Shown: positions 1 to 24,000 of the stretch, in pieces | Position numbering within the stretch: position 1 is the first letter of the stretch | How the letters are laid out: each line of letters opens with the position of its first letter | The notes under the pieces: generated by a model | What the model saw: the letters and a program-made list of their open reading frames with translations, nothing else | What the model was told of the DNA's origin: nothing | The model's database searches: none | Translations under genes and position numbers: made by a program | From: an uncultured Candidatus Saccharibacteria bacterium | GTDB taxonomy: Bacteria > Patescibacteriota > Saccharimonadia > Saccharimonadales > JBPEXE01 | Assembly: GCA_964536005.1 (NCBI GenBank) | Contig: CAZHXE010000001.1 | Coordinates: 7,067 to 31,066, forward strand | Length of the DNA stretch: 24,000 bases | Direction of reading: 5' to 3'

Positions 1-593
1 CCGTCGCTGGCGTCGTTGTCTTTTTCGAAGTAGGCGTGCGGGAAGGCAGTGGCGCGTAGCTTGTTGAACTCAATTTCGCAGTGTTGCTCCAGTGACTCCC
101 CTACCATCTTGGTCGAGAGCTTGGCCTTCATGTCTTTGTAGTAGGCGATCATCTCGTCTTTGGTTTTAAGCTCGCCTTCGTACTTTTCTTTTAGCGCCGA
201 CTCGAGTAGCTTAGCCTCGCTCTCTTTGGTCTTTAGGTCGTTTGCTAGACTATCGCGTTCTTTTTCTAGCTGGTTGACGGCTTCGACCAAAGCGAGCTTT
301 TTCTCGGTTTCCGATGACTCGACCTTGGCCTGCAACTTTGTGATCTCGGCGTCTTTTTCGGCCTTGAGCTCTACCAATTGTTTTTGCAGCTGCACAAACT
401 CGGTGCGCAACTCGCTCTTGGTCTTTTCCTCGGCGAGCTTGACCGCGTCCTCTTTGGACTTTTCGGCCAACTCTAGCCGCTCTTGTAGCTCAGCGGCAAA
501 CTGGTGGTCACGCACTTGCTTGAGAATATCAGCGTAGCCTGCTTCGTCGATCTTAAAGGCCTTTTGGCAGTGGGGGCATAGGATTTCGTTCAT
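1..593 (-). CDS. DUF2130-family protein, N-terminal ~197 codons (3' end runs off the window)
   Basis: Absent from the ORF track because it is open to the window edge. The reverse complement of 541-593 reads ATG AAC GAA ATC CTA TGC CCC CAC TGC CAA AAG GCC TTT AAG = MNEILCPHCQKAFKIDEAGYADILKQVRDHQFAAELQERL... A long Glu/Lys/Leu coiled-coil follows, then ...MVGESLEQHCEIEFNKLRATAFPHAYFEKDND. The CPxC N-terminus, ILKQVRDHQF and the coiled coil match my recollection of DUF2130 proteins. The listed + ORF 160..537 (Ser-rich) is its antisense shadow. Confidence 0.75.
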   Translation of the reverse strand, partial: MNEILCPHCQKAFKIDEAGYADILKQVRDHQFAAELQERLELAEKSKEDAVKLAEEKTKSELRTEFVQLQKQLVELKAEKDAEITKLQAKVESSETEKKLALVEAVNQLEKERDSLANDLKTKESEAKLLESALKEKYEGELKTKDEMIAYYKDMKAKLSTKMVGESLEQHCEIEFNKLRATAFPHAYFEKDNDASD

Positions 594-768
594 AACATGT
601 ATTATACAGGTGTTACGAGCTTGCCTTAACTTCCGTATCGCTATAAATGCGTGGAGGGTTGGCGTAAAAGTTCACATAGAGAGTTAAATACTGCTAAACT
701 AAGCTCAGCATGAGCATTTATAAGCTTACACTCAGATTAACCGTGGCTCAGTCCGAAGCGAGCTGTTG

Positions 769-2379
769 ATGGCGATATTAAATAACGCTGGATCTACGTT
801 TTCACGACTCATACAACGTCGTTCGGCACCTCTGTTTTTTGCGGGCATCTTTGCTGCAATTGGGTTAGTTATGCTTATAGGTTCCTTTGCAGCGATAAAG
901 CCAAATGCTAAAGCGACTGAGGCTGAAACAGCTGGCAATGGGAGTGGCACCACGGTGGCTAGTGACCCACTGGCATCGGGCGGCAGCTATTTGGAATTTA
1001 GCTCGGTAGATACACCAGGTACACAAATGGCTAGTACAGTGACGCAGTACGGTGTAACGTGGACGTTCGACAAAGCATATGAAGTTGGGCAATTTGCAAA
1101 TGGCGATTGGTGGGTGCTTGGACCGGTGGTTGTTACTGCGATCAGCCCCAACTTTAGTTCTGGTCGCAACGGGTGGGAAGCCAACCCGAGCTCGCCAAAC
1201 AACCAAGGACTTGATAGCAGACTAGAAAATTACAGCGCAACAAGGGTTCCTGCACTTCCCTACACTGCATCGCCAAACACGTCGATCCTTAAGGGTGTTT
1301 CAAGAAGTGGAACATGCGGCAATGACGGAGCCAATCATTATCCTTGCCTCACGACAGCTGCAGTTTTGACTGTGCTTGGCAGCGTGCCTGCGAATAACGG
1401 CGCGACAGTATTCCGGCCACCTTTCTTTGGCGCAAACAAGCCGCTGTATACAACCACTCAATTGCAAACAAATATTTTGCCTTCGTTTGCACCAACGGCA
1501 GGTGCGCCAACGCTTACACGTGCTGCGAGGCGGTACCAGCGTGTGCAGCTCGACTATATAACTGTGTGGACGGGCCGCTACATGCACGCTTCAGAAAACT
1601 TTGCGTTTACTGACAACCCCAATAACGACGATGTGTCCGAGTATGGCTCGGAAATCGCTCGCGATGCAGATATTGTTGCTCTAAGGCTACTGTTGAACGA
1701 CTCGCTCACCGCAAAGATGCCAGCGGTAATCAACTATGTGCAAGCAGGCATCGATATTTATGGCATGCATGCTGGCGGCGTGACGTGGGTGTCGGATGGC
1801 GGGCATATGCTCGGCAGAAAACTGCCTGCTGTGTATGCGGCCACGCTCCTCAACGACACGACGATGAAGAATGAGATAAAGAATGCAACCTATGCTTCGT
1901 ACGGCGACGATGGCCATGCTTATACGACCACTAACAGCAAAACGGTTGCCGCTATGCAGGCTGCAGGTTATGCGCCGGTACTCTGGGGCAAGCCATGCGG
2001 CAATGGCGAATATGAAACTCAACAGAGCATCGATAGCGGACCGCGCGATTGCAGGGATCCTATCGGCATGATCGACGGCGGTGAGGCGCCTGGCGAAAGC
2101 TACCAGGACTGCTGCACTTCTCAGGGCATGAAGGGAGCCTCATTGGCCACCAGGTTGTTGCCAGGCGCAAAGGCGGTTTGGAACTATCAGCCGTATCACG
2201 ATTTTGCAGATCGATGGGTAGGATTTGGCGCATGGGCGTCACCCGATGACTGGAATAGCTTGGGGCGCTCGCCTTCACGTAACTACACGGGCAATCATGG
2301 CAGCAACCGCGATGGCGGAAGCTACGGGGACACCTTTATTGATTCTATGTGGACAGCATATCGAGCTCAGGCTGAATAA
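769..2379 (+). CDS. secreted/membrane-anchored protein of unknown function
   Basis: The ORF-track entry 766..2379 begins at TTG, with an ATG immediately after at 769. The N-terminus RRSAPLFFAGIFAAIGLVMLIGSFAA looks like a signal anchor. It is followed by a PNAK..E.ET....VASD..ASGGSYLEF module shared with the 446-aa protein at 7185..8525. It is a long uninterrupted ORF with several Cys and many Trp/Gly in the mature part. I recognise no catalytic motif. Confidence 0.8.
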   Translation: MAILNNAGSTFSRLIQRRSAPLFFAGIFAAIGLVMLIGSFAAIKPNAKATEAETAGNGSGTTVASDPLASGGSYLEFSSVDTPGTQMASTVTQYGVTWTFDKAYEVGQFANGDWWVLGPVVVTAISPNFSSGRNGWEANPSSPNNQGLDSRLENYSATRVPALPYTASPNTSILKGVSRSGTCGNDGANHYPCLTTAAVLTVLGSVPANNGATVFRPPFFGANKPLYTTTQLQTNILPSFAPTAGAPTLTRAARRYQRVQLDYITVWTGRYMHASENFAFTDNPNNDDVSEYGSEIARDADIVALRLLLNDSLTAKMPAVINYVQAGIDIYGMHAGGVTWVSDGGHMLGRKLPAVYAATLLNDTTMKNEIKNATYASYGDDGHAYTTTNSKTVAAMQAAGYAPVLWGKPCGNGEYETQQSIDSGPRDCRDPIGMIDGGEAPGESYQDCCTSQGMKGASLATRLLPGAKAVWNYQPYHDFADRWVGFGAWASPDDWNSLGRSPSRNYTGNHGSNRDGGSYGDTFIDSMWTAYRAQAE

Positions 2380-2518
2380 TTTCCACTCTATCCGTAGATG
2401 ATGCGCAGCGTAAAAAGGCCTTCGTTTGCCCGCTACTAATCTATGCAAATATCAGCACGGCTGCATGTAACCTAACCAAGCCGTGACACGCCTCAATATT
2501 GCCAGCAAAATATGATAA

Positions 2519-2558
2519 CAAAAAAGCCGCCGCTGCTAGGTGTGTGCGACGGCTTTTG
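2519..2558. terminator. candidate bidirectional intrinsic terminator between convergent genes
   Basis: AGCCGCCG (2525-2532) pairs with CGACGGCT (2547-2554) with one C/A mismatch and a 14-nt loop. An A-run lies upstream (2517-2525) and TTTT downstream (2554-2557), so it reads as hairpin plus U-tract on either strand. It sits between the stops at 2379 (+) and 2575 (-). Confidence 0.5.
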
Positions 2559-2574
2559 CATGCCTACCAGACCA

Positions 2575-5500
2575 CTATTGGAGCGTGACGTCGATCCAAT
2601 AGTTGGTATTGTTGAACGATGAGGTTGGGAATCCTCCACCGTAGCGGTAGACGCCGCCAGAAACGAGCGTCGAAAGCGGACCGTTGGCGATTGGGTTGGC
2701 CAGTCCAGCGCTCGTGAAGCTGTACAAGCCCGTTGGTGAACGGTACGAGGCTGTATATGTGGCTCCCGCTGTGATGTTTATAGGACTCGCGAACGTGGCG
2801 GTCTGCCAGCCACTGGCTGTTTCGTTGGCTGTTGTGGCTGTGCCAAGGGCAACACCGTTACTATCCCAGAGGGTCATTGTGTGCGACGTTAAACCATCAC
2901 TGGCACCACGGTAGTAGTGAATTTGGCTGATTGCGCCATTTTGGCTACTGGTGAACTTTATGCCTAGCTCAACATCGGCATCGGTGATGGTCGAGACTGT
3001 CTGCGGACTTGGTGCCCAGAAAGAGTATGTCGTCACACCAGCCGTGAATTGGCTGGTGTATGGAATGGCAAGTGCTACTCCGTTGGCATCTGTCACGGAT
3101 GTTGCAATTGACACAGAGTAGGTTTTGTTTGGAGTCAAAGCGCTACTAGGATCTATGACTATTGTATTGTTAGCTGGCGCGTAGCTAATGGTGGCTGCAA
3201 CCGGTGTTTGACCATCGAGCAGCTGAACATTGGCATTGTTGGCTGTGGCCGAATCCAGCGGTTCACTAAAGCTCACTTCAACATTCGTTTGTACATTCAC
3301 GCCCGTAGCATTATTTGTTGGGCTGGCACTGGTGACAATTGGCGCTGTAGTGTCTTGACCATAACTGGCAGTATATGTGCCGCTGGTAGTAGTGAACACT
3401 GCGTAGGACACGCCTTTAATTGTCTCGGTCGTAAAGCTAACGTTCTGGCCATCTTTTGCAAGGCTTAATAGCACACCGTTTTTACTAGAAAGTGGCATGA
3501 GGCCACGCATCATTGATCGGGCTTTCGCGTCGACCGTAGCGCTGAAGCTAAACTCTGAGCCATTCCATGACGAGTTTGTAAAGTATGAATTGTTGCGAGC
3601 ATCTGTCCAGTCGAGCATTTGTTGGCCAGAAACAAGCGGTACTCCCCTCGCCTTTGCCGATGCGACCAGCTGGCGGTCGAACTGGTCGGAGTAATCGTAG
3701 TGCGTACCAAACGCGCCGTAGTAGCCTTCACTGCCCAAAGCCCGATCGAGCAGTACGTTAATGTTTTGCGGGAAGGTCTGCCCGCTCTCATTAACGAGGT
3801 GTGAAGGCAACTGATAGGTGTCGATGAGCTTTCCGTCGAGATCGGCATAGCGCATATTCATACCCGACCCGGTCATAAAGCCCGGTCGGTTTTGCACCCA
3901 ACTGCCTGGCCAGTAGTAGTAATTGAGATCCTGCCTGAGGCCAACAGCCGCGCCAATCTTAGCCCCCTCTGCGTAGGTGCTCCAGGCGATACAATGAATT
4001 CGGTTTACGTGCTGTGCTGGCAAGCTGGTGTATTTGGCTTGGAAGTCGGCCAGCTCGCTTGCGTATGCATTGGCGAGTGATGTTGGCGTCCAATCGTTGC
4101 AGCCTGTGCTCGCATGTACGCCGAAGTCAAAGCCTTGGTTGTAGTATCCTAATGCCTGAGTGTCGGCTACAGGCGTGCTGGTGTAAATGAGAGAGGTTGA
4201 GCGAATACACTCCCAATCCTCTACAACGCAGCCTGGAGTGCTCTCGGCCAGTTGGTGATTGAGCGCGCTAACTGTACCAGTGGCGGTAGCATGGTCGTCG
4301 GCTACCATGACAACGACCGCCTTTTTGTTGTACGGGAAGTACGCGAGTTTTGGTAGCGGCTTGCTATCCTCGTTTACATCGGCGATGATGTTAGCCAGCA
4401 GGCGCTGCTGCTCATCGGCTTGTGGGATCATTACCTTATTGAGGTTAACGTAATCTGGTTGCACGTCGCCCACTTTAGCACCGTAGAACAAGTCATTCGG
4501 TCGGATTGGCGCGCTGCCGTCGCGCTCGTCGCCTGACCAAGCGGGATTACCCTGGTGTGTGTAAACAATCGATTTCGCTAAGTCGTAAGTAAAGGCTGCA
4601 GCTTGTCCACCGTTGACTCCAACGGAGCGGATTGTGACAGCTGGATTATTTGTAGTGGCTGTGGAGCTGCTGAATAGCGTGGCAACCGTCTGGGTGCCGA
4701 TCTGGGCTGTGTAGTTGTCGGCGCTGCCATGATATTGCATGGTCTCGCCCACTATGCCACTGCCGGGACTTTGACTGGTATTTACTTGCATGTAAGCGTC
4801 GCTCATGACGGATGCTTGGTCGGTTAGACCCAGCAAGTTTGCAAGTTTTTTGTCTGGGTGCATAGCAATGAGGTTGCCACCGTTGTTGACGTAATTGGTA
4901 AGTGTCGTCACTTGATTGTCGCTGAGCGCCATATCGCCGAGTAAAACGACATCGTATTGGCCAAGCAGCACGCTGTTGACGTCGGCAAGCTCAACGGTCT
5001 TGAATGAGTTGAGGCCCTCGGCGCGTAGAATTTCGCTGTAATATGCGCTAAACGGATTATCGTTGTCGGTAACGATCAAGATTGGTCCATCGTGGCCTTG
5101 CGAGAGTGGGTCTATCTCTGTTGCAGGGCCAGTCACAGTTGTAAAGTTCCAGCTGTAAGCGCTTGCCAGTGAGTTGCCCGCGATGTCTTTGACGCCCGTG
5201 CTGAGGCTTGCCTGGTAGCTCGTACCGGCATCCAGGGCGGCTTGTGGCACAATATTTATCGCGTTTGTACTGGTGTTGTAGCTAATGGACGAGGTTACCA
5301 CTGCCTGGGTCTGGGTATTAGTAAGCGTAACATTGGCGGTAGTTACCGTAGTCTCGTCGATTGGTTCGCTCATGAGCGCGGCGATGGTTGTGTCGGTGGC
5401 TACATTGGTAGCATTATTGCCTGGGATGACTTCGGTTACTGTCGGCTTGGTCGTGTCAGAGGTGTCGGCTACTAGTATATCTACCCAATAGTTAGAGGCA

Positions 5501-6834
5501 TTATAGCTTTGGCTTGGGAATCCACTCGCACCGTATTTATAGACACCGTTGCCACCGGAGACGCCGTTAGCCAGCGCGGATAAAATGCCACTCGTAACGG
5601 TGTTGTTGCTAAAATAGCTTTCGTTTACGGAGTAGCGGCCTTTTGGTGCATGATACGAAACTACGTAGGTTGTGTTGGCGGCAATCGCGACCGGTGATCC
5701 AAAATTTGCCGTCTGCCAGCCACTCGCTGTTTCGTTTGTGAATGTGACTGTTGCTAGCTTGTTGCCTGCGTTATCCCACAGGTTGCCTACGTGCGTACCG
5801 GTATTGGCGGTACCCTTATAAAACTTAAGCCCCACCACACTTGTTGCCTGTGAGCTCCTAAACTTCATACCCAATTCAACAGCGGCAGTGTCACTGTCGC
5901 TGAGTACTGCGGGCGTTGTAGTGTTTGGCCAAACGCTCGAGGTGCTGAGAGCTGTGTTATTGGTTGATATGGCGACTGGTGAGCTCGTTGCTGTGTTGCC
6001 AGCGGCATCTGTGGCCATGGCTGTGATAGTATGAACGCCATTTGGCAGAAGAGAACTATTCCAGGCAACCGAGTACGGGCTGGTTGTATCGGCGGAGCCC
6101 ACGTTATTGCCATCAACTTTAAATTGAACACTGCTAACACCAACGTTATCGCTGGCATTTGCTGCGAGGTTTATGGTGCCGCTCACTGAGGCGTTGTTAG
6201 CTGGACTTGTAACTGACACAGTTGGTGCCGACGTGTCGCTCGAATTGCTCGTTACTACATCTACCCAATAGTTGCTTTGGTTATAGCTTTGATTTGGGAA
6301 AGCAGAGCTTGAGCCGTATTTATAGACACCATTGCCGCCGTCGGTTCCGCTCTGTAAGGCTGTCAATGTGCCATTAGTGCGAGCTGACGCAAAATATCCT
6401 TCGGTGACTGAGTAATGGCCATTTGGCGCATAATAAGAAATTACGTAGGTTGTATCGGCGGCTATACCGATTGGGCTTGCAAAGCTGGCTTCTTGCCAGC
6501 CGCTGGCCGACTCACTGCCAAATGTGACAGTCGCAAGTTTGTTGCCGGCAGCGTCCCAGAGGTTGCCAACGTGTGTGCCGGTGTTAGCAGTACCCTTGTA
6601 AAATCGTAGGCCGGTGACGGTTGTGGCGACAGAACTTCTGAACTTCGTTCCTAGCTCTACTCCGCTAGTGTCGGGGTCGCTCAGAACAGCTGGCGTATCG
6701 GATGGCGCCCAAATGCTAAGTGCTCTAGATGACTTAGGAAATAAGACTGCAAAACTGCCAAATGACAGCAAGGCAGCCAGTGTAAAAATACTTAGCTTCT
6801 TGCTAAGGTGTTTTTTGCGCTGGCGCAATATCAT
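2575..6834 (-). CDS. giant secreted surface protein: 3x DUF4082-like modules, bacterial Ig-like domains, large central alpha/beta region
   Basis: The ORF-track entry 2575..6882 starts at GTG. The internal ATG at 6834 is preceded by AAAGGGG (SD) 6 nt upstream and gives a classic signal peptide, MILRQRKKHLSKKLSIFTLAALLSFGSFAVLFPKSSRA/LS. Three modules carry the signature ..VELG.KF.S...G.....YKG..NTGTH.G.LWD..G..LA..TF..E.ASGWQ...F..P......TYV.SY....G.YS.......NYWVD. They lie at approx. nt 6250-6720, 5475-5937 and 2578-3015 and match my recollection of DUF4082. Segments such as PTVTEVIPGNNATNVATDTTIAALMSEPIDETTVTTANVTL look like SbsA/Big_5-type Ig domains. Confidence 0.9.
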   Translation of the reverse strand: MILRQRKKHLSKKLSIFTLAALLSFGSFAVLFPKSSRALSIWAPSDTPAVLSDPDTSGVELGTKFRSSVATTVTGLRFYKGTANTGTHVGNLWDAAGNKLATVTFGSESASGWQEASFASPIGIAADTTYVISYYAPNGHYSVTEGYFASARTNGTLTALQSGTDGGNGVYKYGSSSAFPNQSYNQSNYWVDVVTSNSSDTSAPTVSVTSPANNASVSGTINLAANASDNVGVSSVQFKVDGNNVGSADTTSPYSVAWNSSLLPNGVHTITAMATDAAGNTATSSPVAISTNNTALSTSSVWPNTTTPAVLSDSDTAAVELGMKFRSSQATSVVGLKFYKGTANTGTHVGNLWDNAGNKLATVTFTNETASGWQTANFGSPVAIAANTTYVVSYHAPKGRYSVNESYFSNNTVTSGILSALANGVSGGNGVYKYGASGFPSQSYNASNYWVDILVADTSDTTKPTVTEVIPGNNATNVATDTTIAALMSEPIDETTVTTANVTLTNTQTQAVVTSSISYNTSTNAINIVPQAALDAGTSYQASLSTGVKDIAGNSLASAYSWNFTTVTGPATEIDPLSQGHDGPILIVTDNDNPFSAYYSEILRAEGLNSFKTVELADVNSVLLGQYDVVLLGDMALSDNQVTTLTNYVNNGGNLIAMHPDKKLANLLGLTDQASVMSDAYMQVNTSQSPGSGIVGETMQYHGSADNYTAQIGTQTVATLFSSSTATTNNPAVTIRSVGVNGGQAAAFTYDLAKSIVYTHQGNPAWSGDERDGSAPIRPNDLFYGAKVGDVQPDYVNLNKVMIPQADEQQRLLANIIADVNEDSKPLPKLAYFPYNKKAVVVMVADDHATATGTVSALNHQLAESTPGCVVEDWECIRSTSLIYTSTPVADTQALGYYNQGFDFGVHASTGCNDWTPTSLANAYASELADFQAKYTSLPAQHVNRIHCIAWSTYAEGAKIGAAVGLRQDLNYYYWPGSWVQNRPGFMTGSGMNMRYADLDGKLIDTYQLPSHLVNESGQTFPQNINVLLDRALGSEGYYGAFGTHYDYSDQFDRQLVASAKARGVPLVSGQQMLDWTDARNNSYFTNSSWNGSEFSFSATVDAKARSMMRGLMPLSSKNGVLLSLAKDGQNVSFTTETIKGVSYAVFTTTSGTYTASYGQDTTAPIVTSASPTNNATGVNVQTNVEVSFSEPLDSATANNANVQLLDGQTPVAATISYAPANNTIVIDPSSALTPNKTYSVSIATSVTDANGVALAIPYTSQFTAGVTTYSFWAPSPQTVSTITDADVELGIKFTSSQNGAISQIHYYRGASDGLTSHTMTLWDSNGVALGTATTANETASGWQTATFASPINITAGATYTASYRSPTGLYSFTSAGLANPIANGPLSTLVSGGVYRYGGGFPTSSFNNTNYWIDVTLQ

Positions 6835-6853
6835 GCTATACCCCTTTATTGTG

Positions 6854-7144
6854 TTACATAAAGTAGTATATATTACAGACACATCTGTTGGAAAGTGCTA
6901 GCGCTATCCCACGAGCATTGTTGAATCCCTTCGCATTGCTATAGCGACAGATGACTTTGTTTTCGTAAACTTCTGGTTCTTGTAGTGTTATCTGGCCTAG
7001 GTCTTTGGTGTCAATGATTTTGTGGGTTTTGTATCTTTTTGTCCATTTGGTGCTAAACCTGCCCTCGGCGCGATCCCTAAAGCGGGCTTCCGGTGTGCGG
7101 TCTTTGTACCATATAGGTCTTCGTCCCTTGGTGTAGTTTGGCAA
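6854..7144 (-). CDS. hypothetical basic 96-aa ORF (doubtful)
   Basis: The ORF starts at TTG and is Lys/Arg-rich (PNYTKGRRPIWYKDRTPEARFRDRAEGRFSTKWTKRYKTHK...). Its 3' end overlaps the leader/promoter region of the giant gene. I see no SD and recognise no family. It fills an otherwise empty 300-bp gap, so it could be a gene remnant. Confidence 0.2.
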   Translation of the reverse strand: MPNYTKGRRPIWYKDRTPEARFRDRAEGRFSTKWTKRYKTHKIIDTKDLGQITLQEPEVYENKVICRYSNAKGFNNARGIALALSNRCVCNIYYFM

Positions 7145-7184
7145 AAGCTAATCGATAAAATTGGCGGTCGGCACGTACTTACGC

Positions 7185-8525
7185 TTACCTCTGCCTAATA
7201 CCAACTGGACCGCCATCAGAGGCGCCAGTTATGCCAGGTGAATTTGCTGCAAGCTTAAAACCTTCCCAAGTGGTTGGGTTTGACCCACCTTCAAACACGG
7301 GCACACCGCTGAAATTTTGTCCACTCACGCCCGAGCGCAACATGTTGTTGCGATTAACTGCGGCAGTAGAGCTGTTTTGCAGACTCACTACGTAGGCAAC
7401 GTTGTCATACACTTGTGTACCAGTACCGACCGGGTCAGACGTCTTTCGGCTGAGTATTATATGACCACAAGGCGCATAGTCGCAGGTGGTGCGGTACACC
7501 AGCGTGTTGTAGCGGACAATTGAATTCGTGTCGGAATAGAGCTCTATCCCCCATCGCCCACTTTGGATGTCTACAACGTTGTTTTCTATGAGTACGTTAT
7601 CCACTCCATCGTATGCAACGATTCCGTCGGCGACATTGTGAATATAGTTACCTCGTACGATTGAACCAGTCGCGCCGATGAGCTGGATTGGATCGGAGTG
7701 TGGAGAGGTATCCCACCACCCCGTGCAAACCGCGCCATGCTCCGCGATATCATCGAATTCGTTATTGATAATGTTGACACCCACACCTGACTGAATACCG
7801 TCCTTATGTCCACCTTTGAAAAGAGAGTTCCTAACGGTTACGCCGGAGTGTGTTGCTTGAGAATATGGAAAATGTATGGCGCCAGCTGGCACGTCTGCAC
7901 AGGCGTAGGTGCCAGATCCTGAACTTGGGAAGTTAATATTGATGTGAGTGTTGCTATCAAGCAAAATATTGGAATTTGTGACCCCATCTATGGTGAGCGA
8001 AGTGGTGAAAGCAGTGTTCTTGATGGTTATGTCCTTTGCGCCGTTCAGGATTGTGCCGCCCGCTCCCGACAGCCCATCAAGCGTAAATCCGTTGTCGCCG
8101 GTAGTAAAGTTAAACAACATGGTTGCCGTAGCACCGGCCGCTGCCTTGATGGTTATCGCCTTGTTCGTGCCAGCGAATGTGCCGTAATTGCCACTCGCCA
8201 GACATATGGTCTGACCAACAGTGGCAGCAGTAATCTGCGATGCCAGGGTGGTTGCATTTGAGGCATTCAGATCGCACGTCCCGCCTGTGCTGACGGGGTT
8301 GAATTGTAAAAAGGATGAGCCAGAGGCCGTGCCATCAGACGCAACTGATGTATCGTTGGCACTGACATATGTTTCACCTTCGGCCACCTTTGCATTAGGT
8401 GACGTTGCCGCAAAAGAACGATACAGGATAATTGATCCTACGGCCGCAAACGCAACGGCAAAAAGAAGTGGCAGACCGCTGTTTGGCCGCTGGAAATTTA
8501 GAGATTTAGAGAAAAGCTTTTTCAT
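7185..8525 (-). CDS. secreted right-handed parallel beta-helix (pectate-lyase-fold) protein
   Basis: It has an ATG start and an N-terminal signal anchor (LPLLFAVAFAAVGSIILYRSFAA), then the shared PNAK..ASGSSFLQF module. Repeated beta-helix rungs follow: ITIKNTAF, ILLDSNTHI, VTVRNSLF, VNIINNEFDDI, IVRGNYIHNVADGI, VLIENNVVDI, IVRYNTLVY (PbH1-like repeats). Confidence 0.85.
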   Translation of the reverse strand: MKKLFSKSLNFQRPNSGLPLLFAVAFAAVGSIILYRSFAATSPNAKVAEGETYVSANDTSVASDGTASGSSFLQFNPVSTGGTCDLNASNATTLASQITAATVGQTICLASGNYGTFAGTNKAITIKAAAGATATMLFNFTTGDNGFTLDGLSGAGGTILNGAKDITIKNTAFTTSLTIDGVTNSNILLDSNTHININFPSSGSGTYACADVPAGAIHFPYSQATHSGVTVRNSLFKGGHKDGIQSGVGVNIINNEFDDIAEHGAVCTGWWDTSPHSDPIQLIGATGSIVRGNYIHNVADGIVAYDGVDNVLIENNVVDIQSGRWGIELYSDTNSIVRYNTLVYRTTCDYAPCGHIILSRKTSDPVGTGTQVYDNVAYVVSLQNSSTAAVNRNNMLRSGVSGQNFSGVPVFEGGSNPTTWEGFKLAANSPGITGASDGGPVGIRQR

Positions 8526-8703
8526 GTTCTTTTCTATTTATTACTGTAGACAATAGTAACAGTATAAGCGTAATTGATTTGAAATTAAACGAGCCTTGTT
8601 CCTGTTGTGCTTGCTCATGCATACATCATATCCCAAAGGTACTGCACTTCCTGAAATTGCTCCTGGACTCTTAGCATGACGGATACGCTTAATGCTATTT
8701 GCT

Positions 8704-8732
8704 GTATATAGTTTATAATGTAAACTATATAC
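8704..8732 (+). promoter_or_regulatory. perfect 12-bp inverted repeat (candidate MarR operator) overlapping a TATAAT -10 box
   Basis: GTATATAGTTTA (8704-8715), spacer TAATG, TAAACTATATAC (8721-8732). The right arm ends one base before the MarR ATG at 8733. A consensus TATAAT lies at 8714-8719, only 14 nt from the ATG, and there is no SD in between. Confidence 0.6.
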
Positions 8733-9185
8733 ATGAAACCAATTTCCGAATTCTCTACATACCGAACAGGAATTCTGCAGGCGAAGGCGTACAGAAATCT
8801 TAAAAACTTTATGTACAGAACACTCAAAAAGCATGATTTAACATCCACGCAGTGGTCTATACTGGGCGTTATTAGCGATGAAACAAAAAATGGTGGAATC
8901 CGTGTCAGTGACCTGGCGGATATGCTTGATGTGAAGCGTTCATTTATAACCAATATGGTAAAAAAACTGATCGAAAATGGATACGCCGAGCATGCTTATG
9001 ACGAAGATGACGGACGAGTAAGGCTTGTGATCGCTACCGACAAAGCGCACCTAAAGGTAGTTGAAATTGAGCGCTACATGCGCAAAGAGATGCGCGAGTG
9101 GCTAAGTGATATCGAGCATCAAGATCTGGTTAGATACATCATGGTTCTGGATAAAATCTCACTTAAAAACAACACTCATAGTTAA
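8733..9185 (+). CDS. MarR-family transcriptional regulator
   Basis: 150 aa. LTSTQWSILGVISDETKNGGIRVSDLADMLDVKRSFITNMVKKLIENGYAEHAYDEDDGRVRLVIATDKA is a typical MarR winged-helix core: an LT..Q..L start, then the recognition helix, then the DxRxxxxxLT-like wing. Confidence 0.9.
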   Translation: MKPISEFSTYRTGILQAKAYRNLKNFMYRTLKKHDLTSTQWSILGVISDETKNGGIRVSDLADMLDVKRSFITNMVKKLIENGYAEHAYDEDDGRVRLVIATDKAHLKVVEIERYMRKEMREWLSDIEHQDLVRYIMVLDKISLKNNTHS

Positions 9186-9263
9186 GCTGGGTTAACCATA
9201 TTTTACTTAACTAAGTTAACTATCTATACTTACTCGTAGTTAGTAAATAACGAGAGGAAGTAT

Positions 9264-9893
9264 ATGACACATTCAGTAATCGGGCTTGCAATCTTAGGAT
9301 TAGTTATCGGAGGCGCTGGCGGCTATGCCATTGGTAGCAGCATGAATGACGACTCCGAGCAGGACACGATGTCGCAACAAAATGAGAATCAGAGCATGTC
9401 ACAGGACAGCGACGGAGTGACCGTAGGTGGCGCCAAAATGGTTCGTTCCCTCGACATTGTAGAGAACGCAGCCAAAGCAAGTAACGTAACTACGGTGGTT
9501 GGTCTGGTCGAGCAAGCTGGGCTTGTCGATACGCTCAAGGGTGTGGGTCCATTTACGGTATTTGGCCCAAACAACGCCGCATTCGAAGCGGTTGACCCAG
9601 ATGTACTGGCTACAGTCGCAGGCGACAACGCGCTACTAAGAACGGTCCTTACCTACCACGTAGTACCAGGTACATACACATCTGCCGACTTGCGTGCACT
9701 CGCAAACAGTGGCGATAGCGTGAAAACTGTACAAGGTACCGAGCTGTCATTCAAGATCGTTGATGGTAACCTTGTTGTCGTAGACAAAGTTGGCCAAGAA
9801 GTAATGATCGAGACTGCCGACGTCATCTCGTCAAATGGCGTAACTCACGTCATCAAGAACGTGCTTCTGCCAGTTGACCCATCGACTCTTTAA
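9264..9893 (+). CDS. fasciclin (FAS1) domain protein, membrane-anchored/secreted
   Basis: SD GAGAGGAAG lies upstream of the ATG, and there is an N-terminal TM segment (VIGLAILGLVIGGAGGYAIG). FAS1 signatures are present: TVFGPNNAAFEAV, LTYHVVPGTYTSADL, SNGVTHVIKNVLLP. Confidence 0.9.
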   Translation: MTHSVIGLAILGLVIGGAGGYAIGSSMNDDSEQDTMSQQNENQSMSQDSDGVTVGGAKMVRSLDIVENAAKASNVTTVVGLVEQAGLVDTLKGVGPFTVFGPNNAAFEAVDPDVLATVAGDNALLRTVLTYHVVPGTYTSADLRALANSGDSVKTVQGTELSFKIVDGNLVVVDKVGQEVMIETADVISSNGVTHVIKNVLLPVDPSTL

Positions 9894-9913
9894 AGAGTAA
9901 AACCGTGAATTGG

Positions 9914-9944
9914 GCTCAGCGCGATGAGTGCTGGGCTCTTTTCT
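9914..9944 (+). terminator. candidate intrinsic terminator after the fasciclin gene
   Basis: GCTCAGC (9914-9920) pairs with GCTGGGC (9930-9936) as a 7-bp stem with one G-U and a 9-nt loop. TCTTTTCT follows at 9937-9944. Confidence 0.45.
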
Positions 9945-9988
9945 AAATAAAACTCATATTAAAACCCACCAAGGGAAAGGACGCGTAA

Positions 9989-11689
9989 ATGCTGTTGTTA
10001 CTCGGAGCGTTCATAGCTGGCATACTCACTGTGCTGGCACCGTGCGTATTGCCTCTGTTACCGATCATCATTGGAGGCTCGGTTTCAGGAGATGAAGCTG
10101 ACAAAAAACGACCACTATATATCACTGCTTCGCTTGCCCTGTCGTTGTTAGTCTTCACCCTACTGCTGAAGGCAACGACAGTGCTCATTGGTGTTCCGCC
10201 AGAGTGGTTTGCGTACATATCCGGCATTATCATCGTAGCCCTTGGCATATTCACGCTCTTCCCTTCTTTATACGCAACATTTTTAGCCAAAGTGGGCATT
10301 GAGTCTAAAGCCCTTAGCTTCTTAAGCAAAGGTCAGAAACAATCTAACCCAATGTTTGGCGCCATACTTACTGGTGCGGCCCTCGGACCGGTTTTTTCAA
10401 GCTGCAGCCCAGTCTATGGCTACATACTCGCCACTGTTTTACCGGTGAATTTCTCGCTGGCCATGCTGTACATGAGCGCCTACATCTTAGGACTGAGTTT
10501 TGTGTTGCTCCTGATTGGCTATTTCGGGCAGCGCTTTATTAAAAAAATCAGTTGGATGAGTAACCCTAAGGGTGCGTTTCAGCGTCTTATTGCTGTTTTG
10601 TTTATTATTGTTGGTCTGATGGTCTTCACTGGGCTTGATAAGGACTTTCAGGCCTTTATCTCGCGCAACACGCCGTTTAATATCGATGCGCTGAGCGCCA
10701 AATTAATTCCAGCCAGCCAAAGAGAGTACAAAGACGGCGAACTCCTTAACGTAGACCCCTACCCTGCCCCAGAATTTGCTGGGCTCGAGGATTGGATTAA
10801 CAGTGAACCTCTGACACTAGAGAGTTTGCGGGGACAAGTTGTACTGGTCGACTTTTGGACCTACAGTTGCATTAACTGCGTGCGCAATAACCCGTATATT
10901 GAAGGTTGGTATCAGCAATATAAGGACGACGGCTTTACGGTCATCGGTGCGCACGCGCCGGAGTTTGCGTTTGAGCGTAACGTTGAAAATGTCCAAAAGG
11001 CCGTGAGGGATCAAAACATAAGCTACCCGGTTGCGCTCGATAACGACTTCAGCACATGGGGCGCGTTTGAAAACCAGTTTTGGCCAACCTACTACCTAAT
11101 CGACGCCCAAGGAAACGTGCGACGAATCCATAGCGGCGAGGGCGAATATCGAGAGTCCGAGCAAGCTATTCGACAACTTTTGACCGAGAACGGCGCGTTC
11201 TTGTCGGACGACGAGATTACAACTGAAGGAGACGCCGTTGACTACATTACTAAGCAGCAAACACCCGAGACGTATCTTGGCCTAAAGCGAGCCAGCAACT
11301 TTGCAAGCAAGGAACCACTTGGCAGCGGCGGCCCATTTACGTCACCGGCGAAGCTTGCTTCAAACCAATGGAGCCTAAGCGGCAAATGGGACGTGGGTAA
11401 TGAAACGATCACATCGTCAGAAGACTCGGCCAAGCTTGCATTTAATATTCGTGCCAAAGCGGTGTATGTGGTCGCGTCTTCAGAGTCTGGCAATCAGATA
11501 AAAGTTTTGGTTAATGGCCAGCCAGCGAATGGCAGCAACGCAGGCAGCGACGTCAAAAATGGCGCCGTAACGGTGCAGGAAGCAAGGCTGTATCGGCTGG
11601 TTGAGTTTGACCAATTTCAGGAGTCAATTAATTTGGAGCTAACCGTCCCTAAGGGCGTTTCGCTTAATGTATTTACGTTTGGAAGTTAA
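9989..11689 (+). CDS. dipZ: DipZ-like fusion: CcdA/DsbD-type thiol-disulfide transporter + thioredoxin-like domain + C-terminal beta-rich domain
   Basis: The N-terminal polytopic part has the two conserved membrane Cys (LTVLAPCVLPLLP and GPVFSSCSPVYGY). The thioredoxin-like part contains VVLVDFWTYSCINCVRNNPYI (CxxC) and ...FWPTYYLIDAQGNVR. A ~150-aa C-terminal extension follows. This three-part architecture matches mycobacterial DipZ as I recall it. Confidence 0.85.
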   Translation: MLLLLGAFIAGILTVLAPCVLPLLPIIIGGSVSGDEADKKRPLYITASLALSLLVFTLLLKATTVLIGVPPEWFAYISGIIIVALGIFTLFPSLYATFLAKVGIESKALSFLSKGQKQSNPMFGAILTGAALGPVFSSCSPVYGYILATVLPVNFSLAMLYMSAYILGLSFVLLLIGYFGQRFIKKISWMSNPKGAFQRLIAVLFIIVGLMVFTGLDKDFQAFISRNTPFNIDALSAKLIPASQREYKDGELLNVDPYPAPEFAGLEDWINSEPLTLESLRGQVVLVDFWTYSCINCVRNNPYIEGWYQQYKDDGFTVIGAHAPEFAFERNVENVQKAVRDQNISYPVALDNDFSTWGAFENQFWPTYYLIDAQGNVRRIHSGEGEYRESEQAIRQLLTENGAFLSDDEITTEGDAVDYITKQQTPETYLGLKRASNFASKEPLGSGGPFTSPAKLASNQWSLSGKWDVGNETITSSEDSAKLAFNIRAKAVYVVASSESGNQIKVLVNGQPANGSNAGSDVKNGAVTVQEARLYRLVEFDQFQESINLELTVPKGVSLNVFTFGS

Positions 11690-11710
11690 AAAATTTAAGA
11701 GAGGAATCAA

Positions 11711-11959
11711 ATGGAAGTAACCATGTATTCAACCAAGTTGTGCGCCGCGTGCCATATGCTTACAAAATGGCTGGAAGACAAGTCGGTCGACTACACAAAG
11801 AAGCTGGTAGATGAAGACGAGCAAGCCATGGAAGAGTTCATGTCACTGAATGACGGCGCAATTGGTGTGCCTTTTACGGTCATAACCAACGAAAGTGGAG
11901 TGCATAAAATTACTGGGTTTGATAATGCTAGGTTGGGAGAGTGTTTGGCTTTGGGTTAG
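11711..11959 (+). CDS. glutaredoxin/NrdH-like small redoxin
   Basis: 82 aa with SD AGAGGAA upstream. MYSTKLCAACHMLTKWL carries a CxxC motif at the start of helix 1. ...GVPFTVI... is the cis-Pro region typical of the glutaredoxin fold. Confidence 0.8.
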   Translation: MEVTMYSTKLCAACHMLTKWLEDKSVDYTKKLVDEDEQAMEEFMSLNDGAIGVPFTVITNESGVHKITGFDNARLGECLALG

Positions 11960-12023
11960 GTTGCTTGAAGTGTGGGGCTGCGCGCATCTTTGTCAGAACA
12001 AACATTTTATGCTGTAGTAGCTA

Positions 12024-12272
12024 TTACAATCTCACGCTTGGTAAAATCTTTGACCCGCTCAGTATCGGATTCCTCAAGCTCTGGCGGGTCAGCCGTATTT
12101 TGCCTATTTTGTAACCTCTCGCACGAAGCTTTAGCAGCACGTCGGCGCTAGCGATCACCCAGCATAAAAAGGACGCTTTAAGACGGAAATAATTTAGATC
12201 GTAATTATCATAAAACTCTTTATTTAGTCGGTTCCGTAGCTCTTGGTCATTCGTAGGTTGATTATTGGACAT
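12024..12272 (-). CDS. hypothetical 82-aa protein, tightly linked downstream of the HEPN-motif gene
   Basis: The ATG at 12272 lies 6 nt after the TAA (12279-12281) of the upstream gene, on the same strand. I see no clear SD and recognise no family. It has an acidic/polar N-terminus and a basic C-terminus. Confidence 0.45.
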   Translation of the reverse strand: MSNNQPTNDQELRNRLNKEFYDNYDLNYFRLKASFLCWVIASADVLLKLRARGYKIGKIRLTRQSLRNPILSGSKILPSVRL

Positions 12273-12278
12273 GGTTTG

Positions 12279-13259
12279 TTACTTTTTCTTAGATGCTATT
12301 TTTAGAGTGAATTGTTGGACGTCTTGGCCACGCAGCTCGGGATAGATGCTCATTTGAAATATCCAATTTAAAATAAGAAAACGTGTCAGCTCTCTCAGGT
12401 GCTTAACTAGAGAGTTAAGCGCGTTAACATCATCCTCAAACTCTTTGATGGATCTGCCGAGCTTATATTTATGTAGGCCATCTTTCTTGGGTATGTGCTT
12501 GGCTGTCGGATAAAGGCCATTATGAATACTTCCGTTTCGGATGCGATACTTACAGGCGTCGATGACCGCCTTGTATTGCTTTCTGTTGGTGTCTGACTCA
12601 ATTTGAGAAAATAATTGTTGGTCAAACCATTTGTTGTTATTGATCGAACTATGTTTTAAGCCTTGCCTTCCACAATCATTACAGCTTACGAAGTTTGCGC
12701 ATTCAGGCGGCGCGCCTAATAGGGTCTCGATGATCGTAAAGTAGACAACAACCTGCCAGTAGCTCACATCTATATTCCTCAAAGAGAACGGTTTCAGGCT
12801 GCCTGCCACAAAATAATTAATTATCGACGTGTAGACCCTTACGTCTACTTTTAAAAATAGCTTGTATAGCTCCTCATAACTGATGGAGTTTTGGGTCAGA
12901 GCATCAAATACCTCGTCTAACACCTTTTCCTGGTCAAGGTATCTGTCATGGGCGACATGTTCACGTTGAACCTTTGCAAGCTCAGGGTTAAGCACATACG
13001 CCTGAGGGTTAGCATAGTAATCTACAAGCTCTACAGAATCAGTAAGCAAAGCATGAAAGTATAGCCATTTTTCATATTCATCGTTGTCCTTAATATCCAC
13101 TGCACGTATTGTTCTGCCAAAGTGCATACTGCCATCTTTTTCGACTTTTACATCAGGCCCGGGAGTCAACGAAAAGTACGGCAGATCTATGCGATTTTTC
13201 GGGGGGAGCCAGGTAGGGATAAAAAACTTACTACTTTTTGTCGATTCGTCATCGTTCAT
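12279..13259 (-). CDS. hypothetical protein with HEPN-like Rx4H motif (candidate Abi-type RNase)
   Basis: 326 aa with SD GAGG 7 nt upstream of the ATG. R241-N-G-S-I-H246 (nt 12522-12539, CGA AAC GGA AGT ATT CAT on the minus strand) fits the HEPN Rx4-6H signature with the common polar residue after Arg. It is embedded in KYRIRNGSIHNGLYP and preceded by a helical YFTIIETLLG segment and a CNDC pair. I recognise no other family. Confidence 0.75.
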   Translation of the reverse strand: MNDDESTKSSKFFIPTWLPPKNRIDLPYFSLTPGPDVKVEKDGSMHFGRTIRAVDIKDNDEYEKWLYFHALLTDSVELVDYYANPQAYVLNPELAKVQREHVAHDRYLDQEKVLDEVFDALTQNSISYEELYKLFLKVDVRVYTSIINYFVAGSLKPFSLRNIDVSYWQVVVYFTIIETLLGAPPECANFVSCNDCGRQGLKHSSINNNKWFDQQLFSQIESDTNRKQYKAVIDACKYRIRNGSIHNGLYPTAKHIPKKDGLHKYKLGRSIKEFEDDVNALNSLVKHLRELTRFLILNWIFQMSIYPELRGQDVQQFTLKIASKKK

Positions 13260-13441
13260 ACTGAATACCTCGAAGTTTCATTTAAGGTGATGTTATATAA
13301 CAGTTTAGACCAGTCAAACAACAATGTGCTACTTCATGAAATATCGGGAGCTGTGCACTCTATTGTTGGCTGCAATAGGGCTTCAATTTGCTCAGAATAA
13401 CCAAGTAAAGACATCATCACAACAATGGCACATATGCTTGT

Positions 13442-13580
13442 TGATACCAAGGAGAAAGCGGCTTCGCCTTCTCCGCTTCGCTCCATCGAACTCCCTTGAC
13501 GGAGTTCGATGCTCATCGACATGCACCACGAAGAAAGCCTACCATGTGGTGAGCTATTATCGTTGTGAAATACCATGTAT
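13442..13580 (+). repeat. structured direct repeat, copy A (more degenerate copy)
   Basis: It aligns by hand with 15523-15662, with 12 mismatches over the first 126 positions. There are identical blocks of 36 nt (13447-13482) and 28 nt. Hairpins: 13451-13474 (GGAGAA-A-GCG GCTT CGC-C-TTCTCC), 13487-13508 (CGAACTCC cttgac GGAGTTCG) and 13524-13567 (long hairpin with two mismatches relative to copy B). It lies in the 437-bp gap between the SEFIR gene stop and the HEPN-motif gene start. Confidence 0.85.
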
Positions 13581-13696
13581 CGAATTGGAATTGTATCCGT
13601 ACTGAGCTAAACGAATCGCGCACCGTTCTATCATCCGAATCTGTAGTCAGAAGTTGCGAACTGGTACGGGTGTAGAGTGGAACCGTGGATATTGGA

Positions 13697-15220
13697 TTAA
13701 GGTAGTTCAGCGATACGATCTGGCAACATCTTTGTAAATAAAGGAACGTTGAAGTTCCAACCAGCATTGTAGTTAATTTTTGATGTTACTTCGACTGCGG
13801 CTTCATACGCTTTTTGTAATTCGCCCACAGACTTCATGCCAAACATAGCTGAAATCTCGTCTGCACGTGATTTTGATATAAGCTCACCTAGTGGGTCAAT
13901 CAATTCCTCACTTCTATGGCTGTATACGGACAAGCGCGGGAACCACCAGTTATACCTGTTGTCGGGAAAATTGAACCTAGTCAGTAGGTACAGCAAACTG
14001 TCAGCATTGCGTAATTCGTCAAAGTCTAAGCCATCAAACTTAACTGCGTGCTCTTTTTGTATGTCTGCCGCAACACTGACACGGTTGAGGTTCAGCCTAC
14101 TATTTCTATAGTCATCCAGTGTTCGCATGTGCTGGTAGAAATCTGTAAAGGTCACAGCACGTAATTCGCCAAGGTGTGTTTTATAGAAGTAAGTCCTGTT
14201 AATCAGATTATGCACTACGCTGAAACGTCTGTGTTTGACTAACAAAGCCACAATACCCGTTGCAAGCTCGTGAACAACAAAACCGACGTTCTCGTAGTCG
14301 CTGTCACGCCAGGAGTTCACTCCAGGCAGCGGTGCTTGCTTGGCTTTAGCTGAGGTTAATAGTTTATCTATTTCTTCGGTCAATTTTTTATCATCGAGCT
14401 GACCATTCATAAGTAGCCCATCCAGTTCGTTAAGCATTGCGTTGGTGTATGGCTGCATAGATTCAATGCTCTCTAGTACTTTTTCGTCCACAGGTGTGTC
14501 GCCAGCTCCAACTTTCCTCAGCTTATCGAGTGCTTGAAGAAATGTTGCAGTAACTGCCTGGAGTCCAGAACGTGGTTTCTCTGCGTCAACCTGCTGCTCG
14601 GCTGTCTTTGGCAGCTTTTCGGCTGGATGCTTAGCTGTGCCTGTGAATGTTGGGATAGATCCAAGTACTGGCTTTACATACTTTGGCTGATTGTAGATGT
14701 GCCTAATAAGGTCATCGAAGTTTGCGTCAAACTGCGATTCGTCTGTGAAGTCGATGTAATGCCGTGATTTCATATACGTTGGTAAGCACGGTTTACCGTC
14801 CTGATTACGCTCAAATACTAGAGGAACTACTTTTGTCTGGTCAATCTTTTCATACACCTCAGGGCTAATCAGCTGCGTCTCCGTGCCTACGCCACCTCTT
14901 CGAGCATCTGCTTTTTCGGCATACTTTTTGTCCGCTATGACGAGTACGTGAGTGACGGCTTTGTCTGTCACTGATTGCTCCATAAATTTGTTCAGTTCGT
15001 GTCCTGGCTTGTTGTCGTAGATGTCAAGAATTACATCAATACCCTTGCCAAGCAATCTATCAGCAAACAACCTAACTCGCTCCTTGTGTTCTGGGTCGGA
15101 CCAGGCGTAAGACAAGAATGCCTTAGGGTGCTCGGTGCTACCCTGTGCGATTGACTTTAGCGCACCATCATCTGGTTTTAGTTTCTTATCATCATCTGTC
15201 TTATTAGGTTTGTTAGCCAT
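13697..15220 (-). CDS. SEFIR/TIR-like domain protein with uncharacterised ~320-aa C-terminal domain (candidate anti-phage NADase-type effector)
   Basis: 507 aa. Residues ~33-175 read AFLSYAWSDPEHKERVRLFADRLLGKGIDVILDIYDNKPGHELNKFMEQSVTDKAVTHVLVIADKKYAEKADARRGGVGTETQLI...VVPLVFERN...HYIDFTD. This matches my recollection of the bacterial SEFIR/TIR (flavodoxin-like) signature: F.SY.W, GIDV.LD, FMEQS, GGVG.E. The C-terminal part is helical-looking and carries no motif I recognise. Confidence 0.8.
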   Translation of the reverse strand: MANKPNKTDDDKKLKPDDGALKSIAQGSTEHPKAFLSYAWSDPEHKERVRLFADRLLGKGIDVILDIYDNKPGHELNKFMEQSVTDKAVTHVLVIADKKYAEKADARRGGVGTETQLISPEVYEKIDQTKVVPLVFERNQDGKPCLPTYMKSRHYIDFTDESQFDANFDDLIRHIYNQPKYVKPVLGSIPTFTGTAKHPAEKLPKTAEQQVDAEKPRSGLQAVTATFLQALDKLRKVGAGDTPVDEKVLESIESMQPYTNAMLNELDGLLMNGQLDDKKLTEEIDKLLTSAKAKQAPLPGVNSWRDSDYENVGFVVHELATGIVALLVKHRRFSVVHNLINRTYFYKTHLGELRAVTFTDFYQHMRTLDDYRNSRLNLNRVSVAADIQKEHAVKFDGLDFDELRNADSLLYLLTRFNFPDNRYNWWFPRLSVYSHRSEELIDPLGELISKSRADEISAMFGMKSVGELQKAYEAAVEVTSKINYNAGWNFNVPLFTKMLPDRIAELP

Positions 15221-15226
15221 AGTTAT

Positions 15227-15255
15227 ATTATCTCAGCTGTTGCGAACCATACCAA
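15227..15255 (-). promoter_or_regulatory. candidate sigma70-type promoter giving a leaderless SEFIR mRNA
   Basis: The minus strand reads TTGGTA (15255-15250), a 17-nt spacer, GATAAT (15232-15227), ATAACT, then the ATG at 15220. The -10 box ends 6 nt before the start codon and no SD is present. Confidence 0.4.
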
Positions 15256-15522
15256 GCATTAGCGTGATAATCTTGTAGAGTCCTTTCAGAGACTATAAGT
15301 TTGATGCACTACCATGAGGCATTATTTCAATGCTGATATGGCTAATGGATTCATAGTCATAATAAGATTAAAACATTAACTGGTTAGAGTAGTAAATATT
15401 TCATGCTCTATTATGAATCATATATATTCAGAGCCGCCAATATCAAGTTACAGCCCAAGTAAAGATTGATCATGGATTTGACGGTCTGCTGAACAACTGC
15501 TCCAAATTTCGATTTTCACTGG

Positions 15523-15662
15523 TGATTCCAAGGAGAAAGCGGCTTCGCCTTCTCCGCTTCGCTACGCCGAACTCCCTTGACGGAGTTCGATGCTCGTCGA
15601 CAAGCACCACGAAAAAAGCCCACCGTTTGGTGAGCTATTTTCGTGGTGAGCCCACGGGGTAT
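15523..15662 (+). repeat. structured direct repeat, copy B (better-paired copy), directly upstream of the HKD nuclease gene
   Basis: Same element as 13442-13580. Hairpins: 15532-15555, 15568-15589 (8-bp stem) and 15605-15648. The last is CACCACGAAAA AAGCcCACC gttt GGTGaGCT A TTTTCGTGGTG, with an 11-bp outer stem plus an inner stem. It ends ~70 nt before the probable nuclease start at 15731. Confidence 0.85.
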
Positions 15663-15712
15663 TTTCTGGAACACCCTAATCGATGATTTGGAAAAGTTAA
15701 CAGAGAAGATCG

Positions 15713-16237
15713 ATGAGCTGGAGGTCTTTGATGAAGTTATTTAGGAGCCATAGGAGCACGCGTATTGCTGATGATTTACTTAGATCTACTCTATTTGATG
15801 AGGAAAGTTTCTTCAAGATTATGAGTAGTGACATTAAGTCAGCACAAAAAGAAATTATAATTGAAAGTCCATTCGTAACCATACGTAGAGCATCTGAAAT
15901 TAGTAAGCTCTTTGAAAGGCTGCATGAAAAAGGCGTTAGTGTAATCGTGCACACTCGCAATCCCGAACACCACGATGGAAACCTAAAATTCCAATCTGTA
16001 CGAGGGATCGCTATTCTCCGTGAGTCTGGAGCAAAAGTAAAGATTCATGATGATATGCGACATCGTAAAATATGCATAGTAGACCGGCGTATTCTGTGGG
16101 AAGGAAGTTTAAACATGCTTTCACACAGCAGCAGTAAGGAAATAATGAGAAGAACCGAGTCCGAAGTATTATCCAAGCAGATGTTAAGATTTGCGAAACT
16201 CCACAAAAGTTTGAATGGTATACTACAGATATTATGA
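15713..16237 (+). CDS. single-HKD phospholipase-D-superfamily nuclease (Nuc-like)
   Basis: H117-R-K-ICIV-D-RRILWE-G-S-L-N134 (nt 16061-16114) is a perfect HxK(x)4D(x)6GSxN motif. The ~170-aa size and single motif are as in the homodimeric Nuc/BfiI-type nucleases. The likely true start is the second ATG at 15731 (MKLFRSH...), which has GGAGG (15720-15724) 6 nt upstream. Confidence 0.88.
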   Translation: MSWRSLMKLFRSHRSTRIADDLLRSTLFDEESFFKIMSSDIKSAQKEIIIESPFVTIRRASEISKLFERLHEKGVSVIVHTRNPEHHDGNLKFQSVRGIAILRESGAKVKIHDDMRHRKICIVDRRILWEGSLNMLSHSSSKEIMRRTESEVLSKQMLRFAKLHKSLNGILQIL

Positions 16238-16437
16238 CTGGCTACAAACCAACAAAAAATGATGTGCAGTTGTTGATTAACTGGCTAAAAGAGCACGATC
16301 CCGAAAACGCCAATGAAGAGGTAGCCAAACAGATGTTGGTTGATCTTAAGCTTAGTTTTCGCGCCATTGGTCTGAGTGATCCCGATTCTCTTGAAGATTT
16401 TTATCAATCTTTTATAGCTAATCGTACAAAAGACTAA
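16234..16437 (+). CDS. hypothetical 67-aa acidic protein, translationally coupled to the HKD nuclease
   Basis: There is an ATGA overlap: the ATG at 16234 overlaps the nuclease TGA at 16235-16237. The sequence MTGYKPTKNDVQLLINWLKEHDPENANEEVAKQMLVDLKLSFRAIGLSDPDSLEDFYQSF is helical-looking and Asp/Glu-rich, with no recognised family. Confidence 0.6.
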   Translation: MTGYKPTKNDVQLLINWLKEHDPENANEEVAKQMLVDLKLSFRAIGLSDPDSLEDFYQSFIANRTKD

Positions 16438-16649
16438 AACGGTAAAATGTCCGAGGACTCGATCTTCAAAGCCTTAGTTATTCTGTAAAGAGAATCGAGA
16501 GAAGGTAGTGAATCTCCCCTTTCTAGCCGCGCATAGTAATTCTTGTTTAAATCTGCCTTGTCGGCAAGTTGTGCCTGTGTAAGCCCGCTGTTGCTTCTAG
16601 CTTTTTTTATGTTCGCGGCTATAGCAGCTTGTTGTTTGCTGTTGATCAT
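16434..16649 (-). CDS. XRE-family helix-turn-helix transcriptional regulator
   Basis: 71 aa. GLTQAQLADKADLNKNYYARLERGDSLPSLDSLYRITKALKIESSDIL is a canonical HTH_3 (Cro/C1) domain. Its 3' end overlaps the convergent 67-aa ORF by 4 nt. Confidence 0.9.
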   Translation of the reverse strand: MINSKQQAAIAANIKKARSNSGLTQAQLADKADLNKNYYARLERGDSLPSLDSLYRITKALKIESSDILPF

Positions 16650-16652
16650 GTT

Positions 16653-16946
16653 TTATCTTCTCTCTAAGTTCTGTAAAATTTCACGATGACGCATGCGATC
16701 TCGTTTTTCTTTGCGTTGGCTTCTTCTGAGCAACCTGTAAGGTATCAGGAAAATGCCAAATAACATGTACCAGCCAATCACGAATAGCCAAGCGATTAAT
16801 ATAAGCGCTAGTGCTATCGGCACAAACAAAAGATACTTCAAAAGTATATTTTTAACATCTGTAATCTTCCATATTCGTGCAGCACTACCACTGAAGGACA
16901 GCGGTGAGCTTATAACCACCTTTTCACTTGGTAATTTATTGGGCAT
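16653..16946 (-). CDS. small 2-TM membrane protein, upstream partner of the XRE regulator
   Basis: 97 aa with an ATG start. It has two hydrophobic helices (LLKYLLFVPIALALILIAWLFVIGWYMLFGIFLI) followed by a strongly basic tail (RRSQRKEKRDRMRHRE). Its stop lies 3 nt before the XRE ATG. Confidence 0.6.
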   Translation of the reverse strand: MPNKLPSEKVVISSPLSFSGSAARIWKITDVKNILLKYLLFVPIALALILIAWLFVIGWYMLFGIFLIPYRLLRRSQRKEKRDRMRHREILQNLERR

Positions 16947-17050
16947 AATCCTTTAAACATTCTCTTTCATTATGATGTTCCGTTCCATTTGTTTAGGAAA
17001 TCTGTGTTCATTAGGACATTATTTCACATATTTAGCTCCGAACAGAATAC

Positions 17051-17133
17051 TTGAAGATATTTTAATATTTTGAAAATTTAATCAATTTTTAATGTTAGAC
17101 TAATCATTAACTTTTTCACCTCTTGAAAATTTA
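17051..17133 (+). promoter_or_regulatory. three TTGAA(A/G)AT..TTTA direct repeats in the AT-rich divergent intergenic region
   Basis: TTGAAAATTTA occurs identically at 17070-17080 and 17123-17133, 53 bp apart. A degenerate copy, TTGAAGATATTTTA, lies at 17051-17064. The repeats sit between the XRE/2-TM operon (-) and the T4SS operon (+). Confidence 0.4.
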
Positions 17134-17187
17134 CCTAACAATCAACGCAACTACTACCCCTGTAACCATAAGTACAAAACAATAAAC

Positions 17188-17215
17188 TTGCAAAAGTGTA
17201 AAGTTTTATGATACT
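17188..17215 (+). promoter_or_regulatory. candidate promoter of the T4SS operon
   Basis: TTGCAA (17188-17193), a 16-nt spacer, then GATACT (17210-17215). This lies ~25 nt upstream of the pilin-like gene ATG at 17240. The -10 box is weak. Confidence 0.3.
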
Positions 17216-17239
17216 TTGCCACAACAAACGGAGGTACGT

Positions 17240-17590
17240 ATGGTTTCTAATAAACTTCGGATCATTGTGGCTTTGGTGGCTGCATTTGGTCTGCCACTAC
17301 TACTCTCTGATGCAGCATTTGCCCAAGAAGCAACAGCGGCTGGCGTTGGACAAGTTGAGAACTTTATCCGTAGTGTCATCCAAGTGGTTGCAGGGTTGTC
17401 CGGTCTGATTGCGACCGGATTTTTTGTTGTTGGAGGGTTCGGGTATATAACATCATCAGGTAATCCAGAGGTGCTGCAGAAATCAAAACGCACAATTTTC
17501 TACTCTGGCATGGGTCTAGCAATAACAATCGGTGCGTTTATTTTAAGCAACATAGTTACTTCTTTAGCTACAAACGCGTTCGGAGCGTAG
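17240..17590 (+). CDS. TrbC/VirB2-like T4SS pilin
   Basis: The ORF-track entry starts at 17216, but the ATG at 17240 has GGAGG (17230-17234) 5 nt upstream. The signal peptide is MVSNKLRIIVALVAAFGLPLLLSDAAFA/QE. Two hydrophobic helices flank a short polar loop (GGFGYITSSGNPEVLQKSKRT), the topology typical of VirB2/TrbC pilins. It is the first gene of a T4SS operon. Confidence 0.75.
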   Translation: MVSNKLRIIVALVAAFGLPLLLSDAAFAQEATAAGVGQVENFIRSVIQVVAGLSGLIATGFFVVGGFGYITSSGNPEVLQKSKRTIFYSGMGLAITIGAFILSNIVTSLATNAFGA

Positions 17591-17599
17591 TTTTCTCTA

Positions 17600-18910
17600 A
17601 TGGATTCGCTAGTTGCCCTTAGTTCTTGGGTGGCTAACTTCGCAGTAGTGAATGCAGACATTCAAAACTACTTGCGGCCTATTATGGTCGCGTTGATTAG
17701 TCTGGCAGGCGTAGCGAGCGCATTTTTCTTAGTACTTGGTGGGTTTGAGTACATGACGAGTTCTGGCAAGCCAGATAAGTTAGAGCATGCCAAAAAAGTG
17801 TTACGCAATGCACTGATTGGGTTATCTATGGTGATTGCAGCCGGAGCATTAACAGCGATTTTGACGAGTGCTTATACCGAGACGGGTGGCTCATCCACTC
17901 TTGAAAGCGTGCCCGTACTGCAACCTGCCGAAATAAACGATGAAGGCGGCGGCGTTACCGAAGTGCTCATTAACTCTATTATTGGATTGTTTAAGCATTT
18001 TGTAGATTCTGCTGCCTCGCCAATTATTAATGCGGTTGATCACTTTACCAAAAACACTCCGCTCATGGCAGACAACAAAGGTGTACTGAATCTGTGGCTG
18101 GGTGTGCTTGGTATCTCAAATGCTCTTCTGGTACTTGTCGTGGCGTTACTAGGGTTCCAAGTTATGAGTGCGGCATCGCTTGGACTTGATGAAATTGAGT
18201 TTAAGCATCTGTTACCGAAGATAGGCGCAACGTTTCTGATTATGAATATGTCGATATTTGCTATCGATGCAGTGATAAGCCTCACCAATGTCATGATATC
18301 CGCCATAGCTAGCGCTACTGGTACACAGACTGTGTTTAACACGCTTTCTGATGTGATGAGTGATGCGGGCAAGCAAGGTTTGGTATCGCTACTTCTTATG
18401 ATCGTATTCATAGTACTCTCTGTTTTGTTATTAGTTTACTACGTCGTTCGCGTCGTTACTTTGTATGTTGGTGCTGTCCTGTCGCCAATGGTAGTGCTTT
18501 TGCAGCTAGTTCCTGGATTCCGCGACTTTACTACCCTAGCGGTGAAAGCTTACATATCAACGATTTTTAATCTATTTGTGCACGTAATAATCCTGGCAAT
18601 TGCTGCAACACTTTTTGTTGGATTAGCAGGGCCGGACGAATCAGGCTATAACCCGCTCATGTCACTTGTTGGAGGAATTGCGGCTATATTCACACTGCTC
18701 AAAACCCAGCAAGTCATGATGCAGTTGAGTTATGCCAGCAACGGATCCCGAGCTTTGCGTAAAATGGGAACTGAATTTATCAGCGGTATTAGCTACATGG
18801 CTGAGCGGCGCAGGCGTCAAAGTGATGACATTGATTCAAGCAGTGGTGCGGGAAATGGAAATAGTACGACATCACGTAAACCAAAACCAGTTAAAGAGGG
18901 ATATCAATGA
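17600..18910 (+). CDS. VirB6/TrbL-like polytopic membrane protein with an N-terminal pilin-like module
   Basis: 436 aa. Residues ~20-95 (IQNYLRPIMVALISLAGVASAFFLVLGGFEYMTSSGKPDKLEHAKKVLRNALIGLSMVIAAGAL) align with the preceding pilin (VENFIRSVIQVVAGLSGLIATGFFVVGGFGYITSSGNPEVLQKSKRTIFYSGMGLAITIGAFIL). The remainder has 5-6 further TM helices and a polar Ser/Gly/Lys tail, as in VirB6/TrbL/PrgH-type proteins. Confidence 0.75.
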   Translation: MDSLVALSSWVANFAVVNADIQNYLRPIMVALISLAGVASAFFLVLGGFEYMTSSGKPDKLEHAKKVLRNALIGLSMVIAAGALTAILTSAYTETGGSSTLESVPVLQPAEINDEGGGVTEVLINSIIGLFKHFVDSAASPIINAVDHFTKNTPLMADNKGVLNLWLGVLGISNALLVLVVALLGFQVMSAASLGLDEIEFKHLLPKIGATFLIMNMSIFAIDAVISLTNVMISAIASATGTQTVFNTLSDVMSDAGKQGLVSLLLMIVFIVLSVLLLVYYVVRVVTLYVGAVLSPMVVLLQLVPGFRDFTTLAVKAYISTIFNLFVHVIILAIAATLFVGLAGPDESGYNPLMSLVGGIAAIFTLLKTQQVMMQLSYASNGSRALRKMGTEFISGISYMAERRRRQSDDIDSSSGAGNGNSTTSRKPKPVKEGYQ

Positions 18911-19416
18911 AAACAACCATAGTGCCAGCTCAAATTACATCCGTCGAAGACAAAGTCGTCGGCAATATATCTGTTAAACAGCTACTTTTGCTTATGTCAC
19001 CTGTTTTTTTGGGAGTCGTCATTTTTGCATTCTTGCCCCCATTTATCAAATATACAACTTTGAAACTTGCCATCGTTTCTACCATCGTGACTGTTTGTTC
19101 TGTATTGGCGATTCGTTGGCGCGGCAAGCTTGTTGCTGAGTGGATCGCAATTATGAGTCGTTACAACTCACGACCCCGCCACTACGTATACAGCAAAAAG
19201 GATTCGTTTCTTCGTCCTAAGCATTCTTCTGCAAAACGTATTGAGCTAGAAGTCCCAATAGTTGCAGAAGAACAGCCAGAAACCGATTTTGCAGCGAAGC
19301 TAGCCCCATCAGAATTCGTAAGACTCGAACATGCAATAGAAAATCCGGCAGCAAATTTTAGGTTCAGCGTTACCCGTAAAGGAGGCCTCCGTGTCCATAT
19401 TAAAGAAATCCGTTAA
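18907..19416 (+). CDS. PrgI-family (VirB3-like) T4SS membrane protein
   Basis: It has an ATGA overlap with the upstream gene. VPAQITSVEDKVVGNISVKQLLLLMSPVFLGVVIFAFLP followed by a second TM helix matches my recollection of the PrgI family. Its position immediately upstream of VirB4 is as for VirB3. Confidence 0.7.
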   Translation: MKTTIVPAQITSVEDKVVGNISVKQLLLLMSPVFLGVVIFAFLPPFIKYTTLKLAIVSTIVTVCSVLAIRWRGKLVAEWIAIMSRYNSRPRHYVYSKKDSFLRPKHSSAKRIELEVPIVAEEQPETDFAAKLAPSEFVRLEHAIENPAANFRFSVTRKGGLRVHIKEIR

Positions 19417-20002
19417 ACCACTAAGCTCTCGTCGGCAAATTCGAATCGAGGGCGTGCATGACGGTATCCTCATACTGCCGAACGGCGAGTACAGACTTGC
19501 CTTAGAAACATCGTCTATCAATTTTGAGCTTATGAGCGAAACAGAGCAGGATGCGATTATCGACACGTATCAGAGTTTTTTGAATTCACTCAATACGCCG
19601 TTTCAAATTCTTGTGAGAGTACGCGAACTTGATATGGATAAATACATTAGTTCGTTTCGTGAAAATCAAACATCGTCAGATGAAGAAGCTTTTACCGACC
19701 AAACTACGAGCTATACCCAATTCGTGAAAGGATTGGTCAGTGATAACAAGATTCTAACTCGCAGTTTCTATGTTGTTTTACCTTATAGTTCGAATGGCAA
19801 AGACTTTGAAGTAGTGAAAGAGCAGCTAAAACTAACGGGCGACATTGTAAGCAAAGGCTTAGGGCGTATGGGAATGCAGTCGCGCAGGCTATCGAGTCTT
19901 GAAGTGCTTGATCTGTTCTATAGTTTTTATTCTCCAAAACAAGCTAAACGACAGCCACTCACCGAGCAAACACTGTCTATGCTAAAGGAGAGCTACCTAT
20001 GA
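19391..20002 (+). CDS. VirB4-like ATPase, N-terminal domain encoded as a separate ORF
   Basis: The GTG start at 19391 has AAAGGAGG 5-6 nt upstream. RRQIRIEGVHDGILILPNGEYRLALETSSINFELMSETEQDAIIDTYQSFLNSLNTPFQILVRVRELDMDKYI resembles the N-terminal region of Gram-positive VirB4 homologues (PrgJ/TcpF/CD1110-type). 203 + 583 aa together approximate a full-length VirB4. Confidence 0.7.
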   Translation: MSILKKSVKPLSSRRQIRIEGVHDGILILPNGEYRLALETSSINFELMSETEQDAIIDTYQSFLNSLNTPFQILVRVRELDMDKYISSFRENQTSSDEEAFTDQTTSYTQFVKGLVSDNKILTRSFYVVLPYSSNGKDFEVVKEQLKLTGDIVSKGLGRMGMQSRRLSSLEVLDLFYSFYSPKQAKRQPLTEQTLSMLKESYL

Positions 20003-21750
20003 GCATTGAAATGTTGTTAAACCCAAAGCAGACGTTGAAAGATTGGCAGCAAAAGAGAGCTGAGGAGCCGAAAAACTTTACATTTGATTATGGCCAGCAA
20101 GACCCTATGGACATCATTAGCTACGCAGGGCTGGAAGAACAAGCAGATCACTTGGTGATCGATGGTCGCTACATTAGAAGCCTATACATATCTGGATATC
20201 CTTTTGTAGCACATTCTGGCTGGCTTAATAGCTTGATTAACTTTAACAGCAATATAGATATTAGTTACCACATGAGCCAGGTTGAAGCGACTCAGGCACT
20301 GCCTAAACTTAACCGTAAAATCACTGAGCTTGAGAGTACGAAACGAGCCATGATCCGCTCTGGAAAAATTGTTGGGCCTGAAGTTACCGACCCTCTAGAT
20401 TCCGCAATGGAATTACGTGACAAAATCCAACGTGGCCAAGAAATGCTGTTTCAGGCAGCAATATATGTTTCTTTGAGTGCTGATAGTTTAGAGGAACTTG
20501 AAAAGCTAACAACTTTGCTTGAAACAACACTGTCGGCGCGATTGTTTTTTACCAAGACTGCACGTTACCAGCAGGTAGAAGCACTGCAAGCTGTGCTACC
20601 TAGGGCAGAAGATCGATTAGAACAGCGACGCAACCTAGATAGTTCATCTGCTGCTCTGACTTTCCCTTTTATGAGTAGTGAGATGGTACACGAAAAAGGT
20701 ATTCTGTACGGTGTTAACAAATCCAATAACTCACTTGTAATCTTAGATCGGTTTAGTTTACACAATGCTAATTCAATCATATTCGCGCAAAGTGGTTCTG
20801 GCAAAAGTTACGCAAGTAAAGTTGAAATTTTGCGCCAATTGATGCAGGGTACCCATGTAATCGTTATTGACCCAGAACGTGAATATAAACTGTTAAGTGA
20901 AAAGGTTGGTGGCAGTTACATCAAGCTTTCTACAAACTCACAGCAGAAAATAAATCCGTTTGATCTATCCTCTACTACAAACAGTAAACGTGATTTGAGT
21001 GAGCATATTCAAGACTTAACTGAGATTGTGAGTTTGATGGTGGATGGTCTGAGCCCTAAAGAAAAGGCATCTTTAGACAAAGCGCTGATAAATCTATATA
21101 AACGGAGCGATGACAACAAACCCCTTCTCAAGGATCTGTACCACGAATTGCGATTACTCGACCAAGCAAAGTTAACTGAAAGATTGGAACGTTTTGTAAG
21201 TGGATCTTTATCTGACGTATTTAACAATCAAAGCAATGTGAGCTTAGATAACAAACTGGTAATTTTTGATATCAAAGACATGCCTGAAAGCATGCGCCAA
21301 CTAATGATCCTGATTATTTCACATCATGTTCAAAATGAAGTTAAGAACAATCCCCGCAAGAGACTGCTAGTTATTGATGAAGGCTGGTTGTTGTTGGAGC
21401 ATGAAGAGTCGGCACGATTTATTGCAGGATTAGTACGGAGAGCTCGAAAATATTACCTTGGCGTTTCAATCATCACCCAGCAAGCGAACGACTTTTTGAA
21501 AAACGATTACGGAAGAGCCATAGCGTCCCAAAGCGCACTACGTATTTTGATGCGGCAGGATACCACAACCATTAAAAATGTCGTAAACGAATTTAATTTG
21601 AGCGAGTATGAAGACAACTTTTTACTGACTTGTGATAAAGGCGATGCCCTTATTATCGCAGATCAAAATCATGCGGCAGTGCGTGTAGTAGCGTCTAAAG
21701 AAGAACACCCCCTCATAACTACTAATCCTCAAGAACTCTATGGATTATGA
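19999..21750 (+). CDS. virB4: VirB4-like T4SS ATPase (C-terminal ATPase part)
   Basis: It has an ATGA overlap with the preceding ORF and AAGGAG (19985-19990) 8 nt upstream. Walker A is AQSGSGKSY (GSGKS at nt 20794-20808) and Walker B is RLLVIDEGW. The following ...GLVRRARKYYLGVSIITQQ region is typical of the VirB4/DUF87 family. Confidence 0.92.
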   Translation: MSIEMLLNPKQTLKDWQQKRAEEPKNFTFDYGQQDPMDIISYAGLEEQADHLVIDGRYIRSLYISGYPFVAHSGWLNSLINFNSNIDISYHMSQVEATQALPKLNRKITELESTKRAMIRSGKIVGPEVTDPLDSAMELRDKIQRGQEMLFQAAIYVSLSADSLEELEKLTTLLETTLSARLFFTKTARYQQVEALQAVLPRAEDRLEQRRNLDSSSAALTFPFMSSEMVHEKGILYGVNKSNNSLVILDRFSLHNANSIIFAQSGSGKSYASKVEILRQLMQGTHVIVIDPEREYKLLSEKVGGSYIKLSTNSQQKINPFDLSSTTNSKRDLSEHIQDLTEIVSLMVDGLSPKEKASLDKALINLYKRSDDNKPLLKDLYHELRLLDQAKLTERLERFVSGSLSDVFNNQSNVSLDNKLVIFDIKDMPESMRQLMILIISHHVQNEVKNNPRKRLLVIDEGWLLLEHEESARFIAGLVRRARKYYLGVSIITQQANDFLKNDYGRAIASQSALRILMRQDTTTIKNVVNEFNLSEYEDNFLLTCDKGDALIIADQNHAAVRVVASKEEHPLITTNPQELYGL

Positions 21751-22373
21751 TCCCGATCGCTTCATGGCTTCTCAAAAACTCTAAAACCGAGATTAAGTTA
21801 GTTCTTGCAACCATTGCACTATTGATTACCTTGCCAGCTCTTAGCGTTGTGGTTGTCGCTAGCTCAGGCATTCAGCTTGTTGGCGATGCAATAGCAGCAG
21901 TAAATCCAGTCACCCATCTTGTGGAGATATTTGGGCCGAACGGTGATAAGGTCGATGAGATTGAGCTGTCGACAACATGGCCAGTAAGCGGTACAGTTAC
22001 TGACGAGTTCGGCACAAGTGAAACATGGCGCCGACTACTTGGGCTCGGTTACCACACTGGAATAGACATAACTAATGCTATGTACACACCCATTACACCT
22101 TTTACCAGTGGAACAGTGCTTGCAGTGGATAATACTGATGATTCAGCATGCGGTAAAAGTATAACTATTAAGCATACTGATCGTCTCAAGTCGCAGTATT
22201 GTCACTTGGATTCAGCCGTTGAGTACGCAGTTGACTCACCTGTGGTGCCAGGGGATGTTATTGGCTATCTTGGCAGTACCGGTACTTCAACAGGTCCGCA
22301 TTTGCACTTTATGATTTATGTTTATGGTATTCCTGTTAACCCAAGGACGTTTATGGTAGGTGAGCCGAATTAG
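21747..22373 (+). CDS. M23-family (LytM-type) peptidoglycan metallopeptidase, T4SS-associated
   Basis: It has an ATGA overlap with virB4 and an N-terminal TM helix. M23 motifs are present: YHTGIDI (HxxxD) and GSTGTSTGPHLHFMIY (HxH). Confidence 0.9.
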   Translation: MIPIASWLLKNSKTEIKLVLATIALLITLPALSVVVVASSGIQLVGDAIAAVNPVTHLVEIFGPNGDKVDEIELSTTWPVSGTVTDEFGTSETWRRLLGLGYHTGIDITNAMYTPITPFTSGTVLAVDNTDDSACGKSITIKHTDRLKSQYCHLDSAVEYAVDSPVVPGDVIGYLGSTGTSTGPHLHFMIYVYGIPVNPRTFMVGEPN

Positions 22374-22402
22374 ATAAATTTACGAAGTGGGAAGGCATTT
22401 CT

Positions 22403-22966
22403 CTAGTAAAATTTTGAATCAAAATTAAAGAGTATTGCAACTAATATAAGTAGATATGAAATAACTCCCACTGACAGAAATATAATTTGAATATATAGCC
22501 ATTTTTTAGGAGTTTTTACTGGAGGAACTTCAAGAATTTCGTCTGTCCTTTCTCTGGCCTCACTTAATGACTCGAATTTAACTTCACTAAAAAGTTTAAC
22601 TACTTCATTCAACTTTTCCGCCCAATTAAAGTTGAATTTAACTATTTCAAAGTAGTATTTAATTCCGGACATAATAGACAAAATGTACGATGTTACTCCC
22701 GTTAAAATAAGTATCTTTTGTATTGCTGATAATTTCTCCGCTTCACTCACGTTGCTAAGCAATATAACAGATGCTGATAACAAAACAGTAGTTATAAGTA
22801 GCAGCTGGCTGCATGCTACACGCTCGGTTTCGTTTTCTTCATTCAAAGATCTATCGCGTTGTGCGATATATTCGAATCTAGAACTGGAGATATAGGAAAT
22901 TATATCCTTATCAGTGAGGTCAAGTTTTTTGATTTTTGGTCTTGCTCTAGCTTTGGTAGGCAACAT
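22403..22966 (-). CDS. hypothetical 3-TM membrane protein (very AT-rich)
   Basis: The ORF-track entry 22403..22975 starts at TTG, with the first ATG at 22966 (MLPTKARARPK...). The three hydrophobic helices are LLLITTVLLSASVILLSNV, ILILTGVTSYILSIMSGI and WLYIQIIFLSVGVISYLLILVAILF. I recognise no family. Confidence 0.6.
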   Translation of the reverse strand: MLPTKARARPKIKKLDLTDKDIISYISSSRFEYIAQRDRSLNEENETERVACSQLLLITTVLLSASVILLSNVSEAEKLSAIQKILILTGVTSYILSIMSGIKYYFEIVKFNFNWAEKLNEVVKLFSEVKFESLSEARERTDEILEVPPVKTPKKWLYIQIIFLSVGVISYLLILVAILFNFDSKFY

Positions 22967-22971
22967 AATAC

Positions 22972-23109
22972 TCAATCATCTTCTTCGTCTTCGCTAACAT
23001 CGTCCTCGCTGTCATCTGATGGCTCTACCGGGGCCATTGCCATCGGTGTTGGAAAGTTTGAGCCTTTTATAACTCTAGATGGTTGGCTCGGGTTTTCTGT
23101 ATCACTCAT
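22972..23109 (-). CDS. possible 45-aa acidic micro-ORF upstream of the membrane protein (speculative)
   Basis: Not in the ORF track because it is too short. The reverse complement reads ATG AGT GAT ACA GAA AAC ... = MSDTENPSQPSRVIKGSNFPTPMAMAPVEPSDDSEDDVSEDEEDD*. Its stop (22972-22974) abuts the start of the next gene. I see no SD. The + strand ORF 22859..23116 is its Ser-rich antisense. Confidence 0.25.
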   Translation of the reverse strand: MSDTENPSQPSRVIKGSNFPTPMAMAPVEPSDDSEDDVSEDEEDD

Positions 23110-23298
23110 TACATAATTTTATCAGATTTGGAATTTGTATGTTTCGGTTGTGACGCGATACTAAGACACACCATAACCCTTGTCTTAGTGCTAGAATAAT
23201 AGTTACCAAGCAAACACACTAACTTCTGGTGGAGTAAAGCGTCCCTGCTGCGGTTTAATTATACGAATCAAGCAAGCATACTTCGGTCACTGCTTGAC

Positions 23299-24000
23299 TT
23301 ACAAAATCACTTCTTCCTGTGGAAGTCTGTGAATTAGCTTTTCACCTTCGTTGCGCGAATTGCCGACTTCACTGCTAACTGGGTAGATTTCCAAACCGTC
23401 ATCGTCGTATGGCTTGAGGAGATCAGCAATCGACTCGGGTGTTTCGTTAGATGGCTCTAGCCAGCGTTCTTCATCGTCTGGCTTTAATATGACTGGCATT
23501 CTATCGTGAAGGTCGCTCATTTCTTTATTAGGCGTCGTCGTTAAAATTGAAAACGACTCTATAACTTCCCCTGTTGCTTTATCCGTCCACTGGGAATATA
23601 CCCCAGCCATCGCAAACAGGTCACTATCTTTTGGACGGATGAAATAAGGCTGCTTCTTGCTGCCGTCCTTCTTCCACTCATAGAAACCGTTTGACGGTAC
23701 TAAGCAGCGTGCATGTAACACTGGTCGCTTCCAAGTATTCTTTTCAAATACAGATTCGCTACGAGCATTGATAAGTTTGTAACCAATACTCACATCTTTT
23801 GCCCACACTGGAATAAGGCCCCATCGCATAGGCATCAGATGTCTTTTGTCTTCAGCCTTGATAACTACCGGCAGATTTTGTCCAGGAGCAGCATTGTAAC
23901 GTTCTCGTAAGTGCTCAAGTAACTCATCGAGCTCTTGGTCACTAACTTTAAAACGCCGAGCAAGCTCACCAGTTTGGAATATTGTGTATCGTCCGCACAT
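23299..24000 (-). CDS. SOS-response-associated peptidase (SRAP/YedK/HMCES family)
   Basis: The N-terminus MCGRY (catalytic Cys2) sits exactly at the window edge. NAAPGQ, MRWGLIPVWAK, INARSE, RCLVPSNGFYEW and AMAGVY are SRAP-family landmarks as I recall them. Confidence 0.9.
   Translation of the reverse strand: MCGRYTIFQTGELARRFKVSDQELDELLEHLRERYNAAPGQNLPVVIKAEDKRHLMPMRWGLIPVWAKDVSIGYKLINARSESVFEKNTWKRPVLHARCLVPSNGFYEWKKDGSKKQPYFIRPKDSDLFAMAGVYSQWTDKATGEVIESFSILTTTPNKEMSDLHDRMPVILKPDDEERWLEPSNETPESIADLLKPYDDDGLEIYPVSSEVGNSRNEGEKLIHRLPQEEVIL

Follow-up and report, generated by a model that had tools for sequence, protein, structure and literature searches.

A compact, unannotated protein family of CPR bacteria with an HEPN-like catalytic signature, found in a defence-rich region of a Saccharibacteria genome

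Many immune systems kill through an HEPN RNase, as is the case for Cas13, Csm6, ApeA, HepT and RnlA. The superfamily has a four-helix up-down core, and its RNases cleave without metal and leave a 2',3'-cyclic phosphate. For many HEPN toxins an antitoxin is encoded alongside, as in the pairs HepT-MntA and RnlA-RnlB. In members of the superfamily, helix 3 ends in an Rx4-6H motif whose arginine is followed by a polar residue (N, D or H), helix 2 has a conserved acidic residue that often takes the form Ex3[K/R], and inserts often separate these two helices (PMC3710099). In ApeA, a single-protein abortive-infection system, a core helix of the HEPN domain ends in the Rx4H motif and the domain carries insertions, N-terminal parts are packed on the HEPN domain, and some members bind structural Zn2+ (10.64898/2026.01.26.701840). 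bSEFIR, by comparison, is a published single-gene system that defends alone (10.1101/2022.05.11.491447). Here we describe a 326-aa protein encoded next to a bSEFIR gene in a 24,000-nt stretch of DNA (hereafter the window) from an uncultured Candidatus Saccharibacteria bacterium. The features discussed below are as follows, with positions counted from the first letter of the window.

12024..12272, minus strand: 82-aa ORF, probably no gene or a strain-specific orphan, and not a conserved partner
12279..13259 (stop codon included), minus strand: gene for the 326-aa protein, an open reading frame belonging to an unannotated family of ~310-340 aa with an HEPN-like catalytic signature
12522..12539, minus strand: R241-N-G-S-I-H246, predicted HEPN Rx4H active-site motif, assigned from conservation and helix position
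12651..12701, minus strand: C187-x5-C193-x2-C196-x6-H203, predicted CCCH zinc knuckle, inserted after the E178 helix and before the catalytic helix
12726..12728, minus strand: E178, candidate HEPN helix-2 acid, in helix 166-181 (E in 59 and D in 15 of 74 members)
12885..13226, minus strand: N-terminal beta-rich/helical region, residues ~12-125, a candidate sensor or regulatory part delimited on the predicted model
13290..13317, minus strand: promoter-like site TTGACT-16-TAACAT, ~30 nt before the start codon of the 326-aa gene, from a consensus scan only and not evidence of function
13439..13568, unstranded: repeat copy A, 130 nt with three hairpins, between bSEFIR and the 326-aa gene
13697..15220, minus strand: bSEFIR (SEFIR/TIR) gene (PADLOC bSEFIR 6.2e-92; Pfam TIR_2 1.2e-14, SEFIR 1.5e-10)
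15713..16437, plus strand: PLD-like nuclease (174 aa; PLDc_2 5.3e-11) and a 67-aa protein, a conserved flank of the variable region

The 326-aa gene has GAGG upstream of its ATG and a dicodon coding score of 0.325, which is inside the true-gene range (bSEFIR scores 0.427). Its product reads ...CKYRIRNGSIHNGLYPT... and includes YRIRNGSIHNG with R241 and H246, so translation bears out the RNGSIH motif that a preliminary description of this DNA had placed at nt 12522-12539; the CNDC pair (C193/C196) and the YFTIIETLLG segment (residues 173-182) reported upstream of the motif are likewise present. Exhaustive HMMER searching of 1.84 billion representative proteins returned 111 homologues at E<=1e-3, of which 80 reach E<=1e-10 and 12 reach E<=1e-30; they are mostly 300-345 aa long and matching end to end, the best of them with 44% identity. 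The family was seen only through this exhaustive search; word-indexed protein searches with the single protein or with a 74-sequence profile missed it, recovering essentially the query and members of its own alignment. No model in Pfam, NCBIfam, PADLOC or PHROGs matched the 326-aa protein, no recurrent family emerged when 74 members were run singly against Pfam, PADLOC and NCBIfam, and HEPN-clan families were absent from the hmmscan results of these 74 save for one stray match. Sequence searches of the PDB with the protein and with the profile gave no match either. All members named by their source are called "hypothetical protein" bar three, two of which are mislabelled YuzD while the other, P0024 from Candidatus Curtissbacteria (UniRef100_A0A1F5H0D2), is an "Apea-like HEPN domain-containing protein" in UniRef. 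Three members have a named organism (Saccharibacteria oral taxon 955, a Parcubacteria-group MAG and Curtissbacteria), in each case one from the CPR. We found no tblastn match to three members among 72,556 plasmids or to one member among 50,697 phage records, and a related-locus search from an alignment yielded one metagenome locus and zero viral contigs. The CPR family to which the 326-aa gene belongs had no name before and escapes current family and defence-system libraries.

Because about one third of proteins of this size should contain an Rx4H string by chance, as estimated from amino-acid frequencies, the motif alone proves nothing; its conservation across 74 homologues, however, indicates more than chance. 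In an alignment of 74 full-length members, which share 17-44% identity with the query, only the R241 and H246 columns are invariant (74/74, spacing 4), and the position after the arginine is N in 37, H in 33 and D in 2, giving N/H/D in 72/74. The residue at +4 from the candidate acid E178 is G rather than K/R (E178-TLL-G), and the Ex3[K/R] form is thus absent. C187, C193, C196 and H203 are kept in 69, 71, 68 and 73 of the 74 members, respectively, with the complete CCCH in 64. In the other ten the site is degraded or deleted while R241 and H246 stay, which suggests that the predicted zinc knuckle probably plays a structural role. Within the N-terminal region, W65, F68 and H69 are conserved in the same alignment.

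An AlphaFold2 model of the whole protein, built on the 74-sequence alignment, reached a pLDDT of 94.1 and a pTM of 0.91, and a second model of residues 124-326 reached a pLDDT of 95.5. The N-terminal part was modelled at high pLDDT as strands 12-16, 30-41 and 44-54, helices 59-83, strand 88-91 and short helices. It is followed by a core comprising helix 140-153, helix 166-181 with E178, the CCCH loop 187-203, a short helix 208-215 and helix 223-247, which carries RNGSIH at its C-terminal end and runs into a loop. The C-terminal part consists of a hairpin at 261-265, a short helix, a long helix 278-301 and a final strand. This predicted helix order matches HEPN helices 1-4, with the putative zinc knuckle as a helix-2/3 insert.

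Comparison of the models with known structures gave weak matches at non-significant scores. In Foldseek searches of the PDB, all hits of the whole model, whose N-terminal region had no fold match, were at E>0.5, and the domain model had no significant match, with HEPN structures appearing at E 4.9-10 and rmsd up to 11 A; the domain model had no significant match in BFVD (viral structures) either. Among the 31 weak domain-model matches listed, the best target-normalised TM-scores belonged mostly to HEPN structures, such as human sacsin HEPN (3o10_D, 0.52) and the HepT toxin 8yuf_B (0.48), with 7ae6 and 7ae2 also listed. For hhalign we used comparison alignments from CPR genomes of DUF4145 (n=8), HepT (n=19) and ApeA-like proteins (n=5); a further comparison family, Abi_2 (PF07751), had zero members in 21 relatives. 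Only the CxxC of the zinc motif aligned with DUF4145. The best local match with HepT put IRNgsIH on RNiLvH (P=0.03, thin alignments), and three collinear fragments (the pre-HEPN region, the E-helix and the RN..H motif) aligned with ApeA-like proteins at P 0.005-0.08, the hhalign probabilities against HepT and ApeA being 1-7%. The positive control, DUF4145 against HepT, is a true HEPN pair and itself reached only P=0.0046 and a probability of 7.6%, so low scores are to be expected of genuine HEPN pairs too and cannot settle membership either way. The invariant R/H pair, the N/H/D residue that follows the arginine and the modelled position of the motif at a helix end make it very probable that the 326-aa protein belongs to the HEPN superfamily, as a subfamily missed by current libraries, much as the preliminary description had proposed. 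We do not assign it to ApeA, since a search of five carrier genomes with the Pfam HEPN_Apea model (PF18739) came up empty even at E<=10 and the model does not match P0024 itself, despite the UniRef label of that protein.

We compared ten loci (nine independent) that carry the family: the window, L009 (G169), L013 (G480), L014 (G547), L015 (G743), L016 (on a 136-kb JGI contig), L049 (Curtissbacteria), L063 (G830), L064 (G1034) and L065 (G939). In an all-against-all BLASTP the family gene was the only gene common to all ten. A PLD-like nuclease and a 66-72-aa protein lie 2.5-4.5 kb from it in the window, L009, L016 and L063, and T4SS components or a coupling protein lie within a few kb in the window, L009, L015 and L063; no T4SS gene was recognised near the family gene in L013, L014, L049 and L064. 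Defence genes are among the neighbours, with bSEFIR in the window, a TIR effector and a Schlafen-like protein in L009, and an AbiJ-like protein, a PD-T7-3-like protein, a pPIWI-associated nuclease, RadC and XRE regulators in L016, while recognisable defence neighbours are absent at three of the ten loci. Distribution is sporadic: carriers numbered 2/401, 4/401 and 7/401 genomes in phylum-, order- and class-level samples that included the window's own genome. L015 and L065, from genomes of different families, share a block (201 aa, the family gene, 173 aa) at 96-98.5% protein identity with a serine recombinase alongside, and near identity across such a distance points to recent horizontal transfer. 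The family gene is accessory and moves horizontally. A search for an empty site by way of the DsbD-thioredoxin neighbour found no synteny beyond that gene and so gave no edge for the island. Saccharibacteria have a chromosomal T4SS that is essential for epibiotic growth, of unknown cargo and reported to be universal (PMC10633639). Because this system is chromosomal and essential, we describe the setting as a variable, defence-rich region beside the Saccharibacteria T4SS cluster in preference to an integrative conjugative element.

We favour, at a probability of about 0.6, a standalone RNase effector of the HEPN superfamily that follows an ApeA-like logic and would need neither the 82-aa ORF nor bSEFIR. 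The protein is most likely a metal-independent RNase whose active site would be formed by R241 and H246, aided by N242 and E178, and which, by analogy with other HEPN proteins, is probably composite across a homodimer. The zinc knuckle would support the enzyme structurally, and the N-terminal beta/alpha part, packed on the helical core in the model, likely silences it until an infection-associated signal arrives. Once triggered, the enzyme would cleave tRNA or another RNA and thereby arrest the cell. The most likely role would be that of an abortive-infection-type effector against phage or mobile elements, as suggested by the occurrence of an accessory, moving gene in a defence-rich region beside the T4SS.

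The preliminary description had instead envisaged partners for the protein, and the layout of the window explains why. The TAA stop of the 326-aa gene lies at 12279-12281 and the ATG of the 82-aa ORF at 12272, which agrees with the 6-nt gap reported there; such tight spacing on one strand, and the many HEPN toxins that have antitoxin neighbours, would suit a two-gene module of an HEPN-like toxin and an 82-aa antitoxin. However, the 82-aa ORF has no homologue anywhere searched: a collection of 5.8 billion proteins, in which the window's 326-aa protein is present, held zero homologues and not even the ORF itself, which is uncalled there, and neither the nine other family loci nor its own genome showed any similarity to it. 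The ORF lacks a recognisable upstream ribosome-binding site, and its dicodon score of -0.04 is below 98% of true 82-codon chunks from its own genome and is exceeded by 30% of spurious ORFs. Validated genes of the island also score low on this measure (PLD 0.07, XRE 0.13), and the score alone is therefore not decisive. What lies downstream of the family gene also differs per locus, even between close relatives. L009 and L013 are 79% identical, yet the former continues with a convergent serine recombinase and the latter with a co-directional 236-aa ORF; L014 and L064 share 53% identity, yet their downstream ORFs (579 and 416 aa, and 428 and 262 aa, respectively) are unrelated. The downstream genes are convergent in L015/L065 as well, and L049 has an unrelated ORF of 156 aa. 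As the 82-aa ORF is not conserved, a toxin-antitoxin module is largely refuted and seems to us very improbable; the ORF most likely falls in a 3' untranslated tail of the 326-aa transcript and is at most a strain-specific orphan. An RNA antitoxin or other structured RNA in this downstream region was also considered and ruled out by a fold z of +0.66, no tandem repeats and no Rfam match. The larger proposal, a three-gene defence system of SEFIR, HEPN and small protein, drew on adjacency and shared strand in the window, where bSEFIR indeed lies upstream of the 326-aa gene in the same direction with repeat copy A between them. Co-occurrence data refute such a system, which we regard as extremely unlikely. 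bSEFIR matches the PADLOC single-gene model end to end, as befits a gene shown to defend alone, and a SEFIR homologue occurs at 0/9 of the other family loci, so that neither supposed partner accompanies the family there. It is further bracketed by its own 130-nt direct repeats, with copy B (15520-15649) beyond its far side being 90% identical to copy A, whose fold z is -4.5. In gene orientation a terminator-type hairpin opens each repeat, in a weaker version in copy A and as a canonical terminator (stem and T-run) on the minus strand at 15636-15617 in copy B, and further partial copies are found elsewhere in the genome. Given a single-gene bSEFIR, its flanking direct repeats, and a 437-nt spacer that holds both a terminator-type repeat and the promoter-like site, we interpret bSEFIR and the 326-aa gene as separate transcription units that share a hotspot.

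Other rivals question what the protein is or whom it acts upon. The R/H pair might mimic an HEPN motif in some other zinc-binding helical protein, such as a nucleic-acid-binding regulator or a hydrolase, and the nearly invariant CCCH site and the lack of a significant profile or fold match to any HEPN family agree with this. That the protein is not an HEPN RNase nevertheless appears unlikely, because Rx4H spacing, N/H/D after the arginine, a motif at a helix end, an upstream acid and an insert occur all together, because the zinc site is gone in 10/74 members while R and H are constant, and because the best TM-scores are mostly to HEPN structures; weak scores are in any case expected when the positive control itself reaches 7.6%. 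A function tied to the T4SS, either as an effector RNase delivered to the host bacterium or as a maintenance or exclusion factor of a T4SS-associated mobile region, would fit the T4SS genes or coupling protein a few kb away in the window, L009, L015 and L063, and a secretion system that is essential and of unknown cargo (PMC10633639). We consider it quite unlikely, as the gene is in ~1-2% of sampled genomes against a universal T4SS (PMC10633639), no T4SS gene was recognised near L013, L014, L049 or L064, the intervening genes are defence genes, and no secretion signal is known. The narrower view that the protein is not anti-phage at all, and is a T4SS-linked RNase exported into the host bacterium or used between competing epibionts, would explain both the repeated placement by T4SS genes and the missing antitoxin; we hold it to be very unlikely.

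A standalone HEPN RNase in defence accordingly remains our preferred reading, and the data support a compact, zinc-knuckle-bearing, unannotated HEPN family of CPR bacteria as the new element here, the occurrence of HEPN effectors in defence islands being already known. Such effectors are expected in these islands, yet the family is missed by current tools, and the immune repertoire of CPR/Patescibacteria, from which all organism-named members come, is poorly charted. If the protein proves to be an autonomous sensor-effector, its compact size (~320 aa) and confident model would make it tractable for studies of how a single HEPN protein is inactivated and triggered. The recurrent defence-rich region by the Saccharibacteria T4SS, with its flank of PLD nuclease and 67-aa gene, could in addition be mined for CPR defence genes.

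Among described systems, DUF4145-type proteins (PF13643) resemble the family in combining a Cys-rich zinc module with an HEPN domain and in being present in CPR genomes; they differ in having a zinc ribbon N-terminal to HEPN and the motif R-x2-GN-x3-H, and hhalign aligned nothing beyond CxxC. HepT (PF01934) is closer at the putative active site, where its RN-x3-H aligns with IRNgsIH and an acidic residue occupies the preceding helix, and 7ae6, 7ae2 and 8yuf are among the best TM-score matches, at non-significant scores. HepT proteins are ~110-145 aa, however, and always paired with the nucleotidyltransferase antitoxin MntA, whereas the 326-aa family is three times larger, with extra domains and no conserved partner. 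bSEFIR shares the island and, like the 326-aa protein in its proposed role, acts against phage as a single gene, but it is of unrelated fold and family and does not co-occur with it elsewhere. The comparison with ApeA is the most instructive. At 326 aa (family ~310-340) the protein is shorter than ApeA (~375-600 aa), and CPR proteins that match HEPN_Apea have open frames of 377-506 aa; the three-part architecture of N-terminal, Mid and split HEPN domains (~450-600 aa) does not describe the family, which the HEPN_Apea and PADLOC models miss and which hhalign relates to ApeA by weak collinear fragments. A tRNA target, an oligomeric ring and a dinucleotide trigger are features of ApeA, while the family is known here from sequence and a predicted model. 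In that model, as in ApeA, the Rx4H motif is predicted to lie at a helix end with surrounding insertions, extra N-terminal parts and a zinc site, and IIETLLG of the family is similar to hhSAxExLhG, the motif found in helix 2 of CPR ApeA-like proteins. Like ApeA, too, the family is encoded by a single gene without an antitoxin, among defence genes (10.64898/2026.01.26.701840).

At four loci the HEPN-like gene lies near a conserved pair of genes, in which a single-HKD PLD-like nuclease (160–174 aa) is followed by a protein of 66–72 aa:

Window 15713–16437, PLD-like nuclease and small protein
Homologue locus L009, 5031–5739, the same pair
Homologue locus L016 (136-kb JGI contig), 10501–11214, the same pair
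Homologue locus L063 (genome G830), 14409–15122, the same pair

Across these loci the nucleases share 39–59% identity and the small proteins 32–41%. The pair is separated from the HEPN-like gene by 2.5–4.5 kb, and this interval holds defence genes that differ among the four loci. The pair looks like a fixed flank of a variable hotspot. At L063, the HEPN-like gene sits between the type IV secretion operon and the pair; the window has the reverse order.

Two further sequences accompany the gene in the window:

Window 11711–11959 and homologue locus L013, 5509–5760, glutaredoxin-like gene (82/83 aa)
Window 13439–13568 and 15520–15649, 130-nt repeat, with a shorter third copy at 1710–1791 of contig C52

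The glutaredoxin-like gene is found near the HEPN-like gene in these two genomes (38% identity), probably as coincidental chromosomal context. The repeat is predicted to form three hairpins (fold z −4.5), of which the first is a terminator-type stem with a T-run on the (−) strand. Because its third, shorter copy is on a different contig of the same genome, the repeat is a dispersed intergenic repeat and more than a pair of junctions.

Other homologues have their own immediate neighbours:

L015 5956–8063 and L065 9045–11152, three-gene block (201-aa ORF, family gene, 173-aa ORF)
L014 6650–9593 and L064 10669–12756, large co-directional ORFs downstream of the family gene
L063 8576–10824, family gene with a 283-aa ORF upstream of it and a membrane-like ORF of 143 aa

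Protein-level identity between the L015 and L065 blocks is 96–98.5% even across genomes assigned to different taxonomic families, and a serine recombinase (70% identical) is encoded nearby. A small element seems to have been transferred horizontally in the recent past. In two Saccharibacteria loci, ORFs of 579 and 416 aa (L014) or 428 and 262 aa (L064) follow the family gene within 11–12 nt. These two sets bear no relation to each other, the 579-aa ORF giving a faint CHAT match, and they may be lineage-specific partners. At L063, the family gene is translationally coupled (4-nt gap) to these two ORFs.

In one homologue, P0018 (595 aa, 340-kb ENA contig), the family domain occupies residues 275–589, and an extra helical region of ~270 aa is fused ahead of it. 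The extra region contains a separate RNRGYAH (R-x5-H) motif and starts with a weakly DUF4145-like stretch (hhalign P 0.0024). P0018 may be a tandem HEPN–HEPN fusion.

The L016 homologue adjoins a dense defence cluster:

L016 5220–10375, defence cluster

Directly upstream of the homologue is a pPIWI-associated nuclease-like gene (3.3e-24), and the cluster also encodes RadC, two XRE regulators, an AbiJ/Abi_C HEPN protein and a PD-T7-3-like gene.

Follow-up and report, generated by a model that had tools for sequence, protein, structure and literature searches.

What are the two structured direct repeats that bracket a bSEFIR defense gene in this bacterial contig, and should they be read as an RNA or regulatory element, as recombination scars, or as insulators between defense genes, the three readings offered in an earlier note? 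The window analyzed here is the whole stretch of DNA, 24,000 nucleotides in length, and its features are collected in Table 1, while related loci are denoted by L numbers.

A repeat pair around a bSEFIR gene

The repeat search revealed a single repeat family in the window, made of two copies (A and B) in direct orientation, each 130 nt long and spaced by 2081 bp, with 117 of the 130 positions identical (90%) and 13 mismatches. The earlier note, which had described two ~130-bp structured direct repeats with a 2,081-bp period, was thus right about the pair itself, though its coordinates lay 3 nt off on the left and ran about 12 nt too far on the right; the 36-nt and 28-nt identical blocks that it listed agree with the two longest identical runs, which total 64 nt. 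The right-hand similarity breaks off abruptly past ...CGT(T/G)GTG in both copies, and on the other side a degenerate similarity continues for about 60 nt past the hairpins. The weaker upstream similarity reported before (CCAAGTAAAGA, near 13401 and 15455) was confirmed, although indels of 2, 18 and 7 nt break it up. No third copy was obtained within the 24-kb window, even by an unfiltered covariance-model search.

The bracketed gene was identified as bSEFIR by PADLOC (6.2e-92 over residues 28–473), with Pfam matches to TIR_2 (1.2e-14) and SEFIR (1.5e-10), and bSEFIR has been described as a single-gene defense system (bioRxiv 10.1101/2022.05.11.491447). In keeping with the description of a SEFIR cassette without a recombinase of its own, no recombinase domain was found in any scanned ORF of the bracketed islet or of the 24-kb window; only the larger islands in related loci encode one. 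The orphan gene adjoining copy A retrieved only itself among 5.8 billion clusters. Promoter-like hexamers lie downstream of each copy on the minus strand (15446–15417 and 13317–13290), while no promoter common to both copies, or inside the repeat in both, was identified; a TTGACG is located in the 18-nt insertion unique to copy B.

Support from other assemblies was observed for most of this arrangement. Locus L034 (Logan SRR14271362), a near-identical second assembly, also has copy A and, of copy B, the left half, and contigs L043 and L044, from two sequencing runs, join the right half of copy B to the PLD gene. Copy B is spanned by no single Logan contig, and the Logan assemblies of two runs break within it at identical positions, 15564 and 15585, which are inconsistent with a simple mixture of A/B recombinants. 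Over 13.3 kb, two strains have only two nucleotide differences, both of them in copy A (13467 and 13564), and copy B shows zero differences among three assemblies. The hexanucleotide TCACCA found at the sharp edge of the repeat is frequent in the window, with 15 occurrences observed against 10.8 expected.

Table 1. Features of the repeat-bracketed bSEFIR locus (window coordinates; a dot marks features without a strand).
Feature	Coordinates	Strand	Remarks
326-aa orphan gene	12279..13259	-	adjoins copy A, beyond the islet; matches itself only
Degenerate extension of copy A (CCAAGTAAAGA...)	13400..13438	-	alignment of the copies
Repeat copy A (H1, H2, degraded H3)	13439..13568	-	just beyond the 3' terminus of the bSEFIR islet
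H1 of copy A	13451..13474	.	folding
H2 of copy A	13484..13511	.	perfect 11-6-11 palindrome; sequence, inverted repeat
H3 of copy A, degraded	13524..13567	-	4/19 pairs broken, T-run interrupted
TCACAA at the sharp edge of copy A	13563..13568	-	TCACCA in strain L034; closing bases of the conserved bSEFIR 3' flank
Conserved non-coding bSEFIR 3' flank	13569..13696	-	putative right-end arm of the islet; alignment with L041, L036, L037
bSEFIR defense gene, 507 aa	13697..15220	-	TIR_2/SEFIR N-terminal domain; Pfam, PADLOC
Degenerate extension of copy B	15455..15519	-	2-, 18- and 7-nt insertions compared with copy A
Repeat copy B (H1, H2, intact H3)	15520..15649	-	within the islet, PLD-proximal end
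H1 of copy B, 10-4-10	15532..15555	.	one non-Watson-Crick position: G.U on minus, A.C on plus
H2 of copy B	15568..15589	.	perfect 8-6-8 palindrome, CGAACTCC CTTGAC GGAGTTCG; folding
H3 of copy B	15605..15648	-	20-nt arms, 4-nt loop, A-tract and T-tract flanks; folding, terminator scan
TCACCA at the sharp edge of copy B	15644..15649	-	opening bases of the conserved PLD-upstream block (plus strand TGGTG)
PLD-upstream block	15650..15730	+	homologous to the block before the PLD gene in L045, L048, L049, L052
PLD-family nuclease gene	15731..16237	+	first of the conserved T4SS cluster; 168-aa start with GGAGG ribosome-binding site

Hairpins of the repeat and searches for its identity

The three consecutive hairpins noticed earlier in each copy (H1, H2 and H3) were all recovered by folding. 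Both strands of both copies fold better than 200 of 200 shuffles, with z between -3.8 and -6.3 for DNA and between -5.0 and -7.7 for RNA. The minus strand folds better than the plus strand (-39.1 versus -34.2 kcal/mol as DNA and -74.6 versus -58.8 as RNA), a strand preference drawn from G.U versus A.C at only two wobble positions and too weak to be trusted. H1 and H2 are free of the 13 differences between the copies (P ~0.002), whilst three positions of the 4-nt linker between these two hairpins differ, a pattern that selection fits better than gene conversion does. Covariation statistics were ruled out by the input of three near-identical sequences. The homologous DNA of L036 preserves neither H1 nor H2 and folds no better than shuffles (z ~0); neither their sequence nor their structure is conserved in L045, L052 or L036, and H2 is missing from every relative's locus compared.

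On the minus strand, H3 of copy B resembles an intrinsic terminator, with an 8-bp GC core followed by T6, while the plus strand is weaker; its 8-bp stem (5 GC pairs) is followed by TTTTTCGTGG and preceded by an A-tract on the 5' side, as in bidirectional terminators. The view that H3 of copy B is essentially perfect holds, for it is intact, while the damage in copy A had been understated, since 4 of the 19 minus-strand pairs are broken there. H3-type hairpins are also located in L036 and in L045, where the hairpin has the corresponding position ahead of the PLD gene, and those of the three genomes pair via different bases at 3–4 stem positions (CGAA/TTCG, TTTT/AAAA and AGTA/TACT). Hairpins whose arms reach 13 nt or more are rare (11 in 148 kb), and three of these are of the H3 type, a design that recurs at other gene ends in related genomes. 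Judged by its sequence, H3 is probably a bidirectional terminator hairpin typical of this lineage. Its 5' arm holds the CACCA junction core, and its 3' arm overlaps a small alternative hairpin that has a T-run after it (15639–15659); the matching position of L045 is likewise structured (z -5.5 and -7.5).

Searches for a known identity were negative. Rfam 15 gave no matches at the gathering score and none at the repeats even at E ≤10, with only chance-level matches elsewhere, and ARAGORN detected no tRNA or tmRNA at the repeats, in line with the earlier failure to recognize the element as a known RNA. A covariance model built from the copies (R1) and searched in 13 related loci, as had been proposed, retrieved nothing convincing except H3 in L036 and L038. 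Coding capacity, which had been doubted for both copies, was rejected: several frames are open, but one minus frame is stopped in copy B and no frame is conserved; a common 29-codon minus-strand ORF carries four non-synonymous changes against one synonymous and is divergent afterwards; and a 93-aa ORF across copy A had only one repetitive, unrelated match in a phmmer search of 1.84 billion proteins. A template/variable pair of a DGR was also discarded: the 13 differences are not restricted to adenines but involve each of the four bases in A and in B, no gene for a reverse transcriptase is present, and the copies lie between genes. No R''/R' boxes of an attC site were present on either strand of copy B and its flanks, where three separate hairpins occur, and no Phage_integrase match that would indicate an integron was obtained in the window. 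A tblastn search gave no indication of a leftover C-terminal part of a serine recombinase gene. A tRNA-Glu fragment in the flanks was rejected as well, only GGTTCCAATCC and GTCACCA being alike and local alignments being no better than shuffles (P 0.1–0.4). BLAST gave no matches pointing to phage or plasmid origin. A 20-mer of H2 had a single chance match, in Mesorhizobium, among 185,579 GTDB genomes, a degenerate H1 pattern matched 31 loci in JGI metagenomes, all of them by H1 alone, and the exact H1 and H2 cores were absent from IMG/VR. The module carries no terminal inverted repeats.

The putative insertion point and the proposed origin of the repeats

Comparison with relatives revealed an 11.45-kb island common to L036 and L037 (98.7% identity), with a serine recombinase gene at one end and bSEFIR as the last gene at the other. 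Its borders are G(G/T)TCACCA on the right and GGTCACCA on the left, where a tRNA-Glu 3' end forms the junction in L037. The two ends of the L036 island have in common only a 9-nt identical core and a diverged hairpin, and an H3-type hairpin (covariance-model match, E 0.005) with patchy similarity to the rest of the repeat lies just beyond the island. L036 also contains a gene for a Xer-sized tyrosine recombinase, separated from bSEFIR by two small genes and located about 1 kb upstream of it. The bSEFIR gene and about 125 nt of its non-coding 3' flank are conserved in the window, L041, L036 and L037, and the similarity stops at TCACCA in all four; this hexanucleotide ends the flank in the three relatives, and both repeat copies of the window have TCAC(C/A)A at their sharp edge.

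On the opposite side, copy B ends 82 nt ahead of the plus-strand start codon of the PLD gene, which heads a Patescibacteria-type T4SS cluster in the window and a T4SS cluster in L045–L047 and L052 too. The PLD-upstream block begins at an identical CACCA in L045, L048, L052 and the window, whilst the neighborhood upstream of it is variable among L045, L048, L050 and L052. L045 has the PLD block and only an H3-type hairpin at this point, with no cassette, and therefore resembles an empty site. In L048, an island with Hachiman and a serine recombinase abuts the same PLD-upstream point to which copy B abuts, and the H1-H2-H3 module is missing upstream of its PLD block. At only 25% identity, the serine recombinases of L036 and L048 are not expected to have a common site specificity. 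No tRNA was found at the target in the window.

From these observations, we give about an even chance to the explanation that the repeats are att-type (attL/attR-like) junction repeats of a 2.1-kb integrase-less bSEFIR islet. Among the three readings of the earlier note, that of att-like or recombination scars around a SEFIR cassette is the best supported, with the repeat edge coinciding with the TCACCA terminus that is the end of the 11.45-kb island in L036 and L037, and with the L048 island located at the point of copy B. The islet of 2,081 bp, with bSEFIR as its sole cargo, would have been inserted at TCACCA immediately upstream of the PLD gene. Read along the minus strand, it would run from the PLD-upstream block (...TCACCA) through copy B (H3-H2-H1), the promoter region and bSEFIR to the conserved 125-nt flank (...TCAC(C/A)A), followed by copy A (H3-H2-H1) and the orphan gene. 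The repeated module may represent the DNA natively present after the insertion point, namely the putative terminator H3 and then the short palindromes H1 and H2, with the incoming element bearing its own 90%-similar version. After insertion, the intact copy B would stand beside the PLD promoter region, and the original copy A, displaced by 2 kb, might now be decaying. Copy A is thus probably the displaced target-side copy and copy B the island-borne one; the copies are indeed asymmetric, with H3 intact in B and both strain differences lying in A. Insertion was presumably site-specific rather than by homologous recombination of the Campbell type. As a by-product, the direct repeats might allow deletion or re-circularization of the cassette by homologous recombination or by a recombinase acting in trans. 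Several observations stand against junction repeats: neither the islet nor the window encodes a recombinase, a 130-nt repeat of 90% identity far exceeds the 9-nt island core, TCACCA is common, the window target has no tRNA, and neither a true empty site nor an excised circle was observed in close relatives. In addition, a pure scar does not account for the absence of all 13 differences from H1 and H2. Even so, a scar of a familiar kind is most likely, rather than a new class of RNA or a new defense mechanism.

The alternatives differ in how much of this evidence they accommodate. A functional intergenic terminator or regulatory module 5' of two consecutive minus-strand genes, PeSL-like and insulating its neighbors, with gain and loss of the cassette by homologous recombination without a site-specific step, is rather unlikely. 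It agrees with the minus-strand order, in which copy B precedes bSEFIR and copy A precedes the 326-aa orphan, each followed by promoter-like hexamers, with the terminator-like H3, with the identity of H1 and H2 beside a linker differing at three of four positions, and with the PeSL precedent (PMC2839356, PMC4122927). However, only two copies were found, with no promoter within the repeat in both; the terminator is degraded where it is needed, after bSEFIR (copy A), and perfect in copy B, upstream of which no minus-strand gene ends; L036 does not keep H1 and H2; and the match between the repeat edge and the island terminus of relatives is left unexplained. The insulator reading of the earlier note finds partial support, limited to H3, which is of the bidirectional terminator type and has a counterpart upstream of PLD in L045. 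Were the copies paralogous genes for small RNAs, or a structured 5' leader (attenuator) belonging to the PLD/T4SS operon with copy A as a redundant duplicate, this would account for the strong and significant fold, the plus-strand placement of copy B 82 nt before the PLD start, the alternative hairpin and T-run, and the structured region of L045. Such an RNA is nevertheless very unlikely, considering the lack of any Rfam match, of a promoter common to the copies (the TTGACG belonging to the copy B insertion only), of covariation from three near-identical sequences, and of H1 and H2 conservation in L045, L052 and L036, together with the decay of H3 in copy A and a PLD block in L048 without the module upstream; the non-coding RNA or leader reading of the earlier note was not supported. 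A generic dispersed REP/MITE-like repeat, present here in two copies by chance, is extremely unlikely: it would suit a hairpin-rich, non-coding element of about 130 nt, and the Logan breaks in copy B could mean extra copies or variants in the sample, but the module lacks terminal inverted repeats and a third copy in the window, its H1 and H2 cores are absent from GTDB, JGI and IMG/VR apart from the chance and H1-alone matches given above, and no ORF-level trace was detected in 1.8 billion representative proteins.

The hairpins might also be recombination sites for a trans-acting enzyme that reads folded or palindromic DNA, with H2 (11-6-11) as a Xer/dif-like tyrosine-recombinase core or the whole module as an attC-like or IS200/IS605-like single-strand substrate, making the bSEFIR unit an actively mobile cassette, which we consider quite improbable. 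The direct orientation around a single promoter-plus-gene unit, the recombinase core-site geometry of H2 with its identity in both copies, the H1 and H3 wobble positions that favor the better-folding minus strand, and the Xer-sized recombinase gene near bSEFIR in L036 would all be consistent with folded sites. Against them, the module has no attC R''/R' boxes and three hairpins instead of one bulged hairpin, the window contains no integrase, TnpA or TnpB gene, H2 is missing from every relative's locus, the strand inference is based on only two wobble positions, and a minimal site does not need the ~60 nt of degenerate similarity past the hairpins. A broader proposal, that H1-H2-H3 is the folded-DNA site of a trans-acting recombinase by which single defense genes are captured immediately upstream of the Patescibacteria T4SS cluster, is very improbable; if true, it would mean that the Candidate Phyla Radiation has a cassette platform resembling an integron but remote from its integrase, in which the perfectly conserved H1 and H2 act as protein-recognition elements.

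Comparison with known systems

Under the preferred explanation of junction repeats, the locus is a minimal recombinase-less bSEFIR islet placed at a defined junction beside a T4SS cluster. The gene set suggests that the organism is a Patescibacteria/Saccharibacteria-like bacterium. The few bases upstream of the PLD gene would serve as the insertion point for at least two unrelated defense cargos, bSEFIR here and Hachiman in L048, and might provide a concrete landmark for locating defense islands in such reduced genomes. The opinion that any reading would be unusual next to a TIR-family effector was not upheld, as defense genes at island termini are ordinary.

The module has features in common with integron attC sites and CALIN arrays, which likewise consist of structured imperfect palindromes (57–141 nt) flanking single-gene cassettes in the same orientation, without a nearby integrase in the case of CALIN arrays. 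However, it lacks the R''/R' boxes (RYYYAAC/GTTRRRY), folds into three independent hairpins and not into one bulged hairpin, and belongs to a cassette with its own long 5' region. PeSL, the composite terminator-promoter motifs of T4-like phages (PMC2839356, PMC4122927), are also short intergenic modules with hairpins, repeated in direct orientation on either side of small variable genes, an arrangement that lets cassettes be gained or lost through homologous recombination. Unlike PeSL, the module described here resides on a bacterial chromosome, is about twice as long with three hairpins, and is known in two copies; a terminator-like H3 is present, whilst the promoter-like sites fall beyond the repeat and are not the same for the two copies. 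H3 itself shares with bidirectional intrinsic terminators a GC-rich stem and the A-tract and T-tract that lengthen the helix, though its 20-bp arm is unusually long and includes the CACCA junction motif.

The comparison with attL/attR of integrative islands, such as those that target tRNA 3' ends and carry a copy of the 3' portion of the target, involves differences as well, for the islet in the window has no recombinase and its target no tRNA, the site-specific step is inferred, and the repeat extends over 130–200 nt at 90% identity, against the 9-nt core of the 11.45-kb island. Both arrangements nonetheless have direct repeats around cargo of horizontal origin, with a sharp edge at a short core (TCACCA) and a gradual fading on the other side, and the element-borne copy restores the target-side sequence while the displaced copy degenerates, as copies B and A probably do here; in the relatives, moreover, the same core corresponds to a tRNA-Glu 3' end, and recombinases are encoded by the island.

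Extent and identity of the repeat pair

The repeat search of the window detected one two-copy direct family, with a spacing of 2,081 bp, whose copies bracket bSEFIR (copy A and copy B in the table). The pair of structured direct repeats claimed by the earlier note is real, as the copies extend over 130 nt and share 90% identity with 13 mismatches. At the right edge, the similarity ends abruptly past ...CGT(T/G)GTG; on the left side, the weaker upstream similarity that had been described is present in a degraded form, with three indels, and reaches back to CCAAGTAAAGA at ~13401 and ~15455. An unfiltered covariance-model search found no third copy in the window.

Several known feature types were considered for the repeats and rejected. 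No Rfam family matched across the window at gathering thresholds and nothing was obtained at the repeats at E ≤ 10, so the Rfam check suggested by the earlier note left both copies without a match. ARAGORN found no tRNA or tmRNA in the window and the attC boxes are absent, and the earlier note had likewise not recognised the element as any of these. The non-coding status claimed for both copies also holds, given that copy B interrupts one of the minus frames, the changes in the best shared ORF are mostly non-synonymous, and the ORF spanning copy A returned nothing relevant among 1.84 billion representative proteins; the frames that stay open do so largely because of base composition. Since the 13 differences are spread over all four bases, the copies are not a DGR template/variable pair.

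Coordinates and geometry of the features in the window and in related loci
Feature	Position	Strand	Description
Copy A	13439-13568		direct repeat
Copy B	15520-15649		direct repeat
H1			10-4-10 (folding)
H2			8-6-8 in copy B, 11-6-11 in copy A (folding)
H3			20-nt arms, 4-nt loop (folding)
bSEFIR gene	13697-15220	minus	PADLOC bSEFIR model 6e-92; TIR_2/SEFIR domains
Conserved bSEFIR 3' flank	window 13569-13696; L036 11498-11622; L041 2091-2215		
L036/L037 island	175-11627 in each of L036 and L037		
PLD-upstream block	15650-15730		
PLD gene	15731-16237	plus	PLD-family nuclease, head of T4SS cluster

Hairpins and variation within the copies

Folding of both copies recovered the three hairpins in series that had been claimed for each of them, and all four strand/copy combinations beat all 200 dinucleotide shuffles, with z-scores ranging from -3.8 to -6.3 as DNA and from -5.0 to -7.7 as RNA. 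The minus strand is the better folder because a single position in each of H1 and H3 pairs as G.U on this strand and is A.C on the plus strand; a pair of positions is not enough to decide the functional strand. H1 and H2 are free of all 13 differences (P about 0.002 for predefined hairpins, 0.057 in a post-hoc run test), and the copies differ at three positions of the 4-nt linker between them, a pattern more suggestive of constraint on the two palindromes than of a gene-conversion tract. The 11-6-11 form of H2 has the geometry of a tyrosine-recombinase core or operator, and the two palindromes may serve as sites for protein binding. Both palindromes were found in none of the relatives compared; their exact cores were absent from phage and plasmid collections, from IMG/VR and, except for one chance match, from 185,579 GTDB genomes, and 31 loci in JGI metagenomes match the H1 hairpin alone.

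H3 is nearly perfect in copy B, while 4 of its 19 pairs are broken in copy A. Copy B is invariant across three assemblies. Over 13.3 kb, the window and a Logan contig of the second strain show only two differences (13467 and 13564), both inside copy A, for which the chance expectation is about 1 in 10,000; one of them moves copy A toward copy B and the other away. Together with the damaged H3, these differences fit copy A being a displaced, unconstrained copy. In addition, Logan contigs of SRR14271362 and SRR14271363 stop or start at the identical positions 15564 and 15585, with a 22-nt overlap, inside H2 of copy B; these breaks could mean that the sample contains further copies or variants, or that sequencing dropped out at this palindrome. 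On the plus strand, a small hairpin of alternative pairing (CGTGG TGAGC CCACG, then TATTTTCT) was also observed at 15639-15659, a short distance 5' of the PLD gene. It shares sequence with both the 3' arm of H3 and the TCACCA junction, and the two hairpins could be competitors.

The bSEFIR flank and the PLD-upstream point

bSEFIR has been described as a defence system that consists of a single gene (bioRxiv 10.1101/2022.05.11.491447). Five further contexts yielded homologues with 66-75% identity, and the 130-nt repeat is missing from all of them. In the window and three related loci (L036, L037 and L041), bSEFIR is followed by ~125 nt of conserved non-coding sequence, which ends with TCACCA in four of four cases and is divergent beyond. 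The conservation of this flank is similar to that of the gene (homologues 66-72% identical), and a TTCCA.TC..ATAC-like motif occurs in it twice, at a distance of ~95 nt; the flank may represent the recombinase-binding arm of an island, or a bSEFIR-linked small RNA or ORF.

L036 and L037 encode an identical bSEFIR protein and have a common island of 11.45 kb (98.7% identical), which has a large serine recombinase gene at one end and bSEFIR as the last gene at the other, and also carries a methyltransferase and ResIII helicase pair, a tyrosine recombinase and an MgsA_C protein. The island is bounded by GGTCACCA on the left, where a tRNA-Glu gene has its 3' end in L037, and by G(G/T)TCACCA on the right, and the serine recombinase ORF reads across the island junction, in L037 into the antisense strand of the tRNA. 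The conserved flank ends at the island bound in both loci and is therefore the right-hand terminus of an integrative island, with TCACCA as its junction. Outside the right junction of L036 lies a hairpin with 20-bp arms (CACCAAGTAAAAGCCTCAGTC GAAA GACTGGGGTTTTTACTTGG), the only covariance-model match outside the window (E 0.005); past it, similarity to the remainder of the repeat is patchy (GTAGCGAAGCG, GGGATCACCA), and H1 and H2 are not kept as hairpins there (z about 0).

Read on the minus strand, with a slash at the edge, both copies have their sharp edges at TCAC(C/A)A. That of copy A, ...TATTTCACAA / CGATAAT, is the exact end of the bSEFIR flank and is TCACCA in the second strain. That of copy B is ...GGGCTCACCA / CGAAAAT, and its CACCA (plus-strand TGGTG) forms the first group of conserved bases in the PLD-upstream block of four related loci (L045, L048, L049 and L052). 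Genes for a VirB2-like pilin, TrbL/VirB6, PrgI/VirB3, VirB4 and an M23 peptidase lie to the right of the PLD gene, the relaxase-less T4SS set reported for Patescibacteria (bioRxiv 10.1101/2025.01.22.634366). In L045-L047 and L052, the T4SS cluster opens with a PLD homologue (56-59% identical), and the sequence upstream of the homologue is different in every genome compared. L045 has a 19-bp-arm hairpin of H3 design (ACCATTTTAAAAGCCCCAC TTGC GTGAGGCTTTTAAAATGGT) at this point, 81 nt from the PLD start codon, compared with 82 nt in the window. In L048, a different island (1339-7776), which carries Hachiman genes (HamA and helicase), borders directly on this CACCA ahead of the PLD/T4SS cluster; it also holds a gene resembling phage Rep-O and a serine recombinase of 567 aa, which is only 25% identical to the L036 enzyme and has an ORF that crosses the junction as in L036 and L037. 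Long hairpins are uncommon, as about 148 kb of these genomes contain 11 with arms ≥ 13 nt, three of which are of the ACCA...TGGT type. Stem positions 6-9 of the H3-type hairpins in three genomes are CGAA/TTCG, TTTT/AAAA and AGTA/TACT, with both sides changed and the pairing kept.

Other features were observed around the repeats. The 326-aa orphan gene left of copy A has no homologue among 5.8 billion clusters. The interval between the PLD and pilin genes (16234-16946) codes for a 67-aa product and, in minus orientation, for a 97-aa product and after it a C-protein-like 71-aa HTH_3 protein (PADLOC 3e-13), which look like a toxin-antitoxin or controller pair; this interval holds a 164-aa gene in relatives, and an AAA_13 insertion is located there in L052. 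In L035 (5302-8442), where T4SS genes are absent, a bSEFIR homologue (68%) has a divergently oriented PLD homologue (44% identical) as its neighbour, and this second adjacency may be coincidence or functional pairing. G+C falls from ~0.50 to ~0.42 at ~11500-12000 of the window and is low throughout the bSEFIR and T4SS region. Farther left, an AT-rich palindrome with 18-nt arms (8698-8738) that looks like an operator overlaps the start of a MarR-family gene (8733-9185), and the gene at 2575-6882, whose protein of 1,435 aa has three DUF4082 domains together with Big_5 and Big_7 domains, contains DNA repeats that recur internally every ~780 nt (families D2, D5 and D20).

Origin of the repeat pair

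Three readings had been offered for the repeats, and the att-like scar of a SEFIR cassette is the best supported, with the repeat edges at TCAC(C/A)A and the end of the bSEFIR flank coinciding with the island end in L036 and L037. The minus-strand layout runs from the PLD block (...TCACCA) through copy B, ~300 nt, bSEFIR and its flank (...TCAC(C/A)A) to copy A and the orphan gene, as in an integrated element with duplicated target-adjacent DNA at its two junctions. One edge sharp at the core and the other decaying is expected of an element that brings its own diverged copy of attachment-adjacent sequence. The 2,081-bp unit contains no recombinase, and it might be a deletion remnant of a larger L036-type island or a satellite moved by trans-supplied enzymes. 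A Campbell-type homologous crossover between two module versions is a possible alternative, with the same product.

The insulator reading is retained for H3 only, which is best read as a putative bidirectional intrinsic terminator that would separate the T4SS promoter region from whatever sits upstream. The reading as a structured ncRNA or leader is not supported, considering the lack of an Rfam match and of preserved H1 and H2 in L036. A hairpin-based cassette-capture site beside the Patescibacteria T4SS cluster would be novel but is improbable. Overall, the repeat junction is a moderately useful landmark, and the repeats are a fresh example of a familiar feature type, not a new mechanism.

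What the first reader, a model, noticed from the sequence alone, without database searches (positions are those of the whole stretch)
13697..15220. SEFIR/TIR-domain protein with an unrecognised 320-aa C-terminal domain
The N-terminal ~140 aa carries a SEFIR/TIR-like signature (AFLSYAWSD.., GIDVILD, FMEQS, GGVGTE with Glu114).

TIR-family domains in bacteria are established NAD+-consuming or signal-generating immune effectors. To my recollection, a single-gene SEFIR anti-phage system has been reported: a SEFIR domain plus an uncharacterised C-terminal region, with an NAD+-depletion phenotype.

The C-terminal region here (residues ~190-507) has no motif I can place. It is presumably the sensor. 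The gene appears leaderless and sits in a low-GC island of a genome that otherwise looks reduced and CPR-like. Defence systems are considered sparse in such genomes, so a functional SEFIR system there would be notable.
Basis: partly seen in the sequence, partly recalled or inferred. Interest (0 to 1): 0.7.

Follow-up and report, generated by a model that had tools for sequence, protein, structure and literature searches.

The report
Known bSEFIR anti-phage gene in CPR
This gene is an ordinary full-length member of the already described single-gene bSEFIR anti-phage family, which is reported to kill infected cells by destroying NAD+; it sits in a mobile, low-GC island of a Saccharibacteria-like (CPR) genome, and its "unrecognised" C-terminal half is simply the family's own conserved, structurally uncharacterised domain.

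Summary
Window 13697-15220 (-) is an intact 507-aa ORF with an N-terminal SEFIR/TIR domain carrying all the quoted motifs, including Glu114. The whole protein, C-terminal half included, matches PADLOC's bSEFIR model (E=6e-92, residues 28-473) and phage family phrog_11745 (E=7e-109). At least 191 full-length relatives of 470-510 aa occur in many phyla. Residues 32-187 are about 50% identical to the crystallised B. cereus SEFIR domain (5Y8E). Glu114 is invariant in 70/70 aligned relatives.

The C-terminal domain (about 218-507) models confidently (pLDDT 93) as a mostly helical fold. It has no Pfam, PDB or viral-structure match and no housekeeping assignment. It is rarely fused to other N-termini (a kinase, a ParA-like ATPase).

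The host looks like Saccharibacteria. The closest relatives (66-68% identity) also lie on CPR-like contigs inside integrase/R-M islands, so this window is one of a small CPR clade and not a first. "Leaderless" is plausible but unproven.

Side finding: a structured 130-nt direct repeat brackets the gene.

Verdict: new member of a known kind, with modest interest.

The parts
13697..15220 (-). bSEFIR gene, 507 aa (stop codon 13697-13699)
   Evidence: ORF. PADLOC bSEFIR PDLC03957 E=6.2e-92, residues 28-473 vs profile 35-390/412. phrog_11745 E=7.1e-109. 191 homologs, nearly all 470-510 aa.
15134..15220 (-). N-terminal extension (residues 1-29), specific to this subclade
   Evidence: Most family members start about 30 residues later (consensus). 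The extension is shared with the 44-74% identical relatives, e.g. P0012 with A-L-x-x-I-A-x-G-S-T just before the SEFIR domain. Low pLDDT with a short helix at 19-25. ATG 15220 is the only in-frame start, with an in-frame TGA five codons upstream.
14660..15133 (-). SEFIR (STIR-clan) domain, residues ~30-187, the predicted NADase effector
   Evidence: Pfam TIR_2 and SEFIR. 5Y8E B. cereus SEFIR domain E=4.9e-29 by phmmer, 1e-52 by profile. Foldseek 5y8e/5y8f TM 0.84-0.88.
14879..14881 (-). Glu114 codon in the G110-V-G-T-E114 motif, the candidate catalytic residue
   Evidence: Translation. Invariant in 70/70 sequences. Shared RRGGVGTET motif with 5Y8E. Human Act1 has His at this column.
15023..15025 (-). 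Asp66 codon (GIDVILD), invariant; probably equivalent to the SEFIR-SEFIR interface Asp mutated (D40A) in the published system
   Evidence: Invariant. Translation. D40A abolishes defence in Bacillus sp. NIO-1130. The equivalence is inferred from motif position and was not aligned to that sequence.
14570..14659 (-). Disordered linker, residues ~188-217
   Evidence: pLDDT below 50 for residues 192-217.
13700..14569 (-). Conserved bSEFIR C-terminal domain, residues ~218-507; mostly helical with a small beta hairpin; putative sensor/regulator
   Evidence: AF2 pLDDT 93.2, pTM 0.91. Invariant E318 and P428; near-invariant Y344, S382, A385, D407, W426. No PDB or BFVD fold match. No PDB sequence-profile match. 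751 representatives found by exhaustive HMMER.
15227..15255 (-). Promoter-like site TTGGTA-17-(TG)GATAAT, ending 7 nt before the ATG
   Evidence: Consensus scan only. No SD-like motif upstream. Compatible with a leaderless mRNA but not shown.
15520..15649 (.). Upstream copy of a 130-nt structured direct repeat, lying between the PLD-like gene and bSEFIR
   Evidence: the repeat finder D1. Alignment. Three hairpins, MFE -74.6 kcal/mol, z=-7.7. The independent Logan contig L001 ends inside it.
13439..13568 (.). Downstream copy of the 130-nt direct repeat (90% identical), 129 nt after the stop codon
   Evidence: Fold z=-5.0. Its hairpin A is degraded relative to the upstream copy.
15713..16237 (+). 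Divergent neighbour: small PLD-like (HKD) nuclease, 174 aa; a recurrent neighbour, not shown to be part of the system
   Evidence: Pfam PLDc_2 E=5.3e-11. PADLOC MkoC C-terminus E=3.8e-14 and DrmC E=5.6e-5. A 44%-identical PLDc_2 gene lies divergently upstream of the 68%-identical bSEFIR in L005.

Best explanation
The gene encodes a canonical single-protein bSEFIR abortive-infection defence. The N-terminal SEFIR (TIR-like) domain is the effector. When activated it hydrolyses NAD+ to ADP-ribose and nicotinamide, which starves the infected cell and the phage. The conserved helical C-terminal domain, joined by a disordered linker, most likely holds the enzyme inactive and senses an unknown phage cue. 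Activation probably works by letting SEFIR domains associate, as in other TIR-type NADases.

The gene sits as a cargo cassette in a low-GC mobile/defence island next to a T4SS cluster in a Saccharibacteria-like CPR genome.

Shown here: family membership, domain architecture, conservation of Glu114 and Asp66, and the island context. Taken from the literature for a Bacillus homologue: anti-phage activity and NAD+ depletion. Inferred: the sensor role of the C-terminal domain, activation by oligomerisation, and activity in this host.
For: Full-length match to PADLOC bSEFIR (E=6.2e-92) and phrog_11745 (E=7.1e-109). SEFIR domain about 50% identical to crystal structure 5Y8E (E=4.9e-29). Predicted fold TM 0.84-0.88 to 5Y8E/5Y8F, followed by Act1 SEFIR, SPARTA TIR NADases and SARM1 TIR. 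Glu114, Asp66 and the GVGTE motif are invariant in 70 relatives down to about 30% identity. The ORF is intact and the two-domain model is confident. The published homologue defends against phi29 and loses activity with an interface Asp mutation. SEFIR is described as a single-protein system that depletes NAD+ through its N-terminal SEFIR domain, and it is countered by the phage NAD+-reconstitution pathway NARP1. Context is defence/mobile: PLD-like nuclease, XRE regulator, T4SS genes and SRAP. Relatives lie beside integrase, resolvase and an R-M pair. The C-terminal domain also occurs fused to a Ser/Thr kinase (P0321) and a ParA-like ATPase (P0251), as expected for a portable sensor/regulatory module.
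Against: There is no functional data for this protein or for any CPR homologue. Sequence alignment to characterised TIR NADases covers only betaA-betaB, so equivalence of Glu114 to the TIR catalytic Glu is not demonstrated here. In single-sequence Pfam scoring TIR_2 (55 bits) outscores SEFIR (42 bits), whereas the original authors required SEFIR to outscore TIR in their HHsearch screen. The trigger and the role of the C-terminal domain are unknown, and the domain has no structural analogue to guide inference. Alternative fusions of the C-terminal domain are very rare; most 'variant-length' hits were truncated bSEFIRs.
Confidence: 0.8

Rival explanations
1. The protein serves the mobile island and not the cell. 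It would act as an addiction or exclusion module carried by the T4SS-bearing element, for example killing cells that lose the element or blocking entry of competing plasmids/ICEs, using the same NADase chemistry.
For: It lies in a low-GC segment with T4SS pilin/TrbL, PrgI, a VirB4-like ATPase and an M23 peptidase. Relatives sit beside integrases and resolvases. The gene is bracketed by 130-nt direct repeats, like a cassette.
Against: Defence genes are commonly cargo on mobile elements, so the location does not discriminate between the two readings. The family member that was tested acts against a phage. No antitoxin-like partner is conserved next to the gene across loci.
Confidence: 0.1
2. The SEFIR domain is a non-enzymatic adaptor, as in eukaryotic IL-17R/Act1, that recruits another effector such as the recurrent PLD-like nuclease next door. 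NAD+ hydrolysis would not be the killing activity in this clade.
For: Eukaryotic SEFIR domains signal by homotypic interaction, and the published bacterial mutant (D40A) targets an interaction residue. A PLD-like nuclease recurs divergently upstream in two of the three distinct neighbourhoods examined.
Against: Glu114 is invariant across the bacterial family, while Act1 has His at that column, which fits catalysis. [quoted passage not shown] PLD is absent next to the 66%-identical relatives L002-L004.
Confidence: 0.07
3. The gene is a decaying or silent passenger acquired by horizontal transfer and is not expressed or functional in this reduced genome.
For: Atypical GC island. No SD. The downstream repeat copy is partly degraded.
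Against: The 507-codon ORF is intact with every invariant family residue retained. Relatives at 65-74% identity are all full length, which indicates purifying selection. A plausible promoter abuts the start codon.
Confidence: 0.03

Closest known systems
bSEFIR single-gene anti-phage system (Bacillus sp. NIO-1130; Millman et al. 2022, preprint 10.1101/2022.05.11.491447; PADLOC PDLC03957)
   Same: Same architecture: N-terminal SEFIR domain plus a conserved ~290-aa C-terminal domain in a single gene. Full-length HMM match at E=6e-92. Conserved GVGTE Glu and ILD Asp. Located in a defence/mobile island.
   Different: About 30 extra N-terminal residues shared only with its subclade. Only ~30-35% identical to the bulk of the family. 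Host is a Saccharibacteria-like CPR bacterium and not a Firmicute. Activity untested.
BcSEFIR, crystal structures 5Y8E/5Y8F (B. cereus SEFIR domain, Yang et al. 2018)
   Same: Residues 32-187 align end to end with ~50% identity in the HMMER alignment (40% by Foldseek), E=4.9e-29. Predicted fold TM 0.84-0.88.
   Different: The crystal structure covers only the SEFIR domain. No solved structure covers the C-terminal domain.
TIR-domain NADase defence effectors (SPARTA TIR-APAZ, AbTIR, SARM1 TIR, Thoeris)
   Same: Same STIR-clan flavodoxin-like fold (Foldseek prob 1.0, E 4e-4 to 7e-3). The same NAD+ cleavage to ADPR and nicotinamide is reported for SEFIR.
   Different: Sequence similarity is limited to betaA-betaB. 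The partner and sensor domains differ: Argonaute/APAZ or ARM-SAM versus the bSEFIR C-terminal domain.
Eukaryotic SEFIR domains (IL-17 receptors, Act1/TRAF3IP2; 9OT1, 3VBC)
   Same: Recognisable homology (Act1 E=0.0037 by sequence, Foldseek E=1e-4).
   Different: These are adaptors without known catalysis. Act1 has His where the bacterial family has invariant Glu114.

Membership tests
bSEFIR defence system | Full-length match to the family profile, covering both the SEFIR and C-terminal regions | tested here: met
   PADLOC PDLC03957 E=6.2e-92, 307.5 bits, protein 28-473 vs profile 35-390/412. phrog_11745 E=7.1e-109, residues 29-475.
bSEFIR defence system | SEFIR domain at the N-terminus | tested here: met
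   Pfam SEFIR at residues 33-138. 5Y8E aligned to residues 32-187.
bSEFIR defence system | SEFIR similarity stronger than TIR similarity (the authors' HHsearch criterion against PDB70 and Pfam) | tested here: inconclusive
   Against PDB the SEFIR domain wins by far: 5Y8E at 1e-52 versus the best TIR at 0.004. In the Pfam single-sequence hmmscan, TIR_2 (55.3 bits) outscores SEFIR (42 bits). HHsearch itself was not available.
bSEFIR defence system | Conserved functional residues: the interface Asp (D40 in the tested protein) and the family's conserved Glu | tested here: met
   D66 and E114 are invariant in 70/70.
bSEFIR defence system | Single-gene system with no obligate partner | tested here: met
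   Neighbours differ among the window, L002-L004 and L005. Only a PLD-like gene recurs, in 2 of the 3 distinct contexts.
bSEFIR defence system | Protects against phage and depletes NAD+ on infection | not testable with these tools
   Known only for the Bacillus homologue and S. thermophilus homologues.
TIR-type NADase (catalytic Glu) | Glu structurally equivalent to the TIR catalytic glutamate | tested here: inconclusive
   E114 is invariant, and the fold matches TIR NADases. Sequence alignments to AbTIR and others stop at betaB, and no residue-level structural superposition could be obtained.
Integron gene cassette (attC-flanked) | Flanking repeats are single long imperfect palindromes with R''/R' core sites, and an integrase lies nearby | tested here: not met
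   The 130-nt repeat folds into three separate hairpins and not one attC-like stem. No integrase was found in the window.

The most novel reading that the evidence does not exclude
The window represents a CPR-resident bSEFIR clade that moves as a repeat-bracketed cassette. Structured direct repeats flank the gene in two independent loci, with a PLD-like nuclease just outside the upstream repeat. Its C-terminal domain is a previously undescribed, portable phage-sensing fold that is reused with kinase and ParA-like effectors. An NAD+-destroying suicide system in an episymbiont with a reduced genome would also raise the question of how such cells balance NAD+ supply and immunity.
Probability: 0.15. 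Interest if true: 0.55.

Novelty: new member of a known kind. Interest (0 to 1): 0.3.

Why it matters
As a family assignment the result is routine. PADLOC or DefenseFinder would call this gene bSEFIR automatically.

Three things give it modest value. First, it documents, together with its 65-74% identical relatives, that NAD+-depleting abortive-infection genes circulate in Saccharibacteria-like CPR genomes on mobile islands; few CPR defence inventories list such systems. Second, the bSEFIR C-terminal domain models with very high confidence yet has no structural or sequence analogue, so it is a good target for structural work on how SEFIR systems sense phage. Third, the repeat-bracketed arrangement hints at how the gene moves.

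Tried and rejected
1. NCBIfam scan of the protein: no family.

2. Two genome-contig scans (bSEFIR protein, DipZ neighbour) found no close relative among the GTDB representatives. Taxonomy was inferred instead from named homologs.

4. I suspected many alternative architectures for the C-terminal domain from the length spread. A family-specific SEFIR HMM showed that most are N-terminally truncated bSEFIRs. Only the kinase, ParA-like, HTH+SEFIR and one unknown-N-terminus fusions survive.

5. The 326-aa downstream gene as a partner or HEPN toxin. It contains RIRNGSIH (Rx4H) by eye, but has no Pfam, PADLOC, PHROG or PDB support and is not conserved beside other bSEFIRs. Rejected as part of the system.

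6. The 130-nt repeat. No Rfam match even at E<=1. No tRNA. No exact copies of its cores in metagenome contigs (two scans) or viral contigs. No copies in the related loci. An attC/integron reading was rejected on structure.

7. The final journal version of Millman et al. and a 2026 preprint could not be retrieved, so the published catalytic-residue mutant could not be checked.

Full report
**1. The observation**

Window 13697-15220 (minus strand) holds an intact 507-aa ORF starting at ATG 15220. An in-frame TGA lies five codons upstream. No other ATG/GTG/TTG occurs before the conserved residues that begin near codon 20, so the start is unambiguous.

All quoted motifs are present. GIDVILD is at residues 60-66 and GVGTE ends in Glu114 at codon 14879-14881.

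Pfam gives TIR_2 (E=1.2e-14, residues 35-172) and SEFIR (E=1.5e-10, residues 33-138). Both are well above their gathering scores, and nothing matches residues ~190-507. NCBIfam has no model for the protein.

**2. What it is**

The decisive result is a full-length match to the PADLOC model of the bSEFIR defence system. The match is PDLC03957, E=6.2e-92, 307.5 bits, with protein residues 28-473 aligned to profile positions 35-390 of 412. A full-length phage protein family, phrog_11745, also matches at E=7.1e-109.

The "unrecognised" C-terminal 320 aa is thus the family's own conserved C-terminal domain.

A word-indexed search of 5.8 billion proteins returned 191 relatives. Nearly all are 470-510 aa and all carry SEFIR+TIR_2. 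Named sources include Microbacterium (52% identity), Stenotrophomonas, Luteimonas, Nitrospiraceae, Desulfomonile, Thermotogota and a "Patescibacteria group bacterium".

The SEFIR domain is about 50% identical, end to end, to the crystallised B. cereus SEFIR domain 5Y8E (E=4.9e-29), and the two share the RRGGVGTET motif.

In a 70-sequence alignment reaching down to about 30% identity, S37, Y38, W40, D66, G110, V111, G112 and E114 are invariant. The C-terminal half has its own invariant E318 and P428, plus near-invariant Y344, S382, A385, D407 and W426.

**3. Structure**

AlphaFold2 with this alignment gives a confident two-domain model with mean pLDDT 84. It consists of:
- a flavodoxin-like SEFIR domain at ~30-187;
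- a disordered linker at 192-217;
- a mostly helical C-terminal domain with one small beta hairpin.

Modelled alone, the C-terminal domain reaches pLDDT 93.2 and pTM 0.91.

The full-length model hits 5Y8E/5Y8F (TM 0.84-0.88). After those come Act1 SEFIR, the SPARTA TIR-APAZ NADases, MyD88 and SARM1 TIR.

The C-terminal domain has no counterpart anywhere I could look:
- Foldseek against PDB: best E=0.11, TM below 0.3.
- Foldseek against BFVD viral structures: nothing at E<=1e-3.
- C-terminal-only profile against all PDB sequences: only de novo designed helical proteins.

**4. Is the C-terminal domain modular?**

An exhaustive HMMER search of 1.84 billion representatives with residues 205-507 found 751 proteins at E<=1e-3. 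Many have odd lengths.

A family-specific SEFIR HMM showed that most of these are N-terminally truncated bSEFIRs. The genuine exceptions are:
- P0321: Ser/Thr kinase + C-domain;
- P0251: AAA_31/ParA-like + C-domain;
- P0312: unknown 234-aa N-terminus + C-domain;
- P0303: HTH + SEFIR + C-domain.

These rare fusions fit a portable regulatory or sensor module but do not prove one.

**5. Mechanism**

[quoted passage not shown] A mutation of an Asp predicted to mediate SEFIR-SEFIR contacts (D40A) abolishes that protection, and homologs occur in 460 genomes from more than 20 phyla (10.1101/2022.05.11.491447).

SEFIR is described as a single-protein system that depletes NAD+ through its N-terminal SEFIR domain, producing ADPR and nicotinamide. 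It is neutralised by the phage NAD+-reconstitution pathway NARP1 (10.1101/2024.02.11.579819). S. thermophilus homologs give narrow anti-phage activity (PMC12322248).

By homology, I conclude that the window's protein is an autoinhibited NADase whose C-terminal domain senses infection and licenses SEFIR association and catalysis.

What is shown here is family membership, architecture and conservation. What is inferred is the sensor role, activation by oligomerisation, and activity in this host.

One caveat concerns Glu114. Its equivalence to the TIR catalytic Glu is not demonstrated, because sequence alignments to AbTIR and other TIRs stop after betaB. The support is its invariance, together with the fact that the non-catalytic human adaptor Act1 has His at that column.

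**6. Context and host**

GC drops from about 0.49-0.54 to 0.38-0.46 at about 11.5 kb. The low-GC segment carries:
- the 326-aa unknown gene;
- bSEFIR;
- a divergent 174-aa PLD-like nuclease (PLDc_2; resembles the MkoC/DrmC nuclease modules);
- an XRE regulator;
- a T4SS set: pilin/TrbL, PrgI, a VirB4-like ATPase and an M23 peptidase;
- an SRAP gene.

The higher-GC flank encodes a DipZ/CcdA-thioredoxin fusion. All of its named best hits are Ca. Saccharibacteria/Saccharimonadales at 58-62% identity, on contigs up to about 1 Mb. The CPR attribution is therefore supported.

The system is not unique to this genome, however. The 66%-identical relative P0009 occurs on 11 contigs, in an island with a tyrosine integrase, a serine recombinase and an N6_N4 methylase + ResIII pair. 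The GluRS on that contig is Patescibacteria-like: 78% identity to a protein named "Ca. Nomurabacteria" and 73% to one named "Ca. Saccharibacteria". The 68%-identical relative P0004 again has a PLDc_2 gene divergently upstream, 44% identical to the window's.

**7. Leaderless claim**

No SD-like motif lies within 30 nt of the start. A promoter-like TTGGTA-17-(TG)GATAAT ends 7 nt before the ATG, which is compatible with transcription starting at the start codon.

The scan is consensus-only. Several other genes in the window (PLD, XRE, MarR and others) also lack an SD, and there are no transcript data. The claim is plausible but unproven.

**8. Side finding: the flanking repeat**

A 130-nt direct repeat, 90% identical, brackets the gene at 13439-13568 and 15520-15649. 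Each copy folds into three hairpins, with z-scores from -5.0 to -7.7. An independently assembled Logan contig ends inside the upstream copy.

The element has no Rfam match and no further copies in the window, in the related loci, or in the metagenome and viral scans.

L005 shows the same topology with an unrelated repeat, a ~71-nt aligned repeat that is part of a longer (~100-nt) hairpin at 5888-5958 and 8568-8638. An integron attC reading fails on structure and on the absence of an integrase. The element remains unexplained. A recombination scar or a dispersed intergenic element are the simplest options.

**9. Verdict**

This is a new member of a known kind: a standard bSEFIR gene in a Saccharibacteria-like mobile island, belonging to a small CPR-resident clade with a ~30-residue N-terminal extension. 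Interest is 0.3.

Noticed in passing
window 13439-13568 and 15520-15649: A 130-nt direct repeat (90% identical) with three strong hairpins brackets the bSEFIR gene, and an independent assembly (L001) breaks inside the upstream copy. No Rfam match, and no other copies in the window, the related loci, or the metagenome and viral scans. Its nature is unexplained; a cassette boundary, a recombination scar or a dispersed element are all possible.
   Followed up: partly
L005 5888-5958 and 8568-8638: The 68%-identical bSEFIR relative is also bracketed by a direct repeat (83% over 71 nt; a long hairpin with a terminator-like core). The upstream copy again lies between a PLD-like gene and bSEFIR. Its sequence is unrelated to the window's repeat. 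Further dispersed repeats occur at L005 1101-1196 / 9417-9509.
   Followed up: partly
window 15713-16237 (+); L005 5302-5781: A small stand-alone PLD-like (HKD) nuclease resembling the nuclease modules of Mokosh MkoC and DISARM DrmC lies divergently upstream of bSEFIR in two independent loci (44% identity between the two). It could be an independent defence gene or a functional partner.
   Followed up: partly
proteins P0321, P0251, P0312: The bSEFIR C-terminal domain is occasionally fused to other N-termini: a Ser/Thr protein kinase (615 aa), a ParA/AAA_31-like ATPase (649 aa) and an unknown 234-aa region (517 aa). This suggests a portable module.
   Followed up: partly
window 12279-13259 (-): A 326-aa orphan gene immediately downstream of bSEFIR has no Pfam, PADLOC, PHROG or PDB match and is alone in its 90% cluster. 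It contains a CxxC pair and an RIRNGSIH stretch that fits the HEPN Rx4-6H motif by eye only. It is not found beside other bSEFIR genes.
   Followed up: partly
window 17600-22373 (+): A T4SS-type cluster (T4SS pilin/TrbL-like 436 aa, PrgI-like 169 aa, unknown 203 aa, VirB4/TraG-P-loop 583 aa, M23 peptidase 208 aa) lies in the same low-GC segment. An SRAP gene at 23299-24000 (-) is 45% identical to the SRAP near the L003 bSEFIR.
   Followed up: no
window 2575-6882 (-): A 1435-aa protein with three DUF4082 domains plus Big_5 and Big_7 Ig-like domains, probably a surface protein, sits in the higher-GC part of the window. A beta-helix protein lies next to it at 7185-8525.
   Followed up: no
window 8000-9500: A local GC dip (0.41-0.45) occurs around the MarR gene (8733-9185). 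The MarR start has no SD, and a TATAAT lies 13 nt upstream of its ATG, so it is another possibly leaderless or short-leader gene.
   Followed up: no

Follow-up and report, generated by a model that had tools for sequence, protein, structure and literature searches.

Organization of the operon

The window analyzed here, meaning the whole 24,000-nucleotide stretch of DNA, contains a run of six ORFs that encode components of a type IV secretion system (T4SS):

17240..17590, plus strand: VirB2/TrbC-like pilin, 116 aa, with a signal-peptide-like N-terminus followed by two hydrophobic helices
17600..18910, plus strand: VirB6/TrbL-like polytopic membrane protein with an N-terminal pilin-like domain, 436 aa
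18907..19416, plus strand: PrgI/VirB3-like small membrane protein, 169 aa
19391..20002, plus strand: TrsD-like protein, the separately encoded counterpart of the VirB4 N-terminal domain, 203 aa
19999..21750, plus strand: VirB4 ATPase, comprising the C-terminal motor domain and part of the N-terminal region, 583 aa
21747..22373, plus strand: membrane-anchored M23 metallopeptidase, the system's cell-wall hydrolase and VirB1 analogue, 208 aa

The six ORFs had been placed at these coordinates in an earlier note on this DNA, and independent gene calling on the Logan contig that matches it (L063) returned the same boundaries; the note's assignment of VirB2-, VirB6-, PrgI/VirB3-like, VirB4 and M23 proteins agrees with our family scans. 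Reading the junctions bore out the three ATGA overlaps listed in the note (18907–18910, 19999–20002, and 21747–21750), the 26 nt shared by ORFs 18907–19416 and 19391–20002, and the end of the operon at a convergent gene, a minus-strand ORF of 190 aa (22403–22975) that lies 29 nt past the operon. Shine-Dalgarno-like GGAGG/AAGGAG sequences precede the starts at 17240 (GGAGG, 6 nt ahead of the pilin ATG), 19391, and 19999. The overlaps suggest that the genes are co-transcribed; consensus promoter and terminator scans at the operon were uninformative. The gene order is kept in approximately 45 Saccharibacteria loci, far more than would be expected by chance.

Pilin, membrane components and hydrolase

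The pilin matches Pfam TrbC (TrbC/VirB2; 34.3 bits, cutoff 27.9), Pfam T4SS_pilin (32.8 bits) and the NCBIfam Mbov_0395 pilin-like family (39.2 bits), has hydrophobic segments at residues 8–26, 46–64, and 85–103, and is conserved in at least 32 loci. A second pilin-like domain is found in the VirB6-like protein, where T4SS_pilin (residues 21–85) is followed by TrbL_4 (residues 120–387; 28.7 bits for the two, cutoff 27). This protein has six hydrophobic segments; its N-terminus and the VirB2-like pilin share 34% identity (E 2e-16), and the fusion of pilin and VirB6 is conserved in 44 loci. The downstream gene, joined to it by an ATGA overlap, encodes a PrgI protein (Pfam PrgI, 33.8 bits, cutoff 27) with two hydrophobic segments. 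At the other end of the operon, the hydrolase (Pfam Peptidase_M23, 80 bits) has an N-terminal TM segment at residues 19–37 and the catalytic motifs HTGID and HLH; the slot after virB4 is filled by an M23 enzyme in 14 relatives and by a CHAP hydrolase in others.

TrsD and VirB4

The two ORFs that the earlier note had taken together as VirB4 cover successive parts of one family model. Positions 11–173 of the 752-position CD1110 VirB4 model (NCBIfam) are matched by the 203-aa ORF (E 6e-13, below the curated cutoff) and positions 189–729 by the 583-aa ORF. The shorter ORF also matches the TrsD/TraD family (NCBIfam, E 5e-10, likewise below the curated cutoff), and its precomputed annotation is PF26593 TraC-like. 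There are indeed two ORFs, but a broken virB4 gene was rejected as their origin: a separate trsD-like gene lies directly 5′ of virB4 in 50 loci. The longer protein scores 350.9 bits against NCBIfam conju_CD1110 (cutoff 325) and 84 bits against Pfam P-loop_TraG, with its Walker B motif (LLVIDE) at residue 456.

More than 6000 VirB4 homologs were found. The top matches share 74–99% identity, and all named ones among them are proteins of Saccharibacteria/Saccharimonadales MAGs, consistent with the earlier description of a T4SS operon from a Saccharibacteria (CPR) genome; nearly all of the 60 genome loci with VirB4 relatives are likewise from Saccharibacteria MAGs. Compared with at least 5000 plasmid VirB4s, identity reaches at most 37%, the best being of monoderm CD1110-type; over all comparisons with plasmid VirB4s it does not exceed 39%, with monoderm FATA-type proteins nearest. 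A neighbor-joining tree, addressing the VirB4 phylogeny proposed in the earlier note, placed the protein outside the characterized conjugative clades and within a tight Saccharibacteria clade (189 of 200 bootstraps).

A displaced seventh gene

The region beyond the M23 gene extends past the window end and includes the following features:

22374..24000 in the window, continuing beyond it: inserted block between the M23 gene and the seventh gene, 3,298 bp in total
22403–22975, minus strand: two-TM protein in the inserted block, 190 aa
23299–24000, minus strand: SRAP in the inserted block
Past the window end, in the inserted block: 103-aa ORF and split Y-family polymerase, from the gene map of the Logan contig
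Projected 25672–28209 (L063 8513–11050), plus strand, outside the window: T4CP-like ATPase gene, 845 aa, intact

An ATPase gene of VirD4/TrwB type thus follows the M23 gene at a distance of 3.3 kb, some 1.7 kb beyond the end of the window. The claim that no coupling ATPase is encoded is accurate inside the 24-kb window but does not extend to this neighboring gene. Among 40 related Saccharibacteria loci, scored for a T4CP-like gene no more than 1.5 kb from the end of virB4, 34 have a homolog on the same strand after virB4 and one cell-wall hydrolase gene, and six have no adjacent copy. In three loci (L064, L065, and L066, including the closest relative on a long contig) it begins just 13 nt after the M23 gene. 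Given this adjacency and spacing, the operon of the clade is, judged from gene order, normally one of seven genes, the seventh encoding a membrane-anchored ATPase of ~850 aa with a VirD4/TrwB-like C-terminal half, and the description “minimal six-ORF” does not hold. The 190-aa protein and SRAP are missing from the position after M23 in all relatives; by the same comparison of loci, the 3.3-kb block (membrane protein, SRAP, and Y-family polymerase remnant) has displaced the seventh gene here.

The seventh protein matches Pfam TrwB_AAD_bind (27.9, cutoff 20.5) and T4SS-DNA_transf (22.4, cutoff 20.1), and TrwB is its sole sequence match in the PDB. Its T4CP-family profile matches span only ~70 residues around the P-loop, and none of the curated NCBIfam T4CP cutoffs was reached. 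The protein retains Walker A (GGTGNGKT) and Walker B (YLYVDE) along with more than 150 invariant columns, and it shares 30% identity (E 2e-52) with an NCBI-annotated T4CP adjoining virB4 on an Embleya plasmid. Foldseek matched it to TrwB (target TM-score 0.56–0.63), Cagβ, and DotL. Because the full-length model gave its best Foldseek E-values to VirB4 (TrwK) and not to VirD4, the seventh protein could be a second VirB4-like motor instead of a substrate receptor.

Flanks and absent components

Two minus-strand genes lie upstream of the operon:

16434..16649, minus strand: XRE-family HTH protein (Pfam HTH_3, 50 bits), just upstream of the operon
16653..16946, minus strand: single-pass membrane protein divergent from virB2, 97 aa, hydrophobic segment at residues 39–57

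The HTH protein is a candidate local regulator of the operon; in 14 related loci a homolog occurs no more than a few kb ahead of virB2, and in L003, L041, and L045 it is the immediate, divergently oriented neighbor. A family search with the 97-aa membrane protein gave no match, and a homolog adjoins virB2 in eight related loci; whether it is part of the T4SS is uncertain.

Family scans of the 24-kb window gave no match to VirD4, relaxase, VirB8 or adhesin, and over ~40 kb neither a relaxase nor an integrase, a VirB8-like protein or an adhesin was found, in line with the earlier note's statement that relaxase, VirB8/PrgL-like protein, and adhesin are lacking.

Interpretation of the locus

We consider the locus to be, very probably, a chromosomal, pilus-type, monoderm (MPF-FATA-derived) T4SS characteristic of Saccharibacteria and other Patescibacteria, serving an epibiotic lifestyle. 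That it is chromosomal and not episomal is suggested by relatives on contigs of 255–832 kb. This T4SS type is already published for Saccharibacteria and other ultrasmall epibiotic bacteria (PMC7427843, PMC10633639, PMC12102498, PMC12857230). The earlier remark that comparable clusters have been noted in Saccharibacteria is correct but understated, as they have been analyzed in depth (PMC10633639, PMC12102498) and Southlakia requires its T4SS genes to grow as an epibiont (PMC10633639). Patescibacteria VirB4 proteins form a clade nested inside MPF-FATA, with TrsD, PrgI, VirB6, and VirB2 near virB4 and relaxases rare (PMC12102498).

In such a machine the hydrolase would open the epibiont's own wall and TrsD/VirB4 would dock on PrgI and VirB6, powering pilin extraction and polymerization into a pilus or conduit toward the host bacterium. 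The coupling-type ATPase may then load the channel with a substrate; as there is no relaxase, protein in the form of host-directed effectors is a more likely cargo than relaxase-piloted DNA. The machine would serve the epibiotic lifestyle and not plasmid or ICE transfer.

An ordinary conjugative element, that is, an ICE or plasmid module with relaxase and integrase elsewhere on the element, would fit a VirB4 above the cutoff of the NCBIfam “conjugal transfer ATPase, CD1110 family,” a T4CP-type ATPase at the locus, an operon region with GC below that of the window's first 11 kb, flanking defence genes typical of variable islands, and a replication-relaxation gene immediately behind the T4CP in the nearest relatives outside the CPR (plasmids of Embleya and Streptomyces). 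It is nevertheless highly improbable: neither ~40 kb here nor any of the Saccharibacteria loci yielded a relaxase, a Replic_Relax homolog, an integrase or a tRNA, VirB4 is 63–92% identical to, and groups with, homologs across many Saccharibacteria species, the T4SS block holds its place across relatives while the flanks vary, and, of 3,035 Patescibacteria genomes, just 103 have a relaxase, with almost no VirB4 transfer between classes (PMC12102498). The view that this is not a classical conjugation module is supported; of the VirD4 and relaxase that would mark an ordinary ICE just outside the window, a VirD4-like gene is present, but neither a relaxase nor an ICE was found.

A second alternative is relaxase-independent DNA translocation, with the T4CP-like ATPase as DNA motor, either importing host DNA (as nucleotide source or for recombination) or exporting DNA, as in archaeal Ced or H. 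pylori ComB. In its favor, the families matched by the seventh protein (TrwB “DNA-binding domain,” TraD, and, weakly, CedD and CedB at 37 and 19 bits) are related to DNA translocases, and VirB4 also matches CedB/CedD weakly. T4CP-type proteins encoded on Sulfolobus and haloarchaeal plasmids are among the closest plasmid relatives of the seventh protein, its gene is operon-linked in most loci of the clade (34/40), and Saccharibacteria are unable to make nucleotides (PMC10633639). This reading is nevertheless unlikely: the Ced matches fall far under their cutoffs of 600–700 bits, the operon has no conserved gene for DNA processing, and Southlakia competence, according to the summary in PMC12857230, is lost on comEC deletion with viability kept, and the Southlakia T4SS is essential but its T4CP homolog is not. 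That homologous-looking T4CP, SEML1_0293, is both unlinked to the T4SS and non-essential (PMC12102498), weakening the case for a T4CP as an obligatory part of the machine. It would agree with a six-gene operon forming a self-sufficient pilus or adhesion machine without translocated substrate, the downstream ATPase being functionally unrelated and exapted, as do the 3.3 kb and two opposite-strand genes uncoupling the ATPase gene here, the six relatives without an adjacent copy, and the exaptation raised for Patescibacteria T4CPs (PMC12102498). We regard this as quite unlikely too, since the tight same-strand adjacency in the other 34 loci, down to the 13-nt spacer, argues for shared function in the clade, the ATPase gene has stayed intact with all catalytic motifs after displacement, and VirB4 and T4CP are also paired in the nearest Actinobacterial relatives.

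Comparison with known systems

The closest known systems are the T4SS of Ca. Southlakia epibionticum ML1 (SEML1_0006–0019; Wang et al. 2023, PMC10633639) and that of Nanosynbacter lyticus TM7x (PMC7427843), both from the same phylum and likewise without relaxase. They share the core order of pilin(s), VirB6-like, PrgI, TrsD-like, VirB4, and cell-wall hydrolase(s), and the T4CP homolog of Southlakia is built alike, a TrwB-like ATPase preceded by ~400 aa of N-terminal extension. The system in the window is much more compact, with 6–7 genes compared to 14 in Southlakia: one free pilin and a pilin-VirB6 fusion instead of a six-pilin array, a VirB6 of 436 aa instead of two VirB6-like proteins of ~1000 aa each, a small M23 enzyme (or, in relatives, CHAP) where Southlakia has a 1113-aa peptidase and a lysozyme, and, unlike Southlakia, no NTF2/VirB8-like gene. 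The T4CP gene, operon-linked in the window's clade, lies ~270 kb off in Southlakia and is non-essential there.

All components reported near Patescibacteria virB4 (TrsD, VirB3/PrgI, VirB6, VirB2-like pilin, and M23-type hydrolase; Quinonero-Coronel et al. 2025, PMC12102498) are present in the window, and absence of relaxase and MPF-FATA affinity are common to both. T4CP homologs were near virB4 in only 148 of 5,713 cases in that survey (PMC12102498); the window's clade belongs to this minority (34/40 loci), and this genome has secondarily separated both genes.

Among Gram-positive MPF-FATA systems we compared pGO1 Trs (TrsD/TrsE), pIP501/pCF10, and C. difficile CTn2 (CD1110 VirB4, CD1115 T4CP). 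Likeness extends to a VirB4 above the CD1110 cutoff, a separate TrsD-like gene as in pGO1, PrgI, VirB6, a wall hydrolase, and a monoderm envelope without VirB7/9/10. In contrast to these systems, the window encodes VirB2-like pilins, has no relaxase, PrgB-type adhesin or VirB8-like PrgL/TraM, and is lineage-wide and probably chromosomal instead of carried on mobile elements; VirB4 identity is only 25–39%.

Linear plasmids of Embleya and Streptomyces (NZ_CP108778, NZ_CP081497) carry VirB4-T4CP clusters that are among the best non-CPR matches for both ATPases (VirB4 30–33% identity, T4CP 30%). No VirB2-like pilin was detected in these clusters by the search used, and, unlike in the window, a replication-relaxation family gene directly follows the T4CP. 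Their order is similar (VirB6-like, PrgI(-TrsD), VirB4, and T4CP, with a cell-wall hydrolase nearby), and PrgI and TrsD, separate in the window, appear to be fused.

Operon organization and gene identities

All six plus-strand ORFs that an earlier note had assigned to a type IV secretion system (T4SS) operon, with their ATGA junctions at 18907, 19999, and 21747 and a 26-nt overlap between the PrgI and TrsD ORFs, were reproduced from the ORF list, the sequence, and an independent gene caller, which set identical gene boundaries on the matching public contig. The operon reads as follows:

17240–17590, plus strand: gene 1, VirB2-like pilin (Pfam TrbC/VirB2 and T4SS_pilin, above gathering cutoffs)
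17600–18910, plus strand: gene 2, VirB6/TrbL-like protein (Pfam T4SS_pilin and TrbL_4, above gathering cutoffs)
18907–19416, plus strand: gene 3, PrgI/VirB3-like protein (Pfam PrgI, above gathering cutoff)
19391–20002, plus strand: gene 4, TrsD-like protein (TrsD/TraD family; NCBIfam CD1110 model positions 11–173)
19999–21750, plus strand: gene 5, VirB4 (Pfam P-loop_TraG, AAA_10, and DUF87, above gathering cutoffs)
21747–22373, plus strand: gene 6, M23 hydrolase (Pfam Peptidase_M23, above gathering cutoff)
22403–22975, minus strand: convergent 190-residue ORF closing the operon (ORF list)

GGAGG/AAGGAG motifs lie upstream of three of the starts, and an alternative in-frame TTG start is possible for gene 1 at 17216. 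A scan of the operon and the block inserted downstream of it found no flanking terminator and fewer promoter-like sites than in shuffles (18 vs. 26.6); both results are uninformative.

In the pilin, a signal peptide-like N-terminus precedes two hydrophobic helices; six hydrophobic segments occur in the VirB6-like protein, and the M23 protein carries both a membrane anchor and the catalytic motifs HTGID and HLH. The pilin has a paralog in residues 1–100 of the neighboring VirB6-like protein (17600–17900; 34% identity, E 2e-16). Pilin matches occur in 45 loci, and 44 of these have two pilin-like segments and no more, a free one and one joined to VirB6.

The earlier note had described VirB4 as occupying two ORFs. 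Both ORFs are present and the gene is not broken: genes 4 and 5 match adjoining parts of one CD1110 model (positions 11–173 and 189–729, respectively), so we read them as the TrsD plus VirB4 arrangement of pGO1-type systems. A frameshifted pseudogene was ruled out, since 50 loci share the split and it corresponds to the known TrsD family.

Phylogenetic placement of VirB4

Gene 5 scores 350.9 bits against the NCBIfam model “VirB4-like conjugal transfer ATPase, CD1110 family” (conju_CD1110; equivalog cutoff 325) and lower against Mycoplasma ICE VirB4 (281), TraC-F (195), VirB4_CagE (120), and TcpF of the MPF-FA type (46). This VirB4 is of the FATA type. Its identity is 63–92% with homologs from Saccharibacteria, about 40% with other CPR, and at most 39% with ten plasmid, archaeal, and proteobacterial references, of which the monoderm CD1110-type and Actinobacterial proteins are nearest, followed by the archaeal ones, with MPF-F and MPF-T furthest. 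The VirB4 phylogeny proposed in the earlier note was built as a quick neighbor-joining (NJ) tree and places the window inside a Saccharibacteria clade (189 of 200 bootstraps) as sister to the related locus L064. Monophyly of all CPR VirB4s was not recovered in the NJ tree (25/200), and the deeper node rests on a published maximum-likelihood tree (PMC12102498). Judged by these sequences, VirB4 appears to fall within the Patescibacteria/Saccharimonadia clade and outside the plasmid and ICE clades.

A seventh gene conserved across the clade

A scan of the genome collection yielded 60 loci, nearly all from Saccharibacteria MAGs. The five core genes stand in the same order in essentially every locus whose flanks are long enough, and TrsD, PrgI/VirB3, VirB6, and the VirB2-like pilin are conserved beside virB4 in 32–51 loci. 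Gene families, conserved order, and VirB4 placement together bear out the identification of the operon as a T4SS of Saccharibacteria.

Sequence of 3.5 kb or more past virB4 is available for 40 loci, and 34 of them possess a same-strand homolog of an 845-residue protein located 550–770 nt past the virB4 end, that is, one small gene later. That small gene encodes an M23 protein in 14 loci, and other loci encode a CHAP-domain hydrolase in its place. Comparing this slot in three related loci (L012 11740–12276, L031 10354–10962, and L036 11749–12234) with the window (21747–22373) showed that M23 and CHAP hydrolases are alike in being small and membrane-anchored; the wall hydrolase is swapped non-orthologously at a fixed position. 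The closest relative on a long contig (VirB4 89–92% identical, 255-kb contig) has seven contiguous genes, the T4CP-like one starting 13 nt after M23. The seventh-gene neighbor is absent from distant CPR loci (VirB4 38–42% identity). The parsimonious reading is that the operon of this clade consists of seven genes.

The seventh gene was found beyond the window edge on L063, a 22.9-kb Logan contig that matches the window and extends ~16 kb further downstream. After M23, this contig carries the convergent 190-residue membrane protein, an SRAP gene, a 103-residue ORF, a Y-family polymerase in two ORFs, and then the 845-residue protein:

22403–24000 and L063 6825–8405: intervening block, with SRAP (YedK-like), the 103-residue ORF, and the Y-family DNA polymerase in separate IMS and IMS_C ORFs
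Projected window 25672–28209 (L063 8513–11050), plus strand, as the operon: 845-residue protein, 3.3 kb downstream of M23

The SRAP/Y-family polymerase block looks like a decayed DNA-damage-tolerance cassette. Its presence is most parsimoniously read as an insertion of 3,298 bp that this genome acquired and that parted gene 6 from gene 7. The opposite course, loss of the intervening genes in the relatives, was ruled out on parsimony: the two genes are adjacent in 34/40 loci, and a 90%-identical relative appears to hold both on a 7.9-kb contig. Searches around the 3.3-kb block for direct or inverted repeats that could mark a mobile-element boundary gave only short matches at chance level, and DNA alignment of the block junctions with L064 gave no clean breakpoints.

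The description of the operon as a minimal six-gene system therefore does not hold, being an artefact of the window edge and a lineage-specific insertion. Likewise, the statement that it lacks a coupling ATPase is correct within the window and fails 3.3 kb downstream of M23, where a coupling-type ATPase is encoded. The apparent absence of a gene was here a product of the window limit, which advises caution with calls resting on missing genes.

The seventh gene encodes a coupling-type ATPase

Two Pfam families match the 845-residue protein above cutoff, TrwB_AAD_bind (27.9 vs. 20.5) and T4SS-DNA_transf (22.4 vs. 20.1), the matches spanning only ~70 residues around the P-loop; TraG-D_C falls just under its cutoff (21.1 vs. 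22). All NCBIfam T4CP models score far under cutoff (e.g. SXT_TraD 47.9 vs. 366 and CD1115 25.6 vs. 250), and the sole PDB sequence match is TrwB. Walker A (GGTGNGKT at residue 427) and Walker B (YLYVDE at 680) are intact, and more than 150 family-invariant columns are retained. An AlphaFold model (mean pLDDT 74) retrieved TrwB in Foldseek at probability 1.0 with a target TM-score of 0.56–0.63, as well as Cagbeta, DotL, HerA, and VirB4; the HerA and VirB4 matches are expected, as these belong to the same superfamily.

The layout comprises a single N-terminal hydrophobic helix, a DUF8128 domain of ~350 residues, and then the NBD, with a helical insertion (residues 502–631) in the position of the all-alpha domain. 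The canonical VirD4 architecture, a two-helix anchor directly before the NBD plus the all-alpha domain, was not found in this protein. Folded alone (pLDDT 76), DUF8128 (residues 33–398; L063 8609–9700) retrieved only VirB4/TrwK chains from the PDB (top 14, E 8e-5 to 6e-3, TM ~0.4), and on this modelled fold it may be a VirB4-N-terminal-like domain carried by a coupling-type ATPase. Profile comparison in hhalign gave nothing significant for the DUF8128 domain against the families formed by TrsD and VirB4 in these loci (probability at most 1.3%), and 26% probability, around the P-loop, for the ATPase half against VirB4.

Relatives of this ATPase occur on Actinobacterial, Firmicute, and archaeal plasmids, the closest plasmid-borne ones being annotated as T4CP-type in Bacillaceae, Streptomycetaceae, Sulfolobus, and haloarchaea. 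Similarity to the T4CP encoded directly after virB4 on an Embleya plasmid (L067) reaches 30% identity (E 2e-52). We conclude that the 845-residue protein is a coupling-type (VirD4/VirB4-superfamily) ATPase and an annotated T4CP homolog. It is no textbook VirD4, as it has one helix, places DUF8128 before the motor, and misses the NCBIfam T4CP cutoffs.

Genomic neighborhood

The remaining 17 kb of the window encode a large DUF4082 surface protein, MarR, fasciclin, DsbD-thioredoxin, a bSEFIR defence protein, a PLD nuclease, and an XRE regulator. Features of note, including one outside the window, are:

2575–6882, minus strand: DUF4082/Big_5 surface protein, 1435 residues
12279–13259, minus strand: 326-residue ORF beside the bSEFIR gene, no family match
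13697–15220, minus strand: TIR/SEFIR protein, 507 residues (PADLOC bSEFIR anti-phage model, 307 bits)
15713–16237, plus strand: single-HKD PLD-family nuclease, similar to MkoC/DrmC nuclease domains
16434–16649, minus strand: XRE regulator, upstream in 14 related loci
L063 12109–20082, outside the window: type I restriction-modification operon (HsdR, HsdS, HsdM, and a second HsdS fragment)

In 20 related loci the PLD nuclease is encoded close to the T4SS operon, mostly upstream of virB2. It and the XRE regulator may serve in defence or may have a functional tie to the T4SS. GC content drops from ~0.50–0.54 in the first 11 kb to ~0.39–0.45 in the rest, T4SS operon included, with the change at 11500–12000, which may reflect an island boundary or just gene-specific composition. 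Beyond the 845-residue gene follow YgjP, the type I restriction-modification system, interrupted between hsdS and hsdM by an AriAB/PARIS-like ATPase (PADLOC 259 bits, DUF4435), and DUF2958. In the closest relative, other defence genes occupy the corresponding place, which indicates a variable island bounded by DUF2958.

Absence of a relaxase and possible function

No relaxase family was found among the Pfam matches of the main ORFs over ~40 kb and no integrase in the same ~40 kb, which bears out the non-conjugative character proposed in the earlier note. The 17 kb of the window outside the operon hold neither VirD4 nor relaxase, and the window contains no tRNA gene that could serve as an integration target; Rfam and tandem-repeat scans returned nothing relevant. 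A VirD4 and relaxase just outside the window had been named as the sign of an ordinary ICE: a VirD4-like gene is indeed there, relaxase and integrase are not within the ~40 kb covered. Of the features of a self-transmissible MPF-FATA element, the locus thus has the VirB4 type and the coupling protein and lacks the relaxase and integrase. As regards a chromosomal location, the operon lies in relatives on contigs of 255–832 kb; the source contigs measure 23–31 kb, with no replication or partition gene in view. With regard to DNA import, the CedB and CedD equivalogs score far below cutoff (CedB 48 bits vs. 700; CedD 28–37 vs. 600), and no ComB-type VirB7/9/10 genes were found, so that the gene set is not that of H. 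pylori ComB.

Gene set, conservation, translational coupling, intact catalytic motifs, monoderm FATA affinity, and relaxase absence are observed here; a mechanism can be sketched on them with steps borrowed from what is established for T4SSs in the R388 and Gram-positive models. The hydrolase, anchored in the membrane, would open the epibiont wall locally, and TrsD/VirB4, docked on PrgI/VirB3 and VirB6, would drive pilin extraction and polymerisation, a step that the pilin-like head of VirB6 may prime or cap. Substrates would be presented by the coupling-type ATPase.

As to what is transported, DNA conjugation seems to us less likely than the delivery of proteins or effectors, or than a contact conduit to the host, because a relaxase is absent and because ComEC-dependent competence in Southlakia is separable from T4SS essentiality (PMC12857230). 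Relaxase-independent DNA transport by the operon is a live minority reading, since the ATPase linked to the operon comes from a family related to DNA translocases. A further reading seems to us improbable: that the ancestral Patescibacteria T4SS was, and in this environmental clade with its retained seventh gene would still be, a relaxase-independent translocator coupling nucleic acids or other substrates between epibiont and host, from which the well-studied oral lineages Southlakia and TM7x (ATPase unlinked and dispensable) would be derived.

Comparison with known systems

The window operon is a further instance of the described Patescibacteria/Saccharibacteria T4SS and no new kind of system. 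The VirB4/VirB6/VirB2 region was described across Saccharibacteria by McLean et al. (2020; PMC7427843), and Tn-seq by Wang et al. (2023; PMC10633639) found T4SS genes of Southlakia, including pilins, PrgI, the TrsD-like gene, VirB4, and hydrolases, to be essential for epibiotic growth, a requirement known only from that work. Across 3,035 genomes, Quinonero-Coronel et al. (2025; PMC12102498) nested the Patescibacteria VirB4 clade in MPF-FATA, catalogued TrsD, VirB3, VirB6, VirB2, and M23-containing hydrolases near virB4, and reported rare relaxases and 5,713 T4CP homologs, only 148 of them near virB4; in a 2025 review such systems appear as a new superfamily branch (PMC12857230). The remark in the earlier note that comparable clusters had been noted understates how well known they are (PMC7427843, PMC10633639, PMC12102498, PMC12857230). 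Few molecular machines are known to be indispensable to the ultrasmall Patescibacteria for living as epibionts, and their T4SS is among them.

The Actinobacterial cluster on the Embleya plasmid differs in having a replication-relaxation gene right after the T4CP, a homolog of which was found neither in the window nor in any Saccharibacteria locus. The same cluster encodes a 349-residue “PrgI family” protein (L067 5335–6384) whose C-terminal half aligns to Saccharibacteria TrsD, which suggests a PrgI–TrsD fusion.

Southlakia SEML1_0293 (921 residues, TrwB domain from about residue 402) resembles the 845-residue protein in layout, and from this likeness, rather than a sequence comparison, the latter probably belongs to the family of the Patescibacteria T4CP homolog in the literature. 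A coupling-type ATPase kept in the operon across a whole Saccharibacteria clade bears on the published view that the coupling protein is lacking or exapted. Southlakia and TM7x have a pilin array, which is absent in this clade; with one pilin, a pilin–VirB6 fusion, and a small interchangeable M23/CHAP hydrolase, the clade has the most compact machine, and this compactness recommends it for structure prediction or reconstitution.
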